Shown here piece after piece: positions 1-32,000 of a DNA stretch of 32,000 nt (positions are counted from its first letter, which is position 1; each line of letters opens with the position of its first letter). Under the pieces are notes generated by a model. The model saw only the letters and a list, made by a program, of their open reading frames with translations. It ran no database searches and had not been told where the DNA came from. Source of the DNA: Geotalea daltonii FRC-32 (GTDB lineage: Bacteria; Desulfobacterota; Desulfuromonadia; Geobacterales; Geobacteraceae). Position numbers and translations under genes: made by a program. The stretch lies in assembly GCF_000022265.1 (NCBI RefSeq), contig NC_011979.1, positions 4,200,001 through 4,232,000 of the forward strand. The letters run 5' to 3'.

Positions 1-1404
1 GACCTTTTCATGGTTATCGTCGGAACCCTGCAGCGGTGCGGCGTTTGCGCTGCTGTGCAGCATGCCCAGGATCACCGCCTGCCGCGGGTCATCGTTCAGG
101 AAACCGAGGACCACCTCGTCATCCACCTCGGGCCTGAAAAAGAAACCGCGGTCATTTCCAGCATCCAGTGTGGCGACCCGCGCCCAGGTGCCGTCTTCTT
201 CAGCACTTACCAGCGGCATCCTGACACGCACGCGGTGTTCTCCGTCCGGGTCCTCGTTGGACACCACTACGCCGATCTGCAGGCCGCTTACCGCCGGCAG
301 AAGCGCAGCCGCTTTCGGAGCCGATACCGGCTGCTCCTCCGCAAACCATTTTTCCATACTTCCGAATTGGATATGGGTCTTCCACCCCTGCACCGTGTCG
401 AAATCGTGCCGAACTCCGGTGACGAAGACTTTACCGCTGAAACGCCCTCCGACACCGTCGACCTCTACCGTATCCCCGGGGTTCACACTTCCGATTCCCT
501 CGCACTTTATCCGCCCGCTTACCTTGCTCAGCTTCGATTTCAGCCACTGCGCATCGGCCCATGCCTGCGCCTCTTCCTCGGTAACCGCCGCAGATTGCAG
601 CCGGTAGTGGTCGAGCCCTGCAACAGCTGCGAGATCATCGGTGGAAACATCCCCCGGAGCAAGTTGCCCCGGATCGGTGGCATCCTTTTCTGAGACTGCC
701 TGCTGGGCCGGGTCCCAGGTAAAGCTCTTCACCGCAGGATATTGGAACCGCGAATCCATCTCGGCGTCCATCTCCAAGATGGTGGCCCCATACAGCAGTG
801 TACAGACCGGCGTGCCACCGAGCTTCGGCGTTGCGACCTTCACTTTTTTGTCGTTCGCGAAGACCGCTCTACCGCATGCATCTGCCCGGGAGACGATAAA
901 ATCCCAGTCGGTCGAATCATACTGCACCTGTTGCTTGTGGGTGACCGATGTGGACTCCACGTCGGCATCGACGGAAGCGGCATCAAGAAGGGCTGTGATA
1001 ATGTCACTGTCGGTCTGGTCGAAAAAATAGGCGCTTTTCCGTCCGATGGTCATCTTGCTGGCCTGGTGGCGGCACTCGACCACGAGCTGCGATGGGCTGC
1101 GGTCGCGGATCTTGATACTCTGCCGTACCACTGTTCCATTAAAAAGAGATACCTCGTCGCTGCCACTGCCTGCAACGATTTCAACCTCCCCGCCGGGCAG
1201 GAAGAGACTATCATCGGCCAGGGGGAACTTACCGGACGAGGCGGAGCCGTCCAGGTAGACGAGTTGCGCAGACGACAGCCGGTTCACCATCTTCGTTATG
1301 GACAACCCAAGGAGATGGTGCTCGCGGTTCACCGCCGTACCGTCCACCTTTATGGTGAACTCGCGGTGGGTGGCTGAAATGGGTAACGTTCTCTGTGCAG
1401 GAAT
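1..1404 (-). CDS. eCIS spike/hub protein, VgrG (gpD + gp5 OB-fold) family, Afp8/Pvc8-like. Its 3' end lies beyond the window and its start codon is uncertain.
   Basis: Not in the ORF track because the frame stays open to the window edge. My minus-strand translation from 1404 reads IPAQRTLPISATHREFTIKVDGTAVNREHHLLGLSITKMVNRLSSAQLVYLDGS...GRIKCEGIGSVNPGDTVEVDGVGGRFSGKVFVTGVRHDF...LQIGVVVSNEDPDGEHRVRVRMPL...WARVATLDAGNDRGFFFRPEVDDEVVLGFLNDDPRQAVILGMLHS. These are typical gpD-hub and gp5/VgrG OB-fold motifs. It lies directly downstream of the LysM tube-initiator gene. Confidence 0.85.
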   Translation of the reverse strand, partial: MPAQRTLPISATHREFTIKVDGTAVNREHHLLGLSITKMVNRLSSAQLVYLDGSASSGKFPLADDSLFLPGGEVEIVAGSGSDEVSLFNGTVVRQSIKIRDRSPSQLVVECRHQASKMTIGRKSAYFFDQTDSDIITALLDAASVDADVESTSVTHKQQVQYDSTDWDFIVSRADACGRAVFANDKKVKVATPKLGGTPVCTLLYGATILEMDAEMDSRFQYPAVKSFTWDPAQQAVSEKDATDPGQLAPGDVSTDDLAAVAGLDHYRLQSAAVTEEEAQAWADAQWLKSKLSKVSGRIKCEGIGSVNPGDTVEVDGVGGRFSGKVFVTGVRHDFDTVQGWKTHIQFGSMEKWFAEEQPVSAPKAAALLPAVSGLQIGVVVSNEDPDGEHRVRVRMPLVSAEEDGTWARVATLDAGNDRGFFFRPEVDDEVVLGFLNDDPRQAVILGMLHSSANAAPLQGSDDNHEKV

Positions 1405-1406
1405 GG

Positions 1407-2075
1407 CTATTTCTCCAGCGGCGGAAAGAACACCTTAGTTCCGGGAACAAGTTTCCGGAAGTTGTCGAGGCCGTTCACCACGGCTACCTGAAGGTAGTAA
1501 CCGGGATCACCGTATATTTCGTTGCACATGGACGGGAGGTTGTCGGCCACCCGCACGACACGCACATGTGTCAGGTCGGGAGACTCGTCCCGCGCGATAG
1601 CTTGGCGGGTGCGGTCATCCGAATTATCGGTAAAGGTGGCGGTAATGATCGCCCTCAAAGGAATGCCGCTCGGCTGGAACATCTTATAGGCGATGGAGGC
1701 GCTCTTGAGTACGCACCTCTTCACCTGCAGCTTACCCCACACTACCTTAAGGTAATGCGGACGGTGGATTGTCCCGTCATAGCCGGTAACCGTCTGGAAC
1801 TCCTCTATTTTCTGCTGGACATCGATCTTTTTCCCGTTGGCTCCGGTGCCGTCGATGAAAAAGGTCAGCGACATATCCCCCGGCTTCGCCTTCTTGAAAT
1901 TCATTCTGCTGTTGGTGGTACCGGCACCCTGGGCGCTGTCGTACTCCATCTCGTACGAAAGCGTGATTTCGTTCGGATTCAGAAAGGACTCGAATGTTCC
2001 ACAGGGGGAATCGGAATAATCGGGCTCGCGGAAGGCCAGAATCAGCAGTTTTTCAAGAGCTCCCATGTCCGCCAT
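1407..2075 (-). CDS. eCIS tube-initiator / baseplate-hub tube-like protein with C-terminal LysM domain (Afp7/Pvc7-like)
   Basis: 222-aa ORF. The N-terminus is tube-like (LLILAFREPDYS...NEITLSYEMEY). The C-terminus is LysM-like (THVRVVRVADNLPSMCNEIYGDPGYYLQVAVVNGLDNFRKLVPGTKVFFPP). It sits between the DUF5908-like and VgrG-like genes. Confidence 0.85.
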   Translation of the reverse strand: MADMGALEKLLILAFREPDYSDSPCGTFESFLNPNEITLSYEMEYDSAQGAGTTNSRMNFKKAKPGDMSLTFFIDGTGANGKKIDVQQKIEEFQTVTGYDGTIHRPHYLKVVWGKLQVKRCVLKSASIAYKMFQPSGIPLRAIITATFTDNSDDRTRQAIARDESPDLTHVRVVRVADNLPSMCNEIYGDPGYYLQVAVVNGLDNFRKLVPGTKVFFPPLEK

Positions 2076-2078
2076 CGG

Positions 2079-2240
2079 CTATCGCTCCCCTTTCCGTGCA
2101 AGAATATCGAGCACCCGCTCCACGCACTCATTCACAACCGACTGTTTATCTTCGGTCGATGAGGGGGGAGCGGCGCTCCCCCCTGAAGCATCGTTGGTTA
2201 CCTCTACGGAAATGACAACTTCATCGACTATGATCGGCAT
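2079..2240 (-). CDS. DUF5908-like small eCIS protein (Afp6/Pvc6-like), 53 aa
   Basis: I take the internal ATG at 2240 of track ORF 2079..2351. It lies 1 nt after the upstream tube gene stop. The N-terminus MPIIVDEVVISVEV matches the MPIEIxELxIKxxV-type start of DUF5908 proteins as I recall them. The position (tube, small protein, LysM protein) is the canonical one. Confidence 0.6.
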   Translation of the reverse strand: MPIIVDEVVISVEVTNDASGGSAAPPSSTEDKQSVVNECVERVLDILARKGER

Positions 2241-2241
2241 G

Positions 2242-2688
2242 CTATGATTTATCCATGGTGAAACGCTGGTAGTAAAGCTGGAGCGACTCGATGGAAACGG
2301 CGCTGTTCGAGGCATTGAGGTCGCCCAGCGACCATTTGGTCGGATACGCACCGACCAGGTGCCAGGTAAGGAGTGGCTGGTGCTGTTCGTTCAGCAGCTT
2401 GATGTCCACGCTCTTCGGCTCGATGTCCATATCCTCGATGCACCGCCGTACCCACTCCGTTATTTCCGAATTAACGAGGAGACCGCGCTTCAACACCAGC
2501 TCGGTATACCTCGCCCGTGTGGGGAACTTCTGCACGAAGCGGTTCTCTCCCCCCTCGGGCACCTCTTCGGTTGCCATTTCCATCGACAGTCCCGTCACCT
2601 CGGTGAACCGGACGTCGTTATCGTTGGACGGAAGCCCGAGGACCTCGACCTTGAAATGAAAGGCAACGGGGGGATAGTAGTTCGCCAT
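2242..2688 (-). CDS. contractile-tail tube protein (T4 gp19-like / TIGR02241 family; Afp5- or Afp1-like)
   Basis: 148 aa. The N-terminus YPPVAFHFKVEV...VRFTEVTGL and the C-terminus ...VSIESLQLYYQRF are hallmark tube-protein motifs. The start overlaps the upstream stop (TGATG at 2686-2690). Confidence 0.9.
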   Translation of the reverse strand: MANYYPPVAFHFKVEVLGLPSNDNDVRFTEVTGLSMEMATEEVPEGGENRFVQKFPTRARYTELVLKRGLLVNSEITEWVRRCIEDMDIEPKSVDIKLLNEQHQPLLTWHLVGAYPTKWSLGDLNASNSAVSIESLQLYYQRFTMDKS

Positions 2689-3128
2689 CAGTCGTTTTGC
2701 ACCTCGAGCCCTTCGTGAGCTATTTCGATCGACTCGATCGCCACTTCGTTGCCGCTTGCCTTGAGCTGCGGCCCCTCGACCTTCACCGGGAACGCCTTAT
2801 GGACCTTCCAGACCATGACCGGGTCATGGTTCTCGTTCAGAAGGCTGATGGTGAGGTCCCGCCGCTCGACGGTGTTGAGCTTGACTGTGCTGAGCCAGGC
2901 AAAAAAATCGTTGTCGCTCTTCACGACCCCCCGCTTCAGGGTGATGTTGCTGAATTTTCGGAGTCCCGGCATCTTGATTGAGGAGTACTCGGGAAACGAC
3001 CCGTCACGATACTCGATCGCCTGGTTCTCCTGGGTAAGGCCGGTAACTTCCGAAAACCCGATGCGCTTGCCCCCCCATTCGACCCTGAAATGAAATACGG
3101 GAAGCGGATAATCTGCTGTAATGGCCAT
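2688..3128 (-). CDS. contractile-tail tube protein (T4 gp19-like / TIGR02241 family; Afp1-like)
   Basis: 146 aa. Motifs: YPLPVFHFRVEWGGKRIGFSEVTGL...ITLKRGVV...VAIESIEIAHEGL. It is a paralogue of the adjacent tube gene. Confidence 0.9.
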   Translation of the reverse strand: MAITADYPLPVFHFRVEWGGKRIGFSEVTGLTQENQAIEYRDGSFPEYSSIKMPGLRKFSNITLKRGVVKSDNDFFAWLSTVKLNTVERRDLTISLLNENHDPVMVWKVHKAFPVKVEGPQLKASGNEVAIESIEIAHEGLEVQND

Positions 3129-3184
3129 GGTCTTGATTCCTTTTCTATTGGATTCGGAAAATCATTATCGATCGATGTCCCAGG

Positions 3185-5122
3185 CTATGACGTCTGCAAC
3201 TTGTGGGAGAACTTGAGTACGATGAACTCGGCCGGGCGGACGACGGCCATGCCGATCTCCACATTCATCCGCCCTTCGAGTATGTCCTGGGAATTCATCG
3301 TCGTCCCCAGGCCGCACCTGACGAAAAACGCCTCCTTGGGGGTCGCCCCGGCAAGCGCTCCGTCGCGCCATTTCTGCATGAGGTAGTTCTCGATCATGCC
3401 CCGCACCTTCACCCATGTGTTGGCATCGTTCGGCTCGAACACCGCCCAATAGGTGGATTTCTTCACCGACTCCTCCACCATGTTGAAAAACCTTCTGACC
3501 GAGATGTAACGCCATTCGTTGTCGTTACCGGCGAGGGTGCGCGCCCCCCAGACCAGCGTCCCTTTTCCGGAGAACGCCCTGATGGCATTTATCGACTTCC
3601 CGGCATTCGTATCAATATTCAGGTTGTCGGTCTCGTCGGCATCGAACTGGTAGATCGGCCCCACGACACCTGCGAGGCTTACGTTGGCCGGAGCTTTCCA
3701 GACCCCCCTGGCGTTGTCCACGGCGGCACATACCCCGGCAATCGCTCCGCTCGGAGGAACAGTGGTTGCCGTTTCGTTGATCCCCTTGAGGATCTTCCGG
3801 TATAGGGGAAAGCTCTCATAGAGGGATGTTTCATAGGTGCTGGCGTAATTAGAAGCACTCATGACGATGCCCATTACCGTCTCGCGGATAATTGCGAAGT
3901 TCTTTGCCACGTTCGGAAAGATCGCATCGCACTTCGCCTCGTCGGTCGTTGCCTCACCGGGGATGATCGACGACTTGCCCGGTGAGGAAGAGGAAAAGAT
4001 CCCTCCCCATTCGGTTGCTGCAGGATCGGGATCTACGCCCCAGCTGGCAATGTATTCATCGCTGGCGACGGATTCGTCGAGCTCCTTTTCGTTCGCTATC
4101 AGCTCCTCGTATGCCTTCTTGAGCCTCCCCTCTATCGCATCCTTTATATCCTTCCTTAGTCTCTCTCCCTTCACCCCGGAGGTCACATCGAGAAGTTTTT
4201 CGGCTAAATCAGGGATCCTGAAGATGAACTCGAAGATATCCCCCATCTTGCCGAGCCCCTTGTTGTTCTTGTATGCAGCCACCAGATCCTGGTACCCTTG
4301 GTTGATGCTCTTGGAAGTGCCGAGCAGGTCTTTCATCTTCGCATCTACCGTCGATATGTCTTCAAGCGCCGTTTCGACCAGCTTGACAAGGTCCTTTATC
4401 CCCTTGTCGGTCGTAAGTTGCTCGATGGAAGTTTTCGTCCCTCCGACATAGATGGCATCCCTGACATTGGCGTACGGGATATTCTTGCTCACACTGATGT
4501 TGAGCCAGGGAGTATAGGCGGCGCCGTATTTCAGGTTGTTGATCCCTATCTTGTCGCGGAATAAGGTTCCGTTCGGGTCGTCAAGGCGAGTTTCGAATAT
4601 CCCGACCCGGTCCATCAGGTCCCCGCACTGCATGAGTGCCTGCTGCTGCACCTCTCCGAGAGCACCGGCATCGAGGGAGGCGGCATCGGGGAAAAGCAGC
4701 ATCGTCGGCTCGTCGTACTTCTTGAGTTCCCGAACCCCCGCTATCAGCTTCTCTTTGCTCACATCCTCTTCATAGTTTCCGACGGAAACGATGTAGCATT
4801 TCCCCCCCCCGTTATCGAAGAAAAGCCTCAGGCTGTCGTAAAGGTAGAAGTTTCTGCTCTCGAAGTTGGCGCTGACAAAGTTGTAGCCTTCGTCGAGATT
4901 GACTTCCTTTGGAACTACGGCCGGAGCACCTCCGAAGTACATCTCGAAGTCGGGCAACGACTTTATCTTCGTCGGTACCATGCTTAGATCCTTGTCGGTG
5001 ATCTTCGTCGCCCTTGCGGTGTACCCCACGAACGCAGGGACCGCGGTCTCGACTTCGGCCACCGACGGTGGAAACAGAGAAATCTCGTCGACATAAACAT
5101 CCGGTGTTTTCAATGGTCTCAT
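3185..5122 (-). CDS. contractile-tail sheath protein (Afp2-4/Pvc2-4-like), 645 aa
   Basis: I take the ATG at 5122 inside track ORF 3185..5290; it is preceded by AAGGATGAGGA. The N-terminus is PDVYVDEISLFPPSVAEVETAVPAFVGY. The C-terminal half carries PPSGAIAGVCAAVDNARGVWKAPANVSL...INAIRAFSGKGTLVWGARTL...WRYISVRRFFNMVEESV...FEPND, which are classic sheath motifs. Confidence 0.92.
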   Translation of the reverse strand: MRPLKTPDVYVDEISLFPPSVAEVETAVPAFVGYTARATKITDKDLSMVPTKIKSLPDFEMYFGGAPAVVPKEVNLDEGYNFVSANFESRNFYLYDSLRLFFDNGGGKCYIVSVGNYEEDVSKEKLIAGVRELKKYDEPTMLLFPDAASLDAGALGEVQQQALMQCGDLMDRVGIFETRLDDPNGTLFRDKIGINNLKYGAAYTPWLNISVSKNIPYANVRDAIYVGGTKTSIEQLTTDKGIKDLVKLVETALEDISTVDAKMKDLLGTSKSINQGYQDLVAAYKNNKGLGKMGDIFEFIFRIPDLAEKLLDVTSGVKGERLRKDIKDAIEGRLKKAYEELIANEKELDESVASDEYIASWGVDPDPAATEWGGIFSSSSPGKSSIIPGEATTDEAKCDAIFPNVAKNFAIIRETVMGIVMSASNYASTYETSLYESFPLYRKILKGINETATTVPPSGAIAGVCAAVDNARGVWKAPANVSLAGVVGPIYQFDADETDNLNIDTNAGKSINAIRAFSGKGTLVWGARTLAGNDNEWRYISVRRFFNMVEESVKKSTYWAVFEPNDANTWVKVRGMIENYLMQKWRDGALAGATPKEAFFVRCGLGTTMNSQDILEGRMNVEIGMAVVRPAEFIVLKFSHKLQTS

Positions 5123-5132
5123 AGTCGGTTCC

Positions 5133-6146
5133 TCATCCTTTCGATATGTGGATGACGATCTTCCCGTCCGGCTTGTCGGCCGCAGGTAGCGGCAGCGACT
5201 TGATGAGCGTTTCGTCATTCCTGAGCAACTGCATTTTTCTCGTTCCTGCTTCAGCCCTAGGTATCGGTTTTTCCGATCTGAACAGGGCAACCCTCGCCTC
5301 CATGCCGCCGAGCCCCTTGTACCCTGGTGGCATTTCTTCGGGTCGTACCCTTTCGAAAGATGTCTTCGAATCTCCGTTGTTGCCGTTACCCTGCGCTTTC
5401 TCCTCGACCTTCACCTGATCCAGCTCTTCTTCCGAGTATCCCTTCGCCACCACGTAATATTCGAGGAACTCTTCCTTCCTCTCGAACGGGATGTTCAGCT
5501 GTATGGGGGCATCTTTGGACTGGTAAAAAGAGTCGTCTATCGCCACTTCGACGATTGCGAGCCCACCAGCCTGCAGCATCTCGGCATCACGGTAATACCA
5601 GGTCGTTGTTTCCGAGCCGGGAGCACCTTCATCAACCATAAAATGACGACCGGAATAGCCGTTCAATGTGAACCGGGCCTCGCGAAACTCCGCATTTGCA
5701 GCCATCTCTTCAGCCAGAATATGGCCGCTATCATCCCGCAAAACCAAGCTCAAAGGCCGGACCTCGCTTACAACCGAATGGGAAAGAAGGTCCCTGGTGA
5801 CTGTTACCTCCCTTGCACTCTCGAATCTCTCCGGGAGGGAACCGTTCCGGTAGTAGAGGACCCGCTTGGGGGAAACATTGACATTTGTGAAATTCATGAA
5901 ATACGGGTTGAGCAACACGAGCCGAAATCTCACCGTCGCGCCTGCCAGGGAGAAAAGAGGGTTGTTTCCGGCGTCCACCTCGTGAAGGAAGTACAGGACA
6001 CCATTTTTCACCCTGGAGAGCACCCTCGCGTTCCGCAGGAGCTCCCGTGTATCTCCAAGCAGTACAAAGTCGATGTCGTTGCAGCTCTTTAAGTAGTAAC
6101 CATGAGAGATCGCTACCGTGAAAAGAGTTCTGAAGGTAGTGATCAT
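5133..6146 (-). CDS. hypothetical protein, unassigned eCIS-operon component (337 aa)
   Basis: Long ORF translationally coupled on both sides: an ATGA overlap with the DUF4255 gene at 6143-6146, and an end 10 nt before the sheath start. It has no signal peptide, no TM segment and no motif I recognise. Confidence 0.7.
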   Translation of the reverse strand: MITTFRTLFTVAISHGYYLKSCNDIDFVLLGDTRELLRNARVLSRVKNGVLYFLHEVDAGNNPLFSLAGATVRFRLVLLNPYFMNFTNVNVSPKRVLYYRNGSLPERFESAREVTVTRDLLSHSVVSEVRPLSLVLRDDSGHILAEEMAANAEFREARFTLNGYSGRHFMVDEGAPGSETTTWYYRDAEMLQAGGLAIVEVAIDDSFYQSKDAPIQLNIPFERKEEFLEYYVVAKGYSEEELDQVKVEEKAQGNGNNGDSKTSFERVRPEEMPPGYKGLGGMEARVALFRSEKPIPRAEAGTRKMQLLRNDETLIKSLPLPAADKPDGKIVIHISKG

Positions 6147-6712
6147 TGACTGTTCGTATCTCCCTGTATTTTCGTAACAGGAGGCTTCACGGTTTTTACC
6201 GCCCCATCCTGAATCGTTATCATCCTGACCTTATACAGGACAGAAGGAAGCTGTTTGGCGCCGATGAAACCCCATATCTGGTTGAGCTGCTCGTAGGAGG
6301 GAGATTGCAGCTCTACGCTCAGCTTCGCTATCTGTCTGTCAAGGGCAGGGTATTGTTCGGAAGTAAATGAAGGACGGGACTGAAAAAAGGAGATTATGTG
6401 GGAAATGGCTTTTAAAGCGACATCATAAACAGTGTAATTCGCGGCAAACAGGAGATAGATATTCAACTTCAGTTCCGGCTCCAGAACTACATGCTGATCA
6501 CCTACCAGCCTGTGTTCCAGAGTCTGAGACTTTAGCACTCGCTCCTCTTCAATATTGATAATGCTGAGGCCAATCGTATCGCTGTCAATGGCATACTCAC
6601 CCTTCCCATTGACTACAGGTCCCAGCTTGACCTTGGTAAAGCCTGTGCGGTCACTGGTTAGACTGTACGCGTTGATCTCGTCCGAGAGAAACTGAAGGGC
6701 AACATCGAGCAC
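6143..6712 (-). CDS. DUF4255 (Pvc16_N) domain protein, eCIS tail terminator/cap (Afp16-like)
   Basis: 189 aa. GTG start at 6712 preceded by GGAGG at 6-nt spacing. The N-terminus LDVALQFLSDEIN and the overall size fit DUF4255 proteins that open many eCIS operons; this assignment is from memory. Confidence 0.7.
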   Translation of the reverse strand: MLDVALQFLSDEINAYSLTSDRTGFTKVKLGPVVNGKGEYAIDSDTIGLSIINIEEERVLKSQTLEHRLVGDQHVVLEPELKLNIYLLFAANYTVYDVALKAISHIISFFQSRPSFTSEQYPALDRQIAKLSVELQSPSYEQLNQIWGFIGAKQLPSVLYKVRMITIQDGAVKTVKPPVTKIQGDTNSQ

Positions 6713-6843
6713 CAGTACCTCCAGAGAAAGCTGTGGAAGATTAATTGGCGGAAGTTTGTGTTGCTGGGTTCAGAACGACAACAGCATGGCCTGTTTTTTT
6801 ATTTAAAATACAAAATATAGTTTGTTTCTTTAATTTAAGCAGC

Positions 6844-6872
6844 TTATTAACATAAAACTAACCGCCTGTCAA
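6844..6872 (-). promoter_or_regulatory. candidate sigma70 promoter of the eCIS operon
   Basis: Minus strand reads TTGACA (6872..6867), 17 nt, TAATAA (6849..6844), with TG two nt upstream of the -10. It lies in a very AT-rich 183-bp gap, about 130 nt upstream of the GTG at 6712. Confidence 0.4.
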
Positions 6873-6895
6873 AACGATTTTTTATTATTTTCCTC

Positions 6896-8023
6896 TTATT
6901 GCCTCGATACCCGCAAAAGCCGTGACAGCGCTCTCCACAGCTTAATAGTGTCGCTAATACGTGGTTTTAAATTGACATGCATCAGGCCCTGGACCAGATA
7001 AAGGCTTCCCTGGCCGCGAGAGATATTCTCGGCAAGGGCGACGCTCTCCGTATAGGGAATGATATCATCATCATAGCCGTGAAGGATGATCATCTGCGCC
7101 TTCAGGCGGCCCATATCGTAACCGGCGATATTCAGCCGTGTGATCTCCTGGCGGATGGAGAGCGGCAACCGACCGATGAGGGCCGTCACCCTGGTCCGGT
7201 CCCTGTTCTCGATGAAATTGAAGAAATTTCGCCCCTCAGGTGACAGCCCATCTGCCAAGTCGCCAACGGCGGCACCCGGATCATCAAGCTTTCTGGCAGC
7301 CATCCTGGCAAAGAGTTGGCGATCTGTGGCCAAACTGAGCCGCCTGATGTTGCTCAGGACAAATACCCATTTGCCATAGTGATTGGGTTCCCGGTACTGC
7401 CATGTACCCTCCTTCTGAAAATAGCCGGTGGTAAAGAAGGTGAGCACCCGGACCAGGTCGTAATAACCGCCGATGGTCATGATGAATCGTACCCGTTGGG
7501 CAATGAGAGGATCGAGTGCCGCGAGTACGGCCGGTCCGCAGGCATAGCTGATGCCACAAAGACCGGCACGCCCGTTTGGCGCCAAATCCTGCTGCGTGGC
7601 CAGCCAATAAAAACACCGCGTCACATCTTCAGTGTCCCTGGAACCGATCTGCAGCGAACGGAATCCCTGCAGGTCCGGCACCAGCACGGCAAAACGTGCA
7701 CGGGCCATGCTCATGGCCAAAGCCTGCAGTCGCGGGTCGTCCTTGCCTTTCTCCGCAGCCCCCGGAAGCAGCAACATCGCCGCCAGCGGCTTTTGACCGG
7801 CAAGGTACAGGTCGGCATGATAACGTACTCCTTTTACTTGAAAATTCCTTGCCAAACGCCGTGGCTCGGCTGCATCCCCACTTGGGGCTTCCTTTGCTCC
7901 GGCAGCAATATCCACCAATAGTTTTGCCGCCTCGTAATCTCTTACCGGATTACAGCCGGTCAGAGCCATGGCCATGACAATGATGGGCAATATATGCCCG
8001 ATGCTGACAGGTCTTGAATTCAT
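6896..8023 (-). CDS. lipoprotein, alpha/beta-hydrolase fold
   Basis: Signal peptide with lipobox (MAMALTGC). Candidate Ser/Asp/His triad: a nucleophile-elbow-like CGISYACG, Asp in ILHGYDDDIIPY, and a late His in LVQGLMHVN. Confidence 0.75.
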   Translation of the reverse strand: MNSRPVSIGHILPIIVMAMALTGCNPVRDYEAAKLLVDIAAGAKEAPSGDAAEPRRLARNFQVKGVRYHADLYLAGQKPLAAMLLLPGAAEKGKDDPRLQALAMSMARARFAVLVPDLQGFRSLQIGSRDTEDVTRCFYWLATQQDLAPNGRAGLCGISYACGPAVLAALDPLIAQRVRFIMTIGGYYDLVRVLTFFTTGYFQKEGTWQYREPNHYGKWVFVLSNIRRLSLATDRQLFARMAARKLDDPGAAVGDLADGLSPEGRNFFNFIENRDRTRVTALIGRLPLSIRQEITRLNIAGYDMGRLKAQMIILHGYDDDIIPYTESVALAENISRGQGSLYLVQGLMHVNLKPRISDTIKLWRALSRLLRVSRQ

Positions 8024-8151
8024 CCTGTTCCTCCAGGTAAAGGTTTTCCGGCTAATGCTCGCTCACATTCGGCGAAAAATCTTGCTGCCACACCTATGCT
8101 TATCCCGATTCTGATATAAAATTACTGAAAATCAACCGTGTGGAGGGAACC

Positions 8152-9123
8152 ATGAAACGTATTGCCGTACTCACCAGCGGCGGCGACGCCCCTGGCATGA
8201 ACGCCGCCATTCGTGCCATCGTCAGGACGGGACTTGACAAGGGTTGGGAGATGTTTGGCGTTCATAACGGCTATGCCGGCTTGATCAGCGGCGAGATAAT
8301 GCCATTGGGCGCGCGGGATGTGGGAGGCATCATCCAGAAGGGTGGCACCATGCTCGGTAGCGCCCGCTGCCGCGAATTCGAGACCGAGGAAGGTCGCCGG
8401 AAAGCCTTGACCCAGATGGAGCAGCAGGGAATCGGCGGCCTGATCGTCATTGGCGGAAACGGCTCCCAGACCGGCGCCTATGAGCTGTCCCGGATGGGGT
8501 TCCCGGTGGTGGGAGTCGCCTCGACCATCGACAACGATCTTTACGGTTCGGACATTACCATCGGCGTCCAGACCGCCATGGATGTGGCACTTGAAGCAAT
8601 CGACCGGCTCAAGGTTACCGCCTCCTCCCACCATCGGGCTTTTCTTCTTGAGGTCATGGGGCGCAAATGCGGATACCTGGCATTGATGGCAGGCATTGCC
8701 GGCGGCGCCGAGGCGATCATGATCCCCGAACAGAAGACCGACCCGGAGGTTGTTGCTGCCGATCTGCGAGCTGCCTATGACAACGGCAAGGCCCATGCCA
8801 TTATCGTTGTTGCCGAAGGTGCACAGAACAACGCCGACGGCATGGCCCAGTACTTTCAGATCCATCGGGAACGGCTCGGTTTCGAGCTCAGGGTTACCAA
8901 GCTCGGCCATGTGCAACGGGGGGGCTCGCCGGGCTCCTTCGACCGCATCCTCGGCACCCAGCTCGGTGCAGCCGCCACCGAAAGTCTGGAGAAAGGCAAC
9001 AAGGGGGTCCTGATGGGGATGATTAAGGGAGAAATCACCGCCACTCCGCTTGATGTGGTGGTCGAGAACAAAAAAGACCTTGACTTGCGTTTGCTGGAAT
9101 TGGCAAAAGTCCTGGCAAAATGA
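8152..9123 (+). CDS. pfkA: ATP-dependent 6-phosphofructokinase
   Basis: MKRIAVLTSGGDAPGMNAAIRA...GGLIVIGGNGS...TIDNDL...MGRKCGYLAL...GHVQRGGSP. ATG at 8152 lies 4 nt after GGAGGG; the track's GTG at 8140 is a less likely start. Confidence 0.95.
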   Translation: MKRIAVLTSGGDAPGMNAAIRAIVRTGLDKGWEMFGVHNGYAGLISGEIMPLGARDVGGIIQKGGTMLGSARCREFETEEGRRKALTQMEQQGIGGLIVIGGNGSQTGAYELSRMGFPVVGVASTIDNDLYGSDITIGVQTAMDVALEAIDRLKVTASSHHRAFLLEVMGRKCGYLALMAGIAGGAEAIMIPEQKTDPEVVAADLRAAYDNGKAHAIIVVAEGAQNNADGMAQYFQIHRERLGFELRVTKLGHVQRGGSPGSFDRILGTQLGAAATESLEKGNKGVLMGMIKGEITATPLDVVVENKKDLDLRLLELAKVLAK

Positions 9124-9185
9124 CCGGAACCGGGCGAGACGGCAACGCCGCAGACCACCCCCGCAGTAGTTTTACAACAGCCTGT

Positions 9186-10829
9186 TCACTCCAGCACTGC
9201 CAGCAGCACCTGAACGCAGATAATCTTGTAGATGGTCGCCGCCGGGTAGACCGACGCAAAGCCGATGTTGGGCAGATCATTGCGGGTCTGATCCAGGGCA
9301 TAGCCGAGAACCGCGGTCTGGGTCTGCATTCCCGCGATTATACCGATCAGAAGGGTCATGGGAATCTTCAGCAGGCGGTAGCCGATCCAGAGCGCTGCCA
9401 GTGAAGCAAGACAGGTCAGGATGATGCCGGTACCGAAGATCAGCACGCCACCACCCTTGGTGAAGGTGGAGAGAAAACTGTACCCGGCGCGGGTGCCTAT
9501 GCCGGCCAGAAAGAGCACCATGCCGATCTGACGCAAGGTCATATTGGCGCTGTAGGGGAGGTTCCAGACCATCTTGCCGCTGTGGCCGATGGTCCCCAGG
9601 ATCAGCGCCACCACCAGCGGCCCTCCGGCAAAACCGAACTTGAAGGTGATGCCGCCGGGAAGCGGGATCGGCAGAATGCCCAGCAGGAGCCCCAGTGCCA
9701 GGCCTCCGCTGAAGGTGAGGATATCCACCTCGCTGACGGCGCGATATGAATCCCCAAGGTATCTTGACACCGCCTTCATGTTGTCGTGGTGGGTCACCAC
9801 CCTGACCCGGTCCCCCAGTTCCAGCACCAGATCGCCATTGGGCAGAAAGTCGTCATCGCCGCGCCGAACCCTGGTGATGACCGCGCCGAACCTCTTGCGC
9901 AGGTTGAGATCCTTGAGGCGGCGCCCTGCCACCTCCGGGCTGGAGACGAAAATACGGCGAAAATCGAATTCGCTTCGGTCCAGATCGATCTCTTCCACGC
10001 TCTTTTCCCCCAGGTAGGCGGCGGCCCGCTCTATCTCCCCGGAAGAACCGACCACGGTGATCAGGTCTCCTACGGCCAGCTTTTCTTCCATGGTTGCCAA
10101 TTGAAACTGGCCGGCTCGTTTCACCCGTCCGAAGATCACGTCCCACCCCTGCTCCCGACGCAGGTCCTCCAATGGCTTGGCGCAACAGACGGGAGCCCGG
10201 GTCACGCGAATGGTGAAATTTCGCAACGGTTCGGTGGGTGCGCCCAGATCGCGCAGCTGCTTGGCCTCGCTGGCGAAATTGATCCGCCACAGGCGCTGGG
10301 CCAGGCTGATGGCAAGGACGGTGCCGATGACCCCCATGGGATAGGTGATGGAGTAGCCGACAACCGGCTCGGCCAGAAGATCTTCAAGGCCACTGCCCGA
10401 GTAGTTGTGCTTAAGCGTATCGAGAATCGCCGCCAAAGCCGGCGTACTGGTCAGGCTTCCGGCAAACATCCCTGCTGCGATCGTCGACTTGAGGTGCAGT
10501 AATTTGCCTGCCACCGCCGCCACTGCGGCACAGACCGTCAGAACACCGATCACCAGCAGGTTGTAGCGAAGTCCCTGACGCTTGAATGACGCCATGAAGG
10601 TGGGGCCGCCGCTCAGGCCGATGGCATAGATGAACAGGCTCAATCCCAGCATGTAAATGACTTCCGGCAGTTTCATGGCGGGATCGAGGGAACCAAAGGC
10701 CAGGCCGACGAAAAGCACTGCCGCCACGCCGAAGCTGCTGCCGCGTATTTTTATCCGCCCCAGTGGATAGCCGATTCCAGCCACGAGGAAAAGGAGCAAC
10801 AGTGGATTATCGATGAGGATTTTGGTCAT
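9186..10829 (-). CDS. AAE-family transporter (YidE/YbjL-like) with two central RCK_C/TrkA-C domains
   Basis: 547 aa. It has duplicated membrane halves (PLGRIKIRGSSFGVAAVLFVGLAFG / GGITFKFGFAGGPLVVALILG) flanking two TrkA-C-like segments (VGDLITVVGSSGEIERAAAYLG; GDRVRVVTHHDNMKAVSRYLG). Confidence 0.9.
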   Translation of the reverse strand: MTKILIDNPLLLLFLVAGIGYPLGRIKIRGSSFGVAAVLFVGLAFGSLDPAMKLPEVIYMLGLSLFIYAIGLSGGPTFMASFKRQGLRYNLLVIGVLTVCAAVAAVAGKLLHLKSTIAAGMFAGSLTSTPALAAILDTLKHNYSGSGLEDLLAEPVVGYSITYPMGVIGTVLAISLAQRLWRINFASEAKQLRDLGAPTEPLRNFTIRVTRAPVCCAKPLEDLRREQGWDVIFGRVKRAGQFQLATMEEKLAVGDLITVVGSSGEIERAAAYLGEKSVEEIDLDRSEFDFRRIFVSSPEVAGRRLKDLNLRKRFGAVITRVRRGDDDFLPNGDLVLELGDRVRVVTHHDNMKAVSRYLGDSYRAVSEVDILTFSGGLALGLLLGILPIPLPGGITFKFGFAGGPLVVALILGTIGHSGKMVWNLPYSANMTLRQIGMVLFLAGIGTRAGYSFLSTFTKGGGVLIFGTGIILTCLASLAALWIGYRLLKIPMTLLIGIIAGMQTQTAVLGYALDQTRNDLPNIGFASVYPAATIYKIICVQVLLAVLE

Positions 10830-10883
10830 CTATGGCTTCCTTTAATTATTCTTAATAATTATAACCAATTCTGCCAAATATCC

Positions 10884-10928
10884 ACCCCCCTGTCCTCCCC
10901 TATTCCATAAGGGGGACAGAGGGGGGGG
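10884..10928. repeat. G/C-run imperfect palindrome (REP-like)
   Basis: CCCCCCTGTCCTCCCC-tattccataa-GGGGGACAGAGGGGGGGG, in the divergent intergenic region between the transporter and the YtxH-like gene. Confidence 0.5.
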
Positions 10929-10980
10929 TGAGTAGGGGAAACACCTTTTCTTTCCGTTTCATTTGCGCCGTCTATTTTTA

Positions 10981-10989
10981 TGTTATAGT
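10981..10989 (+). promoter_or_regulatory. candidate extended -10 promoter element for the YtxH-like gene
   Basis: TGtTATAGT in a strongly AT-rich tract, 38 nt upstream of the ATG at 11027. Confidence 0.35.
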
Positions 10990-11026
10990 TAAAATTAAAA
11001 TTTATAAATAAAAAGGAGACACAATT

Positions 11027-11368
11027 ATGGCACAGAAAGATACCATGGCAGATGCTCTGATGCTCGTCGGTGGCGGTATTGTAGGCGCCGGGTTGGCCTT
11101 GTTGCTCGCTCCCAAGACAGGAAAGGATACCCGCAAGGACATTGTCCGCATGGCGAGAACCGTCGGCAGTAAAACGGACAAGGTCGTCCATGAGTTTGCC
11201 GACAATGTTTCCGAGCTGGCCGACACCATCGGCGAAAAGGCCTCCAGCATACTCAGCAGTGAAGTGGACTTGGCTCCGGAATCGAAAAAAGAGCTTTTGG
11301 CAGCCATAGAAAGGGGGCAGGTCAAGCTGGAGAAACAGCGGCAGAGACTGGCGCGGTTGATCGGCTGA
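11027..11368 (+). CDS. YtxH-domain-like small protein (N-terminal TM helix plus coiled coil)
   Basis: AAAAGGAGA RBS. Sequence features: LMLVGGGIVGAGLALLLAPKTGKDTRKDI followed by a helical, charged tail. Confidence 0.7.
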   Translation: MAQKDTMADALMLVGGGIVGAGLALLLAPKTGKDTRKDIVRMARTVGSKTDKVVHEFADNVSELADTIGEKASSILSSEVDLAPESKKELLAAIERGQVKLEKQRQRLARLIG

Positions 11369-11414
11369 GGTTAAGGGCAACAGCCCCACACATGACAACC
11401 GGAGGACGATTATC

Positions 11415-11882
11415 ATGCCCAGTCACTTTTTTCTCTTGGGAGGAATTGTTTTCCTGGCGGCGCAATTCTTAGCTGTTCAGCCGGCAAATGCCGTTTTGGG
11501 GGAACCAGCCACTTCCATTGCATCGGATAAAGAGTCTCTCGGGGGCTTGCGGATTGCCAAGTCAGCCGGCGACGGCTTTGAGGTACAGGAGATACAGTCT
11601 GAAGCCACTTCGGTGCGGGAATACATCTCACCTGACGGAATTGTTTTTGCCATTGCCTGGAATGGCTTGGTCCATCCCGATCTTACCCATCTCCTCGGGT
11701 CCTACGCCTCTGAATATCAGCAGGCGTTGAAAGAGGTTCCCCGCAAGCCGGGGCGCCAAAGCCTGCAGGTAACCTCAAGCAGGGTCATCGTCGAAAAATG
11801 GGGCCATATGCGGAACCTGCAGGGACGCGCCTATGCACCTGATCTGTTGCCGGCGGGGGTGACCATCAATGAGATCCGATAA
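11415..11882 (+). CDS. secreted protein, probably DUF2844 family
   Basis: Signal peptide (FLAAQFLAVQPANA|VLGE). It overlaps the next gene by 14 nt. I recall DUF2844 proteins being the usual neighbours of DUF3443 proteins. Confidence 0.6.
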   Translation: MPSHFFLLGGIVFLAAQFLAVQPANAVLGEPATSIASDKESLGGLRIAKSAGDGFEVQEIQSEATSVREYISPDGIVFAIAWNGLVHPDLTHLLGSYASEYQQALKEVPRKPGRQSLQVTSSRVIVEKWGHMRNLQGRAYAPDLLPAGVTINEIR

Positions 11883-13341
11883 CCTGCTCTTTCGCTCCAT
11901 GCTGATGCTTATTCTCGCTCTGGCCATGGGTGGCTGCGGCGACAGCGGAAACAGCAACGCAGCACTAGCGCCGAAAGTTCTCCTCTCCATCGCCGTCACA
12001 CCATCGGCGCATTCCCTGAGTACGGGACAGACCCAGCAGTTCTCAGCTACCGGCACCTTTTCCGACGGCACGTCCCAGGATCTCACTACTGCGGCCGCAT
12101 GGTCATCCACAGATGCGGCTGTGGCAACAATAAACAACGCCGGTCTTGCCACAGCAGTCGCTGCCGGGTCTACGGCCATTACCGCAACATCCGGCGACGT
12201 CAAAGGCTCGACCACTCTCACTGTAACCTCCGCGGCCGGGGTAGCCGGGGCCACCGAGCGCAATGTCATGCCAGTCACCGTCAACGGCTCGCTCTGTTCG
12301 GCCAACTCCTATCCCAACAAACCGTGCGTCGCCGTTACGGTCTGCATCCCCGGCACTACCACCTGTACGACTATCAATGATATCCTGCTGGATACTGGAA
12401 GTTTCGGCTTGCGTCTTTTCAAGCAACCCTTGGGGCTCGAATTGCCCGCCGCACCAGGTGCCTCGGGTGAATTGGCCGAATGCATCCAATTTGCCGACGG
12501 CACCTCGGAGTGGGGTCCCATCCGCATGGCCAGCGTCACCCTCGGCAACGAGCCGGCAATCAATATCCCGATCCATGTCTTTGATACCTCCTTTGGCACA
12601 CGTTCCACCGCCTGTCTCGATGCCGATCCCGATCCGGCTACAGCCGGGTTCAATGGCATACTCGGGGTCGGGCTGTTCCCGCAGGACTGCGGAAGCAGAT
12701 GCGCCAACGCTGCCGCCAACGGCATGTATTTTTCCTGCAACGGCACTTCCTGCATCGGCACTACCGTGGCCGTTGCCGACCAGGTGAAGAATCCGGTCGC
12801 CTTCCTCCCCCAGGACAATAACGGCATACTCGTCCGGTTTCCCGCCGTTTCCGCAACAGGGGCACCGTCGGTAGACGGCAGTCTCATCTTCGGCATCGGC
12901 ACTCAACCAAACAATACACCGACGGCAGTCAAGACCTTTGCCGTCAACCAGTTCGGGGAAATAACCACCGTCTTCAATGGAGTCTCGAACGGCAGCTTCA
13001 TCGACAGCGGCTCCAATGGACTCTTTTTCCCCCAGCCGGCCCAGCCGCCGCTTCCCCCGTGCCCTTCCCCCTTTGCCGCCTGGTACTGTCCACCAGAGGA
13101 ACTGCCCCTTTCCGCCACGGTCATTGCGGCGGCCGGCGTCCCGACGGCAGAGATCCCGTTCCGGGTCGGCAATTTCCTCAATCTCACCGCCACAGGAAAC
13201 AGGGTTTTCAATAATATCGGCGGCCCCTCCCATGGCAACATCTTCGACTGGGGCTTCCCCTTCTTCCTGGGCAGGGATGTCTTCATCGGCATCGAAGGAA
13301 AAGGGACCAATCTAGGTAACGGACCCTTCTGGGCATTTTGA
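11869..13341 (+). CDS. lipoprotein with a Big_2-like Ig domain and a DUF3443-type domain carrying pepsin-like aspartic protease motifs
   Basis: Lipobox LALAMGGC. A Big_2-like segment (LLSIAVTPSAHSLSTGQTQQFSATGTFSDGTSQDLT...ITATSGDVKGSTTLTV). Then ILLDTGSFGL (D175, nt 12391), FNGILGVGL, DGSLIFGIG and SFIDSGSNGLFF (D379, nt 13003). Confidence 0.85.
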   Translation: MRSDNLLFRSMLMLILALAMGGCGDSGNSNAALAPKVLLSIAVTPSAHSLSTGQTQQFSATGTFSDGTSQDLTTAAAWSSTDAAVATINNAGLATAVAAGSTAITATSGDVKGSTTLTVTSAAGVAGATERNVMPVTVNGSLCSANSYPNKPCVAVTVCIPGTTTCTTINDILLDTGSFGLRLFKQPLGLELPAAPGASGELAECIQFADGTSEWGPIRMASVTLGNEPAINIPIHVFDTSFGTRSTACLDADPDPATAGFNGILGVGLFPQDCGSRCANAAANGMYFSCNGTSCIGTTVAVADQVKNPVAFLPQDNNGILVRFPAVSATGAPSVDGSLIFGIGTQPNNTPTAVKTFAVNQFGEITTVFNGVSNGSFIDSGSNGLFFPQPAQPPLPPCPSPFAAWYCPPEELPLSATVIAAAGVPTAEIPFRVGNFLNLTATGNRVFNNIGGPSHGNIFDWGFPFFLGRDVFIGIEGKGTNLGNGPFWAF

Positions 13342-13360
13342 AACAGTCTCAATCCTGCTG

Positions 13361-13398
13361 CCGCACAGGGCCCGTTGATGGGCCCTGCGCGGAATTTT
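13361..13398 (+). terminator. rho-independent terminator between convergent genes
   Basis: CCGCACAGGGCCC-gttgat-GGGCCCTGCGCGG (one mismatch) followed by AATTTT. Confidence 0.65.
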
Positions 13399-13415
13399 CA
13401 GAGTAGTTATCGAAA

Positions 13416-13982
13416 TTATTCAATCACCACCTCAATCGACTTTACACCAGCAGTAAAACTTTCACCTTTATATGGACGAAGTAATCTCTTCTTGTATATC
13501 GGTTTCAAGTTGATCGTATTTACACCATCCCGCAGAACAATTTCTTGCTCCACAATTACATCATCAACCGGAAGCACAATCCTTAGCTTGTGTTTGCCCG
13601 GAGCCAGGGCAATCTGCTTACTGAATCGATATTTCCAGCCCGTTCCACTTTCCGGCACGTTGGAATCAATGGGTGATATTTTTTCCAAGACCGGCTCAGT
13701 CTCAAGCACTGTTGCCTGACCATCAATATTCAGATGAACGGTAAATGGAGGGTCGTTATGCTTGTTGTAAGACCATGGGAACCGTGAAGAAATACTTTTG
13801 ACGGAAAATTTGATATCTGCAATAGCTTTACCCGACGGGACCTCCTTACCAAGCACGTCAGTAAAGACATCCTGTTTACTTCCAATCGAAGCCTTCGCAA
13901 TCAGCCCCCGGCTGTTTGCACATCCGCTGATCAGTAAACTTGCAATCATGATCATGCATGCAAAATGCAATGCAGTTTTCAT
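13416..13982 (-). CDS. lipoprotein, function unknown (AT-rich gene)
   Basis: Lipobox (ASLLISGC) and an AAGGAGA RBS. It is markedly more AT-rich than its flanks. Confidence 0.7.
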   Translation of the reverse strand: MKTALHFACMIMIASLLISGCANSRGLIAKASIGSKQDVFTDVLGKEVPSGKAIADIKFSVKSISSRFPWSYNKHNDPPFTVHLNIDGQATVLETEPVLEKISPIDSNVPESGTGWKYRFSKQIALAPGKHKLRIVLPVDDVIVEQEIVLRDGVNTINLKPIYKKRLLRPYKGESFTAGVKSIEVVIE

Positions 13983-14030
13983 ATTATGCGTCTCCTTGTA
14001 AAAATCGAGCTGTTAATCCGTTATTACCGA

Positions 14031-14068
14031 TGTGCCCCTCTCCCCCCCGTGATGGGGAGAGGGGCACA
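14031..14068 (-). terminator. perfect 15-bp GC-rich hairpin 4 nt after the RND pump stop (terminator/attenuator or REP-like element)
   Basis: TGTGCCCCTCTCCCC-cccgtgat-GGGGAGAGGGGCACA. There is no clear U-tract on the minus strand. Confidence 0.5.
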
Positions 14069-14072
14069 GACA

Positions 14073-17000
14073 TTACTTCTGTTGCTCTTTTCCGAACTTC
14101 AGATAGAGCGAGGGCAGTACCACCATATTCAGCACGGTCGAACTGAGCAGCCCCCCCAGAATTACGATGGCCAGCGGCGAAAGGATCTCGTTGCCCGGTT
14201 TGTCGGCGGCAATGGCAAATGGCACCAGTGCCAGACCGGCTGCCAGTGCGGTCATTATGACCGGTCTGAGACGCTCCATAGAGCCCTGCAGCACTGCTTC
14301 TTGCAAGGTTTTCCCATCTTGTTCCATCAGGTGTTTGTAGTGGGAAATCAGCAGAATGCCATTTCGTGTCGCTATGCCGAACAGGGTGATAAATCCCACC
14401 AGCGAAGCGACGCTAATGACCCTTGAGGTGAAATAGACGGCTATTATGCCGCCGATAAAGGCAAGCGGCAGGTTGACCATGACCAGGAATGCATCTCTGA
14501 AACAACGAAATTCAATATAGAGGATCAGGATTATGAAGAGCAGCGAAACGATACTCAGCAGGCCGATTGTCCTGGTTGCCTCTGCCTCGCTCTCAAACTG
14601 TCCGCCATACTCCACGTAGTACCCCTCCGGGAGCTTGACCTTCTGCTCGATGTTGCTGCGGACATCTTCGAAAACACTGCGCAGATCACGTCCTGCCACG
14701 TTTGCCTGAACGACGATCTTGCGTTGAGCATTCTCTCTGGTGATGGTATTCGGCCCCTTGGCGGAAACGACCCGAGCTACGGTGGACAGGGGAATCTTGA
14801 CCCCGGTCGGGGTGTCGATCATGACGTTTTCGATGGAACCGGTACTATCGCGAGCCGCATCTGGAAACTTCACCACTACGTCGAACCCTCGATCTCCTTC
14901 CAGGGTACGGGTCACGGCCATGCCGGCGGTGGCAGCCTCCATTGCCTCCGCAACACCAGACATGGTGAGATCATACCGAGCCATCTGGGCACGGTCCGGA
15001 ATGATCCTGACCTGGGGAATGTCCTTCTGCTGTTCAACCGACAGATCCGCCAGGCCCGTGACATCGGCAATGGCGCCCCTGATCTCTTCCGCTGTAATCC
15101 GCAACCGGTACAGCTCGGGACCATAGACCTTAATGGCGAGGTTAGCCATGGTGCCGGACAACATGTGGTCGATCCGGTGGCCGATAGGTTGGCCGAAGGT
15201 AATGGTAGCGGGCATTCCGGCCATTGACTTACGCACTTCCGCCATGACATCGCCAAGTTTGCGGTCCTTCATATCGAGCTTGGCCTCGATCTCCGTCATG
15301 CTCGCCGCCTTGCCGTGCTCATCCATATCACCCCGACCTGTTCTGCGGGCCGTTTTCTTGATGTTAGGGTGTGCCAGCAGCTTTTTTTCCACCTCCAGAG
15401 CAATGGCCGCCGACTGTTCCAATGAGGTTCCTGCCGACGTAACGATAACCACCGTCAGCGCCCCTTCGTTAAATGCGGGGAGAAAGGAGCGGCCTGTCAT
15501 GGACAAAGGAATCATTGCCAAGACAAAGGCCGCCACTGATCCTGCAATCACGAGTTTCGGCCGGCTGATTGCCAGGTTGAGCATGGGGCGATAGAGGCGC
15601 TGCAACCAGCGAACTGCGGCACTTTCTTCCTCCCGCTCCAGGCATTTGGCCCGTGGCAACAGGTAGGAGCAGAGGGCCGGGGTAACCGTCAGGGCGACAA
15701 TCAGCGATGCGCCGATTGAAACCATGTAGGATATTCCGAGCGGCCGCAACAGCCGGCCCTCAACGCCCGTGAGAAAGAAGAGGGGCATGAATACCATAAG
15801 AATGATCATGGTCGCATTGACAATGGATGCACGGATCTCCTTCGATGCCTCGAAAATCACCATGCGCGACGGGGATCTTGTGCTTTCCGGTTTCAGGCGA
15901 TTTTCCTGCAAACGTCGAAAAACGTTTTCCACATCGATGATGGCATCGTCGACAATGACCCCGATGGCGATGGCCATTCCCCCAAGAGTCATGGTGTTAA
16001 TGGAGATGTCGAAAATCCGCAGGGCAAAGATGGCAAACAGCAGCGACAGCGGCATGGCGGTAATAGAAATGAGGGTGGTCCGCACATTGCCCAGAAAAAG
16101 GAAAAGGATGACGATGACCAGCAGCGCCCCCTCGGTCAGAACCTTCTTGATGTTGTCTATGGCCCGCTCGATGAAATCTGACTGGCGAAATATATCGGTT
16201 TCCAGCTTCATACCGGCAGGCAGACTTTTCTGCAACTCAGCGAGTTTCCCTTCCAGGCGCTTGGTCAGTTCAAGAGTATTTGCGGTAGGATGCTTCTGAA
16301 TCGAGATCACCACTCCGGGTTTGCCGTTGGCCGAGGCGTCCCCATACCTGAAAGCCGGGCCAATGGCAACCCGCGCCACATCCCTGACCAGAACCGGCAC
16401 ACCGCCCCTGGCAGTCACTACAACCTGCTCCAGATCGGCTGTGGTGCGGACTCTGCCCACGCCACGAATCATGTATTCCTGGCCGGTCTTCTTCATAACA
16501 CCGGCGGCAAAGTTTTCATTAGCTCCTTTGAGCGCCGTGATTACTTGCCCCACCGTGACGCCGAAGGCTTGCAGACGTTGCGGATCAAGTACGGCCTGAT
16601 ACTGGCGGGTGTCACCGCCGATATTGGAAACCTGCGAGACCCCCGGTACCGCCAGAAGTCGCTTGCGGATAACGAAGTCGGCGGTTTCTTTCAATTCCAT
16701 GGTGTTATGCTTGTCGCTGACAAGGGCCACGTGCATGATCTCCCCCATGATCGAGGAGATCGGGGCCAGTTGGGGGATCGCATCAGCAGGCAGAACACCG
16801 GCCAATGATTGCAGCTTTTCATTGACCACCTGGCGCGCCTTGTATATATCAGTTCCCCAGGTGAACTCGACCCAGACGGTGGAGAGACCGGCTACCGTAT
16901 AGGAACGGACCCGGCGCACGCCGCTGGAGCCGTTGACAGCACTTTCAATCGGATAGGTGACAACCGACTCCACCTCTTCCGTAGCCATGCCATGGGCCTC

Positions 17001-17153
17001 GGTGATGATGGTAACCGTCGGCGCGGTCAGATCCGGCAGGACATCCACCGGCATCTTCATGGTTATATAAGTCCCGACCAGCAGCACCAGCAGTGACGCC
17101 ACAACGACGATCAGCCGGTTCTCCAGGGCCAGGCGGATTACTTTATCGAGCAT
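14073..17153 (-). CDS. heavy-metal efflux RND pump (CusA/CzcA, HME family), 1026 aa
   Basis: I take the ATG at 17153 (GAGGAG RBS) inside track ORF 14073..17246. The N-terminus is MLDKVIRLALENRLIVVV...DVLPDLTAPTV. The TM4 motif is AIGVIVDDAIIDVENV. That is AIG-x3-DDA-x3-VEN, neither CzcA-type DFG-x3-DGA-x3-VEN nor E. coli CusA-type AVG-x3-DAA-x3-IEN (both as I recall them). Confidence 0.95.
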   Translation of the reverse strand: MLDKVIRLALENRLIVVVASLLVLLVGTYITMKMPVDVLPDLTAPTVTIITEAHGMATEEVESVVTYPIESAVNGSSGVRRVRSYTVAGLSTVWVEFTWGTDIYKARQVVNEKLQSLAGVLPADAIPQLAPISSIMGEIMHVALVSDKHNTMELKETADFVIRKRLLAVPGVSQVSNIGGDTRQYQAVLDPQRLQAFGVTVGQVITALKGANENFAAGVMKKTGQEYMIRGVGRVRTTADLEQVVVTARGGVPVLVRDVARVAIGPAFRYGDASANGKPGVVISIQKHPTANTLELTKRLEGKLAELQKSLPAGMKLETDIFRQSDFIERAIDNIKKVLTEGALLVIVILFLFLGNVRTTLISITAMPLSLLFAIFALRIFDISINTMTLGGMAIAIGVIVDDAIIDVENVFRRLQENRLKPESTRSPSRMVIFEASKEIRASIVNATMIILMVFMPLFFLTGVEGRLLRPLGISYMVSIGASLIVALTVTPALCSYLLPRAKCLEREEESAAVRWLQRLYRPMLNLAISRPKLVIAGSVAAFVLAMIPLSMTGRSFLPAFNEGALTVVIVTSAGTSLEQSAAIALEVEKKLLAHPNIKKTARRTGRGDMDEHGKAASMTEIEAKLDMKDRKLGDVMAEVRKSMAGMPATITFGQPIGHRIDHMLSGTMANLAIKVYGPELYRLRITAEEIRGAIADVTGLADLSVEQQKDIPQVRIIPDRAQMARYDLTMSGVAEAMEAATAGMAVTRTLEGDRGFDVVVKFPDAARDSTGSIENVMIDTPTGVKIPLSTVARVVSAKGPNTITRENAQRKIVVQANVAGRDLRSVFEDVRSNIEQKVKLPEGYYVEYGGQFESEAEATRTIGLLSIVSLLFIILILYIEFRCFRDAFLVMVNLPLAFIGGIIAVYFTSRVISVASLVGFITLFGIATRNGILLISHYKHLMEQDGKTLQEAVLQGSMERLRPVIMTALAAGLALVPFAIAADKPGNEILSPLAIVILGGLLSSTVLNMVVLPSLYLKFGKEQQK

Positions 17154-17319
17154 GTAATTCTCCTCGTATGTTAGTTTTTTCCAAGAAACGAGATTTTTTT
17201 GTCCTGGCAAGGCTGTCGAGGGTTGACGCGGAGGCGTAGTACCCAAAGGGCATAAACAGCGCTACGCCGCACAAGGAAACCCGAAGACTTACGCAGCCAG
17301 GGCGGAAAAGGCTCGTTTC

Positions 17320-18852
17320 TTAGTGGGCATGGCCCTGGTCTGCGCCCCCCTTGGCGGCGGACTCGGCTTGTTTGACGTAATAGGCGCCACGGGTCACTAC
17401 CCGCTCATCACCCTTGAGACCTGAGGTGATCTGGACAAAACCGCCATCTTCGACGCCGACCTTTACCTCCCGTCGATCAAAAGCCTCCCCCGATGGCTGG
17501 ATAAAGACGAACCAACGGGCCTCGTCTTCAATCAGGGCATCCTTGGGCACGGCCAGTGCGCCGGCAACCGAGCCGGTCCGAATGGCAACATTGGCGAACA
17601 GCCCGACCTTGAGGCGTCCTGATTTATTGGGCACTTCAAACAGTACAGGCAGGGTTCTGGTCTGGGGATCGAGCATATCGCCGACCGACACCAGCCGCGA
17701 CGGTTTGAATTCATCAGTCAAGCCGGCAACGGTGAAAGTCGCATTGAGCGACTTGCCGGCTGTGGCGATCTCGGTCGCAGGAAGATTGGCTTTGAGCCAG
17801 AGGGTGCCGGTATTGACAATACGCAGGATTGGTTGTCCCGCCTCAACCCCTTTGCCGGCCCCGGCAGTCACCTCGACCACCGTGCCGCTCACCGGTGCAC
17901 GCACCGCAATCCGACCACTTCCTTCTCCCTTGACACTTCCCATGGATTTTTCAAGAGGCTCAAGAGCCGACTTCGCACTGGAAAGTGCCAGCTCCGCTTC
18001 CTCTACTCGTTTCAGCGGGGCTATTTTAGCGTCATGGAGTCGCTTGGCCCGGTCGTACTCCTTTTGCGCAAGTGCAACCCGATTTTTTGCTTCGGCATAG
18101 GCCGCTCCCAGCTGACCGATGCCGCCATCCGGCCTGATCGGGGGATCAATCATGGCCACCACTTCACCTTTTGCCACCTTCTTCCCGATGAAAGGCAGTT
18201 GCTTGACAGTTGAGATGGTACCAGCCAAAGGAGCGGCAACCGTTGCTTCAGCGTTCGAGACCGGAACCAGCTCCCCGGTCGTGGTAACGAAGCTGCCCAG
18301 ATCTTTCTTGACCGGCTGGGTTACCATGAAATCCACGACCCACTGTTGTTCCTTCAAATACGCAATTGCTCCCTCACCACCTGCATGTCCTTCTGCCGGT
18401 TTCGCACCCTTGTTCGATACCTGTACTTCAGATACCGTGATTTCGTCGGCGAATCCCTTCCCGTCAGTGATCAGTTTGAGCGAATAGTTCCCAGGATTGG
18501 CAAGGGTCGCCTCAGCCTTGTAAATACCGGCACGGGTCGGGGCCGGCATGGTGAAGATGACCGGTTCACCGGCAGATGGAGTGAATACCATTTTCAGCCC
18601 CCCCTCCGTTACCGGCTTGAAATCGGCAAGTCTGGTGAGATGAATCAGAAAACCCGCCTTTTCTCCTGCCACCGGCGGATCATATTCCATAAAAAGTTCG
18701 CTCTTTGCGGAATAGGCGGTTACCTTGATTGGTTCGGCTTCGCCTCCGGCAGCAGCGGCGGGTGCATGTTCCTTGTGATTACAGCCTGACAGTGTGAACA
18801 GCAGAACCAGTAGTATACCCATGTATTTCATGGCAGTTTTGTAGATGCTCAT
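17320..18852 (-). CDS. RND periplasmic adaptor (MFP, CusB/CzcB-like) lipoprotein with an extra N-terminal domain of about 150 aa
   Basis: Lipobox LFTLSGC. The HlyD/MFP core is TTTGELVPVSNAEATVAAPLAGTIS...RAPVSGTVVEV...LWLKANL. There is an ATGA overlap with the OMF gene at 18849-18852 and a His-containing C-terminus, GGADQGHAH. Confidence 0.9.
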   Translation of the reverse strand: MSIYKTAMKYMGILLVLLFTLSGCNHKEHAPAAAAGGEAEPIKVTAYSAKSELFMEYDPPVAGEKAGFLIHLTRLADFKPVTEGGLKMVFTPSAGEPVIFTMPAPTRAGIYKAEATLANPGNYSLKLITDGKGFADEITVSEVQVSNKGAKPAEGHAGGEGAIAYLKEQQWVVDFMVTQPVKKDLGSFVTTTGELVPVSNAEATVAAPLAGTISTVKQLPFIGKKVAKGEVVAMIDPPIRPDGGIGQLGAAYAEAKNRVALAQKEYDRAKRLHDAKIAPLKRVEEAELALSSAKSALEPLEKSMGSVKGEGSGRIAVRAPVSGTVVEVTAGAGKGVEAGQPILRIVNTGTLWLKANLPATEIATAGKSLNATFTVAGLTDEFKPSRLVSVGDMLDPQTRTLPVLFEVPNKSGRLKVGLFANVAIRTGSVAGALAVPKDALIEDEARWFVFIQPSGEAFDRREVKVGVEDGGFVQITSGLKGDERVVTRGAYYVKQAESAAKGGADQGHAH

Positions 18853-20138
18853 TTATTTCCTCCGTCCACTTTCTGTAATTCGACTCCCACCGCGGCCTCC
18901 AGTTTTGCGACCGCAGTGTTCCAGCTGTAGAGTGCTGTCAGATAGCCGTCAGTTACTTCGATAAATTTCTTCTGTTCTTCGATCACTGCAAGAATCCCTA
19001 CTTCACCAAGACGATACGCCTCCTGGACCAGTTTCAGGTTCTCAGAGAGTTGTGGGATAATTTCCCCGGCATAGATATTCAGTGATTTTTCCGCAGAGGC
19101 GAGCCGCGCGTGAGCAGCTTCTACCTCCCTCTCAATGCCTTGCCGGACAAACGCTTGACGTGTTTCAGCGCTGCTTTTTCTGGCCTGGGCTTCTCTTATA
19201 CCAGCCTGGTTTCGGTCAAAAAACTGAAGGGGGAAAGAAAACTTCAGGCCGATCAGATAGTCTGTATCTCGCTCTTGAAGGCCTCCCAAGGAAGTCTCCG
19301 ACCTTTCCCAGCTGAAACCGATTCCAGCCCTCACATTCGGCACCAGTTCGGCCTGAGCCAGGGAGAGTTCAGCTTCACCTTTGTTCTTTTCCGCTTCAGC
19401 AGCTCCCAGGTCAGGGCGATTTTTCAGGGCCATAGCCTTTAATTCTGCAGGATTTTCAGTGGACGGCTTCGTCTGCGGTTTGCCGGTAATCTTCAAGCCC
19501 GTCAAGGCAGGCGTCCCCATGAGCGAGAGTAGTCGCTGCCGGGCCGGCACGAGTTCGCGCTCCGCCTCGATTTTTCGTCCTTCACTGCGGGCGGTTTCGA
19601 CCCTGGCCAGGTTTACGTCCAGTTCCGCAACATCACCGGCGGCCAGCCGTTCTTTGGCAATCTGCAACAATTCGTTGTTCAGTTCCTGGGACTTTTGTGC
19701 CAGCTCAAGACGGCTTTCCACTAGAAGAAGACTGTAGAACCCGGTCTTCACCTCCAGCAGCAGCAGACGTTCCGCATCCTTGATCCGGTTCCCGAACCGT
19801 ACAAGTTCGGAGTCAGCCACGGCCAGCCGCTTTTCCCGTTTACCACCGAGTAAGAATTCCTGGGATACGCCGATGCCCAGACGGTTTTCGGACGAACTGC
19901 CGGTAAGGGCACCGGTGACGCCTTCCAGATCCAAAACAGGATTGGGATAGAGGCCTGCCTTGATTTTGCCTGCGTCGCCGATTCCCAGCTCTTGGCGGAG
20001 CGCTTTCAGTTCCCCGTTGTGCTCCCTGGCAATGGTAATGATTTCCTGTAGATTAATGGCATTTTCCTCTGCCCGAAGTGGTGCCGTTGTTGCACAAATT
20101 ACTGCCGCCATTGCGACGACAGATGTTAGTCGCTTCAT
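18849..20138 (-). CDS. outer-membrane efflux factor (TolC/CzcC/CusC family)
   Basis: Signal peptide MKRLTSVVAMAAVICATTAPLRA|EE, then TolC-type repeats (ELKALRQELG...GLYPNP...LDL). The start could instead be the ATG at 20165. The track start at 20333 is unlikely. Confidence 0.85.
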   Translation of the reverse strand: MKRLTSVVAMAAVICATTAPLRAEENAINLQEIITIAREHNGELKALRQELGIGDAGKIKAGLYPNPVLDLEGVTGALTGSSSENRLGIGVSQEFLLGGKREKRLAVADSELVRFGNRIKDAERLLLLEVKTGFYSLLLVESRLELAQKSQELNNELLQIAKERLAAGDVAELDVNLARVETARSEGRKIEAERELVPARQRLLSLMGTPALTGLKITGKPQTKPSTENPAELKAMALKNRPDLGAAEAEKNKGEAELSLAQAELVPNVRAGIGFSWERSETSLGGLQERDTDYLIGLKFSFPLQFFDRNQAGIREAQARKSSAETRQAFVRQGIEREVEAAHARLASAEKSLNIYAGEIIPQLSENLKLVQEAYRLGEVGILAVIEEQKKFIEVTDGYLTALYSWNTAVAKLEAAVGVELQKVDGGNK

Positions 20139-20445
20139 TACGTTCTGTTTCAATTGTTCCTCCATGATTGCGCTGAGGTGTGACTTGTCCTGAATCCAAC
20201 CACGTAACTGTGCCAATATCCCATCATTGAAGACGCCGCCAGGGCAGAAAAGAACCCTTTCCGGATGGAAACAAGGTAATACGCATGCAGAAATGCCTTT
20301 GTAATTCCGGCAATAAGCCTGGCCCAATGACACAATTACGGGGGATTAAGTTGTAGTATTTTGAGATAATTATGGACTGGACGACTGGACGCAGAACGAC
20401 TCAGCAAGAGTGTCGTTTTAGACGCATGTGTAGCGTGTCAGCCCT

Positions 20446-20814
20446 TCAGGCGAGGTTATGCGGGGGAGTATCTATAGCCAGGAATACTTCGGGGATGAAT
20501 TGAAAAGACTCTAAATTGAGGTGAAGAAGTTCATGGGGTGAGGGAAGACGATAAGCGGTTTGGGCTGCCAGAGAAACGTAGGAGTGATGATCGCAACTGA
20601 AATGGTCATGGTCGGTGCTGGGATGGTCGTCAGGTGGACAAACCGGGCAGTGACCGGAAGTTTCAACCTGTAAAAATCCTATTGAGATTTTGTGGGGGGT
20701 GGAAAACCCTGCTTCCTCAATTTCATGGGCAACAGAAAATACGGTGTTGATGGAAAGACAGGCCATCACCATTATCAGGGTCAATGCAGTGATTTTTCTG
20801 AATTTCGAATTCAA
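20446..20814 (-). CDS. small exported His/Cys-rich protein, candidate periplasmic metal-binding protein of the efflux cluster
   Basis: TTG start with a signal/anchor sequence (NSKFRKITALTLIMVMACLSINTVFSVA). It then has a GHCPVCPPDDHPSTDHDHFSCDHH cluster. It is the first gene of the efflux cluster. Confidence 0.6.
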   Translation of the reverse strand: MNSKFRKITALTLIMVMACLSINTVFSVAHEIEEAGFSTPHKISIGFLQVETSGHCPVCPPDDHPSTDHDHFSCDHHSYVSLAAQTAYRLPSPHELLHLNLESFQFIPEVFLAIDTPPHNLA

Positions 20815-20857
20815 GCGGTTTACGACCTCAACCCTTTTAATGAGTAACTATTGCAAG

Positions 20858-20886
20858 AGATTAAATTTTTGCAGCACCTGTGTCAA
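20858..20886 (-). promoter_or_regulatory. candidate sigma70 promoter for the metal-efflux cluster
   Basis: Minus strand reads TTGACA (20886..20881), 17 nt, TAATCT (20863..20858), about 45 nt upstream of the TTG at 20814. The -10 is weak. Confidence 0.3.
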
Positions 20887-20900
20887 GCAGTAAAATGCGA

Positions 20901-20948
20901 GAGTGGCAAGGCCCGTAAAAAAATAGTGCCCGACAGGCTTTGCCACTC
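20901..20948 (-). terminator. hairpin downstream of the OM barrel gene
   Basis: GAGTGGCAAGGCC...GGCTTTGCCACTC: 13-bp arms with 1 mismatch and a 22-nt loop. On the minus strand it is followed by TCGCATTTTAC. Confidence 0.45.
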
Positions 20949-20963
20949 GTATCGACCAATTTA

Positions 20964-21761
20964 TCAGAACAATGAATGCTCAAATGAAAGATAGGCGAAG
21001 GCGCCATATTCTCCCTTGGAAGGACCGAAACCAATGGGAAACGCAATGCCCGGTACAATCTGCAGTTTGCCAATGTCGATTGCATACCGAAGCCCGGGGC
21101 TTACGAGTAGTGAGTGTTCATCGACGGTTACCCCGTTTCCCTGCACGGCCTGTTCTGTACCTCCTACTATTTCGAGCATCAGGTTCAGATTTTTCGAAGC
21201 TAGAAAAATTGCGCTTGCGCCATAGTTAGTCGCAACCGTGTCGGCCTTGGCTCCTGCTGCATCCTTGCTATCAGGGGTAAAGGTAATGCCCATGTTGTAG
21301 TGGGTAACCCACCGTTCGGCAAGTTTCACGCTCAGTGGAAAATTGACCTGATAACCAACTGTGCCGGTTCCTAGTCCCTTCTTCTCATCACCAGTGGGAA
21401 GAATGAGGGAGAAGCGGGGCGCAAAGGCGATGCCTTCCTTCAGAACTGCCTGATAACGGTAATTGATCGCCACATCTCCAAATCCCGTGTCGTCTTGTCC
21501 GCCCCCCCTGATCCTCTCGACCGGGATGGTGTATGAAAGCTGATGATCCTGTTTCGGCACCGGCCACTCTTGAGTGAAGGTAAACAGCGAGCTGTCACCC
21601 TTCATGTGCTGGTAGGTGAAAATGTGCTGGATAACCCCGTCCTCTTGATTGTATGCTTCTTCGATGAGGAAAGAGTTGTCCTGAATTTCGCGGTACTCGG
21701 CGCTGAACGCCGGAGCCACACTCAACATAACCATGGCCGCAATAAATGATAGCTTTTTCAA
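20964..21761 (-). CDS. outer-membrane beta-barrel protein (MetA-pathway/'transporter' family-like)
   Basis: AGGAGG is followed after 8 nt by the TTG at 21761; the track's GTG at 21794 lacks an RBS. Signal peptide KKLSFIAAMVMLSVAPAFSA. The sequence shows alternating beta-strand patterns and a C-terminal aromatic end (FEHSLF). Confidence 0.75.
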   Translation of the reverse strand: MKKLSFIAAMVMLSVAPAFSAEYREIQDNSFLIEEAYNQEDGVIQHIFTYQHMKGDSSLFTFTQEWPVPKQDHQLSYTIPVERIRGGGQDDTGFGDVAINYRYQAVLKEGIAFAPRFSLILPTGDEKKGLGTGTVGYQVNFPLSVKLAERWVTHYNMGITFTPDSKDAAGAKADTVATNYGASAIFLASKNLNLMLEIVGGTEQAVQGNGVTVDEHSLLVSPGLRYAIDIGKLQIVPGIAFPIGFGPSKGEYGAFAYLSFEHSLF

Positions 21762-21930
21762 TTTAGTTTTCCTCCTGTTCGATTTTCTCAGCACAACACG
21801 GCAAACCGATCCATGCTGCAGTTAATTCTAATGGTTTATTTCGGCACAACCCTGCAAAACTGAAGTGAATTTTGGGCATGACTGAAAGAATGGGAGGGAT
21901 ATGTTATTTATTCCTGAAGTCGGCAGATAT

Positions 21931-21958
21931 TTGACGGAAATCTAGTATACTCTAAAAT
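21931..21958 (+). promoter_or_regulatory. candidate sigma70 promoter
   Basis: TTGACG, 16 nt, TAAAAT, 40 nt upstream of the ATG at 21999. Confidence 0.5.
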
Positions 21959-21998
21959 GTTAGATCAATTTAATTCTTGCTCCCCCTGGAGATCTACC

Positions 21999-22208
21999 AT
22001 GCTGATCAATGTCATCTATCGCGACGGCAGCGTCGATATTGTAAATTCTTCTTCACTGAGCCACCTGATCAAAAACGGGGAAATCTTCGCCTTCTGCCGG
22101 TCCGATGGCTGGACGCGCCTTGACCGGGACCCGGTCCGCAGACAGAAGCTCCCCTTCGACGGACCGGGGAAGAGGATAAACGATCTGATGGAAGACTACT
22201 ATGGCTGA
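21999..22208 (+). CDS. small conserved protein, 69 aa (resembles the 'GSU3473 family' of Geobacter-type genomes)
   Basis: Internal ATG with GGAG 8 nt upstream. MLINVIYRDGSVDIVNSSSLSHLIKNGEIFAFCRSDGWTRLDRDPVR resembles that family as I remember it. Confidence 0.6.
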   Translation: MLINVIYRDGSVDIVNSSSLSHLIKNGEIFAFCRSDGWTRLDRDPVRRQKLPFDGPGKRINDLMEDYYG

Positions 22209-22486
22209 CCAGGAAGGCCTCTAATCCTCGGGCTTACTGCCGTAAAAATCCACCTCAAGGTCATAGGCACCCCTCTTTCGTTCAAGGGAAGCAAGTTCGC
22301 GGGACCGACTGCCCAATAATTTTCAACAGCCCGCCAATCTGCAACAAACCTTCTGCAGCATCAATTCCCACAAATCTGCAGCTTATATCCCTTCTGAATT
22401 AAACCACGTTTTATTCTCAAGATTCCCGTGGCGCCGCCGATAACTCTCTACAAATACTTAAAATGGCTGCGGCTCTGCGAGGAATT

Positions 22487-24574
22487 ATGCCCAAGAAAAA
22501 GCTCCTGCACAAAATTCTCGGAATTATCGGTCTTACCCTTTTCGTCGGCTTTGCCGCCATGGGCATGCTGGCCCTATGGCTTGAGTACTCAGCCACCATG
22601 GACCTGCAGATGAAAAACAGCCGCAACATGGCGGCGTTCATTATCCACAATATCGACGAGTACATGATGAAGGGTGAATCCAAGGCTGTGGAGGCCTTCC
22701 TTACCAAAATAAAAGATAAAAAATTCGCCCTTGATATGCGAATCTTCAATGGCGACGGTAAAGCGCCGGAACAATTGGAAGGACCAGCCAATAAGGATGT
22801 TGTTGCTGCCTTGGCCAGTGGCAAAACGCTGGAGCTGAAGCAGAAGGAAAATGGCATTCACACCCTTAGATCTGTGGTTCCCGTGCCCAATGAAGAACGG
22901 TGCAAGCAGTGCCATGATGCGGAACCCAAATTCCTGGGGGCCATCGTCCTCACCACCTCCCTTCAAGAAGGGTTCAACAGCGCCCTCAAGCTTACCTGGA
23001 TGCTGACTGCTGCCGGCATATTTTTCTTCCTGGCCATGCTCATCACCCTCTATTTATTCTTCAAAAAGACGGTCATCAAAGATCTTATGGAATTCGCCGA
23101 TAAACTGCGGATCATTGCCCGCGGCGAGGGGGACCTGACCAAGGAGATATCCATCCGCTCCCGGGATGAAATCGGCTCACTGGCAGAGGAGATCAACCAT
23201 CTGATCTCGAAACTGCGGGATATTATCGCTTCCCTTTATGTACAGGCAGGGAATATTTCCGTCTCCATCTGCATGGTCTCCAGGGATACTATAGGCACCG
23301 AGGCAGCTTCAAGCGCCCAGAAAGAGCAGGCCATGTCAGTTGCCGTGGCCACAGAAGAGATGGCGGCCACTCTTAATGTGGTCGCCGGTAATACCCATCG
23401 GGCGGCAGAGCTTTCAGCCCAGGTCGATGCCGCGGCAAGCGACGGAATGACCGTGGTCGATGAAGCATGCAGCAGCATCAGGATGGTCAACGAAAATGTG
23501 ACGGCGACCCTTGGAACGGTTATGAAACTGGAAACTTCGTCGAAGAAAATTGGCGAGATTATCGTGCTCATTGAGGACATAGCAGACCAGACCAACCTGC
23601 TTGCACTCAATGCTGCCATAGAGGCGGCACGTGCCGGAGAGCACGGCAGGGGATTTGCCGTGGTCGCCGATGAGGTGAAGAATCTGTCGGCAAAGACTGC
23701 TGCTTCCACCAAGGAAATTGCCAAGATCATCGCCGATATCCAGAGCGAAAGCCGGGATGCCGCCGCCTCGATCATGGAGGAAAAACAGCGGGTCGAGGAA
23801 GGGGTGGACAAATCGCTGGCAGCGAAGAATTGCCTGGAAAAAATCCTCCTCTCCGCCTCCGAATCGTCGGACATGATCAACCAGATAGCGTCGGCCACGG
23901 AAGAACAGAGTGCAACGGTCAATGAGATCGCCTCCAGCATCCACAATGTGTCGTCCTCGGCTGCCGAGGTTTACGGGCAGATGCAAAAAAGCAGGGCAGC
24001 ATTTAACGAGCTCACCGAGGTGGCGGAAAATATTTTTACCACCGTGGGCAAATTCAACGTTGGAAACCATCACGACGCCATGAAGGGTTATGCCTGTCGG
24101 TTGCGGGATGAGGCGGTGGCAGCACTGGAAAAGGCTATCGCCGAAAACAGGCTTTCCATTTCAGATCTTTTCGATCGTAATTACAAGCTGATCCCCGGCA
24201 CCTCTCCCCAGAAGTTTACCACCCGCTTCGACAGTTTTTTCGATCAGGTCATCTCCCCGATCCAGGAACGACTGCTGGCAGATAGCGAGGATATCAACTT
24301 TGCCATTTGTGTCGATGATCATGGCTATTGCCCGACCCATAATCTGCGCTACACCAAGCCACTCACCGGCAATCCGGAGACAGACAAGACCGCCAACCGG
24401 ACCAAGAGAATCTTTGACGACCGCACCGGCATCAGGGGAGCACAGAACACGGAGCCCTTCATCCTGCAGACTTACATGCGGGATACCGGGGAGATCATGA
24501 ACGACATGTCGGCCCCCATCATCATCGACAACAGGCACTGGGGTGCGGTACGAATCGGCTACCAAGCCAGATAA
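22487..24574 (+). CDS. methyl-accepting chemotaxis protein with a CXXCH periplasmic sensor domain and an extra C-terminal domain
   Basis: Two TM helices. The periplasmic domain contains CKQCH (22901-22915). A HAMP domain follows, then the MCP hairpin [31 protein letters not shown], then about 165 further residues. The start is ATG 22487 (GAGG upstream) or ATG 22463. Confidence 0.93.
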
Positions 24575-24615
24575 ACGCCCATTGATGCAGCAGCTTTAGA
24601 CTCTCCTGAGAGCCG

Positions 24616-25983
24616 TTAAAGGATGATCTGGTGCAGGTCGCGCTGCTTGTACCTCCAGGCAAAGGCGGTTGCGCGGAACAGCCAGTCCAGGAGAAAGACC
24701 CCCCAGACCATATAAAGGGAAAGGTGGAGCGGAACGGCGGCTATGTACGATAAGAGGACCCTGATCCCCCACATGGCAATGAGAGTGACGAGGAAGACGT
24801 AGTGGGTATCGCCGGTACCGCGCAGGCTGCCGGCGTAGACGAAAGAAATGGCGAGCGGCACCTGGGCGAAGGCTACCAGACGGAGAAAGACACAGCCCTT
24901 CTCTATTACTTCCGGGTCGTTGGTAAAGAGGCCGATGAGCAGATGGGGCATGAAAAAGAACAGGGCGGCCATGAAGGCCATGACAATAATGGCCAGGCGC
25001 AGAGCTTCATTATGGCTGATCCGTGCCCTGCTGATCTTGCGGGCGCCCAGTGCCTGCCCCATCAGTGTCGATGCGGCGATACCCATCCCCGCCCCCGGCA
25101 TGAAGGAGAGCGATTCGATGGAAAGGCCGATCTGGTGGGCAGCATAGGCGGCGGTGCCGTAACTGATGATGAACTTGGAATAGAAAAGTTGTCCAGACTG
25201 CTGGGCAATCCTCTCCAGCGCCACCGGGTAGCCCACCTGCCAAACCCTGCGGAACAGGGGAAGATCCGGCCTGCCGATCTTGATGTAGTTCTTGCGCAAG
25301 GCCTGGACCAGAAGGTAGAGAAAACCGCATAGCTCAGAGATGTTGATGGCGTAAGCAGCGCCTGTTACTCCCAGCTGCGGAAAGCCGAATTTACCATAAA
25401 CCAGCGGATAGGCAATGAGGACATGGAGGATGTTGACGAGGATGATACCCTCCATGGGGGTCCTGGTGTTGCCGGTGCCGTGCATGATAGCGGAAAGGAT
25501 ATTCAACCCGGCGGTGAAGGCGAAGTAGAGAAAGACCAGCTTTACATAGCCGGAGGCAAAGTTCAGGACATCTTCCCTGGCCCCGAGGAATCTGGCCAGT
25601 TCCTCGCCGAAATACCAGCCGAGGAACGAGGCGATGATCGCCATGCCGGCACAGGCGAGGCAGGCGGCAAAGGCAGCCCGCCTGGCCTCGGCACGGCGGC
25701 CTCCCCCCCACAAATGGGCGATTACCACGGTGGTGCCGGTGGCGAGCCCCCAGAAGACGGTCATGACAACGAAGATCAGCAGCTGGCCGAGCCCGGTTGC
25801 GGCAATGGCGGCAGCCCCCAGCCCGCCGACGATGAAGATATCCACAATGGAGACCAGACGCTGGAAGAGGGAGGAAAGAAGCACCGGCAGGGAAAGATTC
25901 AGGACGTTGCGGCGGATGGATACCCGTTTGGTCGGTCTCTTCTTGAACAGCTGCTCGGTAAAAACGGCAAAATTCGGCGACAA
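24616..25983 (-). CDS. MATE-family efflux transporter
   Basis: 455 aa, 12-TM type, with LSLPVLLSSLFQRLVSIVDIFIVGGLG and a second-half repeat. The TTG start at 25983 directly abuts the TAA of the upstream gene, with GGAG 6 nt upstream. Confidence 0.9.
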   Translation of the reverse strand: MSPNFAVFTEQLFKKRPTKRVSIRRNVLNLSLPVLLSSLFQRLVSIVDIFIVGGLGAAAIAATGLGQLLIFVVMTVFWGLATGTTVVIAHLWGGGRRAEARRAAFAACLACAGMAIIASFLGWYFGEELARFLGAREDVLNFASGYVKLVFLYFAFTAGLNILSAIMHGTGNTRTPMEGIILVNILHVLIAYPLVYGKFGFPQLGVTGAAYAINISELCGFLYLLVQALRKNYIKIGRPDLPLFRRVWQVGYPVALERIAQQSGQLFYSKFIISYGTAAYAAHQIGLSIESLSFMPGAGMGIAASTLMGQALGARKISRARISHNEALRLAIIVMAFMAALFFFMPHLLIGLFTNDPEVIEKGCVFLRLVAFAQVPLAISFVYAGSLRGTGDTHYVFLVTLIAMWGIRVLLSYIAAVPLHLSLYMVWGVFLLDWLFRATAFAWRYKQRDLHQIIL

Positions 25984-26235
25984 TTACAGCTCCAGTTCCT
26001 CCGCCATGGACATGGCAAAATTCTTCGCCCGCCCGGAGGGGGCGATGATACCATAGGCAATGGCTTCTTTCAGTTCAGCCCGTGTTGCTCCTGCTTCCTT
26101 CGCGACCGCGAAATGTTTCTTCAATCAAGTCTGGCACCCCACCGCCACCGCACAGCCGATGCGGATCAGCTCGCGGGTCTTCACATCGAGCACCTCTTCG
26201 AACTCATAGTCAAGAATCTTCTTTCTGATGTTCAT
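25984..26235 (-). CDS. AhpD-like / carboxymuconolactone-decarboxylase-family selenoprotein (83 aa, Sec at codon 37)
   Basis: Hand translation gives MNIRKKILDYEFEEVLDVKTRELIRIGCAVAVGCQT-U-LKKHFAVAKEAGATRAELKEAIAYGIIAPSGRAKNFAMSMAEELEL*. The in-frame TGA at 26127..26125 falls where the second Cys of the family's C-x-x-C-x3-H redox motif sits. There is an AAGGGGG RBS. Both halves are under 60 aa, so the gene is absent from the track. Confidence 0.75.
26098..26113 (-). ncRNA. candidate bacterial SECIS stem-loop
   Basis: UUUCGC-GGUC-GCGAAG begins 11 nt after the UGA. The stem is 5 bp plus one G-U pair, and the apical loop is GGUC. Confidence 0.45.
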
Positions 26236-26270
26236 GGAACCCCCTTTCCTGTTGGTAATGGCTGGCCGGA

Positions 26271-27401
26271 TCAACCGGCACCGATACAGAGAGCGGCATA
26301 GATCCTGGCGGCGGCCGTAACCTCGTCGAACAGCACCTGTTCATCCGAGGTGTGGGCGGTCTCCAGGGCACCGGGGCCGAGGATGAGCGGTTTGGTGCCT
26401 GCGGCAAAAAAGAGGTTGCCGTCGGAATGGGAACGAAAAGCATCCAGGCGCAATTTCAAGCCGAGTTCAGGGTAAATGTTTTCCAGCGTTTTCCCAAGGT
26501 GGCTGTTCATGTCCAGGGCATAACCGGCCGAGGCAAAATCAAAGGTAACATCCAGGTCAAGCCCTGGAATTGCCAGCTCTGCACCTGCGGCAATGCGACG
26601 GATCGCCTCCTGAACCACCACCGGGTTCTGGGCAGGCGGAAGATGCAGGTCGATCCAGGTCTCGCAACGGTCCGGCACGACAAAGCCGGCACGTGAGGAG
26701 CTCATTTCTCGGATTGAATATACGATATCCGATCGGGCGCGGTCGAAAATGGGATCTCTTCCCAGGTGCATCAGAACGCGCAGCATGGATTCCACCGCAT
26801 TGTGCCCCAGCTCCGGCAGAGAGGAATGGCTGCGCACGCCACGGGTGACAAAGCCCGCCTCCATATACCCGTAATGGGCAAAGCAGGCGATAAGGCCTGT
26901 CGGCTCGCCGATCACTGCCCATGGTGGATGGTAGCTTTCCAGAAAGGCGGCGCTGCCGTCTCCATTCTCCTCCTCGCCCACCGCCAGGAGCAGCCCGACG
27001 GGCGGGCGCTCCTCAGGTTTCAGGGCAGCGGCCATGGCCAGCCATGCCTCGATCATGGCGGCGCAGCCCCCCTTCATGTCGGCGCTCCCCAGGCCGTAAA
27101 TTACCCTGCCCTCTTCTCTGGCGCCAAAGTCCTCCAGATCCCAGGCCGGCACCGTATCCACATGGGCCACCAGGTAGAGTTGAGGTTCACCGGTTCCCAT
27201 GGTGAGACAGAGGTTGTAACGATCCTCGTCAACCTCCTGGCGTCGGACGGCAAAACCGGCCGTGGAGAAAAGCCCTTCCAGATAAAGCTGGATGTCTTCT
27301 TCCTTGCCGGATGGGGAATAGATATTCAACATCTCGATGAAGGTCCGGCGCAGCCGCCCCGGGTCAATAGCCTGCCATACTCGCTGAATGCGGTCGGTCA
27401 T
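26271..27401 (-). CDS. M20-family metallopeptidase / deacylase (ArgE/DapE-like)
   Basis: I take the ATG at 27401 (ATGA overlap with the GNAT gene stop). Motifs: LVAHVDTVP...GLGSADMKGG...GEEENGDGSA...GEPT...HSSLPELGHNA...HTSDEQV. Confidence 0.9.
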   Translation of the reverse strand: MTDRIQRVWQAIDPGRLRRTFIEMLNIYSPSGKEEDIQLYLEGLFSTAGFAVRRQEVDEDRYNLCLTMGTGEPQLYLVAHVDTVPAWDLEDFGAREEGRVIYGLGSADMKGGCAAMIEAWLAMAAALKPEERPPVGLLLAVGEEENGDGSAAFLESYHPPWAVIGEPTGLIACFAHYGYMEAGFVTRGVRSHSSLPELGHNAVESMLRVLMHLGRDPIFDRARSDIVYSIREMSSSRAGFVVPDRCETWIDLHLPPAQNPVVVQEAIRRIAAGAELAIPGLDLDVTFDFASAGYALDMNSHLGKTLENIYPELGLKLRLDAFRSHSDGNLFFAAGTKPLILGPGALETAHTSDEQVLFDEVTAAARIYAALCIGAG

Positions 27402-27907
27402 GTTTTTTTTCCCGGCTTCCTTTTCGCCTTGCGGGTCAGGTTGAGGGACATGTAGACATGCTCCTGTATATCGGAAAAGCCGTGCTTCTCGAAGAAACGG
27501 ATTGCCGGCAGGTTGTCGGCCGAAGTATCGATAAGCAGCATGCGCACCCCCTGGTCCTTCATCCGCCGCTTCATTTCGGCAAAGAGGCTGGTGCCGACCC
27601 TTCCTTTCTGGATGTTCCTGCTCACCCCGAGCCAGACCAGGTAGCCGTATTTCCACGGGGAATGATGCTTCTTTACCGTGGTCCCCAGGGCAAAACCACA
27701 AATCCTGTCACCCACCTCGGCAACCAGGCAAAGTTCCGAATCGGAATTGAAGAGGGTGGTGATCTCGTACTCGTCCCAGGTGCGGTAGAGGCTTTGGGAA
27801 TACTCGGCGGTAAAGACCTCCTCGCCGATGTGGAAAACCTCGGGGAAATCATCGATGTTCATGTCGCGGATGCGGAGCGGTTCCTCTGCTGCAGACGTCT
27901 CTGCCAT
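27398..27907 (-). CDS. GNAT-family N-acetyltransferase
   Basis: IRDMNIDDFPEV...GFALGT...LVWLGVSRNIQKGRVGTSLFAEMKRRMKDQGVRMLLIDTSADNLPAIRFFEKHGF. This includes a Q/RxxGxG/A-type acetyl-CoA motif. Confidence 0.9.
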   Translation of the reverse strand: MAETSAAEEPLRIRDMNIDDFPEVFHIGEEVFTAEYSQSLYRTWDEYEITTLFNSDSELCLVAEVGDRICGFALGTTVKKHHSPWKYGYLVWLGVSRNIQKGRVGTSLFAEMKRRMKDQGVRMLLIDTSADNLPAIRFFEKHGFSDIQEHVYMSLNLTRKAKRKPGKKT

Positions 27908-27987
27908 ATCTACCTCGCCAGTTTAGCAGTACTCCATAAAAGGATAAAATTCAAGTGGCTGTAAAAAGGAAACAGGCTTTCATCATC

Positions 27988-29826
27988 TCAGAATCTGCTG
28001 CTCAGGGTGCGATCCAGGTTAAAGGCCGCACTGATCAAGGCAAGATGGGTAAAGGCCTGGGGAAAATTGCCGAGTGCCTCCCCCTGGGAGCCGGTCTGCT
28101 CCCCATAAAGGCCCAGATGGTTGGCATAGCCGAGCATACGCTCGAATAAAAGTCTCGCCTGATTCAGTTTGTCCGGATGGGCCCGTCCGGCCCGGGTCAG
28201 AGCCTCCACCAGCCAGAATGAGCACATGTTGAAGGTCCCCTCTTCCCCTGGAAAACCGTCGATGCGGCTCTCCGGGGGATAGCGGTAGACCAGGCTGTCG
28301 CTGGCAAGGCCGCCATGCTTCGGATACTCCAGTATAGCTTCAATGGTGCCCAGCATGCGGGGATCGGTGGGAGCCAGAAAGAACACCAGCGGCATGATCA
28401 ACAGCGAGGCATCCAGATCGTCGCTGCCGTAAAACTGGGTAAAGGCCCGCCGCTTCACATTCCACCCCTGGCTCATCACCTCTTCGTAAATGCGGTCCCG
28501 TTCCTCCAGCCACCTTTTACGCTGGGCGGGGAATGACCTCTTTTCCGCCAGTCGCAGGCCCCGATCAAGGGCGACCCAGTTCATGACCTTGGAATAGATG
28601 AAGTGTTCCCGCCTGTTGCGCATCTCCCAGATCCCTTCATCGGGCCGGCGCCAGTTGTCGCAGATCCAGTTGAGCCGCTCGCGGATCTTCACCCAGACGT
28701 CGTAGGAGATGGGACTGACATATTTGTTGTACAGGTACAGGGCATCCATCACTTCGCCGTGGATATCGCTCTGAAACTGAGAAACTGCCGCATTGCCGAT
28801 CCTGACCGGACCCGACTGCCGGTAGCCCTCCCAGAGGTCCAGGGTCTGCTCTGGTGGCAGGCAATCGCCACCGACGGTCAGCACTACCGGCAGTGATTGT
28901 CCCGGCACGAAATGCTGGGCGGCGCAACTCTCCAGCCAGTCGACGAATGCTGCTGCCTCGGCAACGAAGCCAATGCGCAGAAAACCATAGACGGTGAAGG
29001 CGGCATCCCTGAGCCAGGTATAGCGGTAATCCCAGTTGCGGCTTCCTCCTATCACCTCGGGCAGACTGGTGGTGGGAGCGGCTATGATGGCCCCGGTCGG
29101 CTCAAAGGTCAACAGTTTCAGCGCCAGGGCCGACCGCTGCACCTGCTCCCGCCAGCGGCCATGGTAAGTGCAGGAGGAAAGCCACCTCTGCCAGTATTTC
29201 ACCGTACTCTGGAAAAGTTCCTCAGCCTCCTGCTCCGGCGGCGGGCAGGGGCACTGCACCGCGTCCACGTTCTTGAAAAGAAAAACCCGCGATTCCCCCT
29301 CCTGCAACTGAAACTCGCCGCCCACGCCCCCCTTCTCCTCCACCCGGAGAGGTACCTCTGTCGAAAGGGCAAAGCTGGAATCATCCGCCCTGAAAATGGC
29401 TCCATTAGGTTCAATGGCCACCTGATGGGGCTTTCTCCCATAATCGAAAGCCGGACAGCAGAGGACCGAAAAGCGCATCGCCCCCCTGACGCAGCGCACC
29501 CGGCGATAGATGTAGTGGTACCATGGGGAATCCAGGGCCGGCCCAACGGGCATGAAGTCCTCGATCTCGGCGATGCCGTCGGTCATGAGAAAACGGGTAA
29601 TAAGGATATTGGTGGAGGGCCAGTAAAATTGTTTATATTTCACTCTTTCGGCGACGGGGGATATGCGGAAACGTCCCCCGCAGTTGTCGTCCAGCAGCGC
29701 ACCGAAGATGCTGGGAGAATCGAAGTGGGGATGACAGTACCAGTCGATGGAGCCGTTGATGCCAACCAGTGCGACCGTGCGCATGTTGCCGATCATGCCG
29801 TAGTTTTCCATTGGCTGGTAGGACAT
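27988..29826 (-). CDS. glycoside hydrolase family 15 protein (glucoamylase/trehalase-like)
   Basis: 612 aa. Motifs: [38 protein letters not shown]...[24 protein letters not shown]...GLYGEQ. Confidence 0.92.
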
Positions 29827-30037
29827 AGGTGCCTCGGCGGAAGAAGAGTAACAAGGCCAATTATACCGCTGACTCGATGCCTTTCAAATGCTGCGCCCGG
29901 TTCATGATTGGTCAGGTAAATCATCCGGAGCCCTCACAGGCCGCACCGCCAGGCATCGCCTTGACTTGCCGCCCGTCGCTGCTAAAATCAAAGTGAGAGC
30001 ACTTTTGCAGCCTTTTTCCCGGCAGAAGGAGGTATTT

Positions 30038-30427
30038 ATGTTCTTCGCAGGAATCGGTCTCGCGCTCATCATCGCTTTTATTCTCACTCTCATCCTGGGC
30101 AGAGGATTCAAGCAATTTGCCTATGCCGACCTGATCGGCCTTTTCTTCATCATCTTTCTCGCCACCTGGGCCGGGGGGCTGTGGATCCAACCGGTGGGAC
30201 CGGCAATGTGGGGTGTATCCTTCACCGTTTTCATCGTTGTCGGAGTTCTCGTCGCCCTGATGGTAGCGGCAACGCTGCCCACTCCCAGCCACCGCAAGGC
30301 ACATCCGCCACCGACTGGAGGCCCCATCGACCGGATTCACCAGGAGAGCTTCCTCAACGTTTTCGTCGTCATGATCATCCTGACTCTCATTGCCGCCATT
30401 ATCTACCGCCTGACGCAACCCCCCTGA
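30038..30427 (+). CDS. small integral membrane protein (about 4 TM), unknown function
   Basis: AGGAGG RBS 7 nt upstream of the ATG at 30038, and hydrophobic helices. The track's longer 29888 start has no RBS. Confidence 0.65.
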   Translation: MFFAGIGLALIIAFILTLILGRGFKQFAYADLIGLFFIIFLATWAGGLWIQPVGPAMWGVSFTVFIVVGVLVALMVAATLPTPSHRKAHPPPTGGPIDRIHQESFLNVFVVMIILTLIAAIIYRLTQPP

Positions 30428-30446
30428 ACACTGTCATGAATCGGCC

Positions 30447-30482
30447 GGGGCAGCCAGCGCCACCTGCTGCCCCTTCATTTCT
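30447..30482 (+). terminator. rho-independent terminator between convergent genes
   Basis: GGGGCAGC-cagcgccacct-GCTGCCCC followed by TTCATTTCTT. Confidence 0.6.
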
Positions 30483-30485
30483 TGA

Positions 30486-31088
30486 TCAGAAGAAATACCT
30501 GACGCCGAAAGTCCCGGAAATACTGCCTGGGCTGAAGTTGCCCGCCTTGGTACCCCGGATCTCGATATCGGCATCGGGAGCAAGCACCGCCCTCAGCTCG
30601 GCATTGACCGCCAGGTTACGGGTGATGAAATAATCCGCTCCGCCGGAGATATGACCACCAAGAACGGTGTCCACGTCTCCCCCCTCATAATCGTTGACCA
30701 GAATATCCAGCCCGGCACCGGCGTAAGGGCTCAGCTTTTCGGCGGTGGGAAACCGGTACTGGCCGCCCATGGCGATGTTGGTGATGCTGAATTCGCCCGT
30801 ATCCCTTCCGGAGGGGAGGCTGGAGCCGAACCAGGTGTGGGTGATGTCCGCTTCCAGGGCGATATTCTTATCCAGACCATAGATGATCCCACCGCCGCCG
30901 ATAAAGCCGGCATCGCTGTTTATCTTGAAATCGTTCAGGTCGCTGTCGGTGGGAATGATAAATCCCAAGCGTCCTGTTACGCCAAGTCTGTTCTGGATGC
31001 TCCCGGCGAAGGCGCTACCCGCCGTTACTCCCATGGATAATGCAATACAGGCAACAGCCAGAATAAAAATCCTGCAAGTCCTCTTCAT
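30486..31088 (-). CDS. outer-membrane beta-barrel protein (OmpW/OmpA-barrel-like)
   Basis: Signal peptide (ILAVACIALSMGVTAGSAFA), alternating strand patterns, and a C-terminal GVRYFF. Confidence 0.8.
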   Translation of the reverse strand: MKRTCRIFILAVACIALSMGVTAGSAFAGSIQNRLGVTGRLGFIIPTDSDLNDFKINSDAGFIGGGGIIYGLDKNIALEADITHTWFGSSLPSGRDTGEFSITNIAMGGQYRFPTAEKLSPYAGAGLDILVNDYEGGDVDTVLGGHISGGADYFITRNLAVNAELRAVLAPDADIEIRGTKAGNFSPGSISGTFGVRYFF

Positions 31089-31284
31089 CGTTCCCTCCCC
31101 TTATAAATTTGAATTAATTGCTTTTAATCTTTAAATAGTACTCAATCATGGTAAACGGTCAAGCAGCAAAAGTTGCCTGTGGGTCTGGGTATGCGGATTT
31201 TTTCAAGATTAGATTCTTTGAATAAGATTATGGAGGGGTTAAACTTTATGTGAGATGGCGACTACTACTGAAGGAGGTAAAACT

Positions 31285-32000
31285 ATGGTGACCGTAAGGC
31301 GCTTGATATTGACCGCAGCCGCCCTGGTTTCGTTCACAGCTTTGGCGTACGCAGATTCTGCCAGCCCTGGTAGCTGCAACTCTGACAGTAAGGTCCTGCT
31401 TGCACAGGCTGGAAGCAGCGGTGGCAGCAGCAGTGGCGGCTTCGGCTCGGGTTCGCCCGGCAGCACCGGAACAGGCATAGGCGGCATGGGAAGCGGCACA
31501 AGGGGGTTTTCCACCGGAGGCTTCGGCTCAGGCACAGGAGGGTCTACCGGTACTGGCTCAGGAGGCAGTTTCGGGACCGGCAGCACTGGAACAGGAGGCT
31601 TCGGCACCGGAACAGGTACGGGGGGAAGCTTGGGGACCGGCAGTGGCAGCGGTACAGGTACGAGCGGAAGCTTCGGTGATACCGGTACAAGTGGAACATT
31701 CGGCACCGGTACCGGCAGCACGACAGGAAGCGGTACTGGCGGGACCTTCGGAACAGGCACTGGTGGCAGTACCTTCGGCACCGGTACTGGTGGCACGACC
31801 GGCACGGGGACCGGCAGCACCTTCGGTACCGGTACAGGTGGAACTCCTGGTACCGGCACTACCGGCCCCGGTGGCACATTCGGAACTGGAACAGGTGGGA
31901 TGACAGGAACTGGTACCAGCGATACTTTCGGCAACGGCGGAAGTATCGGGACAGGAACGGGTGGTAGTTTAGGAACCGACACCGACACAGGGAGAACATC
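31285..32000 (+). CDS. secreted Gly/Thr/Ser-rich FG-repeat protein (5' part; continues beyond the window)
   Basis: AAGGAGG lies 7 nt upstream of the ATG at 31285. Hand translation gives [23 protein letters not shown]|DSASPGSC...[14 protein letters not shown]...[50 protein letters not shown]... The frame is open to the window end, so the gene is not in the track. Confidence 0.75.

What the first reader, a model, noticed from the sequence alone, without database searches (positions are those of the whole stretch)
1..6872. Promoter-proximal half of a phage-tail-like contractile injection system (eCIS) operon in a non-prophage context
Eight co-directional genes are tightly coupled (ATGA/TGATG overlaps at 6143-6146 and 2686-2690, other gaps of 1-56 nt). 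They encode cap/terminator (DUF4255), an unknown protein, sheath, two tube paralogues, a DUF5908-like protein, a LysM tube-initiator and a VgrG-like spike. This matches the Afp/PVC-type module set, but with the Afp16-like cap gene first rather than last.

Upstream are a hydrolase gene and pfkA. No capsid, terminase, integrase or lysis genes are visible, which argues for a domesticated injection device rather than a prophage. The baseplate, tape measure, AAA+ ATPase, tail fibre and cargo genes should lie just beyond position 1. Contractile injection systems of Geobacter-like bacteria are, to my knowledge, experimentally unexplored.
Basis: partly seen in the sequence, partly recalled or inferred. 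Interest (0 to 1): 0.75.

Follow-up and report, generated by a model that had tools for sequence, protein, structure and literature searches.

The report
Already-catalogued Geotalea contractile injection system

Summary
Window 1-6712 (minus strand) holds eight tightly coupled genes with strong HMM hits: cap (Pvc16_N), a 337-aa protein, sheath, two gp19-type tube proteins, DUF5908, a CIS_tube/LysM initiator and a VgrG spike.

A contig 100% identical to window 1-3080 supplies the predicted remainder: PAAR, gp25, a long Baseplate_J protein, a Cis12-like protein, a fibre, a tape measure, an AAA+ ATPase and a DUF4157 cargo candidate. Multihaem cytochromes follow. No capsid, terminase, integrase, lysis or TssJLM genes lie on either side.

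The window is Geotalea (Geobacter) daltonii FRC-32, NC_011979 4,200,001-4,232,000. Geller et al. 2021 already list Geob_3742-3757 as an eCIS operon, so the locus is not new.

I refine three points:
- The system is clade Ib (AlgoCIS / Anabaena tCIS / SalCIS type), not Afp/PVC (Ia). In clade Ib the cap-first gene order is normal.
- The "unknown" gene is the cap adaptor Cis16B, and DUF5908 is the Cis6 plug.
- Geob_3745 is an Alg19/Cis19-type fibre.

Two side leads are more novel. The spike gene appears to start at AUU, here and in about half of the relatives. Two related operons carry a c-di-GMP-I riboswitch in their leader.

The parts
6844..6872 (-). Promoter-like site: TTGACA (6872-6867), 17-nt spacer, TAATAA (6849-6844). 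It sits in the 183-nt, 34% GC intergenic region upstream of the cap gene.
   Evidence: Read directly from the sequence. A TTGAC(A/T)-N16/17-TAnnAn site lies at a comparable position upstream of the cap gene in five relatives: L036, L003, L012, L025 and L006 (by eye). The consensus scanner did not report it because its -10 is weak. Inference only.
6143..6712 (-). cis16A (Geob_3757): short cap / tube terminator, 189 aa. GTG start 5 nt after GGAGG.
   Evidence: Pfam Pvc16_N 1.2e-32. PDB: AlgoCIS cap 7adz_0A 1.6e-20, Anabaena All3327 1.4e-19, SalCIS 9r9n_B 5.4e-16. At 189 aa it is like Alg16A (197 aa), not the two-domain Afp16/Pvc16 (about 295 aa) (PMC8894135).
5133..6146 (-). cis16B (Geob_3756): cap adaptor, 337 aa, with an inserted Ig-like middle domain (about residues 111-205).
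   Evidence: A profile of 30 syntenic homologues searched against PDB hits SalCis16b 2.3e-11, AlgoCIS cap adaptor 3.6e-07 and All3326 0.054. The only significant Foldseek hit of the AF2 model is 7b5i_AB (All3326), E 1.2e-05; the model is weak, pLDDT 57. The gene always sits between cap and sheath. The family has 1149 representatives at E<=1e-3. Shorter (~260-280 aa) members match in two stretches and lack part of the middle region (about profile positions 111-183).
3185..5122 (-). cis2 (Geob_3755): single contractile sheath protein, 645 aa, with a large extra middle region.
   Evidence: Pfam Phage_sheath_1C and Phage_sheath_1. PDB: AlgoCIS Alg2 1.2e-121, Anabaena All3325 1.1e-116 and SalCIS 1.3e-106, against Pvc2/Afp2 about 1e-56 to 1e-58.
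2688..3128 (-). cis1 (Geob_3754): main inner-tube protein, 146 aa.
   Evidence: Pfam Phage_T4_gp19 1.3e-47. Assigned as Cis1 from its position directly after the sheath gene and because the other paralogue is the Cis5 type.
2242..2688 (-). cis5 (Geob_3753): tube-type protein of the tube-baseplate junction, 148 aa.
   Evidence: Pfam Phage_T4_gp19 1.1e-43. Best PDB hits are 7aeb_Y 7.5e-50 (a 147-aa chain found only in the AlgoCIS baseplate entries 7aeb/7aef, taken to be Alg5), All3323 4.6e-31, Pvc5 and Afp5; all of these rank ahead of the main-tube proteins Alg1, Pvc1 and Afp1.
2079..2240 (-). cis6 (Geob_3752): 53-aa 'plug' that sits in the tube-facing cavity of the spike.
   Evidence: Pfam DUF5908 2.3e-16. 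PDB: AlgoCIS Algo6 (7aef_t) 4.8e-07 and Anabaena Asl3322 0.0044. Its role as the plug comes from PMC8894135.
1407..2075 (-). cis7 (Geob_3751): tube initiator, 222 aa.
   Evidence: Pfam CIS_tube 4.9e-45 over residues 7-158. Annotated afp7 by Geller et al..
1..1404 (-). cis8 (Geob_3750): VgrG-like spike, the first 468 of 596 codons (it runs off the left end of the window). The probable start is ATT at 1404-1402. Annotated starts are GTG 1347 (gene caller behind L049) or 1332 (gene coordinates listed by Geller et al.).
   Evidence: Pfam Phage_GPD and Phage_base_V. The ATT codon aligns with the ATG of 17 relatives. It lies 2 nt after the cis7 stop codon and 8 nt after GGAG. The following 18 codons evolve as coding sequence.

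Best explanation
Window 1-6872 is the promoter-proximal half of a complete 16-gene, roughly 23.3-kb operon, Geob_3757 to Geob_3742, in Geotalea daltonii FRC-32. The operon encodes a clade Ib contractile injection system of the AlgoCIS / Anabaena tCIS / SalCIS type.

**Shown by homology.** The genes specify:
- a two-protein cap: Cis16A plus the cap adaptor Cis16B;
- one sheath protein (Cis2);
- the tube (Cis1) and junction ring (Cis5);
- the Cis6 plug and the Cis7 initiator;
- a Cis8 spike tipped by PAAR;
- a Cis9/Cis11/Cis12 baseplate, in which the long Cis11 matches the cage-forming Alg11;
- an Alg19/Cis19-type fibre;
- a tape measure and an AAA+ ATPase;
- one DUF4157 protein.

**Inferred from the solved relatives.** The baseplate nucleates on the spike-plug-initiator complex. 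The tube grows along the tape measure and the sheath polymerises around it. The Cis16A/16B cap ends growth and locks the last sheath ring. The ATPase loads the DUF4157 protein (Geob_3742) into the tube lumen through its N-terminal region. Fibre binding to a target surface then triggers sheath contraction, which drives the spike and cargo into the target.

**Mode of action.** The most likely mode is a free particle, as in AlgoCIS (my estimate about 0.6). No structural protein has a transmembrane helix, there is no Cis13 anchor, and the fibre tip diverges quickly between close strains.

**Origin.** The system is a domesticated device, not a prophage, and was acquired horizontally.
For: **HMM calls.** All eight window genes and the eight downstream genes were checked. 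L049 is 100% identical to window 1-3080, and its gene list completes the operon.

**Clade Ib assignment.** The best solved-structure matches are always clade Ib:
- sheath: Alg2 1.2e-121, against Afp2 2.6e-56;
- cap;
- Cis11: Alg11 5.6e-149 over residues 70-985, against Afp11 1.8e-38;
- Cis12: Alg12 4.5e-138;
- fibre: Alg19 chain of 9wt0 2.5e-47 and All3314/Cis19 1.5e-27;
- plug, Cis5 and cap adaptor.

**Context.** The gene order is conserved in about 40 loci from several phyla. The flanks are housekeeping genes, with no phage or T6SS membrane-complex genes. No strong hydrophobic helix occurs in any structural protein.

**Fibre divergence.** Between FRC-32 and G. toluenoxydans, the first 1 kb of the fibre gene is 95-96% identical at the nucleotide level, but the distal 2 kb is only 83-87% identical.

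**Cargo architecture.** Geob_3742 has an N-terminal region, a DUF4157 domain with HELTH at residue 203, and a long C-terminal part. This mirrors AlgoCIS Cgo2 (bioRxiv 10.64898/2026.05.27.728243).

**Independent annotation.** Geller et al. assigned afp1-16 labels to the same genes.
Against: - No particle, transcript or protein evidence exists for this locus.
- Clade Ib also contains non-extracellular systems: T6SSiv, thylakoid-anchored tCIS and possibly membrane-interacting SalCIS. Sequence alone therefore cannot fix the mode of action (PMC8894135, PMC8894136, PMC13266070).
- No lysis or release genes are nearby.
- The cargo's nuclease-like C-terminal domain is just below Pfam's threshold (25.9 bits against 27).
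- The cap-adaptor AF2 model is of low confidence.
- The spike lacks a canonical start codon at its conserved N-terminus.
- Clade placement rests on best-hit ranking and hallmark genes. I did not build a phylogeny with dbeCIS references.
Confidence: 0.85

Rival explanations
1. The same clade Ib machine does not act as a free extracellular particle. Instead it works from inside or attached to the producer, like T6SSiv of Amoebophilus, the thylakoid-anchored tCIS of Anabaena, or the cytoplasmic Streptomyces CIS that mediates cell death.
For: Clade Ib mixes these modes among close relatives (PMC8894135; PMC8894136). No lysis cassette lies next to the operon. The VgrG's closest relatives outside Geobacter include many cyanobacteria at 63-70% identity.
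Against: There is no Cis13 gene between cis11 and cis12. No predicted transmembrane helix occurs in Cis12, the fibre or any other structural protein. In Anabaena the TM helix of Cis13 is needed for anchoring and was found only in filamentous cyanobacteria. No SalCis20-like membrane protein is present in the operon. The fibre has an Alg19-type shoulder and a fast-diverging distal part, which suits binding to an external receptor.
Confidence: 0.25
2. It is the tail module of an intact or decaying myovirus prophage.
For: The sheath, tube, gp25, Baseplate_J and spike families are shared with contractile phage tails.
Against: There are no capsid, portal, terminase, integrase, lysis or tRNA/att features on either side within about 52 kb. 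The eCIS-specific genes are present: Pvc16_N cap, CIS_TMP, AAA+ ATPase, DUF5908 and DUF4157. GC content is equal to the flanks, 0.553 against 0.557.
Confidence: 0.01
3. It is a canonical type VI secretion system (subtypes i-iii).
For: VgrG, PAAR, gp25 (TssE-like), sheath and tube analogues are present, and the fibre shoulder is TssK-like.
Against: No TssJ/L/M, TssA or ClpV-type gene is in the locus. The tape measure, Afp16-type cap and Afp11-type protein are present, and these are absent from T6SS i-iii (PMC6899500).
Confidence: 0.01
4. It is an R-type tailocin: a cargo-less killing particle that depolarises bacterial membranes.
For: It is a phage-tail-like particle in a non-prophage context. 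The fibre tip diverges between strains, as in pyocins.
Against: The operon has an AAA+ loading ATPase and a DUF4157 protein at its 3' end, which are the signature of cargo-carrying eCIS. It has no holin/endolysin cassette. The best structural matches are eCIS; the pyocin sheath scores only 4.4e-09.
Confidence: 0.03

Closest known systems
AlgoCIS of Algoriphagus machipongonensis (clade Ib eCIS; PDB 7ADZ/7AEB/7AEF/9WT0)
   Same: It gives the best solved-structure match for every part tested except the cap adaptor, for which SalCis16b scores higher: cap, sheath, Cis5, plug, Cis11, Cis12 and fibre shoulder. It has a short one-domain cap plus a separate cap adaptor, and a single sheath gene. The long Cis11 aligns with Alg11 across the region that forms the spike cage. 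The Geotalea cargo candidate is organised like AlgoCIS cargo: disordered N-terminal region, DUF4157, C-terminal domain.
   Different: The Geotalea cap adaptor is longer (337 aa against 284 aa) and carries an Ig-like insert. The sheath is 645 aa against 692 aa. The fibre is 984 aa against 1443 aa, and its shoulder starts only at residue 228, after an extension with no match. There is one DUF4157 protein rather than two. The host is an anaerobic subsurface metal reducer. No particles have been seen.
Anabaena sp. PCC 7120 thylakoid-anchored CIS (tCIS; all3313-all3327; PDB 7B5H/7B5I)
   Same: It has Cis16A (All3327), Cis16B (All3326) and sheath (All3325), numbered consecutively. It also has a plug (Asl3322), a Cis11 with a cage, and a Cis19 'crown' protein, All3314. 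All3314 matches Geob_3745 at 1.5e-27.
   Different: The Geotalea operon has no Cis13 with a transmembrane helix. Its Cis12 is 916 aa against 1335 aa, so it lacks the membrane-contacting extension. Geotalea has no thylakoids.
SalCIS of Salmonella enterica subsp. salamae (clade Ib; PDB 9R9H/9R9N/9RCE)
   Same: The cap gene comes first, followed by the cap adaptor. SalCis16b is the best hit of the Geotalea cap-adaptor profile, 2.3e-11.
   Different: The Geotalea operon has no SalCis20-like membrane hydrolase and no SalCis13. Its Cis11 and Cis12 match SalCIS much less well than they match AlgoCIS.
   Same: The core module set afp1/5, 2-4, 6-12 and 14-16 is shared, and Geller et al. used these labels for this locus.
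   Different: Afp/PVC have several sheath paralogues, a two-domain cap (about 295 aa) encoded last, no separate cap adaptor, a short Afp11 (607 aa) without a cage, and an adenovirus-like Afp13 fibre. Sequence matches are tens of orders of magnitude weaker than to clade Ib (PMC8894135).
Geobacter sulfurreducens GSU0972-GSU0992 phage-tail-like cluster
   Same: It is another CIS-type locus in the same family of bacteria. It is listed by Geller et al. (NC_002939 1041859-1074108). It is up-regulated in a Δgsu1771 biofilm mutant (PMC10599522).
   Different: Its gene order differs: the AAA ATPase (GSU0972) comes first and the spike is split into 'protein D' and 'tail spike'. It is therefore probably another subtype. 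I did not compare the sequences.

Membership tests
eCIS superfamily (Chen et al. 2019 core backbone) | Homologues of the eight core subunit types: Afp1/5, Afp2/3/4, Afp7, Afp8, Afp9, Afp11, Afp15 and Afp16 | tested here: met
   gp19 x2, sheath, CIS_tube, Phage_GPD plus Phage_base_V, and Pvc16_N lie in the window. GPW_gp25, Baseplate_J and AAA lie in L049. The criterion is quoted from PMC6899500.
eCIS superfamily | Not a prophage: no head, packaging, integration or lysis genes adjoining the tail module | tested here: met
   Pfam scans of 20 flanking ORFs on the right side found only housekeeping families or no match. On the left side the operon is followed by multihaem cytochromes. There are no tRNAs.
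eCIS superfamily | Tape measure (Afp14-like) and a 3' DUF4157/toxin gene | tested here: met
   CIS_TMP 2.1e-95. eCIS_core 1.8e-32, with HELTH at residue 203.
Clade Ib CIS (AlgoCIS/tCIS/MAC/T6SSiv/SalCIS) | Two-protein cap: a short Cis16A plus a separate cap adaptor Cis16B | tested here: met
   The cap is 189 aa and matches Alg16A. The profile of the 337-aa protein hits SalCis16b at 2.3e-11 and Alg16B at 3.6e-07. The top Foldseek hit is All3326.
Clade Ib CIS | Cis6 plug protein | tested here: met
   The 53-aa DUF5908 protein matches Algo6 at 4.8e-07 and Asl3322 at 0.0044.
Clade Ib CIS | A notably long Afp11 homologue carrying the spike-cage domain, and a single-ORF VgrG | tested here: met
   The 991-aa protein aligns with Alg11 over residues 70-985 (Alg11 103-1033), E 5.6e-149. 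That range spans Alg11 domain IV, residues 278-643. The VgrG is one ORF of 596 aa. The length criterion comes from PMC6899500. I did not model the cage fold itself.
Clade Ib CIS | Phylogenetic placement inside clade Ib in a sheath or Afp11 tree with dbeCIS references | not tested
   Reference sequences for all six subtypes were not available offline. Only best-hit ranking was obtained: Ib structures score 1e-107 to 1e-149, Ia about 1e-33 to 1e-62.
Extracellular mode of action (true eCIS) | Particles are released from the producer, then bind and contract on a separate target cell | not testable with these tools
   Only indirect support: no membrane anchors, and an Alg19-type fibre with a divergent tip.
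Thylakoid/membrane-anchored tCIS | A Cis13 fibre with a C-terminal transmembrane helix, plus an extended Cis12 | tested here: not met
   No gene lies between cis11 and cis12. Cis12 is 916 aa against 1335 aa for All3315. No 19-residue window reaches a mean Kyte-Doolittle hydropathy of 1.6 in Cis11 or Cis12.
Canonical T6SS (i-iii) | TssJ/TssL/TssM membrane complex and a ClpV recycling ATPase | tested here: not met
   None are among the genes of the window or L049.

The most novel reading that the evidence does not exclude
Two regulatory features of this clade Ib sub-lineage appear not to have been described.

1. **AUU start on the spike gene.** The spike gene is translated from an AUU codon placed 2 nt after the stop of the tube-initiator gene. 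Seventeen of 36 loci, including this window, have ATT or ATC where the others have ATG or GTG. The state persists across deep divergence. A plausible purpose is to hold down synthesis of a protein needed in only three copies per particle.

2. **Riboswitch in the leader of relatives.** In at least two Desulfuromonadales relatives the whole operon sits behind a c-di-GMP-I (GEMM-I) riboswitch and a terminator-like hairpin. That would tie particle production to the cyclic-dinucleotide signalling that governs surface-attached, electroactive life in Geobacter.

The window shows the first feature. It lacks the second.
Probability: 0.4. Interest if true: 0.5.

Novelty: already known. Interest (0 to 1): 0.2.

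Why it matters
As a discovery it matters little. The locus is operon 66697 in the Supplementary Data of Geller et al. 2021, with afp labels on most genes. That study already reported Geobacter as a genus enriched in eCIS: 10 of 24 genomes.

The remaining value is practical.
- Two genes left unlabelled in that catalogue now have assignments: Geob_3756 is the cap adaptor and Geob_3745 is an Alg19/Cis19-type fibre.
- The system is placed next to AlgoCIS, which has genetics, structures and cargo-loading rules. Experiments in a cultivable, genetically tractable metal reducer could therefore be designed directly.
- What such a machine targets in anoxic, uranium-contaminated sediment is unknown.
- The AUU-start and riboswitch leads would be small but real additions to how these operons are regulated.

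Tried and rejected
- **Exact-sequence look-ups.** The Cis7 protein returned nothing. The look-up of Cis1 gave only short contigs. I reached the rest of the operon through a homologue search with the fibre gene of the G. toluenoxydans locus, followed by a look-up of Geob_3745.
- **G. toluenoxydans draft (L036).** It is 95.8% identical over 11.4 kb but has 43 gaps and many broken ORFs. I used it only for nucleotide comparisons.
- **First homologue search for the 337-aa protein.** It found only 7 proteins. The AF2 model built from them was poor: pLDDT 57, with the N-terminal 118 residues below 50. The cap-adaptor assignment therefore rests mainly on the 30-sequence syntenic profile. The Foldseek hit is support only.
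- **NCBIfam.** It gave no useful names for any structural gene.
- **Pfam on the fibre.** It found nothing in the N-terminal 230 aa or the C-terminal 571 aa, so the target type could not be inferred.
- **The 1160-aa cargo candidate.** It has no PDB sequence relative. Its Endonuclea_NS_2 match stays just under threshold.
- **Window leader.** Rfam found no RNA family in the window at gathering threshold, or in the operon leader at E<=10 beyond chance-level hits. The promoter/terminator scanner reported nothing in the leader on the operon strand.
- **Spread of the riboswitch.** nhmmer built from the two riboswitch copies found no further copies in the 48 loci. This method is insensitive.
- **A Cis7-Cis8 frameshift fusion** as an explanation for the missing spike start. 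I rejected it as less parsimonious, because half of the relatives have a plain ATG at the same codon.

Full report
**1. What is in the window**

On the minus strand, from 6712 down to position 1, lie eight co-directional ORFs. Their junctions are tight:
- ATGA at 6143-6146 (cap / next gene);
- 10 nt before the sheath gene;
- 56 nt before the first tube gene;
- TGATG at 2686-2690 between the two tube genes;
- 1 nt and 3 nt around the 53-codon ORF.

| Gene | Pfam family | E-value |
|---|---|---|
| cap | Pvc16_N | 1.2e-32 |
| sheath | Phage_sheath_1C / Phage_sheath_1 | 2.3e-14 / 5.8e-08 |
| tube 1, tube 2 | Phage_T4_gp19 | 1.3e-47, 1.1e-43 |
| 53-aa ORF | DUF5908 | 2.3e-16 |
| tube initiator | CIS_tube | 4.9e-45 |
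| spike | Phage_base_V / Phage_GPD | 3.3e-26 / 1.7e-09 |

The 337-aa protein has no Pfam hit.

The 183-nt region upstream of the cap gene is 34% GC, against 55-56% elsewhere. It contains TTGACA-N17-TAATAA at 6872-6844.

**2. Surroundings and the rest of the operon**

To the right (6896-32000) are only housekeeping-type genes:
- a hydrolase-like protein and pfkA;
- an Asp-Al_Ex/TrkA_C permease;
- a DUF2844/DUF3443 pair;
- an RND efflux triplet;
- an MCP and a MATE transporter;
- an M20 peptidase and a GH15 glucoamylase;
- an outer-membrane beta-barrel protein.

There are no tRNAs and no Rfam families.

To the left, I recovered a 66-kb public contig (L049) that is 100% identical to window 1-3080. 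It continues with:
- the rest of the spike gene, 596 aa counted from the ATT;
- PAAR (4.2e-22) and gp25 (1.7e-19);
- a 991-aa Baseplate_J protein, a 916-aa protein and a 984-aa protein;
- CIS_TMP (2.1e-95);
- an AAA ATPase of 449 aa;
- a 1160-aa eCIS_core/DUF4157 protein (1.8e-32).

After a 557-nt gap comes a giant multihaem cytochrome. The operon therefore has 16 genes over about 23.3 kb. Neither refuting outcome occurred: there are no head or packaging genes and no TssJLM.

**3. Identity of the sequence and prior knowledge**

The 984-aa protein is Geob_3745 of Geotalea (Geobacter) daltonii FRC-32. The gene coordinates that Geller et al. 2021 give for NC_011979 equal the window coordinates plus 4,200,000. 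For example, Geob_3757 is at 4,206,143-4,206,712 and Geob_3755 at 4,203,185-4,205,122. The window is therefore NC_011979 4,200,001-4,232,000.

That paper's Supplementary Data list this region as eCIS operon 66697, with these labels:

| Locus tag(s) | Label in Geller et al. |
|---|---|
| Geob_3757 | afp16 |
| Geob_3755 | afp2_3_4 |
| Geob_3754, 3753 | afp1_5 |
| Geob_3752 | afp6 |
| Geob_3751 | afp7 |
| Geob_3750 | afp8 |
| Geob_3749 | afp10 |
| Geob_3748 | afp9 |
| Geob_3747 | afp11 |
| Geob_3746 | afp12 |
| Geob_3744 | afp14 |
| Geob_3743 | afp15 |
| Geob_3742 | DUF4157 |
| Geob_3756, 3745 | no label |

The same data show Geobacter as an eCIS-enriched genus: 10 of 24 genomes, q = 1.9e-9. No paper in the library mentions these locus tags in its main text. 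The locus is thus catalogued but experimentally untouched. A different CIS-type cluster of G. sulfurreducens (GSU0972-0992) has been seen to be up-regulated in a biofilm mutant (PMC10599522).

**4. Which kind of CIS**

Comparison with solved structures places the system with clade Ib, not with Afp/PVC:

| Component | Clade Ib matches | Clade Ia matches |
|---|---|---|
| Sheath | Alg2 1.2e-121; All3325 1.1e-116; SalCIS 1.3e-106 | Pvc2/Afp2 about 1e-57 |
| Cap | Alg16A 1.6e-20; All3327 1.4e-19 | none at E <= 0.01 |
| Cis11 | Alg11 5.6e-149 over nearly full length | Afp11 1.8e-38 |
| Cis12 | Alg12 4.5e-138 | Afp12 2.2e-17 |

Chen et al. 2019 note that subtype Ib has a single, 'notably longer' afp11 and a single-ORF VgrG. 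Both are true here.

The three hallmarks that the AlgoCIS paper defined for this clade are all present:
- **Plug.** The 53-aa DUF5908 protein matches Algo6 (4.8e-07).
- **Long cage-bearing Cis11**.
- **Cap adaptor** (section 5).

The second tube paralogue is of the Cis5 type: 7aeb_Y 7.5e-50 (a 147-aa chain present only in the AlgoCIS baseplate entries 7aeb/7aef, taken to be Alg5), then All3323, Pvc5 and Afp5.

**5. The 'unknown' 337-aa protein**

The protein is conserved between cap and sheath in about 35 of 46 related loci from Desulfuromonadota, Desulfobacterota, Cyanobacteria, Bacteroidota, Gemmatimonadota, Planctomycetota, Verrucomicrobiota and others. Identity is 25-38% (61% to the Geobacter MAG L003), with a strongly conserved N-terminal motif F-x-T-L-F-T-x-x-V-x-H-x-Y-Y.

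A profile of 30 of these proteins hits SalCis16b (2.3e-11), the AlgoCIS cap adaptor (3.6e-07) and All3326 (0.054) in the PDB. The AF2 model is weak (pLDDT 57). Even so, its only significant Foldseek match is All3326 in the Anabaena cap complex (1.2e-05).

An exhaustive profile search finds 1149 cluster representatives at E<=1e-3. Members of about 260-280 aa match in two stretches and lack part of the middle region, about profile positions 111-183. The PDB profile search also picks up Ig-like S-layer and adhesin domains over profile positions 127-214. I therefore read the 337-aa protein as Cis16B with an inserted Ig-like domain.

Work on AlgoCIS and SalCIS shows that this protein locks the last sheath ring and is needed for proper assembly.

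**6. Fibre, cargo and likely mode of action**

*Fibre.* Residues 228-411 of Geob_3745 match the N-terminal shoulder of the 1443-aa Alg19 chain in 9wt0 (2.5e-47) and All3314/Cis19 (1.5e-27). In AlgoCIS, Alg19 trimers are the fibres that bind target bacteria and bridge the baseplate wedges (PMC13314943). Between FRC-32 and G. toluenoxydans JCM 15764, most genes are 94-97% identical at the nucleotide level. In the fibre, the first 1 kb is 95-96% identical but the distal 2 kb only 83-87%. PAAR (86%) and Cis11 (91%) are also lower. Such a pattern is expected for target-contacting parts.

*Anchoring.* No structural protein has a convincing transmembrane segment. There is no Cis13, the protein that anchors the Anabaena system.

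*Cargo.* Geob_3742 has a 136-residue N-terminal region, a DUF4157 domain with HELTH, and a long C-terminal part. The last 260 residues give a near-threshold Endonuclea_NS_2 match (25.9 bits against a cut-off of 27) around a GHLLND motif. The architecture mirrors AlgoCIS Cgo2. In AlgoCIS the N-terminal region is the loading signal, and the authors propose that the AAA+ ATPase Alg15 mediates loading (bioRxiv 10.64898/2026.05.27.728243).

*Judgement.* A released, AlgoCIS-like particle carrying a probable nuclease toxin is the most likely reading (about 0.6). A producer-associated mode remains open (about 0.25), because clade Ib contains such systems and no release genes are visible.

**7. Origin**

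The operon's GC content equals that of its flanks. The neighbours are shared with G. toluenoxydans but not with the Geobacter MAG L003, where a Cys/Met-metabolism gene with a SAM riboswitch lies upstream. The spike is 63-70% identical to those of many cyanobacteria, one of them on a plasmid. This fits old horizontal spread of a domesticated device.

**8. Things noticed on the way**

*(a) The spike gene lacks a canonical start at its conserved N-terminus.*
- The codon aligned with the ATG (17 loci) or GTG (2 loci) of relatives is ATT here and in 15 other loci, and ATC in one.
- It lies 2 nt after the cis7 stop codon and 8 nt after a conserved GGAG.
- In the ATT/ATC loci analysed (16 of the 17), the next 18 codons vary mostly at third positions: 0.27 / 0.13 / 0.48 at codon positions 1 / 2 / 3. 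In the ATG/GTG loci analysed (18 of the 19) the values are 0.20 / 0.09 / 0.58.
- Ten of those 16 loci (this window included) have no canonical start between the upstream in-frame stop and the ATT/ATC. One locus has none for 72 codons downstream.
- In a neighbour-joining tree the ATT loci are scattered and basal.

AUU initiation is the most economical reading. Existing annotations start the gene at 1347 (GTG; the gene caller behind L049) or 1332 (the coordinates listed by Geller et al.), and so omit 19-24 conserved residues. I found no paper describing this.

*(b) A riboswitch in the leader of two related operons.*
- The operons are L025 (a Desulfuromonadales MAG) and L012 (Geobacter sp. L1geo).
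- Each has a c-di-GMP-I riboswitch aptamer (59.8 and 48.6 bits; gathering score 35) between a promoter-like site and the cap gene.
- A hairpin with a T-run follows each aptamer.
- The window's leader has none.
- I found no paper linking riboswitches to such operons.

**9. Verdict**

The refinements are: clade Ib rather than Afp/PVC type; cap-first order is normal; and the unknown gene is the cap adaptor. Because this exact locus is already in a published eCIS catalogue and belongs to a structurally well-described clade, the novelty is 'already known' and the interest is low. The two regulatory side observations are the only parts that might be new.

Noticed in passing
window 1402-1404 (minus strand); homologous codon in loci L003-L046: The spike (cis8) gene's conserved N-terminus begins at ATT, 2 nt after the cis7 stop and 8 nt after GGAG. 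Across 36 loci this codon is ATG 17, ATT 16, ATC 1 and GTG 2. The downstream 18 codons evolve as coding sequence in the ATT loci. ATT loci are scattered across the spike tree. This is probable AUU initiation. Current annotations start at 1347 or 1332 and truncate the protein.
   Followed up: partly
L025 5264-5352 and L012 4984-5080 (related loci, not the window): A c-di-GMP-I (GEMM-I, RF01051) riboswitch aptamer scores above the gathering threshold in the 5' leader of the homologous CIS operon. It sits between a TTGAC(A/T)-N16/17-TATTAT site and the cap gene, and is followed by a hairpin and a T-run. It is absent from the window's leader and from the other loci by nhmmer.
   Followed up: partly
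L049 10001-12955 (Geob_3745), just left of the window: The Alg19/Cis19-type fibre has a roughly 225-aa N-terminal extension before the shoulder domain, with no detectable family. Its distal 2 kb is only 83-87% identical between G. daltonii and G. toluenoxydans, against 95-96% for its first 1 kb. PAAR (86%) and Cis11 (91%) are also faster-evolving than the rest (94-97%).
   Followed up: partly
L049 16176-19658 (Geob_3742): This cargo candidate has an N-terminal region, a DUF4157 domain (HELTH at residue 203) and a long C-terminal part. There is a hydrophobic stretch near residue 684. A near-threshold Endonuclea_NS_2 match lies around a GHLLND motif at residues about 980-1050. No immunity-like small ORF was called by the contig's gene table between this gene and the cytochrome gene downstream.
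   Followed up: partly
L049 20216-22955 and beyond (Geob_3739-3741): Three very large multihaem c-type cytochromes (GSu_C4xC__C2xCH repeats; 1453-2427 aa from the listed coordinates) lie directly after the CIS operon on the same strand. Geller et al. included them in their operon window. I found no evidence for or against a functional link.
   Followed up: no
window 5133-6146, residues about 111-205 of the protein: The cap adaptor carries an inserted Ig-like domain; part of this region (about profile positions 111-183) is missing from ~260-280-aa family members in the exhaustive search, and the solved homologues are also shorter (260-284 aa). Weak profile matches to S-layer Sap and SdrD-type domains fall over profile positions 127-214. 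The family (1149 representatives at E<=1e-3) has no Pfam model.
   Followed up: partly
window 11415-13341 (+): An adjacent DUF2844 (155 aa) and Big_2 + DUF3443 (490 aa) gene pair of unknown function overlaps by 14 nt. It is unrelated to the CIS.
   Followed up: no
L036 (Geotalea toluenoxydans JCM 15764 draft), whole locus: The orthologous operon in this draft genome has 43 alignment gaps over 11.4 kb relative to the window, and many split ORFs (sheath, Cis7, spike, Cis11). These are most likely sequencing frameshifts rather than pseudogenes.
   Followed up: no
L003 3723-3828 (minus strand): A SAM riboswitch (98 bits) precedes a Cys/Met-metabolism PLP enzyme gene next to the CIS operon of a Geobacter MAG. 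This shows that the operon sits in a different genomic neighbourhood there.
   Followed up: no

What the first reader, a model, noticed from the sequence alone, without database searches (positions are those of the whole stretch)
25984..26235. Hidden AhpD-like selenoprotein gene with in-frame UGA and a SECIS-like hairpin at canonical spacing
The 285-bp apparent gap between the M20 and MATE genes is filled by an 83-codon frame with an RBS (AAGGGGG) and an ATG at 26235. Its TAA stop directly abuts the MATE start codon. The frame is interrupted only by a TGA at 26127..26125.

The TGA lies in GCQT-U-LKKH. This corresponds to the C-x-x-C-x3-H redox motif of carboxymuconolactone-decarboxylase/AhpD-family proteins, with Sec replacing the second Cys (C-x-x-U).

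Eleven nt after the UGA is a stem-loop, UUUCGC-GGUC-GCGAAG. Both the spacing and the GGUC apical loop resemble the minimal E. coli fdhF SECIS as I recall it. AhpD-like selenoproteins have been predicted in deltaproteobacteria and marine metagenomes but are routinely missed by gene callers.
Basis: partly seen in the sequence, partly recalled or inferred. Interest (0 to 1): 0.7.

Follow-up and report, generated by a model that had tools for sequence, protein, structure and literature searches.

The report
Known small AhpD-type selenoprotein gene
The apparent gap between two genes holds a real 83-codon gene whose single in-frame UGA most likely encodes selenocysteine in a redox motif, but it belongs to a selenoprotein family described about twenty years ago and already covered by a curated annotation model.

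Summary
Minus-strand frame 26235..25984 has an RBS, an ATG, 83 codons, one in-frame TGA (26127..26125) and a TAA abutting the first possible MATE start.

With U read as C, the protein matches NCBIfam NF041047, "GSU3128 family (seleno)protein", over its full length (148 bits, cutoff 110), and Pfam CMD. This is the "distant AhpD homolog" CxxU selenoprotein of Geobacter.

In 80 orthologous loci from Geobacterales/Desulfuromonadales plus the window, the codon is TGA in 81 of 81. Purifying selection is the same on both sides of it.

Codons 41-46 (CAC UUC GCG GUC GCG AAG) show almost no synonymous change: third-position divergence is 0.05, against 0.50-0.55 elsewhere. They form a 6-bp stem with a GGUC loop, 11 nt after the UGA. 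That is the spacing and loop of the E. coli fdhF SECIS.

Sec occupies the second Cys of the AhpD relay E-x11-C-x2-C-x3-H.

Three things are not shown. Sec-machinery genes could not be checked in this genome. The hairpin alone is not beyond chance in one sequence. There is no biochemical evidence.

The parts
25984..26235 (-). Coding sequence of an 83-residue selenoprotein: MNIRKKILDYEFEEVLDVKTRELIRIGCAVAVGCQTULKKHFAVAKEAGATRAELKEAIAYGIIAPSGRAKNFAMSMAEELEL. It belongs to the GSU3128 / 'distant AhpD homolog' family.
   Evidence: Translation. NF041047 at 148 bits against a cutoff of 110, profile positions 1-83 of 84. Pfam CMD at 56.3 bits against a cutoff of 23. 80 orthologues.
26240..26250 (-). 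Ribosome-binding site AGGAAAGGGGG, 4 nt before the ATG.
   Evidence: Read directly from the sequence. 77 of 81 orthologues start with ATG at the aligned position.
26125..26127 (-). UGA codon 37, the predicted selenocysteine codon. It is the second position of the C34-x-x-U37 motif.
   Evidence: TGA in 81 of 81 orthologues. The column holds Cys in 122 of 197 CMD homologues. Database 'full-length' homologues that show W here are TGA in the DNA.
26098..26113 (-). SECIS-type hairpin UUUCGC-GGUC-GCGAAG: a 6-bp stem and a 4-nt loop, 11 nt after the UGA. It lies within codons 41-46 (HFAVAK).
   Evidence: Fold results. All 486 cells are paired across 81 sequences, with one compensatory change. Synonymous variation nearly vanishes at codons 41-46. 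Spacing and loop match the verified fdhF SECIS.
26170..26172 (-). Glu22 codon. It sits 12 residues before Cys34, the spacing of Glu118-Cys130 in the AhpD proton relay.
   Evidence: Invariant in 81 of 81. Relay residues are taken from PMC3141380.
26134..26136 (-). Cys34 codon, the first position of the C-x-x-U motif.
   Evidence: Invariant in 81 of 81. Cys in 182 of 197 homologous domains.
26113..26115 (-). His41 codon, the +4 His of C-x-x-U-x3-H. Its third base is the first base of the hairpin stem. The window has CAU where 80 relatives have CAC.
26271..27401 (-). Upstream neighbour: an M20 ArgE/DapE-family deacylase. It ends in a TGA that is used as a stop. The likely start is the ATG at 27401.
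   Evidence: NCBIfam and ORF data. This neighbour is present in only 3 of 80 related loci.
24616..25983 (-). Downstream neighbour: a MATE efflux transporter. Its first possible start, a TTG, abuts the selenoprotein's TAA.
   Evidence: TIGR00797 at 271.7 bits. A MATE gene lies downstream on the same strand in 29 of 80 related loci.

Best explanation
This is a functional selenoprotein gene of the GSU3128 / 'distant AhpD homolog' family, in a Geotalea species close to G. toluenoxydans. It was missed only because ORF callers stop at UGA.

During translation, the 16-nt hairpin that begins 11 nt after UGA37 is bound by SelB carrying Sec-tRNA(Sec) and GTP. That delivers selenocysteine to the ribosome at the UGA, so the full 83-residue protein is made.

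The protein is a small all-helical CMD/AhpD-fold domain with an N-terminal beta-hairpin. It carries the complete AhpD-type proton relay: Glu22-x11-Cys34-x2-Sec37-x3-His41. Sec takes the place of the second Cys.

The protein most likely acts as a selenol/thiol-based peroxidase or a reductase of disulfides and mixed disulfides, cycling through a Cys34-Sec37 selenenylsulfide.

What is shown: the gene, the family membership, conservation of the UGA, the RNA-level constraint on the hairpin, the fold and the motif.

What is inferred: Sec insertion by SelB, the redox chemistry, the oligomeric state and the physiological substrate.
For: 1. Family. NF041047 equivalog model: E 6e-44, 148 bits against a cutoff of 110, full length. 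Pfam CMD. [quoted passage not shown] Zhang 2006 lists this selenoprotein in G. sulfurreducens and G. uraniumreducens.

2. UGA conservation. TGA in 81 of 81 loci, with no other stop in the first 75 codons.

3. Translation continues past the UGA. Divergence at codon positions 1+2 is 0.127 upstream and 0.123 downstream. At position 3 it is 0.50 and 0.55. Amino-acid identity is 82% upstream and 84% downstream.

4. RNA constraint. Codons 41-46 have third-position divergence of 0.051. They are the lowest of 63 six-codon windows, with normalised synonymous entropy of 0.06 against a median of 0.76.

5. Structure. RNAalifold predicts only this hairpin. All cells are paired. In L028 the U-A pair became C-G, together with F->L and K->R changes in the protein.

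6. SECIS model (criteria from PMC13188914). The loop is 4 nt, the stem is 6 bp, the first loop bases are GG, and 17 nt separate the UGA from the loop. fdhF, verified in E. coli genomes, has the same 11-nt spacer and GGUC loop.

7. No code reassignment. 11 of 20 large ORFs in the window end in TGA, including the gene 35 nt upstream.

8. Active site. The Sec column is Cys in 122 of 197 homologous domains, with Cys at -3 in 182 and His at +4 in 178. E22, C34 and H41 are invariant, and their spacing matches Glu118/Cys130/Cys133/His137 of M. tuberculosis AhpD.

9. Fold. An AlphaFold2 model of the 83%-identical homologue P0003 has pLDDT 95. Its Foldseek hits with probability 0.9 or more are all CMD/AhpD structures.

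10. Sec machinery in relatives. It is reported for Geobacter sp. FRC-32, G. uraniumreducens and G. sulfurreducens (PMC1914089; PMC1794560).
Against: - No selA, selB, selC or selD was found in the 32-kb window: there is no tRNA, no Rfam hit and no sel family hit. The rest of the genome could not be searched.
- The window's hairpin alone folds at only -5.7 kcal/mol, because of a U.G base pair. That is weaker than the -7.5 threshold of the bSECIS model, and the local fold is no better than shuffles.
- A hairpin like this after a TGA is expected about 1.7 times per window by chance.
- Covariation support is thin, at one compensatory event, because the stem hardly varies.
- I found no biochemical or proteomic evidence for any member of this family.
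Confidence: 0.93

Rival explanations
1. The frame is a pseudogene, or two unrelated small ORFs of 49 and 46 codons as annotated in one G. toluenoxydans assembly. On this reading the UGA simply terminates translation.
For: Public annotation splits the orthologue into two hypothetical proteins, GAB7025134 and GAB7025133. The ORF listing gives the same two halves.
Against: The two halves together form one CMD domain, and the motif spans the TGA. TGA is conserved in 81 of 81 loci with no other lesion, and purifying selection is equal on both sides. A pseudogene would accumulate scattered stops and would lose the position-3 versus position-1+2 contrast.
Confidence: 0.02
2. UGA37 is read through, but not as selenocysteine. 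It could be decoded by a near-cognate tRNA as Trp or Cys, or read through at low level. On this reading the conserved hairpin acts as a generic read-through or pausing stimulator, not as a SelB site.
For: No direct evidence for Sec exists here, and the sel genes are unverified for this genome. The hairpin is short and lacks the bulged U of fdhF.
Against: The column is a catalytic Cys in homologues, which is the classical Cys/Sec pair. Spacing and loop match the SECIS model and fdhF. Relatives have Sec machinery and other selenoproteins. Trp at a CxxC nucleophile position would inactivate the motif.
Confidence: 0.04
3. The palindrome has nothing to do with decoding. It is either a by-product of the conserved peptide HFAVAK or an intrinsic terminator for the + strand.
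For: The terminator scan flags the same palindrome on the + strand, at 26099..26112 with tail ATGTTTCTTC. The amino acids HFAVAK are themselves conserved.
Against: Synonymous codon choice is frozen here, which amino-acid conservation cannot explain. Ala, Val, Lys and Phe codons elsewhere in the same 81 sequences show 0.7-1.9 bits of entropy, against 0-0.38 here. When the peptide does change (L028: HLAVAR), the pairing is kept. No + strand gene ends nearby, and the T-run is weak and lies inside a minus-strand coding region.
Confidence: 0.01

Closest known systems
GSU3128 family (seleno)protein, NCBIfam NF041047. This is the 'distant AhpD homolog' selenoprotein of Geobacter, cited through PMC13188914 and PMC1794560.
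   Same: Full-length match above the curated cutoff. The same CxxU motif. The same roughly 83-residue length. The same taxonomic group (Geobacterales/Desulfuromonadales). The same hairpin after the UGA.
   Different: Nothing essential. The window's copy has Gln35 where 79 of 81 have Pro. It also has CAU instead of CAC at codon 41, which makes the stem base a U.G pair. The M20-selenoprotein-MATE arrangement is specific to the Geotalea subgroup.
Escherichia coli fdhF SECIS
   Same: 11 nt between the UGA and the upper stem, and a GGUC apical loop. The 46-nt fdhF SECIS sequence was verified in fdhF of 5419 E. coli genomes.
   Different: fdhF has a bulged U in the upper stem and a long lower helix reaching back to the UGA. 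Here there is no bulge, and RNAalifold finds no conserved lower helix.
Mycobacterium tuberculosis AhpD and small hexameric CMD proteins (PDB 3bey, 7y4r, 5dik, 1vke, 1p8c, 2af7)
   Same: The CMD fold. The Glu-x11-Cys-x2-Cys-x3-His relay with identical spacings.
   Different: Sec replaces the second Cys. The protein is shorter (83 aa) and is predicted to have an N-terminal beta-hairpin in place of the first helices. It scores far below the cutoffs of the AhpD models proper: TIGR00777 gives 14.4 bits against 192.
Marine 'AhpD-like' (COG2128/TIGR01926) and 'CMD-like' CxxU selenoproteins of the Sargasso Sea and GOS data sets
   Same: The same superfamily and the same CxxU placement of Sec.
   Different: These are different families. 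TIGR01926 scores 12.9 bits against a cutoff of 81.8. The reviews list them as separate entries.

Membership tests
GSU3128 family (seleno)protein, NF041047 ('distant AhpD homolog') | Whole-protein score above the curated cutoff of the equivalog model, over the full length. | tested here: met
   148 bits against a cutoff of 110; E 6.1e-44; residues 1-82 on profile positions 1-83 of 84.
GSU3128 family (seleno)protein, NF041047 ('distant AhpD homolog') | CxxU motif, with the U encoded by an in-frame UGA at the conserved column. | tested here: met
   C34-Q-T-UGA37. TGA in 81 of 81 orthologous loci. The motif is listed as CxxU in PMC13188914.
GSU3128 family (seleno)protein, NF041047 ('distant AhpD homolog') | Occurrence in Geobacter and relatives that decode Sec. 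| tested here: met
   The window is 96.9% identical in DNA to Geotalea toluenoxydans JCM 15764. All 80 loci come from Geobacterales/Desulfuromonadales. The literature lists G. sulfurreducens and G. uraniumreducens.
Pfam CMD (PF02627) / AhpD-fold superfamily | Domain score above the gathering threshold. | tested here: met
   56.3 bits against 23.
Pfam CMD (PF02627) / AhpD-fold superfamily | All-helical CMD fold. | tested here: met
   An AlphaFold2 model of the 83%-identical P0003 has pLDDT 95 and pTM 0.83. All Foldseek hits with probability 0.9 or more are CMD/AhpD structures, with TM 0.54-0.73. The model is of a homologue, not of the window protein itself.
Pfam CMD (PF02627) / AhpD-fold superfamily | AhpD proton relay Glu-x11-Cys-x2-Cys-x3-His. 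| tested here: met
   E22, C34, U37 and H41 have the spacings of Glu118, Cys130, Cys133 and His137. Sec replaces the second Cys.
Pfam CMD (PF02627) / AhpD-fold superfamily | Peroxidase or disulfide-reductase activity. | not testable with these tools
   This needs enzymology.
AhpD proper (TIGR00777) and marine AhpD-like selenoproteins (TIGR01926/COG2128) | Score above the model cutoffs. | tested here: not met
   TIGR00777 gives 14.4 bits against 191.95. TIGR01926 gives 12.9 bits against 81.8.
Bacterial SECIS (bSECIS model, PMC13188914 Fig. 2) | Apical loop of 3-9 nt and upper stem of 4-16 bp. | tested here: met
   A 4-nt loop and a 6-bp stem.
Bacterial SECIS (bSECIS model, PMC13188914 Fig. 2) | [quoted passage not shown] | tested here: met
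   The window's loop is GGUC. 80 of the 81 loops have G among the first two positions; the variants are GGGC, GGCC, GGCU, AGGU and CGUG.
Bacterial SECIS (bSECIS model, PMC13188914 Fig. 2) | 16-37 nt between the UGA and the apical loop. | tested here: met
   17 nt: an 11-nt spacer plus the 6-nt stem arm.
Bacterial SECIS (bSECIS model, PMC13188914 Fig. 2) | Minimum free energy of -7.5 kcal/mol or lower. | tested here: inconclusive
   The window's hairpin alone gives -5.7. The 46-nt stretch gives -6.5, the 60-nt stretch -9.1 and the 66-nt stretch -11.7. The family consensus hairpin gives -8.7. The result depends on the stretch folded.
Bacterial SECIS (bSECIS model, PMC13188914 Fig. 2) | Evolutionary constraint on the RNA, and binding by SelB. 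| tested here: met
   The constraint is met: third-position divergence is 0.051 against 0.50-0.55 elsewhere, pairing is 100%, and there is one compensatory change. SelB binding itself is not testable here.
Sec-decoding trait of the host genome | selA, selB, selC (tRNA-Sec) and selD present. | not testable with these tools
   None is in the 32-kb window. The literature reports the machinery in close relatives.

The most novel reading that the evidence does not exclude
The 16-nt hairpin (6 bp plus a GGUC loop, with no bulged U and no conserved lower helix) may be the entire SECIS of this family. It would then be a natural counterpart of the engineered minimal fdhF SECIS at the same 11-nt spacing, kept almost base-for-base identical across an order-level clade. 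That would imply a SelB recognition mode in Geobacterales that does not need the bulged U.

A second, weaker possibility is functional coupling of the selenoprotein to the MATE exporter that follows it in 29 of 80 loci.
Probability: 0.35. Interest if true: 0.3.

Novelty: already known. Interest (0 to 1): 0.15.

Why it matters
The finding is mainly a correction to annotation. Standard ORF callers split or drop this gene: one public G. toluenoxydans annotation has two 'hypothetical proteins' in its place. Metagenome pipelines have stored full-length versions with a spurious Trp at the Sec position.

For biology, it adds one more member to a small family of selenoproteins that has never been characterised experimentally. 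That family has a complete AhpD-type active site and is widespread in metal-reducing Geobacterales.

The comparative data assembled here give a clean, nearly invariant mini-SECIS that could be used for experiments. This does not open a new question.

Tried and rejected
- Rfam gathering scan and ARAGORN on the window found nothing: no SECIS family, no tRNA-Sec.
- A literature search for 'GSU3128' gave 0 papers. The family was found under the name 'distant AhpD homolog' instead.
- I looked for Cys-containing close homologues. The 12 'full-length' database proteins carry W at the Sec column, and two of them (P0007, P0012) were confirmed in the DNA as TGA translated with another code. One true Cys form, P0041 (CPTC), came only from the exhaustive representative search.
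- I searched for a conserved lower helix or a longer SECIS. RNAalifold on 84-nt and 45-nt alignments returns only the 6-bp hairpin.
- I tested for a conserved operon partner. MATE follows in 29 of 80 loci and M20 precedes in 3 of 80. Another clade has GlnE upstream with DUF116 and fmt downstream. There is no family-wide partner.
- tRNA scans of 60 related loci looked for a linked selC. Only one tRNA-Ser(CGA) turned up.
- I tried to identify the exact source genome through exact protein look-ups. Only unnamed Logan/ENA contigs carry the window's N-terminal half.
The homologue P0003 was modelled instead.
- The + strand terminator reading of the palindrome was rejected.

Full report
**Observation**

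The minus strand between the M20 deacylase gene (stop TGA at 26273..26271) and the MATE transporter ORF (first possible start TTG at 25983) carries one frame. It runs from the ATG at 26235 to the TAA at 25986..25984.

The frame translates to MNIRKKILDYEFEEVLDVKTRELIRIGCAVAVGCQT*LKKHFAVAKEAGATRAELKEAIAYGIIAPSGRAKNFAMSMAEELEL. The only interruption is the TGA at 26127..26125, which is codon 37. AGGAAAGGGGG lies 4 nt before the ATG.

Eleven nucleotides after the TGA, the RNA UUUCGC-GGUC-GCGAAG (26113..26098) folds as a 6-bp stem with a 4-nt loop.

**What a single sequence can and cannot show**

The hairpin by itself is weak evidence. The 66-nt and 46-nt stretches do not fold better than shuffles. 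The window's hairpin alone is worth only -5.7 kcal/mol.

A TGA followed at 11 nt by such a hairpin occurs twice in the window, against 1.67 expected in simulated sequence. The window contains no tRNA gene and no Rfam match. None of its larger ORFs is a sel gene.

**Identity of the protein**

With U replaced by C, the 83-residue product matches Pfam CMD (E 3e-15, 56 bits against 23). It also matches NCBIfam NF041047, "GSU3128 family (seleno)protein". That is an equivalog model. The match is end to end, with E 6e-44 and 148 bits against a curated cutoff of 110.

The models for AhpD proper (TIGR00777) and for the marine AhpD-like/peroxidase-related family (TIGR01926) are far below their cutoffs.

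The closest solved structures by sequence are small CMD proteins: 3bey, 7y4r and 5dik. Their CxxC aligns with C-Q-T-U.

An AlphaFold2 model of the 83%-identical homologue P0003 is confident, with pLDDT 95. Its Foldseek hits with probability 0.9 or more are all CMD/AhpD structures.

**The family is already described**

[quoted passage not shown] By my recollection, reference 12 is the 2004 survey "The prokaryotic selenoproteome"; I did not check this in the paper's reference list.

Zhang et al. 2006 list "distant AhpD homolog" among the selenoproteins of Geobacter sulfurreducens and G. uraniumreducens (PMC1794560).

An independent 2005 read-through method lists, as its first G. sulfurreducens selenoprotein prediction, a match to a Methanosarcina carboxymuconolactone decarboxylase. 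This is probably the same gene (PMC1242214).

**Comparative test of recoding**

A scan of one genome per species found 197 relatives and returned the best 80. All are from Geobacterales/Desulfuromonadales. The window is 96.9% identical in DNA to Geotalea toluenoxydans JCM 15764 over 4.6 kb.

In all 80 loci and the window, codon 37 is TGA. No sequence has another stop in the first 75 codons.

Selection is the same on both sides of the TGA:

| Measure | Upstream of TGA | Downstream of TGA |
|---|---|---|
| Divergence at codon positions 1+2 | 0.127 | 0.123 |
| Divergence at codon position 3 | 0.50 | 0.55 |
| Mean pairwise amino-acid identity | 82% | 84% |

This pattern excludes a pseudogene and shows that translation continues through the UGA.

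TGA is not reassigned in this genome. It ends 11 of the 20 large ORFs in the window, including the M20 gene 35 nt upstream.

**A database artefact**

The 12 "full-length" homologues in the protein collection all show W at this column. For the two I checked in the DNA (P0007, P0012), the codon is TGA. The W is therefore an artefact of translation with another code.

All other close database entries are halves that stop or start at the TGA. One G. toluenoxydans annotation has two adjacent hypothetical proteins in place of the gene.

**The hairpin is under RNA-level selection**

Across the 81 sequences, codons 41-46 (CAC UUC GCG GUC GCG AAG, HFAVAK) show almost no synonymous variation. Codon entropy there is 0-0.38 bits. 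Other Ala, Val, Lys and Phe columns of the same alignment have 0.7-1.9 bits.

Third-position divergence in these six codons is 0.051. They are the lowest of all 63 six-codon windows (0.06 against a median of 0.76).

RNAalifold predicts exactly this hairpin and nothing else, so there is no conserved lower helix. All 486 base-pair cells are standard pairs. One locus (L028) changed U-A to C-G, with accompanying F->L and K->R changes in the protein. Two others have G.U wobbles.

Loop variants are GGUC (the majority), GGGC, GGCC, GGCU, AGGU and CGUG. The window is the only sequence with CAU at codon 41. That gives a U.G pair at the base of the stem and the weakest hairpin of the set.

**Comparison with the SECIS definition**

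The published bSECIS model requires a 3-9 nt loop, a 4-16 bp stem, a G in the first two loop positions, 16-37 nt between the UGA and the loop, and an MFE of -7.5 kcal/mol or lower (PMC13188914).

The first four criteria are met: a 4-nt loop, a 6-bp stem, GG, and 17 nt. The energy criterion depends on the stretch folded. It is -5.7 for the window's bare hairpin, -9.1 to -11.7 for longer stretches, and -8.7 for the family consensus hairpin.

The 46-nt fdhF SECIS sequence is present in fdhF of 5419 of 5426 E. coli genomes. It reads UGA + 11 nt + GGUUGCA-GGUC-UGCACC. The spacer and loop are the same as here. fdhF additionally has a bulged U and a long lower helix.

**Active site and likely mechanism**

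In an HMM alignment of the homologous CMD domains that span the column (from the searches):

- the Sec column is Cys in 122 of 197, and 19 more show W as in the TGA-derived entries above;
- position -3 is Cys in 182;
- position +4 is His in 178.

P0041 is a Cys form (CPTC) of a near relative.

E22, C34 and H41 are invariant in the 81 orthologues. Their spacing equals that of Glu118, Cys130, Cys133 and His137, the proton relay of M. tuberculosis AhpD (PMC3141380).

Sec thus sits at the position of the second Cys. From my own knowledge of AhpD biochemistry, that Cys is the more reactive nucleophile.

The inferred mechanism has two parts. SelB recognises the hairpin and inserts Sec at UGA37. The protein then cycles between selenol/thiol and a Cys34-Sec37 selenenylsulfide, acting as a peroxidase or a disulfide reductase. 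By analogy with the six-chain crystal entries of its closest structural relatives, it is probably an oligomer. None of these biochemical steps is shown.

**Context**

GNAT, M20, the selenoprotein and MATE are tightly packed on the minus strand, with no convincing promoter or terminator between them.

MATE follows the selenoprotein gene in 29 of 80 related loci. M20 precedes it in only 3. Another clade has GlnE upstream, with DUF116 and fmt downstream. No partner is conserved across the family.

**What remains open**

Sec machinery could not be checked in this genome. The literature reports it in Geobacter sp. FRC-32, G. uraniumreducens and G. sulfurreducens (PMC1914089; PMC1794560). I found no experimental evidence for any member of the family.

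**Verdict**

It is a member of a known, curated selenoprotein family, so novelty is "already known" and interest is low (0.15).

The only mildly novel angle is that the family's SECIS appears to be a nearly invariant 16-nt mini-hairpin without a bulge or a lower helix.

Noticed in passing
window 3185..6712 (minus strand): ORFs with phage tail sheath domains (PF04984, PF17482) and a Pvc16 N-terminal domain (PF14065). This suggests part of a contractile injection system or phage-tail-like cluster. Several neighbouring ORFs (10..2162, 5133..6146, 6896..8023) have no family match.
   Followed up: no
protein collection entries P0001-P0012; loci L081:1501-1755 and L083:756-1010: Database 'full-length' homologues carry Trp at the Sec position. 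In the two checked (P0007 in L081, P0012 in L083) the DNA has TGA, so the gene callers translated these contigs with a code that reads TGA as Trp. Such entries can mislead Cys/Sec column checks.
   Followed up: yes
L028:3088-3171: This is the only orthologue in which the peptide over the hairpin changes (HFAVAK to HLAVAR). The two amino-acid changes are exactly those that turn the U-A pair into C-G, with a C-G to U.G change alongside. The protein sequence seems to follow the RNA structure.
   Followed up: partly
P0041 (from the representative library): A 92-residue near relative has Cys instead of Sec (CPTC). It lacks the +4 His and the HFAVAK stretch that encodes the hairpin (it reads CLRNGVTGAK). 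This would be the Cys form expected from the '(seleno)protein' family name. Its DNA could not be fetched.
   Followed up: partly
L004 (Geotalea toluenoxydans JCM 15764, NZ_BBCJ01000016.1), about codon 74 of the orthologue: The reading frame shifts near the C-terminus (…AKNFACPWRRNW…). Another assembly of the same species encodes the intact C-terminus (P0013). This is probably an indel error in the draft assembly rather than a real lesion.
   Followed up: partly
window 26271..27401 (minus strand): The M20 deacylase next to the selenoprotein gene has sub-threshold similarity to the 'YgeY family selenium metabolism-linked hydrolase' models: 105.6 bits against a cutoff of 321. This is probably just general M20 similarity. 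The adjacency is seen in only 3 of 80 loci.
   Followed up: partly
window 26099..26112 (+ strand): The terminator scan reports the SECIS palindrome as a terminator-like site on the opposite strand. This is an expected false positive for a perfect palindrome.
   Followed up: yes
window 14073..20333 (minus strand): A complete CusA/CzcA-type heavy-metal RND efflux operon: permease, CzcB-like adaptor and TolC-like outer-membrane protein.
   Followed up: no
window 22463..24574 (+ strand): A 703-residue methyl-accepting chemotaxis protein. Its roughly 150 C-terminal residues beyond the signalling domain are not covered by the MCP models.
   Followed up: no
L001-L080, flanks of the orthologues: Two main genomic contexts appear for the family. 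In one, a MATE transporter lies downstream (29 loci). In the other, glnE ends 4 nt into or just before the gene, with DUF116 and fmt convergent downstream (about 20 loci). This suggests the small gene has moved between contexts without any fixed partner.
   Followed up: partly
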